The position numbers and the translations under genes were made by a program. A DNA stretch of 64,000 nt from Barthelona sp. PCE (lineage: Eukaryota): positions 186,001 through 250,000 of the forward strand of contig JAUFOR010000003.1 in the NCBI GenBank assembly GCA_040285745.1, given 5' to 3'. Under the pieces are notes generated by a model. It ran no database searches. It was not told where the DNA came from and worked only from the letters and a program-made list of their open reading frames with translations. Shown one piece after another: positions 1 to 64,000 of the stretch; position 1 is the first letter of the stretch; each line of letters begins with the position of its first letter.

Positions 1-15
1 AAAACATATGTTTAC

Positions 16-3000
16 TTAATCTGTTACAGTAATGAGATCGTCCACAACCATCAATATGACGTCTTCGAGGTATTCGTCCACAAATTTATCCAAAAACTTT
101 TCCAACTCAACAGTCACCTGTCGATCAACAACTCTCTCAACCATACCACCCAATTGCTGTATGTTAGCTGTAAAGTCAGACTCTGTGGCGGCCAGTATGC
201 TTGCATCGAAGCTCTCAGATGCAAATTCAAAGAAAAAACAAACCTTTCTAAACAAAACTATACACTGCTCTAAATTCGTGTAAGAAGACAACATAGAGTT
301 AAGATTAAACCGAAGCATATCATACACGGGGTACAAACTGTTAATTTTCTTTGATTTACGAGCAAAAACATTGAAAACAAACGTAGCTTGCTTCTCTAAC
401 TGGTTCCAATAATTCTTAAGCAATCCAAATTTGATATCAATAGTTGCGGAGGGAAGCCCAAACGTTGCATTTTCGTTAGATATGAAGCTGAATGGGATCT
501 GTAACACACGGAACAAGAGCGGGAAGAAGCACTCGGATTTCAAGAAGGTTTGGAAAAATATTGCGTTTCTGGAATCACTTGAAGTCTCTCTCTCTTCTTC
601 TCCACTGTGTCCGACCTCCATCGTCTCGCAGCTGATGTGGCAGCAGTCGACAAACCAGTCCAATATCTGCAAATCCGATGCAAACAGCACTGATCGAACG
701 AAAATACGGAAATCATCCAAATCGAGCATGACCTTTGACGGGTTGATCGTTTCGACGTCGTTCTTGAAGTACTCGCTGCTCAGAACCCAGTTGCGTTTCA
801 ACGTACGAAGACAGTCAGTCTTTGCTTTGCTGTAACACTTCATGAGAAAGTGCAGCATTGAGTCCATCTTGATCTTTGACACGTCGATACCCCCGAAGCT
901 GACCGTTGTCCCGGTGTATAAACGTCGAAGGCTGTTAATATAACTACTAACAATGTCCATTGGTTGCGAAATGAAAAGCTGCTGCACAACGGACTCTGCC
1001 TTCAGTGAACTGACATATGTCTTCTTTTTATCCATGAACGATCCGGAATCGGAGTCTATTATGAAGAATGCGTTAAGATAAAACAAAACAAAGTCGCAAG
1101 AAAAAGTACCGTCCAAGATCGAGAGGAAATCTCTGTTAAAGAAGACCTTTGACTTCGTCAGACCAAGGAAATATGCAGCAAGCGCGGTCTCGGAGGCGCG
1201 AATCGTCTCGTACGAGGTAAAAAAAATGGAATAAATAATTTTCGAAATTGAACGGATGCCAAGCATCATATTATCAGATCTAAATACGTCTGCACGTTCG
1301 AAAAGACCGTTAAACGGGATATAGAAAAACACAATCTGGCGCATAAGTTTGACTGTCAGATCCGTGACGACTTCGTCCTCAAAAGGAGTAATAGTCTTGA
1401 GATTAACATTTGTTGCAAATAATGATAGCAACTCTGCTTTTCTTTTACGCGATAGGCGAACGTCTTCGTTACGCTTATGCTCCTCCAAGGCAGTCTGACG
1501 CGCTTCTTCGACTCGCATCAACGTTTGGTGGAACTCTTCTCGAAGATCGTTATCAGTCAACCACTTTCTCTTCTCTTTCTCACGAAGTCGCTGATCCTCT
1601 CCTACAGCTCCCTCGTCGACTTCAACCTCTCCATCACTCAATTCCTCACTGGAGGTCTCCAACTCCTCCCATTCATAATTGTCGTCTGGGATAATGTCTA
1701 ACTCAGGTACATGTTCAAGTTCCGACAGTGACTGGTGCTCGTACATGCTCCTAGCCGAATTTTGTGTATGATGAGACCTGGCACTGAGTCGCGCATCCTC
1801 TTCTTGCAACTCCTTAACCGAGCGCATGCCGCGGACACTCGCCGGAATCTCCTCTTCTTCTTCTTCTTCGCGGAAGCTCAGAACAGATGTGTTTGATGCC
1901 GTTCTCTTGATATTACCCTTGCTCTTTCGGCTGACTAACTGAGGCTTACTCTTCGAAGTCTCTCTATCAATCTCCTTCATAGGGTCGTCCTCGTCGTCAA
2001 AGTGCGGCATTTCCATATTGAGGGATGCAAACGTCTTCATCTGGTATGGCACCTCGTCACCAACCGCAACCTCAACATATGTCTTAGTGTACGATCGACT
2101 CATTTGAATATCCTCTGTTTTCGGCGATATGGTCTGCCTCAGCTCCTTGTTTTCGGCCTTGAGGCGGTCTATCTGACCGGAAAGTCGTACAATCGTGTCG
2201 TTCTGGCTTGTAATATCAAACTCCAGATCTTTGACCTTTTTCTTATACTTCTTAATCATGTCCACCATGTCTGACGGCTTGGAGCTCTCGACGGTCTCCT
2301 GCACGCTATGCAGAGCCGCCTTAAGCTCATCATACAACGTGTCATCCTTGGTAACTGCCTTCGTGAGCTCCCCTTCGAGGTTGGTAAACTTATGTGCGTA
2401 GTGGCGCCTACTCTTCTCAAAAAACCGCACGCACACCGACATAAGCTCGGTGAGGCTGTTACTGATGACGTTAACGAGATCACCGCATCTGAACAAATTA
2501 TTATCCTCGCTTTCCTGCAGTGTTCTGCAAAGCTCAGCAGCAATCATTCTGTAAATGGCACCCTCTTCGTCGAACCTGCTCAAAAGATCCTTGTCCGTCT
2601 CCGGGTGGTACTCAACCCCGAGACACGTCTCGCTCGCAGGCCTTGTCTTGGCCGCTCTCATCTGTCCCATACAATTAACTAAATATTGAACATCTTCAAT
2701 TGAGGGTGATAACTTCGGCCACATAACCTCCTTCCACTGCTTGCGAACATCGTCGAAATATACATGATGCTCTTTGCTATCAACAAACTGTGGGATTGTG
2801 CGCTCGACATAATAAGCACGTGGAATGATGGTAAATTGCTTAGATTTGGTTCTGGGTTTAGCCTTTGCAGACAGCTGAAAGTAGGAAGGCGTCTGTGGGG
2901 GCAGCACTGGCTCTAGAGGGCTTTCTGTCAACGGTGGTGTTTCAGAACTATCCACTGAAAATGGTGTGTGTGGAACAGGTATATCGTTCAGTGGAGACAG

Positions 3001-3411
3001 TGCTGTGTCCACATCTGCGAGACCACTGATGTTTGTCGGCAGCCCATTCTCATCAAACGTGTCCTCAACACATTCTACACTCCTTCTGCTATCTGATGTT
3101 CTTGCTGACATCATAGCGAGTACATTGTCAAGGTCGTTGGCAAACATAGAATCAAACTCGTCCAATGGGAGAGCTAACGGCTTTGTATTGGGCACATTCT
3201 GAGAATAAAAACCCATCGATGTGTGTGCGCGACCAGGTCTCATTCTATCCATATTCGGGGTGTCTATCTTTGTGAAACGGTTGTATGCGCTTTCTTTTTG
3301 CTTTTGGGGTGAAAATTGTGGTTTTTGTCTCCTAATTGGTTTAGGTGAGTTAATTTTCACAACTTTCTTCTTTATATTCACAGGCCCCTCCTTCCCTGAC
3401 CAAAATGACAT
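16..3411 (-). CDS. Large coiled-coil protein with a putative axonemal dynein light chain (p28/AXDND1-like) domain
   Basis: 1131-aa ORF; segment PSIEDVQYL...EEGAIYRMIAAELCRTL...CGDLVNVI resembles the Ax_dynein_light pattern, followed by coiled coil, acidic linker and helical C-terminus. Confidence 0.4.
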   Translation of the reverse strand: MSFWSGKEGPVNIKKKVVKINSPKPIRRQKPQFSPQKQKESAYNRFTKIDTPNMDRMRPGRAHTSMGFYSQNVPNTKPLALPLDEFDSMFANDLDNVLAMMSARTSDSRRSVECVEDTFDENGLPTNISGLADVDTALSPLNDIPVPHTPFSVDSSETPPLTESPLEPVLPPQTPSYFQLSAKAKPRTKSKQFTIIPRAYYVERTIPQFVDSKEHHVYFDDVRKQWKEVMWPKLSPSIEDVQYLVNCMGQMRAAKTRPASETCLGVEYHPETDKDLLSRFDEEGAIYRMIAAELCRTLQESEDNNLFRCGDLVNVISNSLTELMSVCVRFFEKSRRHYAHKFTNLEGELTKAVTKDDTLYDELKAALHSVQETVESSKPSDMVDMIKKYKKKVKDLEFDITSQNDTIVRLSGQIDRLKAENKELRQTISPKTEDIQMSRSYTKTYVEVAVGDEVPYQMKTFASLNMEMPHFDDEDDPMKEIDRETSKSKPQLVSRKSKGNIKRTASNTSVLSFREEEEEEEIPASVRGMRSVKELQEEDARLSARSHHTQNSARSMYEHQSLSELEHVPELDIIPDDNYEWEELETSSEELSDGEVEVDEGAVGEDQRLREKEKRKWLTDNDLREEFHQTLMRVEEARQTALEEHKRNEDVRLSRKRKAELLSLFATNVNLKTITPFEDEVVTDLTVKLMRQIVFFYIPFNGLFERADVFRSDNMMLGIRSISKIIYSIFFTSYETIRASETALAAYFLGLTKSKVFFNRDFLSILDGTFSCDFVLFYLNAFFIIDSDSGSFMDKKKTYVSSLKAESVVQQLFISQPMDIVSSYINSLRRLYTGTTVSFGGIDVSKIKMDSMLHFLMKCYSKAKTDCLRTLKRNWVLSSEYFKNDVETINPSKVMLDLDDFRIFVRSVLFASDLQILDWFVDCCHISCETMEVGHSGEEERETSSDSRNAIFFQTFLKSECFFPLLFRVLQIPFSFISNENATFGLPSATIDIKFGLLKNYWNQLEKQATFVFNVFARKSKKINSLYPVYDMLRFNLNSMLSSYTNLEQCIVLFRKVCFFFEFASESFDASILAATESDFTANIQQLGGMVERVVDRQVTVELEKFLDKFVDEYLEDVILMVVDDLITVTD

Positions 3412-3486
3412 AAATATCTAGAAGGAAATGCAAGAAACGGGAACAAAAATAAAAAACACTTTTACAATACAAAATAGTTATATAGT

Positions 3487-5127
3487 CTACTTCATGTGGG
3501 GATATGTGATGTCCTGGCAGTCAAAGAAGTCCTCAGAAATCGATTGCATAGCAGCGAAACGCAATAAGAGATAGGGTGAACCAGCCTTATCATCAGTACC
3601 ACTCTTTCTAGCACCACCGAAAGGTTGCTGACCAACAACAGCCGCAGTAGACGCTCTGTTAATGTACATGTTACCAGCCGCATGCTTCAAGGCCTTGCAG
3701 CACTTGTTGACAACGTGACGATCGAGTCCAAAAATGGCACCGGTAAGCCCGTATTCACTTGTGGTGTTACATAGCTCAAGTGTCTCATCGATCTTGTCGT
3801 CTTCATAAGTGTACATTGTGACAACAGGACCAAAGATCTCCTCAGCCATAAGCTTACAGTGAGGATCAGTGGTTTTGATGAACGTTGGGGCGACAAAGTA
3901 ACCAGTGGACTTATCATATGTGCCACCAGCCATGATCTCACATGAGTCACTCTCCTTTGCGAAGTCAATGTAAGATGCTATTTTATCAAAAGAGTTCTCG
4001 TCGATAACAGATGAAGTAAAGACGCTAAAGTCTTCAACGGGACCGTGTGTGACGTGCTCCTCCATGATCTTGACCATCAACTCGGTGAACTCATCGGCGC
4101 GGGAAGCAGGACAGTAAACACGAGAAGTTGCGGAGCATTTTTGGCCTGAATATTCGAATGCACCTCTAATCGTATGATTAACGGTTGTCTCCATAGAGAA
4201 GTCGGGCGCCAGGAAGTGGAAATTCTTTCCGCCAGTCTCTCCCACCAATCGGGGGTATGTCTTGTAAACAGGCAAGTTCTTAGCGACCTCCTGCCACAGA
4301 TGTACAAAGACAGGGGTAGAGCCGGTGAAGTGGATAGCACTGAGGTTGGGGTTGGGCAAGACGATGGCGGAGATATCACGGGAGATACCAGGGATAAACT
4401 GGATGACACCGGCGGGTAAACCTGCCTCCATCAAGATCTCATATATGAGATAAGCAGGGTAGACAGCAGCAGACGAGGGCTTCCAAAGAGCAACGTTACC
4501 AATCATGGCGGGAGCTGTTGGAAGATTTCCAGCAATAGCAACAAAGTTCCAAGGGGAGATGGCGTAAGTAAAGCCCTCAAGAGGGCGAAGAGTCATACGG
4601 TTCCACCCGTTGGGCTTCTTAATTGGTGGCTGGACATCCTTCATCAACTCCAGAAGATACTGGGCGTTCATCCTCCAAAAATCAGCAAGCTCAGCAACTA
4701 CATCGATGACAGCTTGGTGGGGGGTCTTTCCGATGGATAGCATGACAGCAGCAAGCATCTTATAACGATATTTGGTGGCAAGAAGATCTGCAGCACGGGC
4801 AAAAATTGCAGCGCGATGATTGGCAGGCAAATCCTCCCATTCAGCCTTGGCGGCGAGAGCACCATCAATGGCTTCGTGGACAAGTTCATCAGTAACACAA
4901 TGGAAGTGACCAAGGACATGTTGATGGTCATGGGGGCATGTCTGCTTCTTCTTATTGCCTGTAAAGTGCTTCACACCGTTGATAACGCATGGGATCTCAA
5001 GTTCTTCGCCTCTCAGACGAGTAATTTCGCGGGTGAGAAGCTCACGTTCTTCAGATCCAGGTTTGAAGGAGTTAATTGGCTCATTATCGAGCTGGTGGAA
5101 GGTGAAGGTACCAAAGTTATCGGCCAT
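3487..5127 (-). CDS. ALDH4A1: Delta-1-pyrroline-5-carboxylate dehydrogenase (ALDH4 / PruA type)
   Basis: ALDH motifs ISPWNF, FTGS, GETGGKNFH, catalytic FEYSGQKCSA, EEIFGPV, YGLTGAIF, QQPFGG.R.SGTDDKAG. Confidence 0.95.
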   Translation of the reverse strand: MADNFGTFTFHQLDNEPINSFKPGSEERELLTREITRLRGEELEIPCVINGVKHFTGNKKKQTCPHDHQHVLGHFHCVTDELVHEAIDGALAAKAEWEDLPANHRAAIFARAADLLATKYRYKMLAAVMLSIGKTPHQAVIDVVAELADFWRMNAQYLLELMKDVQPPIKKPNGWNRMTLRPLEGFTYAISPWNFVAIAGNLPTAPAMIGNVALWKPSSAAVYPAYLIYEILMEAGLPAGVIQFIPGISRDISAIVLPNPNLSAIHFTGSTPVFVHLWQEVAKNLPVYKTYPRLVGETGGKNFHFLAPDFSMETTVNHTIRGAFEYSGQKCSATSRVYCPASRADEFTELMVKIMEEHVTHGPVEDFSVFTSSVIDENSFDKIASYIDFAKESDSCEIMAGGTYDKSTGYFVAPTFIKTTDPHCKLMAEEIFGPVVTMYTYEDDKIDETLELCNTTSEYGLTGAIFGLDRHVVNKCCKALKHAAGNMYINRASTAAVVGQQPFGGARKSGTDDKAGSPYLLLRFAAMQSISEDFFDCQDITYPHMK

Positions 5128-5313
5128 TGTTATAGGGTGCTTGGAGTAAGAGAAACAAAAAATATACAGAATGATAGGGCTAAATGGGTTTCAATTGGCA
5201 CCGTACCTGTGCTAGTTGTCCAATAACACTGCTGATTCCAACTTTAAATTCAAGAAAACAGTGACAATTAGCACATTTCAATTCATAACAAATTCTAACT
5301 CATTTTTTACACA

Positions 5314-6027
5314 TTATCCATCTAGTTTGTTCTCAAAATTGAGCGGCACTGACTTCAACCTATTCAACATATCCACAGAACGCATCAATTGAGATTTCGT
5401 TACTCGATGTGCATTCTTTTCCTCTTCCAGGTTCATACTCAATTGATTTAACTGACTCACTAGATTGTCATTCTCCAACTTCAGCTTATATACGTCGAGG
5501 TTGCCCACATCCTGTTTATATCTGTTGTACTCTGTCCTAATACGCAAAGTCTCAGTCTTACCCTCCTCTAATTCTTCTTTTAGGTATTGCATCTGTGAAT
5601 CCTGAGTGGAAAGTTTCGTCTTCATCGAGTTGATTGTGTTTTGGTGTGTCTTCTCCATGTTTTGAAGTTCTTCATCGTGCAGGCTTTCAAGTTTCTTCTT
5701 CTCAATTATAAACATCCGCTTCTGTTCTTTTGTAGAGTCCTTCATGGACCGTGCACTTGCTTCAAGCATGGTCTTCTGCTCCTTTAGTTCTGAAAATTGT
5801 GTATCGAGGCTCTTCTTGAAGCTTTGAAGATGGTGCATCCTATTCTCAAGCTGTTCAATATAACTCTTCGATTTCCTTTCGAAATCAGTCTCGAGCTGCT
5901 GTATACGTGACTGCTCAATCTCCCGCAGATGATTAAGAAACTCCAGCTTGCGGTTTTCCATCCACAGTTGGAGATCTGACGTTACCTTCGATACCAGCAG
6001 TTTCTTTGTGTCTGTTGGCGATGACAT
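5314..6027 (-). CDS. CEP120-like C-terminal coiled-coil protein (no C2 domains)
   Basis: LQLWMENRKLEFLNHLREIE...EYNRYKQ...KLKLENDNL...KSQLMRSVDMLNRLK parallels the CEP120 coiled coil; first ATG at 6027. Confidence 0.55.
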   Translation of the reverse strand: MSSPTDTKKLLVSKVTSDLQLWMENRKLEFLNHLREIEQSRIQQLETDFERKSKSYIEQLENRMHHLQSFKKSLDTQFSELKEQKTMLEASARSMKDSTKEQKRMFIIEKKKLESLHDEELQNMEKTHQNTINSMKTKLSTQDSQMQYLKEELEEGKTETLRIRTEYNRYKQDVGNLDVYKLKLENDNLVSQLNQLSMNLEEEKNAHRVTKSQLMRSVDMLNRLKSVPLNFENKLDG

Positions 6028-6268
6028 AGCAAGTTGCAAAAACAAAAACCAAGAAAGGAACGAAAATGAAATTACAAGAAATCACTCTGTTGTAACTGAT
6101 ACTCACACCAGCAGGTGGCCATTATCTACAATATCCATCCTAAACAACTATTCAAAAAGTGAAAACATTGGGTTTGCTTTTTGCGAACCCTGAATTACAT
6201 GAAATCTTTTGTATTACGCTTTTCGTCACGTACGGCAAATTTACTTTATAGGGTATCCTTCTGTATAT

Positions 6269-7021
6269 ATGGAACCAGTTGAATCTTCACCAAATTGGAG
6301 GGAAACACAATACTGCCCTTTTTGCCTCGATAATGATAATCCAACACCATACTGTCGATTACAGTGTGGGCATCAGGTACATGAGAGCTGCATGCTCATA
6401 TGGATGCACCACGGTCACGACCGCTGTCCATTGTGCTGCAAATCATCTGAGTGGAAGATGACCAGAGAAATCATGATTGATATAAATGAGTTCAAGTGGA
6501 GGATCTATAACGTGTCTTACCCTTCCTCTCCAACGCAAAACAGTTTTCGCAATTACGGATGGCATACGGTCAGATTAAAAATAACACCACCACCCTATGT
6601 TGATCACATAACACGCATCAAATATGTCCTCCATCCAGCCTTCAGCCTCTCTAAGGTGGACCTCCATGAGCCACCACACGAGCTTGTGATCAAACTTTGC
6701 TCGAACAATGTTCCAGTTGTTGTACAAGTCTACTTTGTTCATAAAGTTACTGGAAAGGTGGATACGTTCACAATGCAGCACTGTATTGTTAAGGAGACGT
6801 CGAATTGGAACTACTTCTGCGGCAACGGTGACGTGTCACTCATTTATAATGGGCTTCAAAGTGAAGAAAATCAGGTGCTGAGCCCCAACAGTCACTTTAA
6901 GGATCTTCTGACGTTGTACAAGAGACCAGATGACTACTATGCGAGCCCTTTGATTGCCGTTGCTCACGAGGAACGTGAAAATTCGCGTGAAAATCAACAA
7001 AAAGTGCCGCTTGATGAATAA
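6269..7021 (+). CDS. RING-H2 finger + YEATS-like domain protein
   Basis: CPFC-x13-CGHQVHESC...W...CPLC (C3H2C3 RING-H2), then WHTVRLKI...ITRIKYVLHPAF...EPPHEL...VVVQVYF...TMQHCI; first ATG at 6269. Confidence 0.7.
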   Translation: MEPVESSPNWRETQYCPFCLDNDNPTPYCRLQCGHQVHESCMLIWMHHGHDRCPLCCKSSEWKMTREIMIDINEFKWRIYNVSYPSSPTQNSFRNYGWHTVRLKITPPPYVDHITRIKYVLHPAFSLSKVDLHEPPHELVIKLCSNNVPVVVQVYFVHKVTGKVDTFTMQHCIVKETSNWNYFCGNGDVSLIYNGLQSEENQVLSPNSHFKDLLTLYKRPDDYYASPLIAVAHEERENSRENQQKVPLDE

Positions 7022-7042
7022 AACTCAATGGTATTTATTTGC

Positions 7043-8404
7043 TTACGAATACAAATGCTCTGACTCCTTCTCGCTCTTGCGCATCAACACACGATCTCTG
7101 CTCTTTGTGAAATCATCCATTGTGCACTGCATTGCCCTCCGCCTCAGTGCGAGCATACCTGCCTCAGAGCAAATCGCTTGAATATCAGCTCCACTCAGCT
7201 CCTCCTTCATGTTACAGAAAACATTGAGGTTGACATCCTTTGCCAAAGTCATGTTTCTCGTGTGGATCTTAAAGATTTCCTTACGAGCTTCTGGTCCTGG
7301 GAGCGGGAAATACACCTTTCGGTCAATACGTCCAGGTCTAATGAGTGCTGGATCCAGTGCCTCAATTCTGTTTGTGGCGATGATGACCTTAACATCACCT
7401 CTTGTGTCGAATCCATCCAACTGATTCAGGATCTCAAGCATCGTCCTCTGAATCTCTCGCTCACCAGATGATCGAGCCTCGATACGTTTCTCACCAATGG
7501 CATCGATTTCATCAAGCAGAATAATACTAGGTGCACATTGGCGCGCTGCTTCGAATAGCGCGCGTACCTGCTTTGACGAATCACCCAAGAACTTTGAGAT
7601 CAATGATGAAGCGCTAAGCCTAAAGAAGGCTGCGTCTGTAGCGTTCGCAATTGCCTTTGCCATCATTGTCTTTCCTGTACCTGGCGGTCCGTACATAAGA
7701 CATCCCTTAGGGGCCTCAATGCCCACCTCCTCGAAGAGCTCTGGCTTCTTGAGAGGCAACTCCACAGCCTCTCTGATCTCGTTGATCTGGTCCTCGAGAC
7801 CACCCAACTGCTCGTACGTAACGTCGGGGATGACACCGATCTTCATGTCATTAATGGACGCGTCCTCATCATCTGTGTAGACACCAACAACCGCCATTGC
7901 TCGACGGTGGATGAGCACCTTCTCACCCACCTGAAGCGCATCACGAGATACAATAGATAGTACGGGGACGTAGTACTCTGCCATGCCGCGGTTTGTGGAG
8001 ATGATAACCCACTCTGGAGATATGATTTCCTCAAGAGTAGCAACTTGCAATGGCGGAGGTCTAAGTTTGTCAACTGCAGCAAGAGACTCAGAAGAGTATG
8101 ATCCGTATGTGCTAGCTGCTCCTTCTATGAATTCATTCTCGAGTTTAAGGAAATCAAGGACCTTGTTCATCTTCAACTTTCGCAAATAACAAGAAGCACG
8201 AGGTGCAATATCAGGTAACTTCTTCGTTGAGCCTCCCGTCTTCTTAATCATGCGCTTCTTCGGTTTTGGCTTCTCTTCGTCGTCCAGGGGCTCATCGGGC
8301 TCCTGTGGATTTTCTTCATCAGGAATTGGCTCTGTTTCGGGTTCTGGTTCATCTTGAATGGGTTGAATCTCGACCATGTCGTTGTTATTAGGATCCTCAG
8401 ACAT
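7043..8404 (-). CDS. RPT2: 26S proteasome AAA-ATPase subunit Rpt2 (PSMC1)
   Basis: GPPGTGKT, LLDEID, SSGEREIQRTMLEILNQLDGFD.RGDVKVI, LIRPGRIDRK, C-terminal HbYX (LYS); ATG at 8404. Confidence 0.92.
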   Translation of the reverse strand: MSEDPNNNDMVEIQPIQDEPEPETEPIPDEENPQEPDEPLDDEEKPKPKKRMIKKTGGSTKKLPDIAPRASCYLRKLKMNKVLDFLKLENEFIEGAASTYGSYSSESLAAVDKLRPPPLQVATLEEIISPEWVIISTNRGMAEYYVPVLSIVSRDALQVGEKVLIHRRAMAVVGVYTDDEDASINDMKIGVIPDVTYEQLGGLEDQINEIREAVELPLKKPELFEEVGIEAPKGCLMYGPPGTGKTMMAKAIANATDAAFFRLSASSLISKFLGDSSKQVRALFEAARQCAPSIILLDEIDAIGEKRIEARSSGEREIQRTMLEILNQLDGFDTRGDVKVIIATNRIEALDPALIRPGRIDRKVYFPLPGPEARKEIFKIHTRNMTLAKDVNLNVFCNMKEELSGADIQAICSEAGMLALRRRAMQCTMDDFTKSRDRVLMRKSEKESEHLYS

Positions 8405-8784
8405 ATTTTTAATGTCCTCTGTATAGAAATGGATGAGAAAATTATTTACAGCTTTTAAGATATTTCCGTATGAACATCGTGGTCCGAAATCTGGATAAAT
8501 CTTACACAGTAAACATAATGCCCTCTGGAAGTGCATAAACCTTATAAAAATCTTTTGAGCCTTTTTCACACACTTTTTTGTGGGCGGAAGCAGGGAACCT
8601 GTTCACCAGTGCCTTCAGATAGTAGCGTACACCACGTACAATAACACAAATGTCACAAAATTGCACCTCATAAAGCCAATATTGTATGTGAAGCACATAA
8701 CAATCTCAGAACTTGGTGAGGCACGTTATCCAATGCTTCAATGAGCACGATTAAGAAAACATATTACTAAAACACTCAAATTTA

Positions 8785-9249
8785 TTAACCAAAAAACCGT
8801 CTACGAGACTTTTTGGGTCTCAGCATATTCCTGATATCGTCGTTTATCTTCGAAGGGTTGCTCTTCGGCTTCATGTTCTCTGGATTCATCCCAGGTGGTA
8901 CAAACAAATCCGAATTGCCAACATCAGGATCATCAGGTGATAAAATATCAGGTATTGGATTGACAAGCTGACCACTTGTTGGATCGGGTACGTATGGGTC
9001 GAAATGTGCTTGTGGAACATTACATTCTGGTAATCTGTTTGGACGATTAGAATAACCACGTTTAAACGGCCTATATTGAAATGTAGGGTGATCTGGTCCC
9101 ATAAGCATGCCTCCTGACTGTGGCGTCGCGCTCTGTGAACTTTCAGGCCCAATATCAGCAATACCTACTGTAATTGAAGGAGATGCTTCTTTTTTCCCAC
9201 TCTTGAACGGGTTTGCAACCTTCCTCGAACCTTGCCCCTTTGAATACAT
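8785..9249 (-). CDS. PI31/PSMF1-like proteasome regulator, proline-rich C-terminal part only
   Basis: VGIADIGP, GGMLMGPDHPTF and VPQAHFDPYVP match the PI31 proteasome-binding motifs (GGM..GP.HP.F; P.ARFDP..P). Confidence 0.65.
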   Translation of the reverse strand: MYSKGQGSRKVANPFKSGKKEASPSITVGIADIGPESSQSATPQSGGMLMGPDHPTFQYRPFKRGYSNRPNRLPECNVPQAHFDPYVPDPTSGQLVNPIPDILSPDDPDVGNSDLFVPPGMNPENMKPKSNPSKINDDIRNMLRPKKSRRRFFG

Positions 9250-9345
9250 GACCTACAACAAATACAAACAACAACACACGTGATATTGAGGAAAAAAGCG
9301 TTTACGGTTCTACAACCTTACTCACATATCTCATAACTTCAAGCA

Positions 9346-10344
9346 ATGCAAAATTGGGCCTACGACACGGACAAGGCAAGCAAATTTGAGGGGCAGGATC
9401 TTTTGAATTTGGACCTTGCAGAAATCTGCAATGACACCGAATTTCCAAAGCATATACTCGAAATACCAAGCGACATTGTAATGCAGGTGATGGAGTTCCC
9501 ACAAGACTTTGGAATTCCCACTAACGAACGTGGAAAATCAGCAAAACCTCGGGTCAATGGTACCTACGTACTCAAGCTCACAACAGGGACATCTACACAC
9601 AACGGACTTCTCTTTGTGTGCAATAGTTTCAAGAGATTGCAGCCTGGATGCAAGATCCTCCTTAAAAGAGGAACTCCTATTGCAAATGGGTTCTTTCTGA
9701 TGAAAGAACCTGAGAATTTTGAGGTTCTGGGCGGGCGTGTTGAGACACTGTGCATGGCGTATGATATGAAGATTCAGAAAAAGAAGATTTGGTACTCTGA
9801 TCGAAAGGATGATGAAAGGCCTGTTTTTCAATCTGTTTTACAGCAATTAGGTCGGACAAAGAAGTCCACTGGTGTTCTAACCGGTAAATTAAAGAGCAAA
9901 AATAAGAATAATCGTGACACTAGCAAAAACAAAAATGAAACTCAAAATCATGATGAAACTAGCAAGAGGAGGAAAGGAAAGAATAAGAATAAGAGGAAAA
10001 ACAACGACCCGAAAATGGAAATAGAACCACAAAATGAAGATCAGAAAGTGGAAAAAGCTAAAAATAAGAGAAATAGTGGAAATAAGAGGAGAAATAATAA
10101 CAACAAGAGGAAAAACAATAACCAACAGCAGATATCTGAACAGAATGAGCAGACACAACAACAAAATAGGCCTAATAAGAAGCCTAATAAGTCTAAAAAT
10201 GGAAAAGGTAACAAGAAGAATCAGAACAGACCAAAGCAAGACCCAAAATCTGAACAGAGTGAACAAAACGTCAAGTCTAATGCAAATAAGAATCGTCGAA
10301 ACCGTCGTAGAAACAACAAAAAAAGCAAATCTGAGACTCATTAA
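9346..10344 (+). CDS. RMI1-N/TDRD3-type OB-fold protein with K/N/R-rich low-complexity tail
   Basis: VLKLTTG...PGCKILL...IANGFFLM..ENFEVLGGRVETL resembles the RMI1/TDRD3 OB fold; C-terminal half basic, Asn/Lys-rich. Confidence 0.65.
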   Translation: MQNWAYDTDKASKFEGQDLLNLDLAEICNDTEFPKHILEIPSDIVMQVMEFPQDFGIPTNERGKSAKPRVNGTYVLKLTTGTSTHNGLLFVCNSFKRLQPGCKILLKRGTPIANGFFLMKEPENFEVLGGRVETLCMAYDMKIQKKKIWYSDRKDDERPVFQSVLQQLGRTKKSTGVLTGKLKSKNKNNRDTSKNKNETQNHDETSKRRKGKNKNKRKNNDPKMEIEPQNEDQKVEKAKNKRNSGNKRRNNNNKRKNNNQQQISEQNEQTQQQNRPNKKPNKSKNGKGNKKNQNRPKQDPKSEQSEQNVKSNANKNRRNRRRNNKKSKSETH

Positions 10345-10683
10345 CTCTTCATAAATTTTTTGATTTAATGTGATGTATGTTTGCAATAAATACCCTTAAA
10401 GAAGTTTATAAAGTAAATTGGATATTGGATGTTGAAAAACTTTTTTTACCTCTCTTTTAACAAAGTTAGGAAAATAGACTTTTTGATTGTTAGTAACAGT
10501 CCAAAAAACTTCCAAAAAAACAAAACAAAACACGAATCTTCGCATTAACACCGTTTGTTGATTTTTTCTATACACTTGATCAATCTACAAACATTTACGA
10601 TCATATTTCGCATCATTTATCCGAAAATACCCAAACATTGCATCAAATTTAAACTATAATAGTCCTTTTATTGAAAATACCAA

Positions 10684-12666
10684 ATGGATTTAATTGATTC
10701 TGAATTAAATTATATTATCCTGGAAGAACTGGGAAGAGGTAATCAAGGAGTAGTCTACAGAGCTGTTTCCAAAGATAAACCAGAGGGAGAAAATGAACCT
10801 CAAAAAGAAGTTGCTCTCAAAATTATCAATCTAAAGCGTGGTGAAGTCCCTAAATCTGTTGAGAACGAGATTGAGGCACTTTCCCAGCTCAACCATCCTA
10901 ATATCCTCAAGTTTTATCAGGCTTATGATTTGTCACATAAGGAAAACGGAACAGTTGTTCTGGCTTTTGAGTACGTCCCCAATGCGGCGCCTGTCATAGA
11001 CCATCACCTGAGCAACTTCTGCCTGTCTCCTGATAACATCAGATTGATCCTTCGTGACCTTATCAGCGCACTGTATCACTCTCATCAAGTTGGTTTTGCC
11101 CACCGTGATATTAAACCTGACAACATTCTTTATTCTACAGACGGAATTCTCAAGCTCATTGACTTTGGGCTGGCTGCTGAGACCGAAAAAATGGTGAATA
11201 ACATGGTTGGAGCTGCTGGTTCCCCTGCGTACATGTCTCCAGATCAGATCACCTACATCCGCGACAAGAGAAGAGGCCGTAAACCGCGTGCTCTAAACCC
11301 TGAGAAACTGGATATTTGGAGCGTCGGTGTCCTCATGTACACTATGTTATTCGGGAAATCTCCCTTCACACTCAACGACGTGTCATCTCTCTTTAGCGAA
11401 ATCCTAACAAAGCCGATTGACATCCCTAACAGCTTCTTCAACCACCCTGCCTGCAATCTACTCATTGGAATGCTGCGCCGTTCTTCTGAGAACCGTTTTG
11501 GTTTCGAGGAAATTTTGAATCACCCATGGCTCACCAACAACGGCACTGAACCTATTGACCAGTACGACCTCCTGGAGCTACCGGCCACTGCCAAGATCAT
11601 GCAGGCATGTACAGACATTGTTCTGATGACGCGTAACTCGTATGATTTGAAGTTCCCCAATTTCTCTTTGGACATGGATCACCGCATCGATTTCCACTCT
11701 GTATTTAACGTTGTTAACATCTGTCGCAATCTTCTAGACAATGTGCACACCAGCTTTTCTGCAATATCCACTGAAAAACTGAATTTTGAAGCTTTTTCCG
11801 GAAGATTCTTCCCACAAACAACTGCAATTTTACAGACTGTCCTTGATGCTCTTAACAACTCGCGTAAGGCTGCCTTGGCTGCTCTTTCTAAGGCAGAAAC
11901 GTTTATTACTCACTTCCAGGCAGAGTCAGAAGCACTGCTAACAGCTGTAGCGGATGATATCAGAGATACAGAGCACTCAGAAATCATTAAGATGTCGCAG
12001 GTTAAGCAGCTTTTAGATGATGATATTCTCCCAATTCTGGGTAAACGGGTTGATGAAATCATTGTAAGATCGAAAGTACCCACCAACTGGGTTTTCTTTG
12101 AGGCAAACCAGCTGTACAATAACATGGCAGATGTTGCCGTCGCAATTACCAATAACAGTTTGCTTACCGGATCCAAGACCGCCCTTATTACAGACCCAGA
12201 CGAGTTCAAGGCATATGAAGGCGCTGCGCATTACTTGCGAATGGATTTGGGCAGAAGAGCCCCACTAGATTTTGTTGTTATGCCACCCGTGATGCAGGAT
12301 GTCATGCGTGATTCTATTTGCAGCGCACGAAAATTTAGCACACCGGGTAGCACGATTGGTGTGAAAATGTTCAACTCCAAGCGCAATCTCCACTTGATCA
12401 TTGAGGATCTAGGTCAAGGATTTTCTTCCAATGAAGAATTTCAACGTATCATGCAAGGAGCTGGTGCAGGTGTTACATTTGCACGTTCCTTTGGTGGATC
12501 ATTTGGTTTCAAGAAGGCAGTTTTAACAACCCAGTTTTTTAATGGTACCTTTGAAGTCAAATCTGCTAAAGAAATTGGTTCACAGATTCATATATCTCTC
12601 CCTATGCCTCCGTCGGGTATCGAGAAGGTCAACAGCTATGTTAGAAGATGCAGATCTATGACTTAG
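10684..12666 (+). CDS. Ser/Thr protein kinase (CAMK-like) fused to histidine-kinase-like HATPase_c module
   Basis: GRGNQG, VALK, HRDIKPDN, DFG, GSPAYMSPD, DIWSVG; C-terminal QDVMRDSICSARKF / IEDLGQGF / GGSFGF / GSQIHISLP = GHKL N, G1, G2, G3 boxes. Confidence 0.85.
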   Translation: MDLIDSELNYIILEELGRGNQGVVYRAVSKDKPEGENEPQKEVALKIINLKRGEVPKSVENEIEALSQLNHPNILKFYQAYDLSHKENGTVVLAFEYVPNAAPVIDHHLSNFCLSPDNIRLILRDLISALYHSHQVGFAHRDIKPDNILYSTDGILKLIDFGLAAETEKMVNNMVGAAGSPAYMSPDQITYIRDKRRGRKPRALNPEKLDIWSVGVLMYTMLFGKSPFTLNDVSSLFSEILTKPIDIPNSFFNHPACNLLIGMLRRSSENRFGFEEILNHPWLTNNGTEPIDQYDLLELPATAKIMQACTDIVLMTRNSYDLKFPNFSLDMDHRIDFHSVFNVVNICRNLLDNVHTSFSAISTEKLNFEAFSGRFFPQTTAILQTVLDALNNSRKAALAALSKAETFITHFQAESEALLTAVADDIRDTEHSEIIKMSQVKQLLDDDILPILGKRVDEIIVRSKVPTNWVFFEANQLYNNMADVAVAITNNSLLTGSKTALITDPDEFKAYEGAAHYLRMDLGRRAPLDFVVMPPVMQDVMRDSICSARKFSTPGSTIGVKMFNSKRNLHLIIEDLGQGFSSNEEFQRIMQGAGAGVTFARSFGGSFGFKKAVLTTQFFNGTFEVKSAKEIGSQIHISLPMPPSGIEKVNSYVRRCRSMT

Positions 12667-12919
12667 TTGGTGGTGCTCTGGCTATGGGACCTGGTAGCAG
12701 GTAATACATAGAACTTTTTTTTTCCAGGCCAATATCCTTGAGAGTGACGCTGTTGTCGCCCAAGTATATCTTATTGTAAACAAATCGCACGTAATGCAAG
12801 GGAATGCATTCCTGCTCAGAAAAAATGTTCTTCAATTCTCCAACTGTCTTTTCATCATCAACAACCATGTGTATTATCTTCCCTGTGACCACTTTAATTG
12901 TTATGTTAATCAAAACCAT
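12656..12919 (-). CDS. Ubiquitin-like protein without C-terminal diglycine
   Basis: ITIKVVTGK...TVGELK...ECIP...RFVY...L.D...TLKDIGL beta-grasp pattern. Confidence 0.7.
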   Translation of the reverse strand: MVLINITIKVVTGKIIHMVVDDEKTVGELKNIFSEQECIPLHYVRFVYNKIYLGDNSVTLKDIGLEKKSSMYYLLPGPIARAPPTKS

Positions 12920-12961
12920 TTGATAAGGGAATGTTTTAAGAAATCAATACTCTTTCTTATT

Positions 12962-14530
12962 ATGCACAGTATTAGTGCACACACGGGTTCTAAAGAGCGG
13001 AAAATGCAGCACCGCAAGGGGTTCGAAGTCCATTTCCCTGAACAATTGCATGTTCTTACAGATTTTTGCAGTACTGATTTGCTAAAGGTACTGAATAGTG
13101 TTGCTCGCGTGTCTAGTATTATGGATCATAAGGACCAGGACACTAGAGTTATCGAGACTGAGCGTTTCCGTAGGGAAAACGGTAACGTTTCTGTGCATGA
13201 TTTTGTTGAGGATAAACGTGCTGAAATACGGGAAAAAACCGAGCATGCAGCGGCTTTACGCAACGAAATTATGCGCACAAGGTCAAAAATTGTGAAACCC
13301 TTTTTTAATCATTCAAAGTGTATAAATACACTTCAGGACACTTATTATACTCTGTTTGGACACTATAAAACAAATATTTACCGGATACTACACAAAATTA
13401 GCGGCAGTGCGTCTGTTATCTCAAGGGTTTCTGAACTAGAAAGTGAACAACGCAGTGAATATCGAAGGACAGCACATAAAATCGAAAATTTGGTATTGAC
13501 CAGGTGCATTGAGGAATGTAGAAACGATATTCTTTCTGTGAATTCCAAAGAGCTGCTCGACATTATCAAAAAAAAGTGCAATGAGGTTCTCACTAATGAT
13601 ATGCTTGAAGCTTGGATTGACGACGCAGGAATGTCCTCTCTGGTGATGCTCGTGCTAGGACATAGTGTTACAGAGCAGGAAAATAATCTGCGGGCGATAT
13701 TAACGAAATTGGAAAAAGATTTTGGAAATGTATCGGTTGAGAATGTACAGAAAGAAGAACGAAGAATTTACAGTGAACTTGCTGAATCCGTATTACTCGA
13801 GATTCAGGAAACAGACCCCCTCAATGACAAGTACGGGGGAAACAGGGAGCGTTTGTTTGAAGCTTTAGTGGATGACATAAAAATGAAGACGGACAGGGGG
13901 CGCGCTCTCGATGGCCAAAATAGCATGGAGCGCATGCTTAACGAAAAGAAGCACCAACTGCACAAGACAATGGAGGCTATCAGGAGTTGGATGAGCTATT
14001 ACCAAAAAGTGACGCCTGCTATCACTGAAGGTAGTGAAAGTGTGGAAATGCAGGCTAGACATATGGAAATGGCATGCAGCAACATAAAAGCTTTGTTTGA
14101 TGAGTACAGCGAGGATGTAGCCTCAATATTGGAAAACAACGCACTATTTGACGAGAGTTACCTGCACAACGTGTTGGAGTACCAGCCAATAACGGAAGAA
14201 CAATCTATGCAGAAGATTTTGCTGAATGAGGAGGCTGTGTGTGGCCGACTTGACGCAATAACCGTTATCAAGTGTATGCGAAAAATTGCTGGGAAAAGCT
14301 TGTCAAAGCAGGTTAAAAAGTATAATGATTTAACATTACCTACTGTTATTGATGTATCCGAAGATCTTGACGGTATTGATGATAACTTTACACATATCCG
14401 CCAGTATTTCAAGAGCTTCATTGATAGTTTTACGGAAAACAAAGAGAAAGTGGATGAAGTGGAGAAGTTGCGAAATGATTTTATTAAGAAGGAAGGTTTT
14501 CAACTTGTTAGGAATCTAAATACTGAGTAA
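12962..14530 (+). CDS. Coiled-coil protein of unknown function (weak resemblance to augmin subunit HAUS5)
   Basis: Long helical ORF; ATG 12962 preferred because the upstream extension overlaps the UBL gene. Confidence 0.5.
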   Translation: MHSISAHTGSKERKMQHRKGFEVHFPEQLHVLTDFCSTDLLKVLNSVARVSSIMDHKDQDTRVIETERFRRENGNVSVHDFVEDKRAEIREKTEHAAALRNEIMRTRSKIVKPFFNHSKCINTLQDTYYTLFGHYKTNIYRILHKISGSASVISRVSELESEQRSEYRRTAHKIENLVLTRCIEECRNDILSVNSKELLDIIKKKCNEVLTNDMLEAWIDDAGMSSLVMLVLGHSVTEQENNLRAILTKLEKDFGNVSVENVQKEERRIYSELAESVLLEIQETDPLNDKYGGNRERLFEALVDDIKMKTDRGRALDGQNSMERMLNEKKHQLHKTMEAIRSWMSYYQKVTPAITEGSESVEMQARHMEMACSNIKALFDEYSEDVASILENNALFDESYLHNVLEYQPITEEQSMQKILLNEEAVCGRLDAITVIKCMRKIAGKSLSKQVKKYNDLTLPTVIDVSEDLDGIDDNFTHIRQYFKSFIDSFTENKEKVDEVEKLRNDFIKKEGFQLVRNLNTE

Positions 14531-14749
14531 TAAACCGAGTTTCATGTCATTATAAGGTGGTTAATTTTGTAATTTTGATCATAATTGAAATAAAACAATA
14601 ATTGTTTGTGTTTACATTGATGATATTTAAAATATCATAAATAGAGAGCTATGTCGCTCATGCGCTGCTGCTGTGTGGGTGCAGCAGTAATCTATTGCAG
14701 GAAAAACTGCTGACATGCTCTCTAAAAGCTGACATAAATGCTCAACCAT

Positions 14750-15205
14750 TTAGTAGGCCTGGGAAGCCTTAGCCTTACCCTTGGCCTTACCCTTACCCTT
14801 GGCGGCAACACCCTTAGCCTTAGCGGCGGCCTTACCCTTGCCCTTGGCGGAACGAGTACGACGAGTGCCCTTCTTGGGGAGGAGCTCGGGGTGGATGAAA
14901 GGAACAACACCTGCAGAAGGGAAGGTGACGTTGCTGATGAGCTGAGCGAGCTCAGTATCGGACTTCATACCGAGAAGCAAGTGACGGGGAGTGATACGTT
15001 GACGGTTCTTCTCCATGGTGATGGTACCAGCGGCATCGAGGACCTCAGCGATCAAGTAATCGAGGACGGCGGCGAGGTAGACGGGAGCACCGGCACCAAT
15101 ACGATCGGCGTACTTACCCTGCTTAAGGTATCTGTGGATACGACCAACAGAGAGTGAAACACCGGCTCTGACGGAACGGCTGACGGGCTTGGTTCTTTCG
15201 GACAT
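14750..15205 (-). CDS. H2AX: Histone H2A, H2A.X-type (C-terminal SQAY)
   Basis: SRSVRAG...VGRIHRYLK.GKYA.RIGAGAPVYLAAVL...RITPRHL...LLPKK; ends ASQAY; ATG at 15205. Confidence 0.93.
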   Translation of the reverse strand: MSERTKPVSRSVRAGVSLSVGRIHRYLKQGKYADRIGAGAPVYLAAVLDYLIAEVLDAAGTITMEKNRQRITPRHLLLGMKSDTELAQLISNVTFPSAGVVPFIHPELLPKKGTRRTRSAKGKGKAAAKAKGVAAKGKGKAKGKAKASQAY

Positions 15206-17036
15206 TGTTGTTATGTAGTGAAGTAGTAAATGAGTAACTATGGTAAAAAAAGAATCCTCTAACAACCCTCATTTAAGCAATACTTCGCATCCTACATTTC
15301 ATAAATTACCCACATTTCTGGGTGCTCAGAATTCGGTTCAGTGCGTTTACTAAAAGAAAAACATTCTGAAAATAAATAATATCCGAGAAAACTTTTTTGA
15401 AGGTGTGCATGAGCATATATGCTAAAACTATGTGACTTCACCCTCGTTTATTCCTCATAATTTCGCCATAACATGAAACGATAGACGCTATTCTCTGGAA
15501 TACAAGACATTTTCCAGAAATGGTATTTGCAACTTTGCAATTTATAAATATACTCTTTTTAGTTCTGTTACCTGAACTATTATGTAGGTAACGCCCCGTT
15601 TAAATAAAAACACTGTGAATAATACACTATTTGGTGGGAGAAAGTTTGCCTGAAAACAAGCAGTGTTATTCAATTATCCAAAAACGACTTCATGTATGAT
15701 TTGCACGGTTTTAGCTGGTCCTCTTTGTAATTATTATGCGATTGTTGATGGTTCATCATGAATGAACGTAAATCAAAAACAATATAATCATGCTTCTATG
15801 TCGTATTATCAATACTATTTATGCTATGATAAGTACAGACATCTACAGAACCTTCACAGACAAAAATTATAGTTACTTATCCAAAAAATTATGCAACAGG
15901 AAAACAAAAAGTACTCCAAAAATGTCTTTATTATTCGATAAATATATCTGCCGTCGCGTTAATTTATCTATTTTTCATTGTCCCAAAGACTTAAAAATCC
16001 AAATATAAAGAAATTGATGCTTTTTGAAGCATCAATTTTCACCTCTTTAATATTATTTTCATGGTTTTAACTCTAATACTTTACTTTAATTAGACCATAA
16101 TAAGGTACTTTCCTCTAATATTAGACCACAAATTATAAAAGAAAAAAAATATATAGTGAGTCTCAATTTTTGTTTCTTTTAACATGCTAAATTCTATACA
16201 CATATAATGATTTTCACCTTTGCCTTTACGTTTTTTGATTAGCCTAATAAATTGATTTATCAACAAATAAACAAATTATAGGATACTTATCGTGATAAAT
16301 TATTACAATATTGGAACTCTAATACACTCTCTGTAAAAATTATGCATTATAAAACACTTAAGCCTTACAAAATTAAAATCTCATTGTATTTAGTAATTAT
16401 ATATATTATGCTCAGTTTATAAGGATTCAAACTATACATTATGTAAGAGGCAACTGATTAAGTAGGGTAAATAGTGATTTACAAGTACCTGCAAATTGAT
16501 GCAGTTTTTTGTAACAATTAGTAGCAACAATAAATCATAAATAGCCTATGCTATTAAATATTAGCATATATGTGATGAAAAGACGGGCTAAAAGTGATAA
16601 TCTATTCACTTTAGAATAATAAAAATTGTTAGTTCACGATCCTTCACAAATAATTCAGTTTTAATTCGCTTATTCTCTTTCATATTCTTATTCGTTTGGT
16701 TGAGTGACAGAAAATATTAGGAGATATCTCAATTCAGCATCAGAAGGACATTGTAAGGATAGACGAGCAATGAATGAACAAAGCAGGTTATTAAGAAAAT
16801 CATCATCAGTTGGATTAAGGTTGTTATTCGTGGCTGAAAGTTTGATTGTATTGTTCGTCGTCTTCGACGACTATCATGTGGAGCTTTTTTTCCTTTTGTG
16901 TTTTCTTCTTGTTTTTAGATATGTTACGGATATTTTTTATTATTGAGTAGAACGACAAAACAATTACAAGACGTTTTAGTTATAGTTTAGCCAGGAAAGA
17001 AAAAACTTTTCCTTTATTTATTTTTGAAATGAATCA

Positions 17037-19109
17037 TTACAACTGGGTAATGGGCCGTTCCCAATCAGAAAAGCTTTGAAAATAAGGATCCAAACGTAAA
17101 ACACTCCTCATGACTTCTTCATATGAAAAATCTTCCAAGTCATCCATATGCTCACAACGGTTCATAATTGTTGCGTGAAGCTGCTTTCTTATATCTACCT
17201 CATCATATGTTTGTTCAAAAGGACTTATATTCGGATAATCGTGTAGAAAAAGGGTTAAAACCTCTGCAAACTTATCAACGCTACTGTTAATAAATTCATG
17301 ACCATATGTGTTGACCACCTCCCGCATGACTTGCGAATCTCTTTCGCTAAATGCTGTGAAAATGTCAAACTTTTTCGAACGCCTACTTACTTTCTTTTTT
17401 GGTTGCTTATCAATGCCTTCATCTTCGCTATCGCTTGCCATGCGCTTTCCCCATCTCTTCTGTATTAGATCGCTATAGTTTGTCACGTACCTGTCTCTCA
17501 TGAAACCACGACCTAGTGTGATTACTGATGTGGGATTTTCTGACTCGTTGTAACGTTCTGCATATCTCACATAAGCATTAAACTTGCTCACAGATTCACT
17601 TTCCTCTTGGAAAGTACTCGAACGATTTAGGATGTCTTCGACTTTGCTCGATGTGGACTTGAATCCGAGGCGAATCAGTTCGTTAGCGATAACACGGAGC
17701 TCCTTTGATTTGTTGACACCTGCCATACAGGCCTTTGTAAAATATTGATGGAAGGGATATATGATTGAGACCATGGCACGCCGAATGTTTTGGTTATCTG
17801 TCAGCATTGTGTCCGCCACTGCGTAATCAACTTCGGCAAACTTCTTTTGCATAAACTCACGGCCTTTCGTCACATAATGGTTAGGATTTTCACTAACGTC
17901 AAAATCTTTTGAGTATTGAATGTGACGCTTTGATCGCTGGTTACTCATTACTGTCGACAATACTTTGGGCGAAACATCCATACCAATTTCTTTCAATCCA
18001 TCCATAATGATTGTGAAGATACTGCCATACATAACACCTGTTTGTTTTCTATATTCTCTTATTGCATCATGAAATGGGTACACTATGGCAGCCAAGTTTA
18101 ACTTGTCGGACTCAAACTCTATGTTAGTAATACAAATTTTCATCAATTCATCTATATCATATTGCATCTGCATATAGATTTCATCAGGCTTGGATTTCTG
18201 AACAATCTCTTCAACAAGCAGTATGAGTTGAGTTTGTTTGTCTGTTGTATGCTCAGCTTCTTTTGCCAAATGGTAAGAATGTAGAATGTCATATGTTTGT
18301 TTAAGTTTGGACTCGCTGACAGAGCTGGTGCTGAGTATTTTCTTTGTGTTCAACTCATCAATGACTGACAATCTTACCTCCTCTCTTTCTAAGACTTTGT
18401 AATGCTCGTAAAAAAGGCGTATCCAAAGTGATACGTGTTTGATATTCATTTGCATATCCTTCACGATAGCAGGTACGACTTTTGACATGCACGTGACACG
18501 GAAGTAGATTTTGTGCTCTAAATCGAGGTAATTAGTAAGATCATAGTAGTCATAGTTGCTAAAATTCAAATAATCACGTTCAACAACAGTAGGATATTTA
18601 GGACGCGTCTCTGGATTGACTACCTTCATTATATCATGAATTAACTTGATAAATTCCTCTTTTGCACACAGTATATCCAAACCCATTATTTCTGCTGATG
18701 ATTGCACGTTATCGTTGATGAAATCGTACATAGAGCTTGCAAATCCCTCAGTATCGATGGAAATTGATTCAAAATATGTCTTAACAAAGGCACAAATGCA
18801 TCTTGTATCATCCAGTGACACAAACTTATGCTCGGGTTCTTTTGCAACCCCAGGGACCGCTTTGACAATCTCATTGATATCCTCCTCACCCGCTTGAGGT
18901 TCTAAATCCAAGAAGTGATCTAGACCATATGCAAAAATTATATGTTTTCTGGTTCCTGGTACTATATACCTCCAATTGTAGTCAGCAACCAACACACTGA
19001 ACTCTGATTTAAGATTTTTAGGAGGTAGATCTAAGGATATCATCTCAAAAAGATATGAGGATTCCGAATCTTCAAAATATTCACGTTTTAAAGCCCCAAA
19101 ATATGTCAT
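17037..19109 (-). CDS. Hypothetical protein with an internally duplicated ~105-aa module
   Basis: 690-aa ORF; two copies of I.YPFH...L..(I/L)G...SENP....T.GR.FM. Confidence 0.6.
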   Translation of the reverse strand: MTYFGALKREYFEDSESSYLFEMISLDLPPKNLKSEFSVLVADYNWRYIVPGTRKHIIFAYGLDHFLDLEPQAGEEDINEIVKAVPGVAKEPEHKFVSLDDTRCICAFVKTYFESISIDTEGFASSMYDFINDNVQSSAEIMGLDILCAKEEFIKLIHDIMKVVNPETRPKYPTVVERDYLNFSNYDYYDLTNYLDLEHKIYFRVTCMSKVVPAIVKDMQMNIKHVSLWIRLFYEHYKVLEREEVRLSVIDELNTKKILSTSSVSESKLKQTYDILHSYHLAKEAEHTTDKQTQLILLVEEIVQKSKPDEIYMQMQYDIDELMKICITNIEFESDKLNLAAIVYPFHDAIREYRKQTGVMYGSIFTIIMDGLKEIGMDVSPKVLSTVMSNQRSKRHIQYSKDFDVSENPNHYVTKGREFMQKKFAEVDYAVADTMLTDNQNIRRAMVSIIYPFHQYFTKACMAGVNKSKELRVIANELIRLGFKSTSSKVEDILNRSSTFQEESESVSKFNAYVRYAERYNESENPTSVITLGRGFMRDRYVTNYSDLIQKRWGKRMASDSEDEGIDKQPKKKVSRRSKKFDIFTAFSERDSQVMREVVNTYGHEFINSSVDKFAEVLTLFLHDYPNISPFEQTYDEVDIRKQLHATIMNRCEHMDDLEDFSYEEVMRSVLRLDPYFQSFSDWERPITQL

Positions 19110-19540
19110 GTGATTATTCAGACATTCTTTCTGAATTAACTAATATGAAAAGGACTGAATTCAGAATACAGTTGGCATAGTGTTGAATATCACTTCAAAT
19201 GGATTTGGACGTCTCCTTTTTGCGGATTGGAGTTGGTCAACAGTACAACATAAATAGTACCTCACATTCGTTTTAACAAGTAGGTGATAGAAAAATTTTA
19301 ATTATTTGGTGCATGAATATGATGTAAAGCCTTTAAAATACAGTTGAATAACCCTGTAAAATAGGAAATACAGGTGTATCACACTTTTTTAAAATGCAGG
19401 TTTTTCCTGTCAATTTTTATTTAATATTTGAAAGCTCTAACTGACCAAAAACACACGGATAAGTTGATAAACATAAGATACAAGATACATATTGTGCAAA
19501 AAGCATGCTTTACATTCTATTCCCATCTCAATATCAAATA

Positions 19541-21115
19541 ATGAGCTTTCCTGAGCTTATTGATGCCGCAATTGATTCAATATTGAATCTTGTACCGGGT
19601 CTTACAGCGTTACTCATTGACAATCATACGAGTGATTTGCTAACAAGTTACATGCCGTTGTCTGAGCTGTTGAGCAAGAGTGTGTGTCTTACGCACAACA
19701 TCTCCAACGAGATTGAGAGCTCAAAAATGACAAATACGCCTTGTGTCGTGCTAATCAAACCTTGCATTGATTCAGTACGTCAGTTGGCTTCGCATCTGAA
19801 GAATCCTATATTCAGAAGCTACACAATTGTGTTTTGCAACAAAGTAGCCCGCAATTTACTGGAAATGCTGGCCACATTGGACGTCAAGAAGTCAATCATT
19901 GGTGTGCACGAGTTTTTCTTGGATTTCATGCTTTATAATAGCAACACGTTTCACTTGGGCGTCAAGGGCACATTCTTCACTAAGAAAACACTTAATCAAT
20001 TAGTTGAAAAACTCCACACAGTTTTCTCAACATTGTTGCTGAAACCAACAATTTTCTTCCAGAAACACACCGTCTGCGCCCCTGTATTCGGCAGGTCTCT
20101 TATTAACTCATTTTCGGATACTCTCACACGCGACTTAGTACACGGACCGCGTCTTGTGATTGTTGATCGAGTTTTCGACATGGTGTGTCCCTTACTCATC
20201 CCATGGAGCTACGAGGGGCTCATTCACCACCTATGGGGCATCAACAAGCACCGTACAACAGTTGGTGGTCTTACACATATACTTCGTGATGATTTTTTCT
20301 TGGAAAACGCAACAGTGAACTTTGGAGAACTGAACCGTGTCATGTGCTCCCGCATCAGCACCATGAAGTCCCGAGAGAACGAGATTAAGCAGCTAAATTC
20401 GGAAGTGGCGACCACAGGTGAAACCGATGCTCTCAAGCAAATATTTTTGGATGTTGACGATCTTAACGAGCAGTCAAACCGCATAGCGCACCACGCCGTA
20501 ATTGTTTCCGAACTGAATAAGGAGGTTGAGTCAAAAAAATATCTCGAATTCAGCAACGTCCAGCAGTCACTGCTTCTTGAGCTTATGGCCTCCAAGGAAC
20601 TCCACGAGACCGTCTGCAGATTGCTGGAGAATCCGTTTGTGTCACCGTACGAGAAGCTGTCGCTCATCGGTCTATACGTGGCGTCGGACAGCGCAGATAA
20701 CGCGTATATCCTTGAGTTTAGGGACTTGTTTATATCCATTCACCCGCTGCTTGAGAACGTCTGCAACGTGCTGATCGACAAGATGAGGCAGAGCAAGGAG
20801 GCGAGGGGGTTCCTGTCGCGTATCAGCAGAAGATTTGAGTCCTTTGATAACATTCTTACTGCATACACTCCAAAGATAGTTGGGGTTGTCGAGGAGATCA
20901 TCCAGAACAAGACACCTTCTGCGTTTTCACTCACTGGAACACAGCACAAGTGGAACAACTCAGTTGTTGTTTTCTTTATTGGCGGTGTCACAATGCTCGA
21001 AATCGAGGCTCTCTCTGCGTTGAAGGAGAAGTACCCCGACGTCGATGTGATGGTGGGGAGCAACGAGATCCTTAACATGGAGGGATTCTTGAACAATATT
21101 ATGGATTCTCTGTAA
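19541..21115 (+). CDS. VPS45: Sec1/Munc18 family protein, Vps45-like
   Basis: ALLID, HLKNP.F.SY.I.F.N, VHEFFLDF, LVIVDRVFDMVCPLLIPWSYEGLIHHL, VVFFIGGVT..E. Confidence 0.8.
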   Translation: MSFPELIDAAIDSILNLVPGLTALLIDNHTSDLLTSYMPLSELLSKSVCLTHNISNEIESSKMTNTPCVVLIKPCIDSVRQLASHLKNPIFRSYTIVFCNKVARNLLEMLATLDVKKSIIGVHEFFLDFMLYNSNTFHLGVKGTFFTKKTLNQLVEKLHTVFSTLLLKPTIFFQKHTVCAPVFGRSLINSFSDTLTRDLVHGPRLVIVDRVFDMVCPLLIPWSYEGLIHHLWGINKHRTTVGGLTHILRDDFFLENATVNFGELNRVMCSRISTMKSRENEIKQLNSEVATTGETDALKQIFLDVDDLNEQSNRIAHHAVIVSELNKEVESKKYLEFSNVQQSLLLELMASKELHETVCRLLENPFVSPYEKLSLIGLYVASDSADNAYILEFRDLFISIHPLLENVCNVLIDKMRQSKEARGFLSRISRRFESFDNILTAYTPKIVGVVEEIIQNKTPSAFSLTGTQHKWNNSVVVFFIGGVTMLEIEALSALKEKYPDVDVMVGSNEILNMEGFLNNIMDSL

Positions 21116-21121
21116 GTAGTT

Positions 21122-23512
21122 TTATTGCCCTGTAAGCAGCATTGGATATAGAGTAAACAAGTAATCAGATCGCAAATCCGCGATGTTTGACGCCATCATG
21201 AAGCATTTATCTGTGAGCTGAGTATCTTTGTGTTTTTCCAGCAGTGCCAGCAATTCTGAGCTTACAGAAAAACCCTTATCCAGTTCGTTTAGAGTCTCAT
21301 TCGCTCTATGGTACAGCTTCACAACAACTTGCCCGGTGACATGCAGTAGCCTGCCATACACATATGTTCTTATCAACCGCTCCAGCTCCAACGTTGGGGC
21401 ATTCAAGCTGTCGCACTCAATATGAGTGATTAGCACCTGATCCGCTGAGAGGCTGAAAGCCATCATTTCCTCGCACTTCAGCGTAAAGAATAGGCGCAGC
21501 AGTGCAAGCTTAACACAGAACGTATCGTCATCATACGAATGTGGTATTCTCACAATAGCGAAATCTCGAAGGCGGTTGCTTGGTGCGAACCCCTTGTTGA
21601 CGTTATTTAGCCTCATAATGAGAAGATTCGAGTACCTCTTTGTCTCACTCACGGTCAGGGCAAGCCTCTCACCAAGACCAGAGAAAATGCGGCCAACAAG
21701 ATACCCGATGAAACTGACAAAGAGTAGCGGAACGGGGCCTGCTCTGAACTCGGGCGCCATCAAGGGCATGGCCCAGCCAGTGACAAGCGCTATGTCCTGC
21801 ATTTCTAAGCATGTGGTGAAGGCGAACCATAGTATCGCAAGACGGACTTCTACTCGGACTTCACACTGGGACAGAACAACAAGGATGGTGGAGAAGCACA
21901 GCGGGACAACAGACACAAAGAAACCCTTGAAAAATCGGCTCTTCAACAAAGGAAGTGAGTGGTAATTGCAAACGCTCGGAAATATTGTCAATGCAAAGAA
22001 AAAAAAGAAGAGAACCCGTTGAAACACAGAGAAATGGACCATGCAGAAGGGAAGACAGAACAAAAACCGAAATGTAATGACCATAATTTGCACAAATATT
22101 ATATGCCTCTTTTTCTTAATGATTCTAGCAAGATAAAACCCAGCAACGTCCATATCAAAGTCAGAAGAATCTTCTCCACGACGCATGGGATTGTGCGAGT
22201 CTTGGCTACTCTTTCGCTTGAGGAGGTCAAAGACAACATGGTCAAGATAGTCCCTTATTGGCAACGATAGCTTGCGCTGGAGTACCTTGAACGTGCTTTT
22301 GTTGAACTCCCTGAACTGTAAACAAGATACATGCTTAGAAATGTTGGTTACAGAGAATAATTCTTCATGATCACAGAAGTTGGAGAAGTAAGCAGATTCG
22401 AAATAAACTCCATTATCCAATTCACTGTACTCATTTCTGCGTACCGGTACCATCTGTATCACACCGTCGTTGTAAGTGATGATATCGGAGCAGTACAGCA
22501 TGATGCTACACTTCACATCGTTGTTTGGCATGGAAGCAAACACTGCGGAGAAATATTGCATCAATGCGACAAAAACATCCACCTCTCGGGCCATATCTGC
22601 TTGAACTGTGCAAGATAGATTGCTAAACGAGAGCTTTTGCTCAGAGCAGGTTATAATTCTTTCTGAACAGATACTTGGCATCGCGAAGAACCCCCGCTGA
22701 ACACGTAGAATGAATATATTCATGCTAAAAAAGTCGAAAAAACTCATCAGAAACTTAACGAAGAACTGTGTTGCTCTATCACTTTTAAAACGCAGCAGCG
22801 CGACTGGCGCGTCTCTTATACGGTAGAACATGCCCACAGTGTCCTGTAGCAATATGTCAGACATCATTCTGAGCTCTGTATCAGAACATCGAAGAGATAC
22901 AGTGCTTGACGCAACAACATCCTCAATAACAGTTTTGTTTTGTATTTTTGTTCTTTCTGCAAAAAAGCTAAGGATTTCGTCCTCACAACTACGCTGTTTG
23001 AAGGATTTGAAGCTCTTCATGCATGCACGACATTTTTTCAAAAGTTCGGAAATACGAAACAACATGTAAAGGCGATACGTATGCTCTATAACGAATGCTA
23101 TGGGCAATGCAACAGTGTCCATCCGGTGCAACACAAAATAGAACACTGTACCTAGATAACTGAACAGATTGCACCACGCCATCCCATACGGCATCAGTAG
23201 ATGATGGGATCCGACAATGGACATGCGTATGAGGGGGTAGCAGCAGTTAAATCTCACATATGATGTAATAACGTAACCACGAATAAAGGAAACTAGCCCT
23301 TGAGCAAATATACTCTTGTGAAGGTAGTACATTGAAAAAAATGTCAAAAACACAAGAAAATGTACAGATGCTGCATAGTACTCGCCCTCTTTAGAAACAA
23401 AAATGAGCCCAAGGTAATAAATTACAGTTGCCGGAATGTAAACGTGGTTTGGGAAGATTTCGATGAATTCAATGAAGTGATCAGGAGCATTTTCCCCCAT
23501 ATCCCCAAGCAT
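21122..23512 (-). CDS. Multi-pass membrane protein with TM-bundle/soluble/TM-bundle/soluble topology
   Basis: Two hydrophobic clusters (about aa 30-160 and 480-625), each followed by a soluble region; first ATG at 23512. Confidence 0.55.
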   Translation of the reverse strand: MLGDMGENAPDHFIEFIEIFPNHVYIPATVIYYLGLIFVSKEGEYYAASVHFLVFLTFFSMYYLHKSIFAQGLVSFIRGYVITSYVRFNCCYPLIRMSIVGSHHLLMPYGMAWCNLFSYLGTVFYFVLHRMDTVALPIAFVIEHTYRLYMLFRISELLKKCRACMKSFKSFKQRSCEDEILSFFAERTKIQNKTVIEDVVASSTVSLRCSDTELRMMSDILLQDTVGMFYRIRDAPVALLRFKSDRATQFFVKFLMSFFDFFSMNIFILRVQRGFFAMPSICSERIITCSEQKLSFSNLSCTVQADMAREVDVFVALMQYFSAVFASMPNNDVKCSIMLYCSDIITYNDGVIQMVPVRRNEYSELDNGVYFESAYFSNFCDHEELFSVTNISKHVSCLQFREFNKSTFKVLQRKLSLPIRDYLDHVVFDLLKRKSSQDSHNPMRRGEDSSDFDMDVAGFYLARIIKKKRHIIFVQIMVITFRFLFCLPFCMVHFSVFQRVLFFFFFALTIFPSVCNYHSLPLLKSRFFKGFFVSVVPLCFSTILVVLSQCEVRVEVRLAILWFAFTTCLEMQDIALVTGWAMPLMAPEFRAGPVPLLFVSFIGYLVGRIFSGLGERLALTVSETKRYSNLLIMRLNNVNKGFAPSNRLRDFAIVRIPHSYDDDTFCVKLALLRLFFTLKCEEMMAFSLSADQVLITHIECDSLNAPTLELERLIRTYVYGRLLHVTGQVVVKLYHRANETLNELDKGFSVSSELLALLEKHKDTQLTDKCFMMASNIADLRSDYLFTLYPMLLTGQ

Positions 23513-23765
23513 TGTTATTGCGAAAAGGGTATTGTAAGTGAGAACGTTTCTCAACAGTTATATTATTTTATATTCCTTCACATATCGAGTTTATCCATAT
23601 ATGTTTTGAAAATTCAGTTGTTTATCCACAAAATTTCTGGATTGTAATTAAAATTGCATTTTTCATCGTTGTTTATTTTTATACTCCTTTCTCACCAAGT
23701 TTTTTGAAACTTTTTTGACTGTTGCTTACTCGACGTTTATACTTTGCATACTTATCTGGTAAAAA

Positions 23766-24479
23766 ATGAATATTGCAGAATTTTTTGGTTATACGAGCAT
23801 ATTTTGTTGGTTTTTGTCGCAAGCACCACAGTGGTGGATCAATTACAAGAATAAGAGCAGCGAGGCACTCTCTGAGGCTTTTCTGTGGGTTTGGTATAGC
23901 TCAAACATAATAAGTTTTTTTGGCTTATTGATAACGGGGATCAAGGCGAAGACGATGATTTTTATTAATATTTACTTCGCAATAGCGGATGCAATCACGA
24001 TTACTCAATTTTATCATTATGGTGGGCATTTGGAATCACGCAAAAGAAGATCAGAAAAAGATAAAGAGCTCAAGCTTCCTTCAATAATGCCAATTTTCAT
24101 AGGATTGTGTTTTCTAGGCAGAGCATGGGCGTTCGACCTCGCAGAGGATGGAATCGAATACCTGGGTGAGGGTATGGGGTATGCAGCTTCCATTGGCTAT
24201 TGGGTTGCACGATTTTTTCAAATACAGAAAAACTACCGCAGAAAAAGCACCCACGGCCTATCCATGAAGTTCTACGCCCTTGCAGTCGCAGCAAACACAT
24301 GTTACGCCTGTCAGATGCTGCTGGCGCCTGGGAGTAACATCAGCTGGCTGATACATCATCTTGGCTGGTTTTTCGGGTGCGTTGTCACTGTTTTGATGGA
24401 TCTCTTCGTGTTTGTCCAGTACTTCATGTACAGGAAAAGAAGGAGCGATGGTGTGTACGTGATCGTCAAGGGCGACTAG
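23766..24479 (+). CDS. PQ-loop repeat transporter (PQLC2/Ypq-like)
   Basis: SQAPQWWINYKNKSSEALS and ARFFQIQKNYRRKSTHGLS repeats; about 7 TM helices. Confidence 0.85.
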   Translation: MNIAEFFGYTSIFCWFLSQAPQWWINYKNKSSEALSEAFLWVWYSSNIISFFGLLITGIKAKTMIFINIYFAIADAITITQFYHYGGHLESRKRRSEKDKELKLPSIMPIFIGLCFLGRAWAFDLAEDGIEYLGEGMGYAASIGYWVARFFQIQKNYRRKSTHGLSMKFYALAVAANTCYACQMLLAPGSNISWLIHHLGWFFGCVVTVLMDLFVFVQYFMYRKRRSDGVYVIVKGD

Positions 24480-27400
24480 CTAGAGATTGGTACTCCCGTT
24501 GACTGTGGTCATTTTTTGAACAATTGCAGGTCGATCGTGTATTATGCGCAGCACAAATACGCGATTGGAACTGACAGACTGGAATAAGAATAATGAAAGT
24601 TCAGCTGAGTCAAGTAATTTCCACCTGGAAAGCTTTTTGATTCTGTCAACAAGATTCTCAGCCACAATGTTGCGTATGCTAATTTTTGAAACAACAAACA
24701 GAGTGGCTGTCTTCACATATAAGTGCGTATCCAAAATCGATAAAAGGGAATTTATCCCAAAAATATCGTAATTGGCATGTTTTTCAACATCTTTGAAATA
24801 TAAATCATACGGAACATAAGGACTCTTATAGCCAAATGCCTCATAAGTGAGTGATAACCATTTGCACTTCATTGAGTTGCAAAAAAGTTGAACTTCTGGT
24901 ATGATATAAAGCTTGTTGATTTCAGTGATTGGCCTCAACTCAGTGCTCCCTCTGTATTCATACTGCAGGAGTGTCTTTGTCTCATTCCGAAGGGATACAA
25001 TTTTTATGTCCCTATCAAATTTCTTCTTAAGAACAAACTTCCATATACAAAGAGACGTAGCTGAAAACAGAATTAAACACCCAAAGCTTATTAAAGGCAG
25101 CCATTCAAAGTAATAGTGTGTTTGTACAGAACCCAAAATTAGTGCTATTACCAGGTAAGGTTTCTTTAAAGAGTGATTTAAAAAGCAAGACACAATTTCA
25201 CTAGCTATTGACATAAAAAGGCCAACCTCCAGAAGAGGCATATTAAAGATAGAAGTAGAAATACTGGGAATACCAAGGAAATACAGAAAAATGAAATCGT
25301 ATCTTGGAAAATGCCATGAAATAATCCATGCAGCAATTAAAACTATTGAAAATACCTTAACAAAGTCATTAACAAATGCATAAATCAACCATCCAACATA
25401 AACAGCCAAAGAAATCCAAAAAATGAGCGAAAATCTGTGTAAATTCTTTTTTCTTTTAAGGTATATTAAAAGCATTGCTGTAATAGCGATGGAAATGCGT
25501 ACCCATCTCCAATTTCCGGTGTTTTCAACAAATGATGTATCATGATCAAGACACCAGTGTAAAAAAGAAAAGGATAACAATAAAAACAAAACTAGAGCTG
25601 CCCATTGCGTGTAATCAAAACACTTCTTCCACCAAACTGTTGCCTTAGGCGCCTCGAACGAGTGCAATGTGGTTGTAGTTTCACCATTGCTGGCCTCCAA
25701 CGATACTGCACCCAAAGCACTGTTGTTTAGGAAGATGCAAAAGCAGCTTTCATCTTGTTCACTGTGATGATCTCTGATACGCTGTATTGCGCCTTCTGTG
25801 TCTCGGCAATCAGAGTAAACTACAACATCAGAGTTGATGTTTGGATTGTAAAAAGTTTTTAGGGGCGAGATTTTAAGTTCTTGCATTTTTTTCAAGACCT
25901 TTGAACGCTCAGGATGTGACATTGAGTGAAGAAGTTCTTTAAACTTGCTCATTTCAAATATATATCTAAACTCTTCAATATTAAAATGAGTGAAGAGCTT
26001 AAAAAAATTTTTCTTCATATCATCACATTGTTCTAATACACGATTTAATGATATTCTCCTATTTCCATTACTTGATCTAATAATACTGACAAATATTCTA
26101 ATATCGTTTGATAAATCTAGTGCAATGTCGCAAAATTTCCTAAATTCCATTCCAAACGCATTCAATTGTTTTTTATGAAAGTAGGTGTGATAATGATGAT
26201 ATATTTCTCGGTCAAGACACACGCTTCTAAAACAATTTTCTTTAACAAACTTCAAAGCAGCCTCCTTCTGGGCCTCTCCTTCATCCACTGCGTATCTCAA
26301 AACATCTAGTGTATAATAAGAACTGTTGATAGTATGTTTGCATTCATGGATCATATATTCAAAAAACAATGGTATCAACTTATTCTCACAAATAGCGTCT
26401 AAAACATAGCTACTCGCCTTCACAATGCTCCACACCATGTCAACAGGTGGAAGATCAACACTATTAGAATACTTTTCAAGTATGCAAAAGACTACTGTTC
26501 TATCACAATTTTCAAAATTAAACAGTTCAGGCTGGATATGCGGTATAAAGTTAAGTGTGTTAAAGTCCCCCCAGCCATCACTGTTTTCATATTTAGTAAC
26601 GAAAAGATCTCTGAAAAAACTATTTCTGTGTGTTTGGTAATGTATATTAAAAAAGTCTTTCAACATTACTATTTCATTTTCTTGAAGGAGATACACAGAA
26701 AACAATCTGAAAAGCCTGGGATCAATGAGTCGGAAATTAAATTGTTTCTTATAATTGCATTCAACAATACTCTTGCAAAAGTTAACAACATCCTTTGCTT
26801 CCAAATCACCCCGATCAAACATAGCATTAAAGAGATAAATATTTACCACTCTTTCGATGCTGCTACAAATTGGGTTATAGTCAGTAATTTCTTCCTCAAT
26901 CGAAATACAGGCGTTAAAAGAATGATAATTCAAATTTACCCATAAATCGGTGATGAAATCACTGTTGAGACAAAGCTTCATTGTACGATAAATATATTTA
27001 TGTTTAACAATCTGTTCTACCATATGTCGATCAGCGCATCTCAGAAAACCTGGAAGGTCAGCTTGCAGAAGTTCATTTTCATTTAACGTGTTATCAAAGA
27101 ATAAACTAATGATGGAAAAACCTTTGCTAAAAAAACACAGATCTTTAAAGATTTTTGACTTCACCTCTTCATTTTCATTTCTAACATGCAGCAATAACGT
27201 TTTGCAACTGTCTATGTTAATATCACGATAAGAGTTGGGAGATAAGTAATCAAAACATCGATCATAAATGTGTAACTGTTCTTGAGCGCAACACCAACCA
27301 ACAAACCCTGATAATCCATGAAAAAGGTGCTTCAAAGCATCTTCAGCACATGAATCAAGGAAGATATCCAAATGCTCTTGTACAAATTCATGAGCGTCTG

Positions 27401-27782
27401 TTCTTGTACAACAACTGTGAATCATAAAAGCGATTACATTCATAATATTACCATCTGGTCGAAGTGAATTCAGTAACTTCACTGCACTAATCTGATCGAA
27501 TCTATTCATTTTAACGCCTTTTTCACATATATCAAAAAAATAATTCTTTAAATGAAAAGCACTGTTTTGAAGAGTTCTAATTCCACAATATATAGCAAAA
27601 AAACATTTTGAGTAAGTTCTATGGTAGTTAATTTCATATGGTGACCCTTCATTTGAAAAAGTGATTGCTAGTATTGATCCATTCGCTTCGCAAGAAGTAA
27701 CAGTGCCCAATCTGTCCCTGATTGCCTCATAATGAGGCTCATAACGATTCTGATATTGTCTTATAAATTCAATTTGATCCAT
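24480..27782 (-). CDS. Large lineage-specific protein: helical N-terminal region plus C-terminal multi-TM block
   Basis: 1100-aa AT-rich ORF with several TM segments at about aa 725-920; no family recognised. Confidence 0.6.
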   Translation of the reverse strand: MDQIEFIRQYQNRYEPHYEAIRDRLGTVTSCEANGSILAITFSNEGSPYEINYHRTYSKCFFAIYCGIRTLQNSAFHLKNYFFDICEKGVKMNRFDQISAVKLLNSLRPDGNIMNVIAFMIHSCCTRTDAHEFVQEHLDIFLDSCAEDALKHLFHGLSGFVGWCCAQEQLHIYDRCFDYLSPNSYRDINIDSCKTLLLHVRNENEEVKSKIFKDLCFFSKGFSIISLFFDNTLNENELLQADLPGFLRCADRHMVEQIVKHKYIYRTMKLCLNSDFITDLWVNLNYHSFNACISIEEEITDYNPICSSIERVVNIYLFNAMFDRGDLEAKDVVNFCKSIVECNYKKQFNFRLIDPRLFRLFSVYLLQENEIVMLKDFFNIHYQTHRNSFFRDLFVTKYENSDGWGDFNTLNFIPHIQPELFNFENCDRTVVFCILEKYSNSVDLPPVDMVWSIVKASSYVLDAICENKLIPLFFEYMIHECKHTINSSYYTLDVLRYAVDEGEAQKEAALKFVKENCFRSVCLDREIYHHYHTYFHKKQLNAFGMEFRKFCDIALDLSNDIRIFVSIIRSSNGNRRISLNRVLEQCDDMKKNFFKLFTHFNIEEFRYIFEMSKFKELLHSMSHPERSKVLKKMQELKISPLKTFYNPNINSDVVVYSDCRDTEGAIQRIRDHHSEQDESCFCIFLNNSALGAVSLEASNGETTTTLHSFEAPKATVWWKKCFDYTQWAALVLFLLLSFSFLHWCLDHDTSFVENTGNWRWVRISIAITAMLLIYLKRKKNLHRFSLIFWISLAVYVGWLIYAFVNDFVKVFSIVLIAAWIISWHFPRYDFIFLYFLGIPSISTSIFNMPLLEVGLFMSIASEIVSCFLNHSLKKPYLVIALILGSVQTHYYFEWLPLISFGCLILFSATSLCIWKFVLKKKFDRDIKIVSLRNETKTLLQYEYRGSTELRPITEINKLYIIPEVQLFCNSMKCKWLSLTYEAFGYKSPYVPYDLYFKDVEKHANYDIFGINSLLSILDTHLYVKTATLFVVSKISIRNIVAENLVDRIKKLSRWKLLDSAELSLFLFQSVSSNRVFVLRIIHDRPAIVQKMTTVNGSTNL

Positions 27783-28196
27783 AGAAACGAGTTAGAAAAT
27801 GGAAAACAAACCATTTCTCATTTATCTTAAATTTCTCACATGGTATATGTTTGATGTGATGTATGAGTCCACCGTGGCGGGCTTACCATTAAATTTTGCG
27901 AGTATATTGTAAGTTAAATCTGCAAATTCATTAGATGAGTTTGTTTCCCATAAAAAACTAATGAGGCTACGTTCTGAACATTTTCAGCCTTACACACCCT
28001 GTTTATTGAGAAATCTTTGGGTTTCGATTTTTCACACTAGATTCTTTACTGAGTTTAGCCATTATTATTGCAGTTTCAGAGCTAAACACATAATGGTGAT
28101 GATGTTATGGGCATTTCTCTGAACAACAGCCAGGAATATTAATTGTATTTAGATTTCTTACGCCTACCACTACTCTACGGCCAGATAAAAGTTTCA

Positions 28197-29234
28197 ATGG
28201 TTACAGAGCTGGGATTGAACGATGCACTTGTCTCCAAGCTTAACAAGGCAGGCTTCTCAACAGTTTCACAAATAGTCAAGCACAGGGGTCGCAACGTGGC
28301 TCAACTGGCGGGCCTTACGATTGATGAGTATCGTATGCTGGGTGAGAGCCTTGAAAGTCTCAAGGAATACGAGCTCCCGTTTTTAACCCCCGATTCGTTA
28401 CCAAAACCACATTATTGCACCGTTAACTGTCGCCCCATGGACCAGGCGATGGGCGGCGGTTTCGTATCCGGTCTCATCACGGAGATAGCAGGAGTGCCGG
28501 GCTCCGGAAAAACCACGTTGGTTCTGCAGACAGCCATTGCAAGCGTCGTTGATCAAGGCAAGAGGGCTATTCTCATCGACACAGAGGGCGGACTGAGCGC
28601 GTTGATGGGTACCGCCAAGTTTATCACAATGGTGCAACGTGTTTTGCGGTACTACTCAGCACTACGAGGTGAAAAGATTATGCCAGATTCTGTAATCAAC
28701 AAGTTGACGCTTATCAGGGCGTTTAACATCGCAGAACTGGTTGGGTGTATCGCCAAACTCAAGTTGGACGAAAGGAAGGGTGAGTTGGGAGAGGTAGGAT
28801 TAGTGGCAGTTGATTCTATCGCATTCCACTTCAAGTATGGGCTGAAGGGAGCAAACAGGACAGACCTGATCAACTCAGTCGGATTACAGCTGTTAGAACT
28901 GGCAACAAAACTTCAATGCTCGGTTATTGCTGTTAATCACTTGCAGGTTGCAAAATCACTGGATGGCGCGTTCAGGCCGTACATGGGGGACGCGTGGGCA
29001 CCCTTTTGTGCCCAGAAGGTGATGGTTGATTTGCCAGCGAAGGATCCCCTCAGTCTCGCAGCTACTGGTTCTTTTCTTGATTTTGCAAGCTTTCAGTTCA
29101 AGGACACCTTTGCTTTCTTGGTGTACGAGAGCCCACTCGTTGAGAGAACATCTGTTCCGTTCGTCATTAACGAGTTCGGTGTTGTTGCTACGGGAACGGT
29201 TGATGCTGATGAAATGAGCCAAATCATCATGTAA
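28197..29234 (+). CDS. RAD51C: RAD51 paralog, RAD51C-like
   Basis: ITEIAGVPGSGKT (Walker A), LIDTEG, LVAVDSIAFHF (Walker B), VIAVNH, MGDAWA; ATG at 28197. Confidence 0.75.
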   Translation: MVTELGLNDALVSKLNKAGFSTVSQIVKHRGRNVAQLAGLTIDEYRMLGESLESLKEYELPFLTPDSLPKPHYCTVNCRPMDQAMGGGFVSGLITEIAGVPGSGKTTLVLQTAIASVVDQGKRAILIDTEGGLSALMGTAKFITMVQRVLRYYSALRGEKIMPDSVINKLTLIRAFNIAELVGCIAKLKLDERKGELGEVGLVAVDSIAFHFKYGLKGANRTDLINSVGLQLLELATKLQCSVIAVNHLQVAKSLDGAFRPYMGDAWAPFCAQKVMVDLPAKDPLSLAATGSFLDFASFQFKDTFAFLVYESPLVERTSVPFVINEFGVVATGTVDADEMSQIIM

Positions 29235-29341
29235 ATAGTATTTGTGTGTCGTGCAGTGGGTATTCGCCCACACTGTGATGATGTGATGGTGAGGCAGAAA
29301 GCAAAACCATTCTGGGCGCAATCCTATTTTACATTTCTTTC

Positions 29342-30505
29342 ATGAACTTAACAAACAGGCTGTTAGCTGCATCGGTGTCGCTTGGGCTCATTGTCATCCT
29401 CATAATATCGAGGTTTATTGCCAAGCATGTCGAAAGCAGAAAGAAAGCTGTTAGCCTTACACCAAAGGATGAGAGCGACTCTCCATTGACACAATCACCT
29501 ATTAACGCTGTGAGAAGCATGTCCGGTCTTAACATTGCTAAAGTTAAGGCTGACAGTCATCCAAACTTTCTGGGCCGGTTAACGGGATACCACGATAAGG
29601 TTGCCACTGTCTCATGCTTCCTTCCCAAGACGTCAGCCAAGATCCGCAGTTTTATATGTTCTCTTACGGAACGGGGCGAACTTCGACTCTGGATTGATGT
29701 GTTAACCACGACCCAGCGTCATTCCCGTGTCATGCTTGACCACCCCGAACCCTCAATGCTGGAGCTTAGCGATAACGGCTTCTTTGCGTTTGTTGCCGGT
29801 TACAGAGATCTCATGTGTGTGGATTTGCGGGCAGTTGCAAAGCAGCAAGACAATCACGTTGTGTGGCACATGCACCACTTCACGCCCTCCTTCATTGTAG
29901 ACATTAGCGCTACTGATGACTACATCGCGGTAGCATGTTCTACCTGCATATTGGTTGTTGAGCGCGAGACAAGCCGTGTTGTCCTTGAAGAGAAGGCCCC
30001 CCACCTTGAGATCGGTGCCATGAAGCTGACAAAGGTCCACGGAAGAACATATTTGTTGATTGGATCGCCGAGCGGAGAGGTTGAGCTGTTCTCAATTTCA
30101 ACCACCCATGGAGCTCATGTATGTACATTTGTTGCTCTTTTGCACACATTCAACACCGGTGTGAAGATGTTCGACCTCAAGAACTCAACATTCGCAGCAA
30201 TTAGCTACGCAGCAGACGTATGTGTTTGGAACATGGATGTGGAATTACACTACAACGAGAGGCCGAAGTGCGTGTTAGACAGGAGCGACCACTCGAACAG
30301 CGAAATTGCAAACATCAGAATCAGCCCTGACGAGCAGAAATTGGCTATGGGTATGAATCGTGAAGTGCAGATATTGCAAATAGATACTTCACATGTCGTC
30401 AATGAGCTCAGCAACATCCCCGCGTACAATGTACAGTGGTTCGGTAACGATATGTTGCTTGCTTATGAGGCTGAGAAGAGGGTTAACATTTTCTCTACAA
30501 ACTAA
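29342..30505 (+). CDS. N-terminally membrane-anchored WD40 protein, TBL2-like
   Basis: N-terminal TM helix, HP....L.G.H.KV start of propeller, degenerate WD repeats, VWNMDV. Confidence 0.55.
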   Translation: MNLTNRLLAASVSLGLIVILIISRFIAKHVESRKKAVSLTPKDESDSPLTQSPINAVRSMSGLNIAKVKADSHPNFLGRLTGYHDKVATVSCFLPKTSAKIRSFICSLTERGELRLWIDVLTTTQRHSRVMLDHPEPSMLELSDNGFFAFVAGYRDLMCVDLRAVAKQQDNHVVWHMHHFTPSFIVDISATDDYIAVACSTCILVVERETSRVVLEEKAPHLEIGAMKLTKVHGRTYLLIGSPSGEVELFSISTTHGAHVCTFVALLHTFNTGVKMFDLKNSTFAAISYAADVCVWNMDVELHYNERPKCVLDRSDHSNSEIANIRISPDEQKLAMGMNREVQILQIDTSHVVNELSNIPAYNVQWFGNDMLLAYEAEKRVNIFSTN

Positions 30506-30638
30506 TTTCAAATTGAAAATAAACACATGTGGTATGCGGTGTATTGTCAGGAAGAGACGTTCAGACTTAATCATTTAAGATAAAATCTATTTGCGTTGTT
30601 TTCTTGTTTTCTCCCTTTCTGTTTACTTTTAACCATAA

Positions 30639-32348
30639 ATGAGCTCACCTTGGATAGACTCATGGAAGGACACCGTCGCAGGGCTCAAGACATTCCAGCC
30701 ACTGTGTTGTTTTGGAGATTTTGATGAGGAAGATGATGGTAAGTTCGCTGTCGTCACAGAGGACAACAGGCTGCGCGTCATGCAGGGCGTGCGCTTTATC
30801 GCCGAGACAGAACTTTCGGGTATTGCAAGCGCGTGTTGCGCATACAAAATCAAAGCAGAAGAGCCCCATCTTATCGCTGTATCATGCGGTCAGATTGTGT
30901 ACACATACAAGCTCATGTCAGATGGTCTGCGACCCGTATTCCGGTTCGTTTGTACATCAAGTGTTATCAGCACTGCAGAGACGGAGTTATGGGATCACTT
31001 CGCCCATAACACAGACTTCCCCGTCGCAGATCTCGTGCATGGGCTCCTTAATATCAGCAAGGGAGGAACCCAGCTGGAACTAAGCCAGTCTCACACGTTG
31101 CTTGACCTGGAATCTTCAGAGGATCAACAGAGCTTTGCCCGCGCCGCCCTGGCACTTTCCAGCCTGCAGAAACTCACAGTAATCAACTGCATGACCTCGT
31201 GCGTGAGCGGGTCGGGTGGCGAGCTTCGCAGTTTAGTTCTGGGAACAGAAGATGGACATGTAATTTTCCTTGACCAAAGGGGCAGGAGCACGCAGGCAAC
31301 TCTCGATCTTGGCGCTCCTATCGACTTTATCGACTCATTCGCGTCTGACAACATTGATCATGTGCGCGTCATTGTCGGATTGCGCAGTGGCAAGGTGAGG
31401 GTCATCAGAAATCAGCAGCTGACGAGTGTTAACTTGCAGCTGGACTCCAACGCCGTGTGCGCAGTCAGCATAAAGAAAAGGTTTTACATTGGTTGCTTCA
31501 AGAACGCCCTTGTCTGCTTCACATCCGCAGCAGCCATCAACCAGGTGTACCACCTGCCGTCCCCCATCCAGGTCATCGAGAAGCTGTATCTGAGGGAGAA
31601 GAATTTTGTTGGCGTGTTGATTGGTTTGAAAAACGGTGAGGTACGGTTGTACGAGCGCAGCCTCATGTGCACTTTTAACATAGGTGAGCCTGTGCGCGCC
31701 CTGAGGTTCGGACACTATAACAGAGAGAACACCGTCATCGCCATCGGTGTTTCTGGTGCTCTTCACATAAAGATTCTGAGCAGGCGTTTCCAAACTCAGT
31801 CTCTGGGTGCGAAGGGTGCACCCGAGGAGCAGAGCGTTCCGATTGATTTACCCACGCGTAGTAAGCTGTTCTTGAACTTTGCAAAGCTTGAGGAATCAAG
31901 GGGTCCCAACATCCACGCAGTTTTCCAGCAGCAGCTCGGTTCGCTTAAACTACTTGCCGCCGAGGAGTACTTGAAAGTGCTGCAGGAGGGCGTGTCCACG
32001 GTCAACACACATGCGAATGATGCCGTTATTACAATGAGTTGTACGCTTGAGGGTATAGGTCCTGAGTTCCTTGTCCGCCTTCGGCTGATTAACGTTGGTG
32101 AGACTGTTGCCCGTAACCTGCGCATCGCGTTCTTGTACAACGAGGAGATATACCGCATCGGCCCCGTGACAGAAGTTGTTCCAGTGCTCGTTCCCAATCA
32201 GATAGCAGAGAGGAAGTACTCCGTCACTCGAACGGACGAGGGCCTCGAGAGAGAGGAGGAGATCCGCGCGCTGCTGTACTGTAACAAGAGCAACAAGAGA
32301 CCAATTGGATCGGCGCTAATCAATGTCCCGGTTTCAGATTTGCAGTAA
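30639..32348 (+). CDS. BBS1: Bardet-Biedl syndrome 1 protein (BBSome subunit)
   Basis: WIDSWKDTVAGL, LVLGTE, LRFGHYNREN, GALHIKILSR, EQSVPIDLPTRSKL, LEGIGPEF, PVLVP, SALINVPVS. Confidence 0.92.
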   Translation: MSSPWIDSWKDTVAGLKTFQPLCCFGDFDEEDDGKFAVVTEDNRLRVMQGVRFIAETELSGIASACCAYKIKAEEPHLIAVSCGQIVYTYKLMSDGLRPVFRFVCTSSVISTAETELWDHFAHNTDFPVADLVHGLLNISKGGTQLELSQSHTLLDLESSEDQQSFARAALALSSLQKLTVINCMTSCVSGSGGELRSLVLGTEDGHVIFLDQRGRSTQATLDLGAPIDFIDSFASDNIDHVRVIVGLRSGKVRVIRNQQLTSVNLQLDSNAVCAVSIKKRFYIGCFKNALVCFTSAAAINQVYHLPSPIQVIEKLYLREKNFVGVLIGLKNGEVRLYERSLMCTFNIGEPVRALRFGHYNRENTVIAIGVSGALHIKILSRRFQTQSLGAKGAPEEQSVPIDLPTRSKLFLNFAKLEESRGPNIHAVFQQQLGSLKLLAAEEYLKVLQEGVSTVNTHANDAVITMSCTLEGIGPEFLVRLRLINVGETVARNLRIAFLYNEEIYRIGPVTEVVPVLVPNQIAERKYSVTRTDEGLEREEEIRALLYCNKSNKRPIGSALINVPVSDLQ

Positions 32349-32380
32349 AAGTTATGATTGAGCTGATTTATTACTTGCAA

Positions 32381-34312
32381 TTACTTGAAATAGCGACGCT
32401 TTCTACGTTGGCGCAGCTTTACCTTCTCACCATGAGCCATCTTCGATCGAGCGCGGAACTTACGTGAATGCCTTGACATGAGCAGATTCTTGTTCTTATC
32501 CTTGATAACATTAGATGTACCACCGCCCTTCTTGAGCGCGCGACGCTGTGAGGTTGTCAGGCGGTCCTCTCTACCTTCCATAACGAGGCGGAGCATGTCT
32601 TCCTTGGTTTTTTTCTTTTTGTAGTGTTGGAAGAGATTATCTGTATCCAGGAAGCGATCGTCCTGTTCCTCCATTTCCTCGTCGCTCTCTGCGAGCCACT
32701 CTTCAAGGTCAAAGTCCGAGTCAAACTCTTCATCTTCTTCATCGTCTTGCGGGTTGTTCTCATCGGTAGCCTGAATCTTGAGTGGCTCACCGGAGATGAT
32801 ACGCTTGCGTTCAGTCCAGATCTCCTTCTCCTCCTTGTTCATGATGCTCTCTTCAAGGAACTCGAGATATTGGTACTTATCATCGACAGCCTCAGTGCCA
32901 AACCCGCCAACAGCCTTTGATCCTGTCAGCAGGCGATCACCGCGAAGCTTCTGGGGGAGCACCTCGGGCATAACATCGCGGAAAAGTTGAATGAGACTCT
33001 TGGCGGCCTGTGCAACACCGCTCGACTTTTTGTAACGGCGGTATGCAACCAAATCCTCCAGGATGTCCTGGGAACATCCGTGGGGGCACTTCTCGCAGAT
33101 AAAGCGGATTGCGTTGAGGCCAACAACCATAATTTCATCTCCATGGACCTCAGTTACGAATCTGACTTGGATGGCTTTAAGCAATTCCTGTACTACATCT
33201 GGGGGAGTTAGCTGGTGAACGGCTGAGCTTGCGTAGCTGAGCAGAACAGTGACATCCTCCTGCTTTGGTCGCAGATAGCGCAAAATTGTTGAATGGAAGG
33301 CTGCAATAAATGTTTGGTGTGCTGTGCTGATTTTCGATACAACAGAAAAGATCATGAGCTTGATGTTAAACTTGAACCTCTTGATGTTCCTCATGAGCTG
33401 TGTTGCGAACTCATCAGCGTTGCTGAGCATCTCAATTGCTAAGAAGTCTTCGCTGGCACCTTTTTCATTAACCATCTTCTTCAGCTTCTTGCGCGCTCTC
33501 TCCAGTTTCTTTTCCTTATTGGCGCGCTTGAGACCACCGAGACCGAGACCCTTTGTCACTTCCTGCTGCAGATTGTACAGGCGGTCACTTTGGTTCTCCT
33601 CTTCCTCGTCCCACTCCTCGATGTTGGGGTTGGCGTCGTCCAGGAAGAAGGCCAATGCGGGCACGACGAGCTTCTTACTGGTCAGCAGAGCAGCATCTGA
33701 GATGATTCGCACCGAGTCCTGACCAGTCCAATGCTTTAGCATGTAAAGGCGAATAATAGTCTGTAGAGCAAGACGTCCAGAATCGGGGGTCTCGTCTGTG
33801 ATGCGCGAAACAAGCACCTTCTGGATGAGATGCCTGTACCGTTCACTGGGAAACTGTGTGATGATGTGCTTAATATCTTTTGTGATAAAGCTACGGATTA
33901 CGTTGCCCAGGTTCTTATCAGGGATTGTGATCATGTCCAGCAGGAGCGAATAAACATCGAAGCAACTGAGCTGGTTCTTTGTACGAAGATTGAACAGAGA
34001 CTGAGTTAGTTTGACACGCGTTTTTGCTGGTACGGAAACAAAACTTGATCTCATGAACGACAGGAAGTCGTAAGCAAACGTAATATCTGTCTTGTGAACA
34101 ACGTTGAGGTCAACGAGCTCAGTTTCTGCATAATAAGTAACGCAGTGACATAAAAAGCTCACAAGCGTTTGAAAATCGTGCCAATCGGAAATGGGGTGTT
34201 CACTTAGCAACTCTAAGATAGATGAAAACCGACGCAGTTGTGTGTTAAATTCACTTCTGTAGCCCTCGGGATCTTTTTTCAACTCATACTGTATATTAAT
34301 GAGTCCAGACAT
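32381..34312 (-). CDS. SDA1: SDA1 60S ribosome biogenesis protein
   Basis: KKDPEGYRSEF, YLRPKQEDVT, VHQLTPPD, VVGLNAIR.IC.KCP, AAKSLIQLFR.V.P..L, GGTSN..K.KNKN..M. Confidence 0.92.
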   Translation of the reverse strand: MSGLINIQYELKKDPEGYRSEFNTQLRRFSSILELLSEHPISDWHDFQTLVSFLCHCVTYYAETELVDLNVVHKTDITFAYDFLSFMRSSFVSVPAKTRVKLTQSLFNLRTKNQLSCFDVYSLLLDMITIPDKNLGNVIRSFITKDIKHIITQFPSERYRHLIQKVLVSRITDETPDSGRLALQTIIRLYMLKHWTGQDSVRIISDAALLTSKKLVVPALAFFLDDANPNIEEWDEEEENQSDRLYNLQQEVTKGLGLGGLKRANKEKKLERARKKLKKMVNEKGASEDFLAIEMLSNADEFATQLMRNIKRFKFNIKLMIFSVVSKISTAHQTFIAAFHSTILRYLRPKQEDVTVLLSYASSAVHQLTPPDVVQELLKAIQVRFVTEVHGDEIMVVGLNAIRFICEKCPHGCSQDILEDLVAYRRYKKSSGVAQAAKSLIQLFRDVMPEVLPQKLRGDRLLTGSKAVGGFGTEAVDDKYQYLEFLEESIMNKEEKEIWTERKRIISGEPLKIQATDENNPQDDEEDEEFDSDFDLEEWLAESDEEMEEQDDRFLDTDNLFQHYKKKKTKEDMLRLVMEGREDRLTTSQRRALKKGGGTSNVIKDKNKNLLMSRHSRKFRARSKMAHGEKVKLRQRRKRRYFK

Positions 34313-34909
34313 GGTTTTCGGTGTGTGTGAAGTGCAAAATGCAGAAAAGGTGAAAAACTAGACTATAGTTTCGAAACTTGATGCAACGTCCTACAAACTT
34401 TATGCTTGTGGTAGTAAAACTGTGCAGGAGGTCGAGGTGAACTTTTTTGAATGCGTGTCACGCGATCGTATAGTCTTCACTTTTTTTGTGCAGCCATATC
34501 GTATAATGCTTTTTGTTCAATGATAGATCCGTTCTTTGACATATTGTAGTGTCAATAAACCTTAATACTTCCACATCCTCAAGTCGATTATTGCCAAAGG
34601 TTGATGTAGTTGCTTTTCGATTCGTATTGCAGTATTTGAAAGTTTTCTGTGCCTTTATATGGTACATTTGTAGAATAAAGGGTCTTTAGAAAGTTTAACT
34701 CAGCATTGTATGATGCTGCATTGAGAAAAAAACATTTCGATTTCAGCTCACTACTTCCAATTTGACTCTATATGTTCACAACTTTATCAAATGTTGTGTA
34801 TCTCGTCAATATCGAGCTGAAAAAACCATTCTTCCAAAACTTTGGGTCTTTCTTCTTGTTTTAGTTTTAAATACCCTTTTCTCATTTAAAAAATCTCTTA
34901 AAGTACAAG

Positions 34910-35735
34910 ATGGCTGACGCATGCATTGGAAAGAAAGTTAGTTTAATCTCTAAAGTATGTTTTCTGAACCAATTATAACTTCTTTGTTTTTTATTGTTAG
35001 AGCATTAAGTTTAAGGGTCTTCAGCACCGAAACACTCACATTTAGAAGAATAGACAGTATTTTGGTATTCTTTCAGAGGTTAATCGTGAAGATAAAACTC
35101 TGTTACTCACTGATGTTTACAGGCAAGAAGATCCTGAAATGATTTACGAAAACGTTACATTTCAAGCTGAACGCATCAGTTCCATTACTCTGGTTGAAGA
35201 AGAAGACATATTGGATGATTTCGATGATGATGATGCAGTTGTTGCAGCAGCTCGTAAATCAAATGATAAGCCGAATCAGAACAGAAGGCAACAAAATAAT
35301 AGTAATCATAGACAGCCGAAGAAAAAGCCTGTACCTGTTGCCAGACCTCCTCATAAGCGTAGAGTTCCTCAAGTTCCAAAAATTAGCGCACCTACTTTTG
35401 AGGCGCCTCCTATTATTAATCGTCCTAAGAAGAATATTAATAGAGGAGCTAAAAATCAAGATATTGAGATGAGTAAGGTTGATATGAATTCAGAAAAGTT
35501 AAATGTTTCCAGTTTAGATCGTGAAGAATTGAGAAAGGAAGCTGAAAAACGTGCTAGAAAGAAGGGAGAAGAATATGTAGCACCTACCTTGGTCTATGAA
35601 AAAGTTAATTTCTTTGATACTTTGGAATTGGATAAAAAACATGGTACTAAGAATGCTTATAGAAATAGAAATTTACGTAGAAATACAGAAGACGAATCCG
35701 TTGATGATAATGATTTTTGGTCAAACGTTCGCTGA
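34910..35735 (+). CDS. LSM14: Lsm14/Scd6-like protein; exons 34910-34954 and 35046-35735
   Basis: Splicing GTATGT(34955)..TTTAG(35045) gives MADACIGKKVSLISK|KNRQYFGILSEVN..TLLLTDV..IYENVTFQ (Lsm14 LSm fold); C-terminal YEKVNFFDTL is FFD-box-like. Confidence 0.8.
34955..35045 (+). other. Spliceosomal intron, 91 nt, phase 0
   Basis: GTATGT donor; ACTCAC branch-like motif directly before ATTTAG acceptor; removal restores the frame and the LSm domain. Confidence 0.8.
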
Positions 35736-35778
35736 CAATAAATTTTTTTTTTTTTGCTTTTTTTTACTATGTACATTG

Positions 35779-37506
35779 TTATGTGCATTGTTTCTTTTTT
35801 GGAGGTGCAAACCCACCGTTCTTATATAATTCTACCTGTTCAGGCCAAAAACTAGGTGGAAATATTGTCTTTTCCGTATCATATTTGGAAAAAAGAATAT
35901 CAAATTCAATTCCCAAATCAATGAGAATGTGTTGTTTGAGACGCTGCTGCAGCTGGCGCACGGCCCTCTCTCTGTCTACCTCCCTATCTGTCTTCAGATT
36001 GATATCGTAGAGCTCAATCTCAATATCAGCAAGTCGTCGGTGATAGTCAAATGTGAGGGTATCGTAAAAGCTGTACAGCTTCTTCATGAACTGTCCCCTG
36101 CCCTCTCTATGTGCTGTTTTCAACATATTCAGCTTTTGGACGTATGAGGTGTGTAGAACGTGTAGCTCATGTTGGTCTCCATTTTTTTCAAGTTGAGACT
36201 TCTTGTGATGGTAGATACCATGCACTCGCTGGACCTCTTCACGCTCCCTGGCCATAATCGTGACCCATTGGGCGTCGACTTCGTTGAGCTTCTTCATAAA
36301 ATTGTCATAGCACTGTCTCAAGCATATTCCAAACGGTGTTTCATCGAACTTATCGGCAAGAAGAATCATCTCAATGTCATCAGCGACATTTGCTTTTGAT
36401 ACATAACCGCTACTCGTCTTATTTGGTTGATATTGATGAACAACACCAGCAAACTGACCCAGCGTTTCTATTCGATCTTTCGTTGTTATTTGCTCTTCCA
36501 CAACTGGGATCATTACACTATCGCTCTTGATGATACCTTCCATTATTGATTCATCGAAATGGAGCTCTCCAGTATTTTCCTCTAAAACTGCATCTGTAAC
36601 TCCATGTGGTTCTATTTCGGGAACGCTTGATGCAAAAGATTCCCAAAAAACAGTATCATCCTTTTTTTCATTCAAAAAATCTTTGAGTGATGAGAAAATT
36701 TCATCTGTAGTGTAGACAGTGACGCAATCTATGAAAACAGGGACACTAGGGGGGTTTGTTTTAGCCTTCAGCGCGACAACGTGTATTGTTATATGCTCCA
36801 CTAATCTTTGCATCGTAAGCACTGTGCATTCAATAAAGGGAGACAGCTCAGTCTGCTTTGCACTCATCGTGATGTGTTGGGTTGGATCACGTAATAATCC
36901 AGCGATTGCTGTTGTGCAGTTAACAAAATTGAGAAAAAAAACTTCATTTCGCAAATAGACATTAAGTGGTTGTTTTGAAAGACGCATTTCACGGCTGAGG
37001 AGATGTAGACACAATATAAGATAATGACTACATCTTAAAAGACCAGAAAGATCAGTGAGCCTGTGCTGAAAGACTAAGTCCAGAAATTCACTTAACTTGG
37101 AGAAATTATTGGTTACAAATATGGGAAAGAATATTTTGTGCTCACTAGATTTTGTTATTTCAAGATGACACCAGAAACGATATAATAAATCGTTGGAAAG
37201 TGTGCTAAGAGGGAATTTAGCATCCAGAGAAGGATCGATTCGCGAGAATAACAGTATATAAGTATGAAAAAATACAAAAAAAGGGTGTTCTTCCGAGAAA
37301 ACATTCAAATTGCATGCTTCTTCAAGGAGTTCAGGTTTCATTAACGATGAAACAGCCAGGAACTCGCAGAAACTATCCACGTCTAAAAGGTCCCACATGT
37401 TTAAATTCAGTGAATCAACACCATCGGTTAAATTCATATCACAAGAAAGATTAAGCCAATCTATAATACTCCCCCGACGTGCATTATTCATTTTACATTG
37501 CTCCAT
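35779..37506 (-). CDS. Hypothetical protein with C-terminal coiled coil
   Basis: Long ORF, first ATG at 37506; no family recognised with confidence. Confidence 0.55.
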   Translation of the reverse strand: MEQCKMNNARRGSIIDWLNLSCDMNLTDGVDSLNLNMWDLLDVDSFCEFLAVSSLMKPELLEEACNLNVFSEEHPFFVFFHTYILLFSRIDPSLDAKFPLSTLSNDLLYRFWCHLEITKSSEHKIFFPIFVTNNFSKLSEFLDLVFQHRLTDLSGLLRCSHYLILCLHLLSREMRLSKQPLNVYLRNEVFFLNFVNCTTAIAGLLRDPTQHITMSAKQTELSPFIECTVLTMQRLVEHITIHVVALKAKTNPPSVPVFIDCVTVYTTDEIFSSLKDFLNEKKDDTVFWESFASSVPEIEPHGVTDAVLEENTGELHFDESIMEGIIKSDSVMIPVVEEQITTKDRIETLGQFAGVVHQYQPNKTSSGYVSKANVADDIEMILLADKFDETPFGICLRQCYDNFMKKLNEVDAQWVTIMAREREEVQRVHGIYHHKKSQLEKNGDQHELHVLHTSYVQKLNMLKTAHREGRGQFMKKLYSFYDTLTFDYHRRLADIEIELYDINLKTDREVDRERAVRQLQQRLKQHILIDLGIEFDILFSKYDTEKTIFPPSFWPEQVELYKNGGFAPPKKKQCT

Positions 37507-37597
37507 TAGTAAAATATAGGTGAAGAAGGAATATAAGTGAATAACAAATTTTGTATTGCAACTTCTCACCACTTTTAATTATATTTTTTGATAGGGC

Positions 37598-37864
37598 ATG
37601 CAGCCAGTGGAAGACACACACGAACCAGATACTACAAATTATATTCAAAGTGGGTTTATTGAGCAAGAAGAGAAAATTGCGAAACTCTCTGCAGCTATTG
37701 TTAAAGGGAATACTTTGCTGGAACAGATAGACCGCCAGTTATCATTTGGTAGCACAGAAGCTTTTCATGATACGATTCTACAGTCAGGCGAGAAGTTAAC
37801 ATTCGCTTATGATGCTCCTTCACTTCCCATCAGTGCATTACAGAAAATTGGTAAGAAGTATTAA
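37598..37864 (+). CDS. Small coiled-coil hypothetical protein (88 aa)
   Basis: ATG after T-rich tract; fills the gap between neighbours and shares a TTAA stop with the cyclophilin. Confidence 0.5.
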   Translation: MQPVEDTHEPDTTNYIQSGFIEQEEKIAKLSAAIVKGNTLLEQIDRQLSFGSTEAFHDTILQSGEKLTFAYDAPSLPISALQKIGKKY

Positions 37865-38376
37865 CTCCACCTTCCACACTGAGTAATTTGTACTTCAGAA
37901 TTTTCTTCGATCTCCATTAACTGTGTAATTCCACTTACAATACGACCACACACACTGTTAATTCCATCAAACTCTGTAGCTTCACTCAAAGTTATGTAGA
38001 ACTGACAGCCAACTTGACAATCATCTGTAATGCCAACAAGCCCAAAAAGTCCTGCTGCTGTATGTTCAAAACGTTCACATGTTTCGTCAGGTACAAACGT
38101 TGGCGAGTCGTATATGGAGGTTGTACCTGTTCCATCATTAGAAATAAAATCACCACTCATTATGTAAAAGTTCTTCTGAATATCAAAGAACTTACAATCT
38201 TTGTATCCCACCGGGGTCCCCTCTACGCGAACAGATCCCATAAAGAAGCTTTCAACACATTTGCAGACTTTAGGACAGATATCATTGAACAACTCTACTT
38301 TCACTCGTCCAGTAGACTTGATTTCATTGTCAACTCTCTCTTCGTAGTCAAAGAATACAATATGCCTGTCACCCAT
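37861..38376 (-). CDS. Cyclophilin, PPIH/CypH-like, catalytically degenerate
   Basis: VFFD, GRVKVELF.DICPK, G.PVGYK, GDF..NDGTG..SIY, GCQFYIT, DG...VCGRIVSG. Confidence 0.8.
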   Translation of the reverse strand: MGDRHIVFFDYEERVDNEIKSTGRVKVELFNDICPKVCKCVESFFMGSVRVEGTPVGYKDCKFFDIQKNFYIMSGDFISNDGTGTTSIYDSPTFVPDETCERFEHTAAGLFGLVGITDDCQVGCQFYITLSEATEFDGINSVCGRIVSGITQLMEIEENSEVQITQCGRWS

Positions 38377-38467
38377 TATAGTAAAAAGTAAAAAGAAAAG
38401 GGATCAAAAAAACTTTACACTTCACATCGACATTTTTGTGAAACACTATTTTACACTAAAAAACTTA

Positions 38468-39655
38468 CTAATCAAAAGAAATAACACGTTGTTCCTTCAT
38501 TTTAGGACCTTTATCATCCAATTTAGGAGGATCTCTAAACAACACCTTACTTACATTACTGTGAGGATTACCAAAAATTCCTTCTCTCTTACCCACTGGG
38601 ATAACAGAGATTGGGGAAAGCTGCATCATTGTCTCGTTGGGTACAGTTCTTGGTGTAAACTGCAACAACTTTGCAAATTTTGACGACATGCCTCGTATGG
38701 TGCTGGGTGGCGCAATTACTTCTGTTTCCCTAATATAAGTCATGTCCAAGTTCTGTTTGGCCACATTGTCAAATATAGGTAACTCCAGTAATTCTTCCGC
38801 TGATGAACGACTGTTTGGATCCCACTGGAGCATTCTGCTAAGTAAATCAACCTCCTCAGCGCTTACACCGCTAAATCGCTCGCTCAGCTTGTTTCTATAC
38901 TTGTCTCGGCCGAGATATCGTTTGAAAAGGGTAAAAGATGGTAAGTTATCAACAGATTCCCAGCTTTCCTCGTTGGGAGATCCAATCAACCTTAATATGT
39001 GTGAAAGGAGGGAAATATCGCTGCCTTCGTTGGGGAACAGGGGATTTTTGAGCAGAAGCTCAGCAAAACAGCAACCCAGCGCCCATATATCAGTGTCTTC
39101 TGTGTATACCTTTGCCCCGAGTAATAGCTCTGGAGCTCTATGGTTCTTTGCGTTCACCTGTGGTGTCATGATGCATATATCAGCATCACTTGTGTTGATT
39201 GTGAAGGAAAAATCGGTGAGGACCACGTCACTTTCGCGGCTTAACAGGTAGTTGTTAAGCTTGATATCTCTGTGCACATAATTCACGGCGTGCAGGGCAC
39301 TTAAGCCCTCTAGCATCAGTTTGAATATGTAAAGTCGATCGTCTTTTGAAATATACGAGCTGTTCCTCACAAACTGCTCAATATCGGTCTGCATCAGGTC
39401 CATAGCAATGCAGAGGCTGTCTGTGCTGTCAAGGAAGACACCGTGACAGTTTACGACATTAGGATGCTGTATTTCAGAGAAAACTTTGAGCTCACGCAGT
39501 GTTGTGACTGTGACCCCTTCATCGGCGTTCTGCGAGTAGAACCTCTTGATGGCGTACTGCTCCCCTGTCGTTAAGTTGGAGGTTTTAAAAACCTCTCCAT
39601 ATGTGCCCTTTCCAATGACTTCCCACTTGCTGAATCCGTCAATTTCCTCAAACAT
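38468..39655 (-). CDS. Cyclin-dependent kinase-like protein (CDK7- or CDK10/11-like, divergent)
   Basis: GKGTYGEV, AIK, EGVTVTTLRELK (PSTAIRE-like helix), HRDIK.NN, DFS, RAPELLLGA, DIWALGC. Confidence 0.8.
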   Translation of the reverse strand: MFEEIDGFSKWEVIGKGTYGEVFKTSNLTTGEQYAIKRFYSQNADEGVTVTTLRELKVFSEIQHPNVVNCHGVFLDSTDSLCIAMDLMQTDIEQFVRNSSYISKDDRLYIFKLMLEGLSALHAVNYVHRDIKLNNYLLSRESDVVLTDFSFTINTSDADICIMTPQVNAKNHRAPELLLGAKVYTEDTDIWALGCCFAELLLKNPLFPNEGSDISLLSHILRLIGSPNEESWESVDNLPSFTLFKRYLGRDKYRNKLSERFSGVSAEEVDLLSRMLQWDPNSRSSAEELLELPIFDNVAKQNLDMTYIRETEVIAPPSTIRGMSSKFAKLLQFTPRTVPNETMMQLSPISVIPVGKREGIFGNPHSNVSKVLFRDPPKLDDKGPKMKEQRVISFD

Positions 39656-39851
39656 CACGTGGGTGCAATAAAATCAATAAAAAGCGAGAAAAGGTTTAAC
39701 TAAGTGAAAACAAAGTAATCGAGCATCTAAAGGATTATCCGACTTATGTTTAAGGAGCACAACATCACAAAACGTACACAATGAACCATAAAATTGAGAA
39801 AAACAGTATTGAAACTGCAAAATGAACAATTTTCATTTACATAAAGAGGTT

Positions 39852-42800
39852 CTACTTTCTCTTTGAACCTCTCGTTGATTTACCGCCTTTTCCAGGCTTC
39901 TTTGCACCACTCTCACTGGGATAACCATGTGATTCGTCGAACTCGTTCTTGAAAACAGATTTGAGCAGAAACGTTAGAATTCCAGGCTTGTCTTGGATAG
40001 CACCCTCCTCAACAAGCAATGTCTTGAGCTCCACACATAGTTCCGGCGTGGGTTCCATCTGTAACGTCTCGAAATCCTCAGCTGTGATACCAAAAAGCTT
40101 GAATATAACTTCTTTGAACATTTCAACATTGACAGTGGGTGTTTCACCATCAATAACGAGCTCGTCGCTGTGCGTATACAGATATCTTAGTGACTTCGCG
40201 GTGATAGCGCAGTCATAAACGTACCAGAGCTGATGCTTGATCAGAAGTGTGTAATGCAATTTTTGCTTCTCGTAATCTTGATACGTGGTCACCACACCAA
40301 CACTGCGGTCGGCAAACGAGGTGCTCAGTACAGAGATACAGTCGCTATATGAATCACTCTTCATCAAACTCTTATGTAGGTACTCAATACGGTGATCATA
40401 TATATTGCTGTTAACGGGCATGGATATGAAGAACTCTCGCAGCATGTGCGCATCGTGCATAGCCTTGATGTCATCCAGCCACTTGAGTGGCACATCGAAC
40501 GACAACGTACCCACATCAGAATGCAAAGCAGAGAAAAACTTCCGCTTAGCCTCCGACACCAGTGCGCGGAACGCAACAGCTCTGATTTTCGTCTCCTTGT
40601 CGTCAAGCATACATGCGATTTGGACATAGAGAACGACATACTTGTAAAAATCGTTTGACAATAGTGAAACCGAGTCAACAGCGTACTGTATGCCTTGTTG
40701 GATAGCGTGGTGTGCTTGCTGCAGAGCCTCAGGAGTACCATTTGACACAAGACTAAGGCTAAGACAGAAATACACCTGTGCGCGGTGGGCGTCGGGCATT
40801 GAGTTTGTTGTCAGCATAGCACTGTATGTTGGCGTCACGGTGAAGTCGAATGGAAGGTTATACTGCAGGAGGAGTTCCTGAATACGGAGCATAAGCGGTA
40901 AGAATACGCAGTTTCCGTTTTCGAATTGGTGGTAGGCAGACTGACTCTGACCGAAACTCGTACCCAGCTTTCTGGCAGCATTGGTGCACAAGCCAAAGAG
41001 CTCCTTGAGGTTATTGCTGATCTGCAACGTATCCGGATCACTACTTGCCATAATAACCCTAGCATGAGTGCTAACACACTCAACACAGGTATGCACACAA
41101 ATCTCATTGTTTTCAAGACACAACAGCTTGTCGATATCATCAGATGATATGTCGAAACCGCGGTGAAGTTGGTACTGTACCTTGCTAGAAAGAGCTAACA
41201 GTTTTAACTCAGTGAAAGAGGCAGCTTCACAATCGGCGACAAAAACGTCATAATACTCAAGGTACTGGTCGTGGTTGACAGCCCTCATTGACTCAAGCAA
41301 AGCGTACTTAACATTGAGCACAAGTGTTTTGAAAGGGCGCCAACGACCGATGTACTTCAGATCACTCTTCCAAGTTTCGTCAATATCAACGTACCCTTCA
41401 TTGACAACTGATGAGAGGAGACTACCTTCTACTATCACACGGCTTGATGAAGGTGTGACCTTCTTCTTGGCCTTTGCTTTGTCAGGCTTCGCCTTGTCAA
41501 CCTTAACTGGTTCTGTAGCTTCTGTAGGGTACATTATCTGGCCTAGTAGCTCGATACATTCTGCATACATGTGTGTCCTCATAGCATAATGTACCACCAA
41601 TGAAAGCTTGTACAGCTGGACGCCTCCAAATATGTCTTCCTTTTCTTCTTCCGCTTCTTCCACCTTTGATTCGTCTTCTTCCGCCTCTTCCGATGGCATG
41701 CTGTAGTAGGGGAGCCCGCGAAGGAGTGAAAATACATCATCTGACATATCCGTACAGTTAAGAGCGAGAGCAAGTCGCACACAAAGTTCAGCGTGAACAT
41801 AGCGGCTCAAAACACTGAAGAACGGTGTTCCACCGAATGACATGCCGAATACGGTCTTTAGGTCGATATTGTGAAGAGACTCACCAGCCTTAATGCCGAT
41901 ATCGACGTTTCCAAGTCCAGCAAGTGCAACAGCCGCATGGGAGAGGTAACCCAGGCGCAGCAAACACTGGATATTGATGAGAGAAGCATACAAGATCTCG
42001 TTGGGACTGAGCACAACCTGTCTTGCAAACCAAACAGCGAATTGCGAAACACTCAGAGCACGGGGTGTGTCCGGAGTGAAGAGCATGTATCTGTCGTTGT
42101 TTAAGAGAGCCAGCGCGGTGAGAGACTCGGTGACGAGCCATGGTGAAGGAATGATGTTACTTGGGAAAAGATTCAGTGTCATAATTTCCTGAGGGAACAA
42201 CACATCACCGGTTAGCTCAGTTAGCATGTGTGCTGTTGCGCTTTGAGGGAACGTCATAGAAGCGATAGGGGTTATAAAGTTGAAGACGACTCCAAAAGAA
42301 AGGCAGGATATACCAATCAGCTCATGTGCGCTATCCGAACGCATAGCAATGCGAGCAAGACTGCATACAACAAACCATAGCATCCATAGCTCCTCCTCCA
42401 ACTGTTGAAGGGTGGCCATGGCAAGTCTCTTCTTTAACTTTTTGAAGGAGATTCCGCTGTAGTTAACTGTCGAATTGATACGCATGAAGTAGAAGTCTAG
42501 AAGATATCGCAACAGTTCATACTCTAGTGTATCGTCGCCGAATTGCGTCATCCACTTGTGGCAGAAGACGGAATAGTCGTTGCAAAGCGTAAGGCGCTGT
42601 AACGAGTCATTGGCCTCACTAACTTCCATTAGAAGCCCATCATAGAGCTGTTTGAGGCGCAGGATCTCTTCTGAATCTAAAACATCATTGCTCAGGATAC
42701 GCGCCTGCATGATCTGCGCTTCTAGACCAGTCGAGCACTCCTCCAACAATGCTTTCATCTCGTTTGCTAAGGCCATCGACTGCTGGAATCGCTCGTCATC

Positions 42801-45800
42801 TTCCTCTATTAAATTTAGTGCATCGTTCCATCGATCAACAAGAATCTGAAGGGATGAGTCGGTGGGGATTGCCTCCACCCACCTCTCGAGCTCAACTGCA
42901 ACGGTGATGGGGTCAACAGACATAACAATTTCGGATACAGTGGAAACAAAAGTTATCATGTTGAGCTGCACAGTAGGGGTCATCTTTTCCACAACAGATG
43001 CGAGGGATCCCATGCTCATCATCAGCGCTATATAATTATCGTCAGTGAAAGAAACCATCTCGGCCTCGAGAACACCCTTAAGTAAGCCAAAGATTTCTGG
43101 GATCTGAGACAATGCAGAGCTGAATCCAGTATCGTTGTACAGTCTAATAGCGCTGTTAAGTGATCTGCAGAGGAGAATAGAACCCAGACTGGTTGTATCA
43201 CTATCCTTATCTTTTGTTTTCTCCTCTCGCTTCTCAACGCGATCTCTCTTGGATTTCTTACCCTTGGCAGACTTGCTTCCCTTCTTTCCCTTGGCGCTCT
43301 CGGGCTCTGGCTCGTCTCTGGCGTCGAATAAGCGGTCAGCAACCATACATAGCGCCTGTATACATCTGCATGTTGTGTAGTACGTAGTTACACGCGTAAG
43401 AAGCGCACCGAACGCTTTTTTCAGTTGGCTGATGTTGTGCAACACAGGGAGACGATTGATGATGACTGAAGCAGCTTCTCGCTCTTCTTTCGACATGGAT
43501 TCATCTTCAGGCTCCTCCTCTTCAACGGCAGCTGGTTTCTTACCCTTCTTCTTACCCTTCTTCGAGTCCTTTGGGGTATCAGAGGTGGTTCCTTCACCTC
43601 CTGACTCAAGTACAGCGTAGAATGAACTCATCAATTCGCTGTATGACTTCTGTGCAGAGTTGAACTGTGCATGGACAGTATCGCATGCGGCTGCTAGTGC
43701 ATCGAGCTTGGGGACGGCGCTTGTGATCTGTACGATAGATCCCCTCATGTAACTTGAAATGATTGGGGAATTTAACTCAAGGCAAATCTCAAGATATCGA
43801 GTTGTCGTCTGGAAACACCGGATGAAGTCCTCGTTTGTCTCGGCTGACCACGGACCCAGTTTAGAGAAAGTGGAATTAATCTCCGTTTTCAATGTTCCAA
43901 AATCCTTGATTTTTTGAAGGGGTAAAAGACCCTCTGGTGATTCTAAGTTGCTGAGACATGTTGCATTGAGCAGTTCCAGCTTCAGGTCAAGATCTGTTAC
44001 AGAATCAATGAACGGTACAGACGTCAACAACCCTTTGCGACCGAGATCGCAGCATAAATCGATGATTATGGCTTGTTTGTCACGGTCCTCAATTTCAGTA
44101 ATGTGCTGCAGAATGAAGTTTGCCCTCTTCAGGAGTTCCATGAGGCCTGGCATCTGTGATGTTTCACAAACGAAAGGTTTGAAGAATTCATAGAAAACGC
44201 ACAAAGCACTAATGACATTATCGAACCCAAAAATCGAATGCAGATGATCTGTTAGGAAACATTGGGCTGCAGTGAGGGCACATGATGCAGCTAGACATTG
44301 TACATAAGTTCTTTTCTTTGGTGTGAGTTCCAAACATTTCGAAACCCATCCAAAACAATTAATTGACTTTGAAAACAATTTCAACAACTGTGCCTCCTCA
44401 CTTTCGATCTTTGAGCGCTGGGAGATGTCACGGATGGTCTTTGCTGCGACTAAAAGAATATGTCCAACAGTCTTTGCCCCTTCCTCACTCAATTCATTCG
44501 TTGTAAGATGCAAATCGAGCACACCTTGCAATGAAACGGGAGGCAGGGTGGGAATGGCGCTCATGTGAAGAGGAAGACACTCAGACAGAGCACACAGTGT
44601 CATAAGGTCGAGATTGCGTACATACGAAGTGCGGATCAGCTGACTATACAGTGTGCAGAGCGGAAATGATGATGCCAACACGAATGGGGGGTGGCGGATG
44701 ACGCTCTCATCAGGAAGAACAACACCAACACTAATCATATTGATTTTATCTGAGGGTTTGAAAGAAAGAGTTGATGCCACTCCTTTTTTCGTTAAAAGCC
44801 CTGTACCACGAATACGCGTGGAGTTGATTGTGACGGAGGAACCACTTTGAGCAACGGCTCTGTAGTCATCAACCCATTCAGGAAGCTTGACATTGAATAT
44901 GACTTTGCTTGAACAACGCAGCAGGACACGGACATCAAGCTCACGGTCACTTTCCACCCTCTTCAAGAGGAGCTTCTCTTCTACCTCACATTTGGCGATC
45001 TCTCGTAGAGCTTGTGTTAGGAGCATAGTTGCGCGTTCTCCTGATGTGGCAAATTCGGCAAAAAGAATGTAGCACAGAGCCATCATATATGTGTTGTCCT
45101 GTACATCCAAGATGCGTTGCGTTTCGTAGTCGGTGTCATACGCCTTTTTCACACGTTTCGGCTTCTTAATCATTTTGGTTTTGCCACCATAAATATCTGC
45201 ACGTGTTGAAACGAATGAAGTCTGCTCTAATTTCTTACGGTGGTCCTGGAGCAGGTGTTCGTTGAGGCTGTCGAGGTGCAGCAGGTAGCGAATTCGCTCG
45301 CTAAAGAGTGTCCAATCGGCGAGCATGGTAGCGGTTCCGCATGTCTTCTCTGCACTTATTGAGGTGACAGCGACGCCCTTCTTGAAGTATTCATCGTGTA
45401 AACCGAGCTCATGTACCTTTGTGACCAGCGGGAGTATATTTTTATCAAGGAATTCTTTCACAACCTCCTTGTCAGTCTCGCTCTTCAATTCAAGAACCTT
45501 GCGACATATCATGAGGTACTGCTCCACATCGATACCTATCGAAACACCGCATACGATGGGAACAATACCGACTCTCTGATCTGACAGACGTGTGATATCG
45601 AGGTTGTCATCGATCTCTGACAGAATTTCAAGACAGAGATCCAGGAATTCCGGTTCGATGGCGTCGCCCAAAGCCTTAAACGAGTCAATCATGTTAGACA
45701 AGAGACTGTTATATATGATTTTTGTGATTGGTGAATCAATGGCATTCAGAAGCGTCAAAAAAGCGTGGTGGATATCAATGAAGCTATCACAGTCAACGAA

Positions 45801-47030
45801 CTTAAACGTGTGCACAGCCTTGAGACATTTGAATACATTGCTTTGACTTTCAAACCGAGCAAACTGATCAAAATTCGCTGTTGAGTTACTGTTACTTGAT
45901 CTCTTTGTTGATTTCCCATCACTCTTCTTGGCTGCTTCGCCCTGGGGCTTGGTGAGAAGAATGAGGGAAAGTCTGAACTCATCAAAAATATTTTTCTCCT
46001 CTTCCTCTTCTTCTTCTTCTCCCTCCTCAGCCTTGGGAAGTACAGTTGGTGGGATTTTAAGCGCACGCACAGCCTCGACTTCAACAGAATTATACTGCTT
46101 AGTGTCATCCATTATCAAATTCATGGCAATAGGAATCAATAGATTTAACAGGTCATTAAAATCAAGGATCTCCAGATTGCTCTTCTCGTCATGTAAAGTC
46201 TTCTCAAATACATTCAGCTTCTCAGCTTCTCTAATGAATGTATCATATTCTTCTGCTATAGTTTCTTGAGTATTGTCGAGATACAGTTGTTTGGTAGCAT
46301 TTAAAAGTCCCAACATCCTATCAGAGAACTTACTTTCGGCGGAAGACACAGGGATACCTGCTTTCAATAACCGGATTAAGTCAGGACAGTGATGTGTCTG
46401 TAATAATGGTGGGGTTGATTCATACGCGGTTAAGCAACTGTTGACTATATGTGCTGCCAGTTCCGGTTTCTGTACCGAGAGACGGTGCGACATCTCAACA
46501 AGAAATATGAGCGCATTGAGAATGACATGCGTTGCCTTATCGTTCGCCGTTGTACGTTGAAGCATAACAAAAACACCCGTTATAATGCGCTCGAATGTTT
46601 GCCAACAGTCAGGCAGCAACAGAAGGGGGTCCTGTGTGACGGCCTTGCTATAGAGTGCACGGTAGTACTGAAGTTCTAAATCAGCCATTAAGGCGAAATA
46701 CTGTCTTTGCATTTCATAATCGCTCATAATAGCCTTTGGTATGCTGCTGCCCGGGAGTATGCGATCGAATAGAGGCTCGAGGAAGATTACAAATGCCTCA
46801 ATAAGATAATTATTATCAAAAAGATATCGAATGGCGGGATTAACAATGCGGAATATGGCAACGGCGTCGCACAGGGGAGCAAATTGCCTGATGAGCTGCT
46901 CGAACACCTTGAATATGCTTGAAATACTTGAATCTGTTGAAGACTGAGAAATAAAGTTCCTCAATGCCTTGAACTGAACTTTGAATTCTCTTCCTAGCCG
47001 CGTTAAAGGTGGATTATCGAATATATCCAT
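39852..47030 (-). CDS. Giant helical ciliary protein, CFAP54-like
   Basis: About 2390 aa; N-terminal DP.L...W....II.GV..ML......HVILNALIFLVEMSHRL resembles the CFAP54 N-domain; KKGKK-type linkers typical of axonemal proteins. Confidence 0.55.
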   Translation of the reverse strand: MDIFDNPPLTRLGREFKVQFKALRNFISQSSTDSSISSIFKVFEQLIRQFAPLCDAVAIFRIVNPAIRYLFDNNYLIEAFVIFLEPLFDRILPGSSIPKAIMSDYEMQRQYFALMADLELQYYRALYSKAVTQDPLLLLPDCWQTFERIITGVFVMLQRTTANDKATHVILNALIFLVEMSHRLSVQKPELAAHIVNSCLTAYESTPPLLQTHHCPDLIRLLKAGIPVSSAESKFSDRMLGLLNATKQLYLDNTQETIAEEYDTFIREAEKLNVFEKTLHDEKSNLEILDFNDLLNLLIPIAMNLIMDDTKQYNSVEVEAVRALKIPPTVLPKAEEGEEEEEEEEKNIFDEFRLSLILLTKPQGEAAKKSDGKSTKRSSNSNSTANFDQFARFESQSNVFKCLKAVHTFKFVDCDSFIDIHHAFLTLLNAIDSPITKIIYNSLLSNMIDSFKALGDAIEPEFLDLCLEILSEIDDNLDITRLSDQRVGIVPIVCGVSIGIDVEQYLMICRKVLELKSETDKEVVKEFLDKNILPLVTKVHELGLHDEYFKKGVAVTSISAEKTCGTATMLADWTLFSERIRYLLHLDSLNEHLLQDHRKKLEQTSFVSTRADIYGGKTKMIKKPKRVKKAYDTDYETQRILDVQDNTYMMALCYILFAEFATSGERATMLLTQALREIAKCEVEEKLLLKRVESDRELDVRVLLRCSSKVIFNVKLPEWVDDYRAVAQSGSSVTINSTRIRGTGLLTKKGVASTLSFKPSDKINMISVGVVLPDESVIRHPPFVLASSFPLCTLYSQLIRTSYVRNLDLMTLCALSECLPLHMSAIPTLPPVSLQGVLDLHLTTNELSEEGAKTVGHILLVAAKTIRDISQRSKIESEEAQLLKLFSKSINCFGWVSKCLELTPKKRTYVQCLAASCALTAAQCFLTDHLHSIFGFDNVISALCVFYEFFKPFVCETSQMPGLMELLKRANFILQHITEIEDRDKQAIIIDLCCDLGRKGLLTSVPFIDSVTDLDLKLELLNATCLSNLESPEGLLPLQKIKDFGTLKTEINSTFSKLGPWSAETNEDFIRCFQTTTRYLEICLELNSPIISSYMRGSIVQITSAVPKLDALAAACDTVHAQFNSAQKSYSELMSSFYAVLESGGEGTTSDTPKDSKKGKKKGKKPAAVEEEEPEDESMSKEEREAASVIINRLPVLHNISQLKKAFGALLTRVTTYYTTCRCIQALCMVADRLFDARDEPEPESAKGKKGSKSAKGKKSKRDRVEKREEKTKDKDSDTTSLGSILLCRSLNSAIRLYNDTGFSSALSQIPEIFGLLKGVLEAEMVSFTDDNYIALMMSMGSLASVVEKMTPTVQLNMITFVSTVSEIVMSVDPITVAVELERWVEAIPTDSSLQILVDRWNDALNLIEEDDERFQQSMALANEMKALLEECSTGLEAQIMQARILSNDVLDSEEILRLKQLYDGLLMEVSEANDSLQRLTLCNDYSVFCHKWMTQFGDDTLEYELLRYLLDFYFMRINSTVNYSGISFKKLKKRLAMATLQQLEEELWMLWFVVCSLARIAMRSDSAHELIGISCLSFGVVFNFITPIASMTFPQSATAHMLTELTGDVLFPQEIMTLNLFPSNIIPSPWLVTESLTALALLNNDRYMLFTPDTPRALSVSQFAVWFARQVVLSPNEILYASLINIQCLLRLGYLSHAAVALAGLGNVDIGIKAGESLHNIDLKTVFGMSFGGTPFFSVLSRYVHAELCVRLALALNCTDMSDDVFSLLRGLPYYSMPSEEAEEDESKVEEAEEEKEDIFGGVQLYKLSLVVHYAMRTHMYAECIELLGQIMYPTEATEPVKVDKAKPDKAKAKKKVTPSSSRVIVEGSLLSSVVNEGYVDIDETWKSDLKYIGRWRPFKTLVLNVKYALLESMRAVNHDQYLEYYDVFVADCEAASFTELKLLALSSKVQYQLHRGFDISSDDIDKLLCLENNEICVHTCVECVSTHARVIMASSDPDTLQISNNLKELFGLCTNAARKLGTSFGQSQSAYHQFENGNCVFLPLMLRIQELLLQYNLPFDFTVTPTYSAMLTTNSMPDAHRAQVYFCLSLSLVSNGTPEALQQAHHAIQQGIQYAVDSVSLLSNDFYKYVVLYVQIACMLDDKETKIRAVAFRALVSEAKRKFFSALHSDVGTLSFDVPLKWLDDIKAMHDAHMLREFFISMPVNSNIYDHRIEYLHKSLMKSDSYSDCISVLSTSFADRSVGVVTTYQDYEKQKLHYTLLIKHQLWYVYDCAITAKSLRYLYTHSDELVIDGETPTVNVEMFKEVIFKLFGITAEDFETLQMEPTPELCVELKTLLVEEGAIQDKPGILTFLLKSVFKNEFDESHGYPSESGAKKPGKGGKSTRGSKRK

Positions 47031-47099
47031 CTTAACAAGCAAAAAAGGGGTGCAAAGGGTAAAACATCTTGTTAATCGTAGTTTAACTCATTTCAAAGC

Positions 47100-49994
47100 A
47101 TGCAAGTGCCATTCACCCCGTTCCACGCGGCTGTTCACGGCGGTGCTCTGACACCTTTAACCAAAATGAAGACCCCAAAGGCAAAAACGCCACTGAGCTC
47201 TAGACAGATCATGATACACAGAAACTTGATTCGCTGCAACGTGAGCTCCATCAACGTGCTTGTTGATTCACCCATCATTTCAGCTGATAGCATGTGCGGT
47301 TTGTTCGATAATGCCGTTTGGATTGTTTCTGATGGGATAATGGATGTATTCCAAGTGTACGACGATAAAATCGAGGATCTAGGCGAGGTTGCGATTCCAG
47401 TTGACATTAGAGACAGTATGTTTCAGTGCAGTGTTGCTGAAGATACCACAATTGTCATTGCAGGTCAGGGCGGCATCATGTACATGTATGACGACTTCGA
47501 TTGCGTTCCAGAGAGGGTCCAGTTAGATGAAGAAGTGGGGTTGTGTACCTTTATTTCTCCTATTGAAAACACACATTATACTACGTTTCTTGTTCAATTT
47601 GAGGCAGAAGACAGCGGGCACATCACCTACATGGTCCACTACGACGCGGAGAGTGTAGCATGGTCGACCAGGCGTCTAGAGCTCACTCACAAGGGGTTTT
47701 TGTCATTACGTCGGAAAGCGGATGAATCAGTAATAATACAGACCGTAAAGCCGTTCGAAGACACGTTTATCGTGACCGAGAGAGGCATATACACACTTGA
47801 CGAGGAAGAATGCGAGGTTGTGATGAAAGCCCCACGTAATACAGTTGGCACAACAGTACTTTTTGTTGAGGCTACAAATACACACTACGGCGTCTTCATG
47901 GCGAAGAACGGCCGAACGCTTGTGTTAACTGACCTCGATAGCGGAAAACACATGAAGGTTTCAGTTGACTGTCATCTATTGAGCGTTAGTCTATCACATT
48001 ACGCACATCCAGCGCTTGTTCTCTACGGGCGCGGTGTTGACAGCAGCCTGCACGTCCTCAGCGTGAACATGACGGACTTCAAATCGGAGTCGTACAATGC
48101 CAAAGCAGGAACACTTGTCTTGCACACATTCCGAAACTCATCCAGCGATGTCATAGTAACCAACTACGGTGTCGCGAGAATCGTGCCTGCTGCTGAGTTC
48201 ACAAACACAACGGCAGATGGTATCGATGTCTTGATCAAGAGACTTTCGTTTTCCTCTGCCACCGCTGCAAGAGAGGTACCAACTGACTTGAAGGTGAAGG
48301 TAAGCTGTCTTGAGCACAACGAGCTCTTGATACTGCTGGACCGTATCGACAACGGTATTCAGGGGGATTTGATAGAGTCTTTGGAGAGGAGATGCACACA
48401 GCTTAACAACCTTGCAGGGGTTTTGTTTTCTATCGATCACGATGATTTTGTGCGTGATTACATGCACAATATGCTCTTCGTTGCCCAGTTCACTGTCGCA
48501 CTGTTTAATATATCCCAAGCAATCCAGAGTGAGGGCCTCACTCTTTTAGGGAACTATCTCGTTCAGTCTCGTGTTATTTCTGGAGACACTAACAGTTTGT
48601 TTGTCATTGCAGGAAAGTACGAGCTGTTTTTGGAGTTCGGAGTACACCTTCGTGGACTGTCACAGGAGCTGTTGAACAATGATGCCAATGATGCCTTGCT
48701 CTGTGCTGTGCACATCATGGCGCTGTTCGGGCAGGCCTTCAGCCACGTGGCTGACGATCTTCCTTTCTTGAATGTCATGAACAGCAAGAACGAGGTCATG
48801 GTGTCGACAGATGAGGAGGTTTCAAGTCTGATCTTTGATCCCAGCACAAGAGAGTTTTTGACAAAACAGTGTGCTTTTCTATTCAGTTCGGGCGCTTTCC
48901 AATGCTTCTTGGATACTTTTAATGTATGTTCCACATTCCTCGACACGAGTGATGCGCTCTGCGAGGAATCGGCTCTCAATTTCGTAGAGGGTGTTGTGAA
49001 GCTGGCACAGATGGTAAACAACACAGATGTCGTAGATTCAATCTTCAAGAGTGCTCTTATCCGCTTCAAGGGCAACCCCTTGCGCGATCTAGCGTTCAAA
49101 TATAATCATTACCGTACAGTAATCGCAGTCCTCAAGGACGTTCTCGTGCCTATTGAACTGGTGCACTACAGCACTGATTCTGGATACATTTATTCCGTAT
49201 ATGAGTACATGTGCGAGACACAACGTTTCCACGCCCTCTTCCACTCGAAAATCCTCTCAAACTCACTACTGAGGCATCACCTAGAGACGTTCCTTGCAGA
49301 CTGTCACACAGAACTGCTCCCTGTCTTCCATTTGGTTGAGGGTCAGTTTGAAACAGCCATTGCTACTTTTGAGGCAGTTGTTGCTGAAACAAGACACTTT
49401 GCTGTCATCAGAGGCTTTGTTGCGTTCGGTAGACTGCTTGTCGCCACAGGCCATTATGTTGAAGAGCTCCACACGTTATTGGACTTGTTGCAATGTATTG
49501 TCAACGCGCAGTCTCATTTTGTTCCATTGGAACAGCGTCTCATGGACTTGAGCGAGCTTGTTGATCATATGGAGATCCCTGCACTGGATTCAGATACTGT
49601 CAGTGATGAAGTGCACTTTATTCTCGAAACCATTGCAGTTTTTACAGACCTGTCTCGGCACCTTAGCTTGGGCATAGCTGACCCTGATAAGGTTGAGAAA
49701 TACATTCTTGACTACTGGTCCACTGTCCTCACACAGGGAGATATTTACAACATGTACAAGACAAATGCCACGCCGGAGATGATCTTCAAAAAGAGCATTT
49801 TCGGTCAGATTCTGAGTGATATTCACGACAGCTACGTGAAAGAGAAGTGGTTACCTGACAGACTTGTTGTTGGTGATATCTTGAGTAAGTTGTATCAAGG
49901 TATGGAAGAGAATTGTGACGAAGGAGAGAAACAACAGTTTGTTGAATATGTTCTCAGTGGCGTACCATCAAAGTTTGTGCACATTGCGTGTTAG
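47100..49994 (+). CDS. Nucleoporin Nup133-like (beta-propeller + alpha-solenoid)
   Basis: TP-rich N-tail, beta-rich N-half, helical C-half with LAFKYNHY..VI and FL..H.EL...HL..GQFE.A motifs. Confidence 0.55.
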   Translation: MQVPFTPFHAAVHGGALTPLTKMKTPKAKTPLSSRQIMIHRNLIRCNVSSINVLVDSPIISADSMCGLFDNAVWIVSDGIMDVFQVYDDKIEDLGEVAIPVDIRDSMFQCSVAEDTTIVIAGQGGIMYMYDDFDCVPERVQLDEEVGLCTFISPIENTHYTTFLVQFEAEDSGHITYMVHYDAESVAWSTRRLELTHKGFLSLRRKADESVIIQTVKPFEDTFIVTERGIYTLDEEECEVVMKAPRNTVGTTVLFVEATNTHYGVFMAKNGRTLVLTDLDSGKHMKVSVDCHLLSVSLSHYAHPALVLYGRGVDSSLHVLSVNMTDFKSESYNAKAGTLVLHTFRNSSSDVIVTNYGVARIVPAAEFTNTTADGIDVLIKRLSFSSATAAREVPTDLKVKVSCLEHNELLILLDRIDNGIQGDLIESLERRCTQLNNLAGVLFSIDHDDFVRDYMHNMLFVAQFTVALFNISQAIQSEGLTLLGNYLVQSRVISGDTNSLFVIAGKYELFLEFGVHLRGLSQELLNNDANDALLCAVHIMALFGQAFSHVADDLPFLNVMNSKNEVMVSTDEEVSSLIFDPSTREFLTKQCAFLFSSGAFQCFLDTFNVCSTFLDTSDALCEESALNFVEGVVKLAQMVNNTDVVDSIFKSALIRFKGNPLRDLAFKYNHYRTVIAVLKDVLVPIELVHYSTDSGYIYSVYEYMCETQRFHALFHSKILSNSLLRHHLETFLADCHTELLPVFHLVEGQFETAIATFEAVVAETRHFAVIRGFVAFGRLLVATGHYVEELHTLLDLLQCIVNAQSHFVPLEQRLMDLSELVDHMEIPALDSDTVSDEVHFILETIAVFTDLSRHLSLGIADPDKVEKYILDYWSTVLTQGDIYNMYKTNATPEMIFKKSIFGQILSDIHDSYVKEKWLPDRLVVGDILSKLYQGMEENCDEGEKQQFVEYVLSGVPSKFVHIAC

Positions 49995-50404
49995 GATTGC
50001 TTTCTTTGTGATAGATGCCCTAGAATTGAATAGGTGACTTCTAGTATGAAACTTAGAATTAAGGGCCACATGATGACGTTTGATGCATATGAAGACGGCC
50101 ACACATCGATAATAAAGAAGAAGAGGAAGAATACGTTAAGCCCATGGATAACAGAAAGGAGCATAAGACGTAGAGGGAAATGGTAGGCGTAACCGAAAAG
50201 GCTGACAAGAAACTCTATCGCAAACAGTACCAGGGAGAAGACAAGGGTGGTGTGATAGCTTGAGAGTAAAGATGCGGCGGATCCACCATCCCGCAATAGT
50301 GTAAACTCGACGTGCCCGTCTGCGGAGTGGAATGCGAGGATCAAAAGAACCAGATGTGCGAATACAATGGTATTCTTAACCAGTAAAACGTTTTTAAGAA
50401 TCAT
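49991..50404 (-). CDS. TMEM107: Transition-zone protein TMEM107
   Basis: Four TM helices; AHLVLLI...S.D..V, LFAIEF....G, SVIHG....L.FFI...W; ATG at 50404. Confidence 0.7.
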   Translation of the reverse strand: MILKNVLLVKNTIVFAHLVLLILAFHSADGHVEFTLLRDGGSAASLLSSYHTTLVFSLVLFAIEFLVSLFGYAYHFPLRLMLLSVIHGLNVFFLFFFIIDVWPSSYASNVIMWPLILSFILEVTYSILGHLSQRKQS

Positions 50405-50907
50405 AGAAAAGTGAAAAAGGTTTAAACAAGATGTTTTGTCTTTTTCGTCTGATGTGTGTAGCTTATACTCCACTTAATGCCCAAAAATCCAGAATAAATA
50501 CGATATTACTGATATTTGGATTTAGTTCATGAAAAACTTTTACATTCAATTTTTGCATCCCTTACTATGTATAGTTAGGCTACATATATAGCAAGGGTCT
50601 GTATGTCCCTGTTGAAATCGCTTTAAATACGTTATGCACAGATTTTTGATTTTCGAAACTTTCTCATGAATAACTTGAAAACAACTCTACTGAGATGTAT
50701 ATGATGGCAAAAAGCCGAAACAAGGCTGCATTGTTGCAAATAGCACTTTCAACCACATGAACAAATTTTCCCAGCTGTTTGTACTTTTTTGCACATTTTA
50801 ATTGCTGCAAACCATCCAAAAGTATTGGAAAATCTCACCAAACATAGCAAACATAACAAGGCACAGATTTAAGCATTGTGTTTACGTTTTTTACCCATAT
50901 TTCAACA

Positions 50908-52098
50908 ATGTCAATCACGTTAATACTGGGACCCGTACTAGCGGGAAAAACCAGTCACCTTATTCGAGGTGCACGTCGTGTAATGCTTGCTCGTAGAAAA
51001 CCTTTACTTCTTGCTCACCCATGTGAGGTCGATGAGGAGTACAGTATCACTTCTCATTCCAACATGCAGATATCCGCCTTCCCCACTAAGTCTCTCTTCG
51101 ACACCCTTGATATTGCACGAACCTGCGATTGGATTGGGATAGATAATGGACATTTCTTTGAAGATATTGCCCAATTTGCTGTTCTACTCGCAGAAGAGGG
51201 CAAGGACGTTGTTGTTTCGGCTCTAAATGCCGATTTCAATCAACAAATTTTCCCTCACATCATTGAGCTCATCCCTCACTGTGATGACGTTCAGTTACTA
51301 AAGACCATCTGTTGTGACTGCAAGAGTGATGCTTTCTGTTCTCAAAGAAACAGTTCAGTATTACCCAACGATGATGTTTTGTTACCTGGCACTGGTGATC
51401 AACATTCACCTATTTGTTACAAATGCGCAAACAAAGATACGGAAGTAATTGGCGAATTGACAATGGTTGTTGGTCCTATGTTTGCTGGTAAGTCAACTTC
51501 TCTCATTGATTATATGACTGATTGTGATTTGCGTCGATTGAAGCATGTTACCATCAAGTACGACTCGGATTGCAGATATTTTGATAATTTTCACATCGGT
51601 ACACACGATGCTGATATTACTCTTGAAGCTATCCCTGTCTCAACATTAGGGACTGCTCATGAATATATCGTTAAGAACGGTATTCAAGCTATTGGAGTTG
51701 ATGAAGGTCAGTTCTTCCCTGATGTTGTCGAGTACGTTACTACTTGGCTCAAAATGGGTATTGATATCATTGTTGTTGGTTTAGATGGAACCTTTAACAA
51801 GGATGTTTTTGGTACGATGCTTAATCTCATTCCCCTATGTGTTAGTTTTACAAAGATCAATTCTATATGTCACATGTGTCATGATTCAGCCCCATTCTCC
51901 CGTCGGTTATGTGAGAGTGATGAACTTATTATTATTGGTGGAGCTGATAAATATTGTGCTTGTTGTCGTTCATGTTATTCGAAGACACTGGATCAAAAAC
52001 AGTTGGATGATCTAGTAGAACGATTATCATCGCCATTGGTGTTTAAGACACCCAGTCCTATGGATTACAGAGAGTTTTCCCCTGTTCCAGTTAGCTAA
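50908..52098 (+). CDS. TK: Tandem two-domain thymidine kinase (TK1 family)
   Basis: Domain 1 GPVLAGKT/IDNGHFF/CxxC..CxxC; domain 2 GPMFAGKST/VDEGQFF/GLDGTF/CHMC..IGGADKY.A.CRSC. Confidence 0.92.
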   Translation: MSITLILGPVLAGKTSHLIRGARRVMLARRKPLLLAHPCEVDEEYSITSHSNMQISAFPTKSLFDTLDIARTCDWIGIDNGHFFEDIAQFAVLLAEEGKDVVVSALNADFNQQIFPHIIELIPHCDDVQLLKTICCDCKSDAFCSQRNSSVLPNDDVLLPGTGDQHSPICYKCANKDTEVIGELTMVVGPMFAGKSTSLIDYMTDCDLRRLKHVTIKYDSDCRYFDNFHIGTHDADITLEAIPVSTLGTAHEYIVKNGIQAIGVDEGQFFPDVVEYVTTWLKMGIDIIVVGLDGTFNKDVFGTMLNLIPLCVSFTKINSICHMCHDSAPFSRRLCESDELIIIGGADKYCACCRSCYSKTLDQKQLDDLVERLSSPLVFKTPSPMDYREFSPVPVS

Positions 52099-52193
52099 TT
52101 ACACCTACTTTTTGTTGTAGTTTTCATTCATCTATGTAAAGTAACCGCGTTTTGTCGTACCATGTATCACAGAGTCGTTTATTGAAGCAATAG

Positions 52194-54755
52194 TTAGCGG
52201 AATCCCGGTGGTGCAGGAACTCCAGGAGGTGCAGGAACGCCTGGTGGAGCAGGAACACCAGGAGGAGCAGGCATACCAGGAGGTGCAGGTCGAGGAGCAG
52301 CACTTGGAGGAGCACCAGGAATACCAGGAGGTGCAGGCATACCAGGAGGAGAAGGTCGATGAGCAGCACTTGGAGGAGCACCAGGAATACCAGGAGGAGC
52401 AGGCATACCAGGAGGAGAAGGTCGAGGAGCAGCACTTGGAGGAGCACCAGGAATACCAGGAGGTGCAGGCATACCAGGAGGAGAAGGTCGATGAGCAGCA
52501 CTTGGAGGAGCACCAGGAATACCAGGAGGTGCAGGCATACCAGGAGGTGCAGGTCGAGGAGCAGCACTTGGAGGAGCACCAGGAATACCAGGGGGTGCAG
52601 GCATACCAGGAGGTGCAGGTCGAGGAGCAGCACTTGGAGGAGCACCAGGAATACCAGGAGGTGCAGGCATACCAGGAGGTGCAGGTCGAGGAGCAGCACT
52701 TGGAGGAGCACCAGGAATACCAGGAGGTGCAGGTCGAGGAGCAGCACTTGGAGGAGACTTAGGTACTCCCGGAGAATCATCAGGAACTTTTTTGGGTAAT
52801 CCAGGTGCTTTGGTAACAGGAGGACTACCAACTGTTTTCTTTGTTACAGCTTTATCAGGAACTTTTTCAGGAGTATTCTTGGGAGCCTTTTCGGGCGTGG
52901 GCGGATTCAGATCAGTGGTATCCACCGAGAGCTCACGCGTGATCACTTTTGGCTTCTCAGGCATCTTAAACATCTTGTTCACAACTCTGTTCAGATCTTC
53001 CACTTGAATCTCTTCCGGAGGAGCTGGCTGCACTCTCTGCAACGATGCGAATATGTCGCCAATGTTAACAGGCCAGTTATACTCGTCGAACGTAACAGTG
53101 CCAAATGAGCCTAATTCGTGCTCGGCCTCTCTCAGTTCCTCCAACAGCGCTTGCGTGTGCGGTATGACAGTGGGATCGAGGACATCAACGTACGGCAAAG
53201 AAGGCATGCGGATATCACATGACGGGAATGATGGAAGTTTCAGCTGATACTCTTTCTTTGACGGCTTAAAGAACACTTCAGCAGTGAACCCGTCGAACTT
53301 AATGACCAGACAACTTCGTTCCTCAGGGTAGTTGAAGTCTATAAACCTCAATAACTTGGAAATATCATACATGACGCTTGATTTTTCAACAACATCTCTG
53401 CCTTCACGCTCATACAAAACGACCTCAAAACGAGTGAATGCGTTGCGGCGCCTCAGCCACCTCGTCGCCTCCTTCAACCCCGCTTCTGTTGGAGTGATTC
53501 TCAAACTTTCATCTCTTCCCAGTCTGAACTCCAGAATTGCATTAGGTCCGTTATCGTTCTGGAACATGGTAAGCTCTACAATGTCCTTTGTGGAGACAGT
53601 CTTCAAGAAGCGCTCATCGTTAACAACCTGCGCATACAATGGTAATATCGAACCTGGCGTTGTTGGATGCCAACTGGTAACATCAGCTTTGAATTCAGTG
53701 TATTCTTCGATTGTCTTCTCATATAGCTTGAAGTAATCCTCTAGTTTGAGACAATTACCGGTCTGCTCTTGCATCCATTCTCTTAAACGTTCTGTGAACT
53801 GTTCTAGGTCGGCAATTTGTCTGTTCTTGAGCCATAGCTTGCGCTGATACCGGTCTATGGTTGCTCTGTACTTGTCCACTAGCCTGAAGAGCTCTGTTTT
53901 GATTGCTTCAAAAGATTTTTTTAGCTCAGTCTCTGTTTGTCCCTTTAAAGCAGTAAAAGCATCGTACAATGTCATGAACTCTCGCTTCAGCTTTTCGTCC
54001 AAGACGTCGCATATTTCTCTGTTCTTATCATGGAAAAAATCGACCAAAGTGGAAAAACGTTCCTCATGTGATTCTACCCTGTCAAATAACCTTTCTTTCT
54101 CGATCTTCTCCTTCGACAACAACGATCTAAGCGTGTTGACACTCGATTCATGCTCTACACGTAGTCTATTAAGGGTTGATGCATTGGTCTGCTGCAACGA
54201 CTGGATTATCTCATCCAGCTGTAATAATCCGAGCTTCTCACGGTGCAAATTCTGCGTATCATAGTTCTTCTTCAGTTCTGACAACTCTTCATTATTCTTT
54301 TCAAGCGAAGATTTCAGCAACACATTTTCCTCAGTTTTTTTATCAAGTACACCACGTAACTGATGGATTTCCCTATGTAAAGCCTCGCTCTCGAGCTCTT
54401 TCTGCATCGCTACCATACGGTGCTCTTCAGCACGCTTCTCTAGGTCAGTATATTTTATCTTTAACACATCCAATTGATTATCTAATTGACGGGTGGAGCG
54501 TTGCTTTGAAGCTTCTAGCTCCTTCTCAACCCAAACATTGTCGAATGACGTTTGTAAAGCAAAGTATTGAGATTTTAACTCGTCCATCTCCTTTTCAAGA
54601 GTTTTGTTTTTGACAATCTCCTCTGCTAACTGGTCGCGCAGCTTGTTTTTGACCGAATTAACCTTTTTGAGTTTACCTTTGTGCAATCGTCTTCGTTCTT
54701 CAGAATATGCGAGTCTTTCGATCAGTTGCTCAGTGGTCATATCTACATTACTCAT
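52194..54755 (-). CDS. Coiled-coil protein with C-terminal proline-rich tandem repeats
   Basis: About 350-aa coiled coil, globular middle, then (PPSAAPRPAPPGMPAPPGIPGA)n; ATG at 54755. Confidence 0.7.
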   Translation of the reverse strand: MSNVDMTTEQLIERLAYSEERRRLHKGKLKKVNSVKNKLRDQLAEEIVKNKTLEKEMDELKSQYFALQTSFDNVWVEKELEASKQRSTRQLDNQLDVLKIKYTDLEKRAEEHRMVAMQKELESEALHREIHQLRGVLDKKTEENVLLKSSLEKNNEELSELKKNYDTQNLHREKLGLLQLDEIIQSLQQTNASTLNRLRVEHESSVNTLRSLLSKEKIEKERLFDRVESHEERFSTLVDFFHDKNREICDVLDEKLKREFMTLYDAFTALKGQTETELKKSFEAIKTELFRLVDKYRATIDRYQRKLWLKNRQIADLEQFTERLREWMQEQTGNCLKLEDYFKLYEKTIEEYTEFKADVTSWHPTTPGSILPLYAQVVNDERFLKTVSTKDIVELTMFQNDNGPNAILEFRLGRDESLRITPTEAGLKEATRWLRRRNAFTRFEVVLYEREGRDVVEKSSVMYDISKLLRFIDFNYPEERSCLVIKFDGFTAEVFFKPSKKEYQLKLPSFPSCDIRMPSLPYVDVLDPTVIPHTQALLEELREAEHELGSFGTVTFDEYNWPVNIGDIFASLQRVQPAPPEEIQVEDLNRVVNKMFKMPEKPKVITRELSVDTTDLNPPTPEKAPKNTPEKVPDKAVTKKTVGSPPVTKAPGLPKKVPDDSPGVPKSPPSAAPRPAPPGIPGAPPSAAPRPAPPGMPAPPGIPGAPPSAAPRPAPPGMPAPPGIPGAPPSAAPRPAPPGMPAPPGIPGAPPSAAHRPSPPGMPAPPGIPGAPPSAAPRPSPPGMPAPPGIPGAPPSAAHRPSPPGMPAPPGIPGAPPSAAPRPAPPGMPAPPGVPAPPGVPAPPGVPAPPGFR
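52205..52756. repeat. Coding minisatellite, 66-bp unit, about 7 copies plus partial units
   Basis: Near-identical GGAGCAGCACTTGGAGGAGCACCAGGAATACCAGGAGGTGCAGGCATACC... units. Confidence 0.9.
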
Positions 54756-54867
54756 CTTTGACCATAACTTTTGCCCTGAATTAATTGGTATAAGATATAT
54801 AATCGAAAACACATACGCTGGTTTTACTTTTTAAACAAACACATATAAACATAATATTAGTGCACAT

Positions 54868-56499
54868 TTAATCTCTGGAGCGATACTTTCTTAGTAAACT
54901 TGATGCAAAATCACTAAAATCAGAAAGTCGACTTTCTTGCTCACGGTTGAATTTGGCGTGCCTTACACTCTCGCGAAATGATTCAAAATATTTCTTTTTG
55001 AGTAATTTCTCATCAAACCGCAACAGAGCAAGCTGTCCCTCTCTTGTACTTTTTGCACGTTCACAAAATGCTTGACGCCATTTCGTAAAACATAAAGTTT
55101 TCAATTTTTTTTTTTTTGCTTTTTCTGCCTCGATCATATCCAGCCTGCACAGCTCATGGAACGTAAGGAAGCCAAGAAAACCCTTGCGAAGTAATTTACG
55201 AAGATAAAATTTGTTTGCATTACTTTCTTTTCGCTTTCTTTGTCTTTGCACGTTATCATGGAAGGAAATAAGAGACTGAAGGACCAGAGATCGATCGTGG
55301 CGAGCTGCGATAGTTCGTTCCGCATGTCTCAAATGTGTACGGTACCTATCAAACCCACATATAACAAGCCGCATTAGATTACAACCCCTGAAGCGTCTTG
55401 CCTTCCTTGCCTGATCGCGCCTAAACTCCTTGATTCGGTGCCTTCTGTTCTTCTCTTCTTTCTTATTTAAAGAATCGTTGATTTTCTTTGATAGCTTTTC
55501 CATCTGGTACATCATTAACATCTCTCTGTTCTCACGTTCTCTCATGATCTGCATCTTCCTCCTTTGCTCTTTTTTCCTCTGTATCTCACGTGCCCTGTGT
55601 TCCATATTAACAACTGCTTGTGGTGTGGGCGGTAATTGCGGTCGTGGTCTCGGTTCCGGTTCCGGCTCAGACTCAGGCTCAGGTTCTTCCACAGGCTTCG
55701 GTTTTGTAAGTCTGCCCAACAACTTGCTGAAAGCATCTTTTCTTTCACGTTCTTTTTTTTCGATTTCTTCCTCTTCTAATGATAATTGAGTCTGCTTATA
55801 CCAAGCCTTGAACACATTCTTACACAATTTTGTCCGGTAGTAAACCCCCGCTCTTCTCATTGTCCGATTATCTGTATCAGTATCAATGTCTATTCTTGTT
55901 TTCAGCTTTGCAATAGCATTATTCATGCGTATTATCTTCAACCGCAAACGCAACCTGGACATTACGCGCCATATCTGAAAGTTTCTAACAAGAGCATTTT
56001 CCTGATTTAATCGCATAACATAATATTTCCAATCTAGAAATACGTTGACCAGCATCCGATAGTTTCTTCGCTTTTTCAGCTTCCTGATACCGTCCTTTAT
56101 CCGCCGTTCACGATTTATGGTGTCTAAACTGACAGATTTAGGTGCAGAAAATACGTTAATGTCCACAATATCGGGTGCTTTGGGAGAAACTATTTTGCTA
56201 AAACGTGGTTTGCTTCCAATCTTCAACTGGATGTCTCTTTCGACCCTGTTTTCGATCTTATTCATGTGTATAGTCTTTTTGGGTTGCTTCTTTGGCTTGC
56301 GTTGTTTTTTCCTCTTGATGCGTTTCTGACGTTCCTGCATGTTTATGCGTGGGTCATAATCGCGTGGAAGCACAATTGGGACAACGTAATCTCTTGTTAG
56401 CTGTTTGTTATCCAAATTGCTCAGTTCTCTGTATTCATCCATAATTGCTTTTGCTTCATCCCGAAATTGCCCTTCCCCGTTATCCTCCGACGGATGCAT
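54868..56499 (-). CDS. CCDC191-like / Sfi1-repeat-like basic coiled-coil protein
   Basis: Repeated L.K..F..W segments; AVVNMEHRARE.QRKK; ATG at 56499. Confidence 0.45.
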   Translation of the reverse strand: MHPSEDNGEGQFRDEAKAIMDEYRELSNLDNKQLTRDYVVPIVLPRDYDPRINMQERQKRIKRKKQRKPKKQPKKTIHMNKIENRVERDIQLKIGSKPRFSKIVSPKAPDIVDINVFSAPKSVSLDTINRERRIKDGIRKLKKRRNYRMLVNVFLDWKYYVMRLNQENALVRNFQIWRVMSRLRLRLKIIRMNNAIAKLKTRIDIDTDTDNRTMRRAGVYYRTKLCKNVFKAWYKQTQLSLEEEEIEKKERERKDAFSKLLGRLTKPKPVEEPEPESEPEPEPRPRPQLPPTPQAVVNMEHRAREIQRKKEQRRKMQIMRERENREMLMMYQMEKLSKKINDSLNKKEEKNRRHRIKEFRRDQARKARRFRGCNLMRLVICGFDRYRTHLRHAERTIAARHDRSLVLQSLISFHDNVQRQRKRKESNANKFYLRKLLRKGFLGFLTFHELCRLDMIEAEKAKKKKLKTLCFTKWRQAFCERAKSTREGQLALLRFDEKLLKKKYFESFRESVRHAKFNREQESRLSDFSDFASSLLRKYRSRD

Positions 56500-56616
56500 G
56501 TTGAAAAATAAACAAAAACTATGTGAGAAAGGGGCAGAAAAACGAAAAACGAAACTCTGCTTGTTATTTACATTATATAAAGGTGAAAATATGGTGGATT
56601 CCTCCAAGTATCGCTA

Positions 56617-56892
56617 TTATGCATTCATCATTGCCAACGGTGAGACAGCTTCGCTATCATGAATAGAACTTACTCTGGGTTTTTTTCTCCACACACTTGG
56701 CCGTTTCTTGAACACCACCTGTTTTGGCGTGTGTTCATGTGCTCGTTTATAAGGGTTTTGTTTAAATTCTTCTGTTTTCACTTCAGGAACCGTAACTGCA
56801 TTACTTTCTTTTGTTTTTCCGCATACATTTGATACTTCTGGGATCATATATACAGCATTTTCAGCAGGAACCCTTGAACAAAAACAGCCCAT
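56617..56892 (-). CDS. Small dually acylated (MGCxxS) protein, 91 aa
   Basis: ATG GGC TGT TTT TGT TCA start after a T-rich tract. Confidence 0.55.
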   Translation of the reverse strand: MGCFCSRVPAENAVYMIPEVSNVCGKTKESNAVTVPEVKTEEFKQNPYKRAHEHTPKQVVFKKRPSVWRKKPRVSSIHDSEAVSPLAMMNA

Positions 56893-57469
56893 TATAATAA
56901 GGAAAAAAAATGATAGCAAAAGGTTCGAAATTTTGAAAAGTTAATAAACTTCACATTGGTTTATGCTCACATTGCACACTTATATGAGCTATTACATCAT
57001 ACATTTATCGACTATATGTATCGAATTGCTGATAAAAAAAAATTCCTCTCCATTATCCCAAATATGTCACATGAATAATCAGCCCATAGCTACTAAAATG
57101 CCCAATTTAAGGAATTCAAACTGAGAAAAGATGTGAAGAAAAGTAAAGTGCATGTAAGGATATACAAGTGACACTTTTCAGGCATTGGTTTACATAAGAA
57201 CACAGATCTGATTTGGAATTGCCAGTATACATATGTGAGTTTGTAAAGAGCGTTTAAAAATTCAATCTATGCTTTACAAGAACAAATTGCTAATACTTTT
57301 CCAACCCTTTTCCATAACAGTTCTTAAAACTTGTTTAAATATCTGAGTAGACAATATGGGCAAAAAGAATGAATTCGTTAACAATATAAGATGAAGTTTA
57401 GAGGAAATATTAACGATGAAGAGGAATAACGATAAAATTTAACATAACAATGTTGATTTAAACCTAATA

Positions 57470-58000
57470 ATGACTGAAATTTGTAATGAAATTACTATAA
57501 GAAACCCTAAAGATGAATTACATTTTAGTGCTTTAGACTTCTTTAAAGAACATATTGACACGCTTGAGTCTCGCAAGGATGGGCAATTTTCGTTGCCTCA
57601 ATCCGCCGTTTCCCCATTTGGCAAGTATTCAAGCAAACAAAATCAAATAGGCGTGATTTATGTAGATTCGAGTGATTTCAGTACAATATCTGATGATCTC
57701 AACTTTTTTGTAACCCAGGAAGCGAACATCAAGTAATTTGTTTGATATTATAAAATCTGGATCCGATGATTATATACAACATTCTTTACTGGTTGAAAGT
57801 GATGATGAAAGTGGGTTTAAAGAATTTGATGGGGTATCATAGTTCACTTTCATGTTTGGAGGATCCAATTTTACTATTACTAGAACAATTGAATAGTATT
57901 TTATCTTCATGTGTTTTGACAATAATTGCACACCATATTCGATTCGAGTATATGTTGAAAATCCGTTTGACCTCTATCATTACCATTTGCAATAATAAAA
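57470..58000 (+). pseudogene. Probable disrupted gene of an acidic, beta-rich lineage-specific family
   Basis: 88-aa ORF continues in a shifted frame as FDIIKSGSDDYIQHSLLVESDDESGFKEFDGVS*FTFMFGG...IE*YFIFMCFDNNCTPYSIRVYVENPFDLY, with frameshift and internal TAG stops. Confidence 0.4.
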
Positions 58001-58421
58001 CTCGATGTAAACTCATTTGAATTTTTTCCTCCCTTTTACGTTTTTGCCATTTAACATTTACCATTGTAGGTTGTAGGATTTTGCACCGGGGCTATGTTTG
58101 TTGAGATGACGCATTGATTTTAGCATTCCACATCATTTTTTCATAAAAAATTTTGTTTAAGGATTTACACAGTCTACGAAGTATGATCTATGATGGCAAG
58201 TTGATCTCATGTTGCCGAACTACACTTTTTTGTTCTTACAGTGTGAGCACAAAGAAAAAAAGTTTGAGATGTTTTACCACAAGTAAAGAGAGTTTGTTAA
58301 TATCAACACCATATTCAATCTAACAGCAGTTTTTAGCTACTGTACAGCAACCATAGCCATTTGTGCATCCTTAGTGCATGTTACACATTTCTAAACGTTT
58401 TATTCGACATATGTTTTACAT

Positions 58422-59486
58422 ATGAGTGAAGACGAGCTCTTATCGCAGCTGTCTCTCCTGGACCAATCATTTAGTTTGGTTGAAGCGGCATCAAATAATG
58501 CATCTCCGGATATTCCAACAAATGAGTTTATGACAACGGATATTGAGGACGATTTTCCCACAAGCGAGATCGTTTATCCAATACCACACTTTCAGAATAC
58601 CGCAAATGAAAATCGAAGTTTTACAGATACTATTTCTGATAGTAGTCTGCGATATTCCATTGGGCCATTCACTCCCAGCAAGCGCCGTGACGGAGTTGTG
58701 CGGAGCAGAAGCATCTTTGGAGGACAAAATTCATTTGATGCTTCAACACAAACACATCATATTTTAGGTGGTCGATTAGTACCACCTCGTAGGATAGTTT
58801 TGGTGCGCCACGGAACCAGTGCACAAAACGCAATGTTAGATTTACAAATAGAAAATAATATTAAAGCATTACAAGAAGTCTCAGATCAACAATTAAGTTT
58901 AATACCTCGTGGTGTTTTTGAAGCAGAAGCAACGGGTTTATTTTTGGCCGAAACAGCACCATTCGACGTTGTTTTTCATTCACCATATACTCGAGCTATT
59001 CAAACGAGCGATGTCATTCTGGCACAACTGCCTTACAGCCCAGAAATTCGTTGTGATGTACGTATCAGGGAGAAAGAGTTTGGGCGTCTGTTCGGTTACA
59101 CACGGGAACAGATTGAGGCAGAGTATCCTGTTGAATATAAGCAAAGAAATAGGGATGGGAAGTATTATTTCAGAAATATAGGAGGAGAGAACTACCCTGA
59201 TGTGCTGATGCGAGTCATCAGCTTCTTCAAAGACCTATGCGAAGAATACTCAAACAAGTCTGTTCTTATAGTAACACATCAAGTCCCGTTCAAGTTGTTC
59301 AGAGCTTATCTTGAGAAATTAACTCCTTCTGAGACAGTGGACCTACCTTACGTGCCTAATTGTTCGTTGCAGGAATGGTGCTTGGATGAAGCTAGTGGTA
59401 ATCTTCTCATGACTGTGTTTAGCGAATTGGCTTATGATTTTGCTGAATTAGAGATGACCCCGGTGGCATTCAACTATGCAATATAG
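58422..59486 (+). CDS. Histidine phosphatase (phosphoglycerate mutase-like) with disordered N-terminal extension
   Basis: VLVRHG, SPYTRAIQT, RIREKEFG, GGENY.DV..R, VLIVTH, NCS. Confidence 0.88.
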   Translation: MSEDELLSQLSLLDQSFSLVEAASNNASPDIPTNEFMTTDIEDDFPTSEIVYPIPHFQNTANENRSFTDTISDSSLRYSIGPFTPSKRRDGVVRSRSIFGGQNSFDASTQTHHILGGRLVPPRRIVLVRHGTSAQNAMLDLQIENNIKALQEVSDQQLSLIPRGVFEAEATGLFLAETAPFDVVFHSPYTRAIQTSDVILAQLPYSPEIRCDVRIREKEFGRLFGYTREQIEAEYPVEYKQRNRDGKYYFRNIGGENYPDVLMRVISFFKDLCEEYSNKSVLIVTHQVPFKLFRAYLEKLTPSETVDLPYVPNCSLQEWCLDEASGNLLMTVFSELAYDFAELEMTPVAFNYAI

Positions 59487-59746
59487 AATCTTCAACGAAG
59501 AGTTGATTGATGTGTAATAAAATGATGTTTAAGAATTTTTTGGTTAGTCCCATTTTAAGCTTGCATAACAAGCCAACGGGCGTTAATCGTGGCTAAAATG
59601 GCCATTTCAAGAAGTAACGTCAGCTGTTATTGCTATATGTTGATTTCTCATTTTAGTCCATTTCACTTTCCAGAGCTTATTTTTAAGCTCACTAATCACA
59701 CTAATCACATCATTAAAAACCGATTTTCGACATCCTGAACACAAAA

Positions 59747-60565
59747 ATGACATTTTCTACATTAAAGTGTTTTATTTCAAATAGGATGGTCATTCCACTG
59801 TTTTCAGTGTCTGCAATTAGTTTCCTATCGGTGTTGTTGCGTCTTCTGACCAAATCAGGTGGGTTAGCAGCTTTTATTGTTGGGTTTCCATGTTCTGTTG
59901 ATTTATCATATGTGACATTAATATTCTGGTTTTTTATTTCAAGTAACATCTTCAGCAAGATGGGTGAACAGTCTAAAGTGCAAATTTCAGATGAGTACAG
60001 GAAGTCAATACGTGGTGCTAAGCAGGTATATTATATCGGCTTGATTCCCAGTTTATTCGCCTGGATTGATTTACTAGGACAGATCGGCTGCATTCCCAAC
60101 AACTCTAGTTGGTATCTACAGCACGAAAAGGCATTTTTCATTTTTGCTGTACATTACGCAGCGAGCAACAGTGATACATGGGCTAGTGAGGTCGGAGCTC
60201 TTTCAGTAGGCAAGGTTCGCCTCATAACCAACATGAAAGAAGTCCCCAAGGGTACAGATGGAGGCATCTCCCTATTAGGTACTTTTGCAGCAGTATTGGG
60301 GTCATTAAGCATTGCTGTATTGGCCAACTACTTCAGCTCCGGCATCCTATGGCCGGTATTCATCATTGGTTTTATTGGAAATATTTTTGATTCGGTGTTT
60401 GGATCACTGTTACAATATTCAGCTTTTGATAAGAATGGGGAGTTGACAAAATTGCCTGAAGAATGTCATCAGCATATTTGTGGAATGAATATTATATCTA
60501 ACGAGATGGTAAATCTTTTAAGTTGCGGTGCAGCAAGTCTCATTGCAATTATATTTTACAAATGA
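59747..60565 (+). CDS. TMEM19: TMEM19 / DUF92 membrane protein
   Basis: LTKSGGLAAF.VG, RGAKQV, A.NSDTWASEVG, VPKGTDGGISLLG, DSVFGSLLQ, NEMVNLLS. Confidence 0.9.
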   Translation: MTFSTLKCFISNRMVIPLFSVSAISFLSVLLRLLTKSGGLAAFIVGFPCSVDLSYVTLIFWFFISSNIFSKMGEQSKVQISDEYRKSIRGAKQVYYIGLIPSLFAWIDLLGQIGCIPNNSSWYLQHEKAFFIFAVHYAASNSDTWASEVGALSVGKVRLITNMKEVPKGTDGGISLLGTFAAVLGSLSIAVLANYFSSGILWPVFIIGFIGNIFDSVFGSLLQYSAFDKNGELTKLPEECHQHICGMNIISNEMVNLLSCGAASLIAIIFYK

Positions 60566-62571
60566 TCAAAAACACGAGACACATCAACAGATTTAAAAGA
60601 ATATTCCATAAAGTCTTGCATTCTGATAGTTTTTTCGGAAATTCGATGATTCATTTCTTCATCGAATGATACCGTATGATATGTTACAGAATCATCATCG
60701 TGCTTCACATAAGTGACAGTGTTACTTTGCTTTCTGTAGTTTTTATCGAAAGAAAACCCTTCAGGTGTTGAATAAATTTTTTTGATATCATCCTCCTCAA
60801 AATCAATGTGATAGATATGTTCCCTACCTGCAATGAGCTCCGGCCCAAAGAAATCAATAATATCATCAGAGATGTCCGGTGTTACAGCAAGTCGCATCAG
60901 GGAATCGTCAGGATTAATTAAAATCGCAGAGAACTCTTCTACTTCTTCCTCATCATCCATATAAACCGTGACGATGATGTTACCCCAGGCATTATAATAA
61001 ATACAATCACACAAAATCTCAGGAAGGAAACTTTCCCTTTTAGAAGTTTCCAGATCAATCTTATGTATCTCAAGTTCACTATTGGTTACACTAACAATAC
61101 GTAGTCTTCCATCCGGTAGAGTTTTTAGAAAACCTGCTTCCTCAATGATCTCATGGTAATCCAATTCATACTTACCAATTCGTATGTTCTCCATATCATT
61201 CGTAAAGGGGATCCCCTCTTGGTTGATATACCCGAGCTCATACCCGTCATAAGATGTGACTTCACCAATTTGTACACCACCATCAAGTGTTAAAGGTACA
61301 TACAGTCCCTTGTTATAGCTCATGGTTGAACTATTGTATTGTGATGTCAGAGTGAGGTAGAGCTTGTTATGATAGATTTCCACCTCGAACAGATCCATCG
61401 GCGCACAATTAAGATCGATAGTTTCACATACACGGGTCTTTGTATTAAAAAAATGAACTCTATTAAAAACATCTGTACCAAAGATATAGTCTTCATGGAT
61501 AGTTAAAGCGCTGACCTTGTCAAAGAAGAAAGGTACATTTTCTTTCTTTGCTGGCATGGTGATGTAAATATTAGATTCATTTTCAACAAAAGTGTGAATT
61601 TTCAAATTGGTGTTACAGTATGTGAACACATTGTCGGAAGAAAGGTGAACAGAAAGATCTGCTGCGTCGCAGACCAAGCTAGTCCCCCACATAAAACCGA
61701 CGTAAAATTTCACTGAATCATTTTCCAATAAAACAGTATAAGTTGTGATTGATTCAATGACTGTGAAGATTGCAATCCTGTTAGCGATATCAAGACTGTG
61801 CATAATTATAGAATCTACTGAATTCCACTTCATTTCAGGTAGTAATGAAGGGAAAATCTCAAGAAAATCGATGCTTGTATCCTCATGATAATACGTGAAC
61901 ACATCATTCCCCTCATTAACCGAGTGAATGTATCCAGCAAAGTTAAGACAATCAGGATAAGAGCTTAAGCTTGAACCAGGAACAGTTTTGAATGCATGGG
62001 AATAATTTCGATTTTGGTGGTCTTCTTCAGTGATACTGAACATGAAAGTGGTATCTTCTTCGGTATTGAGGAAGAAGATGCCTGCACTGTTGATACTTAA
62101 ATTATAGAAATCATAGCAGGGAGATTCAATTGTTGAATATATATCACCATTGACTACATTCATTATTTTCAATTCGTTTTCACCATCTTCTCCACAAAAG
62201 TGCACCAGGGCGTCGCCATTAATTGAAAGAAAGTAGATATAAAAATTATCAACACAAATATCATCAGGCATCACTAATTTAAAGTTTAAATCGCTCAGTT
62301 TACGCTGTTTGGTATCGTAAACGCTAACGCGGATATCCTCAGATTCATAACTATCTAAAAAATACTCAGAATCGGAATAGAGGATGTGTGGTTCAAATAG
62401 AAAAGGTCTGCTGGACATATAATCGACAGAAGCAATCTCCTCCTCAAAAGGAACATAGGCAAGGGATGAAGAGCCGTTTTGGGTGGGATTGGTATCTTCT
62501 TGTTTTATGCACGATATATGATTGTGGTAATAAGTTAATTCAGGTTCTTGGATGTGTTCAGTGATCCTCAT
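60556..62571 (-). CDS. Lineage-specific acidic beta-rich (propeller-like) protein, tandem copy A
   Basis: 671 aa; clearly paralogous to the neighbour (KENV.FFFD.VS, GTDVFNRV..FNTKTRVCE.ID). Confidence 0.7.
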   Translation of the reverse strand: MRITEHIQEPELTYYHNHISCIKQEDTNPTQNGSSSLAYVPFEEEIASVDYMSSRPFLFEPHILYSDSEYFLDSYESEDIRVSVYDTKQRKLSDLNFKLVMPDDICVDNFYIYFLSINGDALVHFCGEDGENELKIMNVVNGDIYSTIESPCYDFYNLSINSAGIFFLNTEEDTTFMFSITEEDHQNRNYSHAFKTVPGSSLSSYPDCLNFAGYIHSVNEGNDVFTYYHEDTSIDFLEIFPSLLPEMKWNSVDSIIMHSLDIANRIAIFTVIESITTYTVLLENDSVKFYVGFMWGTSLVCDAADLSVHLSSDNVFTYCNTNLKIHTFVENESNIYITMPAKKENVPFFFDKVSALTIHEDYIFGTDVFNRVHFFNTKTRVCETIDLNCAPMDLFEVEIYHNKLYLTLTSQYNSSTMSYNKGLYVPLTLDGGVQIGEVTSYDGYELGYINQEGIPFTNDMENIRIGKYELDYHEIIEEAGFLKTLPDGRLRIVSVTNSELEIHKIDLETSKRESFLPEILCDCIYYNAWGNIIVTVYMDDEEEVEEFSAILINPDDSLMRLAVTPDISDDIIDFFGPELIAGREHIYHIDFEEDDIKKIYSTPEGFSFDKNYRKQSNTVTYVKHDDDSVTYHTVSFDEEMNHRISEKTIRMQDFMEYSFKSVDVSRVFDHL

Positions 62572-62665
62572 ACAATAGATAGCGTATTATATACAAAAAG
62601 AAAGAGGTACTAAAAGGTTGTTCATAGCTGACACTGGTTAATTCACATTTACAATATTTTAACAT

Positions 62666-64000
62666 TTAATCCTCACATTGCAAGCTTTCCCTGACCTTGG
62701 ATACATTTATGGGCTTGTAAGTATAATCCTTAAAATCATCTACGGTAACAGTCTTCTCAAACACTCTGGGATTCATATTACCATCAAATCTAACGGTGTG
62801 GTATGCAACAGATGTTCCATTATTCTTTGTATAAACAGCAGCATCACGTTTTCTACAAAAGTCACCAACCAACTTAAAACCTTCAGGGATCTCGTGGATT
62901 TTTTGAACAGTTTTGCTGCCAAAATCAATATGATACATGCCAGTGTGTCCAGCAACAATATTGGGACCGATGAACTCTTTGACATCATCTCTTTGAGAAT
63001 CCGAAAGAGGAATGTCCTCATGTTCACCTTCTGGTGTGAGCATGACAGCCTTTGCAATATTATCTTCACCGGGTTGTTCATAAAATGTAACGATGGTGTT
63101 ACCCCAAGGGTTAAAAAGAACTGAATCACAATATACACCACGGCAAAACACATCATCATATGTCTCATTGACCAGATCAACGTTGTACAAGGTTATATAA
63201 TAACCCTTGACACCGGCAACACATAGTTTATCATCGTAAAGACTTTTCATCATACCACCCTGTTCGATATCGCAAGATTTTCCGACTTTTACGTCACCGA
63301 GCTTATAAATGTCATGATCACACTGTGTAAGAGGAATACCATTCTCATTTACGTACTCTAGTTCAAAAATTCCCAGGTTGGTCACCCCACTAATATAAAA
63401 TCCATGCCTTCCCAGAAGTAAAGCTGCAAAAAGCTTGTGATCGTAAGCATTTGCTATAGCATTAAAGCCACAGCACAAGGTTAGGTAAAGGTTGTTGTGA
63501 AACACACGCACTTTGATCTTGTCAAAAGGATCGCAGTCAACATCAATGACTTCACACACCCTTGTTTTAGTATTGAAAATCAAAACTCGGTTGAAAACAT
63601 CAGTACCAATAAGATATCCTTTGTAGGTTATTATATCGCTTACCGTGTCAAAGAAAAAGAGTACATTCTCCTTCTGAACAGGCACTGTTATGTATACACC
63701 CTTACCCTTTCTGGCAAAAGTGTGGATAGCAATGCGGTTAGTGAAATTAAAAACATCATCTGTTGGTAGAGGTACAGTTGTATCAGCCTCGTCACATGTA
63801 AGAAGAGCACCCCAGACTGTACCAGTTACAAATTCAAAAGATTCACCATTTAAAGTGATGGTGTGCGATCGATCTGCATCTTCATCAATGACGGTGAAAC
63901 AAGCAATTTTGTTAGAGATATCCAGTTTATGCATAATAACTGAACTACAACCATTCCAAGGTAACTTTTCCTGAAGGATGGGGAATAATTCGAAAAAATC
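62666..64000 (-). CDS. Tandem paralog B of the same family; 5' end lies beyond the window
   Basis: Frame stays open to the window edge (DFFELFPILQEKLPWNGCSSVIM, aligning with DFLEIFPSLLPEMKWNSVDSIIM of copy A). Confidence 0.7.
   Translation of the reverse strand, partial: DFFELFPILQEKLPWNGCSSVIMHKLDISNKIACFTVIDEDADRSHTITLNGESFEFVTGTVWGALLTCDEADTTVPLPTDDVFNFTNRIAIHTFARKGKGVYITVPVQKENVLFFFDTVSDIITYKGYLIGTDVFNRVLIFNTKTRVCEVIDVDCDPFDKIKVRVFHNNLYLTLCCGFNAIANAYDHKLFAALLLGRHGFYISGVTNLGIFELEYVNENGIPLTQCDHDIYKLGDVKVGKSCDIEQGGMMKSLYDDKLCVAGVKGYYITLYNVDLVNETYDDVFCRGVYCDSVLFNPWGNTIVTFYEQPGEDNIAKAVMLTPEGEHEDIPLSDSQRDDVKEFIGPNIVAGHTGMYHIDFGSKTVQKIHEIPEGFKLVGDFCRKRDAAVYTKNNGTSVAYHTVRFDGNMNPRVFEKTVTVDDFKDYTYKPINVSKVRESLQCED

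What the first reader, a model, noticed from the sequence alone, without database searches (positions are those of the whole stretch)
10684..12666. Eukaryotic Ser/Thr kinase fused to a bacterial-type histidine-kinase-like module with a degenerate ATP-binding N-box
Seen: aa 1-285 form an intact ePK (VALK, HRDIKPDN, DFG). From about aa 335 there is a helical region starting DFHSVFNVVN (His at nt 11695-11697, H-box-like), then a GHKL fold: MPPVMQDVMRDSICSARKF (N-box, conserved Asn replaced by Ser), IEDLGQG (G1), GGSFGF.KA (G2), GSQIHISLP (G3). From memory, the run MPPV.QDV.RD...ARK and the upstream RV.E...R...P..WV.F / AI..NS segments resemble a family of stand-alone bacterial ATP-binding/sensor-kinase proteins. 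Known STK-HK fusions (cyanobacterial HstK, fungal group X hybrid kinases) carry long intervening ATPase/GAF regions, and the fungal ones a receiver domain; none is visible here. Inference: a laterally acquired two-component module grafted onto a eukaryotic kinase as a pseudo-enzymatic sensor or phospho-acceptor, i.e. a possible undescribed His-to-Ser/Thr signalling hybrid.
Basis: partly seen in the sequence, partly recalled or inferred. Interest (0 to 1): 0.8.

Follow-up and report, generated by a model that had tools for sequence, protein, structure and literature searches.

The report
Ser/Thr kinase fused to histidine-kinase module
A protist gene joins an ordinary eukaryotic Ser/Thr protein kinase to a histidine-kinase-like module of bacterial type whose ATP-binding site has decayed in this copy; the same fusion occurs in a few related anaerobic flagellates and I found no description of it in print.

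Summary
Window 10684-12666 (+) is one 660-aa ORF. Residues 11-283 are a protein kinase domain (E 2.4e-49) with all catalytic motifs. Residues ~329-645 are a helical bundle plus a histidine-kinase-type ATP-binding (CA) domain.

The C-terminal module belongs to a large family of ~300-aa, mostly bacterial stand-alone proteins. His338 is invariant in 118 of 118 aligned members. The N-box Asn is Ser547 here, and Asn in the other 149 of 150 family sequences.

No Pfam phospho-acceptor domain covers the His-bearing bundle.

The same kinase+module fusion is present in Barthelona sp. PCE, Barthelona PAP020 (transcripts), two Skoliomonas strains and Dysnectes. Stand-alone forms occur in Blattamonas and Paratrimastix. 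All nine eukaryotic sequences form one group in the tree.

Best reading: a bacterial histidine-kinase module was acquired early in metamonads and fused once to a CaMKK-like kinase. This copy is the most degenerate paralogue or orthologue: an active Ser/Thr kinase carrying a pseudo-histidine-kinase that keeps its acceptor His.

Function, partners and expression are untested. It is a new variant of a known kind, of moderate to high interest.

The parts
10684..12666 (+). Whole ORF, 660 aa plus stop: Ser/Thr kinase, flexible linker, histidine-kinase-like module
   Evidence: It aligns colinearly over its full length with P0002 (38% over 648 columns) and P0003 (34% over 653).
10714..11532 (+). Protein kinase domain, aa 11-283, CaMKK/CAMK-like
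   Evidence: Pfam Pkinase E 2.4e-49. Best solved relatives are CaMKK2 6cmj_A (E 8.9e-34) and MELK (6.3e-33). Full-length AF2 pLDDT is mostly above 90 here.
10819..10821 (+). Lys46 of VALK (ATP-anchoring lysine)
   Evidence: sequence
11101..11124 (+). HRDIKPDN catalytic loop, aa 140-147
   Evidence: sequence
11161..11169 (+). DFG motif, aa 160-162
   Evidence: sequence
11560..11616 (+). Low-confidence linker, aa 293-311, between kinase and module
   Evidence: pLDDT below 50 at 293-307 and 309-311. Full-length pTM is 0.60 against 0.88 for the module alone.
11668..12075 (+). His-bearing helical domain, aa ~329-464, predicted as an intramolecular four-helix bundle; not covered by any Pfam model
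   Evidence: AF2 helices. VIA-align match to the single-chain four-helix bundle 1yo7_B: Z 10.7, model residues 34-163. No H-domain family found.
11695..11697 (+). His338, the invariant His of the family motif h-H-S-x-x-N-x-x-N; candidate phospho-acceptor
   Evidence: Invariant in 118 of 118 rows of A1; Ser339 and Asn342 are at least 90% conserved. HS..N is present in 133 of 150 hits.
12040..12090 (+). Junction motif GKRVDEIIVRSKVPTNW (family R..E...R...P..W), end of last bundle helix into first CA strand
   Evidence: R455 in 125 of 128, E458 in 124 of 129, R462 in 118 of 129, W469 in 128 of 131
12079..12618 (+). CA (GHKL ATP-binding) domain, aa ~466-645
   Evidence: VIA-align Z 12-14.4, rmsd 2.6-3.0 A over about 145 residues to histidine-kinase CA domains. 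Foldseek E down to 2.6e-9. HATPase_c 19.7-22.1 bits.
12280..12336 (+). N-box region MPPVMQDVMRDSICSARKF. It holds Ser547 (nt 12322-12324, AGC) where the family has the Mg-ATP-binding Asn, and Ser544 where the family has Leu.
   Evidence: Asn in 149 of 150, Leu in 140 of 150; DNA read
12400..12420 (+). G1 box IEDLGQG. D575, G577 and G579 are kept.
   Evidence: each residue present in 150 of 150 in the family
12493..12519 (+). G2 box GGSFGFKKA, degenerate: G606S, L609F, T610K
   Evidence: Gly in 148 of 150, Leu in 145 of 150, Thr in 141 of 150
12577..12603 (+). G3 region GSQIHISLP, with T633S
   Evidence: G632 in 147 of 150, Thr in 142 of 150

Best explanation
The gene encodes a two-kinase protein of a metamonad-specific family.

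Architecture. The N-terminus is a CaMKK/CAMK-like Ser/Thr kinase with a complete catalytic apparatus. A flexible linker of about 20 residues connects it to a histidine-kinase-like module. That module is a helical bundle carrying an invariant His on its first helix (His338), followed by a histidine-kinase-type ATP-binding domain.

Origin. The module descends from a widespread bacterial family of ~300-aa, sensor-less cytoplasmic proteins. It entered an early metamonad by lateral transfer. It stays unfused in Preaxostyla. It was fused once to the Ser/Thr kinase in the lineage leading to barthelonids, skoliomonads and Dysnectes.

This copy. Several residues have been replaced: the Asn that holds Mg-ATP (Ser547), part of the G2 glycine loop, and other nucleotide-pocket positions. 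The His motif and the bundle/CA junction motifs are intact.

Inferred mechanism. The Ser/Thr kinase is the only working catalyst. The C-terminal module is a pseudo-histidine-kinase that acts as a regulatory or docking domain. It may be a His phospho-acceptor charged in trans by an ATP-competent paralogue, much as ChpT-type phosphotransferases keep a kinase-like fold without binding ATP.

Shown: architecture, family membership, conservation pattern, fold, distribution. Inferred: loss of ATP binding, any phosphotransfer, and the direction of signalling between the two domains.
For: - ORF and kinase motifs.
- Family size: 297 hits at E<=1e-3 for aa 300-660.
- Same fusion elsewhere: Pkinase+HATPase_c in P0002 (Barthelona sp. 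PCE), P0003 (Barthelona PAP020 transcriptome, four Trinity isoforms of 663-667 aa), P0026 (Dysnectes), P0053 and P0096 (the two Skoliomonas strains).
- Colinear full-length alignments among the fused proteins.
- Stand-alone forms of 371-391 aa in Blattamonas and Paratrimastix.
- His338 invariant in 118 of 118.
- N-box Asn in 149 of 150, missing only here, and kept in all 8 other eukaryotic members.
- This protein departs at 14 of 41 columns that are at least 90% conserved in the 136 other rows. Other eukaryotic members depart at 5-10; the bacterial median is 1 and the maximum 10.
- AF2 of aa 300-660: pLDDT 89.8, pTM 0.88.
- CA domain Z 12-14.4 to histidine kinases. Whole-module matches to HK853 (Z 14.0, 220 aligned) and ChpT 4fpp_A (Z 11.5, 198 aligned, rmsd 3.6 A).
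- Trees: the nine eukaryotic rows are one group (SH-aLRT 98 in LG+G4 with 145 rows; 99 in LG+C20 PMSF with 54 rows). The six fused rows are one side of a branch.
- At least 333 bacterial loci across many phyla.
- Receiver domains adjacent or fused at 6 of 38 full-flank bacterial loci. REC-HPt-module fusions exist: P0059, P0065, P0131.
- The gene lies on a contig with eukaryotic genes: proteasome ATPase, Sec1, SDA1, a ubiquitin-like ORF.
Against: - HATPase_c is below Pfam's gathering score for this copy (19.7 or 22.1 bits against 26.4).
- Loss of ATP binding is read from sequence only. G1 (DxGxG), G604, G605, G608, K611 and G621 are kept, so a residual or altered nucleotide site is possible.
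- Thirteen of the 14 deviations lie in the CA domain. But most of the 41 conserved columns lie there too, so the contrast with the bundle is not statistically strong.
- No receiver or HPt domain is in the window, and the genome could not be searched. A phosphorelay partner is therefore unknown.
- Whether an ATP-competent paralogue sits in the same genome is not shown. P0002 may be an orthologue from another barthelonid.
- The trees are unrooted quick searches. The careful search did not finish and the donor lineage is unresolved.
- Only 30 of the 150 hits were looked up by name, so some unlabelled rows may be eukaryotic.
- Full-length AF2 gives no confident contact between the two domains (pTM 0.60).
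Confidence: 0.7

Rival explanations
1. The module is still a working histidine kinase. Ser547 and the altered G2 loop still allow Mg-ATP binding, the protein autophosphorylates His338, and it is a true dual His and Ser/Thr kinase.
For: The His motif, G1 box, most glycines of the lid and the overall fold are kept. Its branch length in the tree equals that of its nearest relatives: 0.68 against 0.68 and 0.78. So the module is not decaying freely.
Against: The Asn is kept in 149 of 150 family members and in every other eukaryotic member. From general knowledge of GHKL ATPases (recalled, not tested here), this Asn coordinates the Mg ion of Mg-ATP, and its replacement abolishes kinase activity in model histidine kinases. 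There are 14 of 41 deviations at conserved columns, the highest of all 145 rows.
Confidence: 0.15
2. The family is not a histidine kinase at all. The GHKL domain phosphorylates Ser/Thr on other proteins or merely hydrolyses ATP, as in PDK/BCKDK or anti-sigma-factor kinases, and the invariant His is structural or catalytic rather than a phospho-acceptor.
For: The helical domain is predicted as an intramolecular four-helix bundle in front of a GHKL domain. That is the layout of BCKDK/PDK, which appear among the fold matches (Foldseek E about 7e-8; CA part Z 12.2). No HisKA-type Pfam domain is found. Most bacterial members have no receiver next to them: 28 of 38 loci have none within about 3.5 kb.
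Against: By sequence the CA domain is closest to WalK/VicK/PhoR-type histidine kinases (profile search E 2.6e-23). The BCKDK/PDK matches are no better than those of many histidine kinases. Receiver domains are fused or adjacent in a subset. The H-x3-N spacing recalls H-boxes of other non-HisKA histidine kinases (recalled, not tested).
Confidence: 0.1
3. It is an artefact: an assembly chimera, a read-through of two genes, or bacterial contamination joined to a eukaryotic kinase.
For: No reads could be laid on the gene, because no run was listed.
Against: The frame is uninterrupted for 660 codons. Five other proteins from five other organisms have the same architecture, among them transcriptome contigs, and they align colinearly across the junction. 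The flanking genes are eukaryotic.
Confidence: 0.02

Closest known systems
Uncharacterised bacterial family of ~300-aa proteins annotated 'sensor histidine kinase' or 'ATP-binding protein' (e.g. Desulfonatronovibrio, Planctomycetota and Verrucomicrobiota MAG proteins)
   Same: The whole module aa ~329-645 aligns. The shared features are the invariant His motif, the R..E...R...P..W and A...NS motifs, the N-box RDLxANARKY, G1 and G2. This is the family the module belongs to.
   Different: The bacterial proteins stand alone or follow REC or REC-HPt, never a protein kinase domain among the 150 hits examined. They keep the N-box Asn. I found no curated Pfam or NCBIfam model specific to them and no paper about them, though I ran no search aimed at them.
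Classical two-component histidine kinases (HisKA + HATPase_c; WalK/VicK, PhoR, HK853)
   Same: The CA domain matches in fold and sequence. A conserved His sits on a helix upstream of the CA domain.
   Different: There is no HisKA match. The His and the N-box are about 190 residues apart. The helical region is predicted as a four-helix bundle within one chain rather than a two-helix hairpin that dimerises. There is no sensor domain. This copy lacks the N-box Asn.
Cyanobacterial HstK-type and fungal group X kinases (Ser/Thr kinase domain plus histidine kinase in one protein)
   Same: An N-terminal Ser/Thr kinase(-related) domain and a C-terminal histidine-kinase region are in one polypeptide. 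Sources: passages of PMC2176072 citing Phalip et al. 2001, and passages of PMC6324907.
   Different: Per those passages, those proteins carry GAF or other sensor domains, and the fungal ones are hybrid with a receiver. Here the two parts are joined by about 45 residues, with no GAF, no HisKA and no receiver. The module has a different, separately acquired origin.
ChpT-type histidine phosphotransferases (PDB 4fpp)
   Same: A helical His-bearing domain is followed by a kinase-like CA fold. VIA-align gives Z 11.5, 198 residues aligned, rmsd 3.6 A over model residues 30-342. It is a functional analogy for a module that keeps the His but not ATP binding.
   Different: No sequence relationship was detected. 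That ChpT does not bind ATP is recalled, not tested here. ChpT is not fused to a protein kinase.
Mitochondrial PDK/BCKDK protein kinases
   Same: They have a four-helix bundle followed by a GHKL domain in one chain, and they appear among the fold matches.
   Different: The match is no better than to ordinary histidine kinases, and only the CA part aligns well (Z 12.2, 142-158 residues). There are no shared family motifs.

Membership tests
Eukaryotic protein kinase (Pfam PF00069) | Profile match above the gathering score | tested here: met
   168.6 bits against a cut-off of 31.7, aa 11-283
Eukaryotic protein kinase (Pfam PF00069) | Catalytic residues: Gly-rich loop, VAIK Lys, HRD Asp, catalytic-loop Asn, DFG Asp | tested here: met
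   GRGNQG 17-22, K46, HRDIKPDN 140-147, DFG 160-162. APE reads SPD (aa 185-187), a conservative variant.
GHKL / HATPase_c (PF02518) | Profile match above the gathering score | tested here: not met
   19.7 bits for the full protein and 22.1 bits for aa 300-660, against 26.4. Relatives pass: P0002 scores 51.8 bits, and 118 of 118 rows of A1 match at E<=0.1.
GHKL / HATPase_c (PF02518) | Bergerat ATP-binding fold | tested here: met
   AF2 pLDDT 89.8. Z 12-14.4, rmsd 2.6-3.0 A to solved CA domains.
GHKL / HATPase_c (PF02518) | N-box Asn that binds Mg-ATP | tested here: not met
   Ser547. The family has Asn in 149 of 150.
GHKL / HATPase_c (PF02518) | G1 (DxGxG) and G2 (GxGxG) boxes | tested here: inconclusive
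   G1 is intact (D575, G577, G579). G2 reads GGSFGF, with G606S, L609F and T610K.
The ~300-aa bacterial histidine-kinase-like family | Alignment over the whole module with the family motifs (HSxxN, R..E...R...P..W, A...NS, RDLxANARKY, GGGFGLTKA) | tested here: met
   phmmer E 1e-24 to 1e-10 over up to 314 residues. 27 of 41 conserved columns are kept, including all those in the helical domain except Y516H.
Two-component sensor histidine kinase (HisKA-class) | HisKA or another curated phospho-acceptor domain (HisKA_2, HisKA_3, HWE_HK, His_kinase, Hpt) | tested here: not met
   None appears among the 25 most frequent families in 118 members; unlisted families match at most one member each. None was found in 10 of 10 N-terminal fragments at E<=10.
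Two-component sensor histidine kinase (HisKA-class) | Conserved His on the helix upstream of the CA domain | tested here: met
   His338 is invariant in 118 of 118. Its phosphorylation is not testable here.
Two-component sensor histidine kinase (HisKA-class) | Homodimeric DHp four-helix bundle | tested here: inconclusive
   AF2 builds a four-helix bundle within one chain. This single-chain model cannot show whether the module also dimerises.
Two-component sensor histidine kinase (HisKA-class) | Cognate receiver domain protein | not testable with these tools
   None in the window and no genome held. In bacteria a receiver is adjacent or fused at 6 of 38 full-flank loci.
HstK-type / fungal group X dual kinases | Ser/Thr kinase domain plus GAF or other sensor domain plus HisKA-HATPase_c (plus receiver in fungi) | tested here: not met
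   Only Pkinase and a sub-threshold HATPase_c were found: no GAF, HisKA or Response_reg.

The most novel reading that the evidence does not exclude
The ~300-aa bacterial proteins are an undescribed class of sensor-less, possibly monomeric histidine kinases. Their phospho-acceptor His sits on an intramolecular four-helix bundle that no curated domain model covers. One such gene entered an early metamonad and was welded to a CaMKK-like kinase. In anaerobic flagellates where no histidine kinase is reported, this created a receiver-less circuit: phospho-His chemistry talks directly to a Ser/Thr kinase. ATP-dead copies such as this one act as phospho-acceptor or decoy partners of ATP-competent ones.
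Probability: 0.3. Interest if true: 0.75.

Novelty: new variant of a known kind. Interest (0 to 1): 0.6.

Why it matters
Proteins that combine Ser/Thr and His kinases are known from cyanobacteria and fungi. This one differs in origin, layout and host.

According to the 2018 eukaryote-wide survey, the Fornicata sampled so far (Giardia, Spironucleus) have no histidine kinases. That survey required two of HisKA, HATPase_c and REC, so it would have missed this family (passages of PMC6324907).

A conserved kinase+module family in barthelonids, skoliomonads and Dysnectes would add a signalling system to these little-studied anaerobes. It would also give a dated example of lateral transfer followed by domain fusion.

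In addition, it draws attention to a large bacterial family whose His-bearing domain has no curated model.

The ATP-dead copy beside ATP-competent relatives offers a natural contrast for asking what the module does for the Ser/Thr kinase.

Tried and rejected
- The word-indexed search of aa 300-660 found only the protein itself (1 hit among 5709 candidates). The full HMMER search was needed.
- The word-indexed 'longer' search with profile A3 (686-2000 aa) returned 108 canonical HisKA-type bacterial kinases through the CA domain. It missed even the known fused members, so it says nothing about how widespread the fusion is.
- The word-indexed search with the kinase domain did not return P0002 or P0003. 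Local phmmer did.
- No whole genome is held for the window. Paralogues, REC and HPt genes could not be counted.
- Sequencing runs: none was listed and no RNA holder was listed.
- Homodimer prediction of the module (two copies): no answer. Score 0.00, controls not run, the alignment was not used and the fold was uncertain in that program.
- ESM Atlas search with aa 325-470: no usable feature hit. The structure rows were unrelated helical proteins.
- phmmer of aa 300-660 against solved structures gave only marginal hits (best E 0.057). NCBIfam gave weak hits far below every cut-off.
- The careful IQ-TREE search (54 rows, LG+C20 PMSF) did not finish in two 300-s runs on one CPU. Only the quick trees are reported.
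- Neighbour clustering at 38 bacterial loci found no conserved partner beyond the subset with receivers. The commonest neighbours were a citrate transporter and an epimerase in 8-9 related loci.
- Literature searches:
  - 'Barthelona' + 'histidine kinase': 0 papers.
  - 'metamonad' + 'histidine kinase' + 'two-component': 2 papers, neither on this family.
  - Five metamonad genera + 'histidine kinase': none of the 20 listed papers holds 'histidine kinase'.
  - 'HATPase_c' + 'Pkinase' + 'eukaryot': 19 papers, 15 listed, none on metamonads by title.
  - The main text of the BaSk genome paper PMC11316075 holds the word 'kinase' 0 times. Its supplements could not be read and may list the gene.
Full report
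**What is in the sequence**

Window 10684-12666 (+) is a single open frame of 660 codons.

Pfam places a protein kinase domain at aa 11-283 (E 2.4e-49, 168.6 bits). The catalytic set is complete: GRGNQG 17-22, Lys46 in VALK, HRDIKPDN 140-147 and DFG 160-162. APE reads SPD.

The nearest solved kinases are CaMKK2 (6cmj_A, E 8.9e-34, aa 9-295) and MELK (E 6.3e-33). The domain is therefore CAMK/CaMKK-like.

The only other Pfam signal is HATPase_c at aa 538-642. It covers profile positions 7-110 of 111 but scores 19.7 bits (E 0.0012), below the gathering score of 26.4. Comparison with solved structures and with NCBIfam gave only marginal histidine-kinase hits for aa 300-660 (best E 0.057 and 8.2e-5). 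The word-indexed protein search found nothing but the protein itself.

**The C-terminal half belongs to a large family**

A full HMMER search of aa 300-660 against 1.84 billion representatives gave 297 proteins at E<=1e-3, 142 at E<=1e-10 and 3 at E<=1e-30.

Of the 150 listed hits, most are 250-350 aa long (131 of the 156 proteins stored at that point). They align from near their N-terminus to their C-terminus with aa ~330-645 of this protein.

In a 118-row alignment, His39 of the fragment (His338 of the protein, nt 11695-11697) is invariant. The next residue (Ser) and the residue four positions on (Asn) are at least 90% conserved. The string HS..N occurs in 133 of 150 hits.

The further family motifs are also present here:
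- R455, E458, R462, P466 and W469
- A487, N491 and S492
- the N-box RDLxANARKY
- G1 (D575, G577, G579)
- a G2 loop, GGGFGLTKA in the family

The recollection was right.

**What is unusual in this copy**

At the N-box the family has Asn in 149 of 150 sequences. The single exception is this protein, with Ser547 (AGC, nt 12322-12324).

Other strongly conserved positions are also changed: L544S, I580F, P581S, N596G, G606S (Gly in 148 of 150), L609F, T610K (Thr in 141 of 150) and T633S.

I counted departures over the 41 columns that are at least 90% conserved among the 136 rows not labelled eukaryotic:
- this protein: 14
- the eight other eukaryotic members: 5 to 10
- the 136 other rows: median 1, maximum 10

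All eight other eukaryotic members keep the N-box Asn. The His motif and the bundle/CA junction motifs are intact in this copy.

Its branch in the tree is no longer than those of its two nearest relatives (0.68 against 0.68 and 0.78). The module is therefore not decaying as a whole.

**Fold**

AlphaFold2 on aa 300-660 with the 118-row alignment gave mean pLDDT 89.8 and pTM 0.88.

Model residues ~166-348 superpose on histidine-kinase CA domains: VIA-align Z 12-14.4, rmsd 2.6-3.0 A, about 145 residues. Foldseek E-values go down to 2.6e-9.

Whole-module matches include HK853 (5uht_A: Z 14.0, 220 aligned, rmsd 5.5 A) and the phosphotransferase ChpT (4fpp_A: Z 11.5, 198 aligned, rmsd 3.6 A). BCKDK and PDK also appear, through the CA part (Z 12.2).

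Model residues 34-163 consist of four long helices. They match single-chain four-helix bundles (1yo7_B, Z 10.7), a score in the range the tool warns is common for helical bundles.

By sequence, a profile of the bacterial members matches solved kinases only from profile position ~135 onward. That is the CA domain, with WalK/VicK-type kinases best at E 2.6e-23.

No Pfam phospho-acceptor family was found:
- HisKA, HisKA_2, HisKA_3, HWE_HK, His_kinase and Hpt are not among the 25 most frequent families in the 118 members. The unlisted families match at most one member each.
- None was found in 10 of 10 N-terminal fragments at E<=10.

The H-x3-N spacing recalls the H-boxes of HWE/HisKA_2 and LytS-type kinases. 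That is my recollection and was not confirmed by any search.

Full-length AlphaFold2 gave mean pLDDT 85.6 and pTM 0.60, with aa 293-307 and 309-311 below pLDDT 50. This means two well-folded halves on a flexible linker, with no confident contact between them.

**Who else has it**

Source names were looked up for 30 of the 150 hits.

Kinase+module proteins (Pfam; local phmmer with the kinase domain):
- P0002: Barthelona sp. PCE, 662 aa
- P0003 and three further Trinity isoforms: Barthelona sp. PAP020 transcriptome, 663-667 aa
- P0026: Dysnectes brevis, 779 aa
- P0053: 'Eukaryota sp. GEM-RC1', 706 aa
- P0096: 'Eukaryota sp. TZLM3-RCL', 728 aa

The last two are the Skoliomonas strains of the BaSk genome paper (passages of PMC11316075).

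The fused proteins align colinearly over their full length. Examples are this protein against P0002 (38% over 648 columns) and against P0096 (25% over 736 columns in one segment).

Unfused eukaryotic members of 371-391 aa come from Blattamonas nauphoetae (two) and Paratrimastix pyriformis.

The named remainder are bacterial MAG or metagenome proteins: Desulfonatronovibrio, Planctomycetota, Verrucomicrobiota, and JGI 'signal transduction histidine kinase'.

They come from Opitutaceae and other Verrucomicrobia, Desulfovibrionales, Spirochaetes, Planctomycetota, Fidelibacterota, Thermosynechococcus, Ectothiorhodospira, Rhabdochromatium and others.

The window itself carries eukaryotic genes: proteasome AAA ATPase, Sec1, aldehyde dehydrogenase, SDA1 and a ubiquitin-like ORF. 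From its nearest relatives I infer a barthelonid-like metamonad.

**Trees**

I built a quick ML tree (LG+G4) of 145 module sequences. It used the 150 hits minus five shorter than 250 aa, with 306 columns.

In that tree the nine eukaryotic rows form one group (SH-aLRT 98). The three Preaxostyla rows form one side of a branch (99) and the six fused rows the other (93). Within the fused rows:
- The Barthelona-type trio, including this protein, group together (98).
- Dysnectes joins the two Skoliomonas rows (88).

A second quick tree used LG+C20+F+G4 (PMSF) on 54 rows. These were the nine eukaryotic rows plus every third other row, with the long-branched P0105 dropped. It gave the same groups: 99 for the nine, 98 for the trio, 83 for the fused six.

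The careful search with bootstraps did not finish.

The trees are unrooted and the sister lineage is unsupported, so no donor is named.

The distribution is hundreds of bacterial species in many phyla against seven metamonad taxa forming one group. This makes transfer from bacteria into an early metamonad, followed by one fusion to a kinase, the most economical history.

**Is the bacterial family a histidine kinase?**

- Three of the listed hits are REC-HPt-module proteins: P0059, P0065 and P0131.
- Among the 38 loci with full 6-kb flanks, a REC-like ORF lies within about 3.5 kb in 10.
- Pfam confirmed a single-domain receiver directly upstream on the same strand in three loci (L059, L062, L068).
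- Pfam confirmed a receiver directly downstream on the opposite strand in one (L034).
- It also confirmed a REC-module fusion in one (L063) and a hybrid HisKA kinase with receivers upstream in one (L018).
- The other loci have no conserved neighbour.
- The ~300-aa proteins have only about 20-40 residues before the His, so they have no sensor domain.

This fits a sensor-less transmitter used in phosphorelays, but it does not prove His phosphorylation.

**How this protein most likely works**

Shown: an intact Ser/Thr kinase; a flexible linker; and a module that keeps the family's His and scaffold motifs but has lost the Mg-ATP Asn and part of the G2 loop.

Inferred:
- The module of this copy no longer binds or uses ATP.
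- The Ser/Thr kinase is the only catalyst.
- The module serves as a regulatory or docking domain.
- The module may be a His acceptor charged in trans by an ATP-competent relative. The analogy is ChpT-type phosphotransferases, whose lack of ATP binding I recall rather than tested.

In the bacterial fusions the N-terminal partner (REC or REC-HPt) occupies the position where input domains usually sit. By analogy, the kinase domain may act on the module rather than the reverse. That is speculation.

Rival readings, with my confidences:
- The module is still an active histidine kinase (0.15).
- The family is a PDK-like Ser kinase or ATPase, and the His is not an acceptor (0.10).
- The fusion is an artefact (0.02).

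**What is known**

The 2018 survey of eukaryotic histidine kinases found none in Giardia or Spironucleus and seven hybrid kinases in Trichomonas. It retained only proteins with two of HisKA, HATPase_c and REC, so it would not have kept this family (passages of PMC6324907).

Ser/Thr+His dual kinases are described in cyanobacteria: HstK (Alr2258), Pkn40 and Pkn41 (passages of PMC2176072). They are also described in fungi as group X, with an S/TK-related domain and GAF (passages of PMC6324907).

I found no paper linking histidine kinases to Barthelona, Skoliomonas, Dysnectes, Carpediemonas, Kipferlia, Paratrimastix or Blattamonas. The main text of the BaSk genome paper does not contain the word 'kinase'. 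Supplements were closed and may list the gene.

**Verdict**

It needs correcting on uniqueness and timing, because this is a lineage-wide family, and on the scope of the degenerate N-box, which is this copy only.

This is a new variant of a known kind, a dual Ser/Thr and His kinase protein. It is built from a bacterial module whose His domain has no curated model. Interest 0.6.

Noticed in passing
window 12656-12919 (-): An 87-aa ORF with a ubiquitin-family domain (PF00240, E 2.4e-8) runs convergent to the kinase gene. It overlaps the kinase gene's last 11 nt, stop codon included.
   Followed up: partly
L001-L080 (bacterial loci); proteins P0006-P0150: The ~300-aa bacterial family is itself unexplained. 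It has an invariant His on a helical domain with no Pfam or specific NCBIfam model and no sensor domain. There are at least 333 loci across many phyla, sometimes next to or fused with single receiver domains or REC-HPt.
   Followed up: partly
window 39852-47042 (-), 47100-49994 (+), 52194-54812 (-), 16-3411 (-), 24480-27782 (-), 21122-23554 (-): Six long uninterrupted ORFs (810-2396 aa) have no Pfam match at E<=0.001. They look like lineage-specific large proteins.
   Followed up: no
window 9346-10344 (+): A 332-aa ORF directly upstream has a long Lys/Asn/Gln-rich low-complexity C-terminal half and no Pfam match.
   Followed up: no
window 1-64000: G+C in 2-kb windows swings between 0.33 and 0.49 along the window. 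Long intron-free ORFs are packed on both strands: 30 ORFs of at least 200 aa, one of which is an open-ended duplicate of another.
   Followed up: no
P0001 / P0002 / P0003: The three Barthelona-type fused proteins are about equally distant from one another (38%, 34% and 37% identity over the full length). The tree leaves them unresolved. Whether they are orthologues from three barthelonid lineages or paralogues could not be decided.
   Followed up: partly
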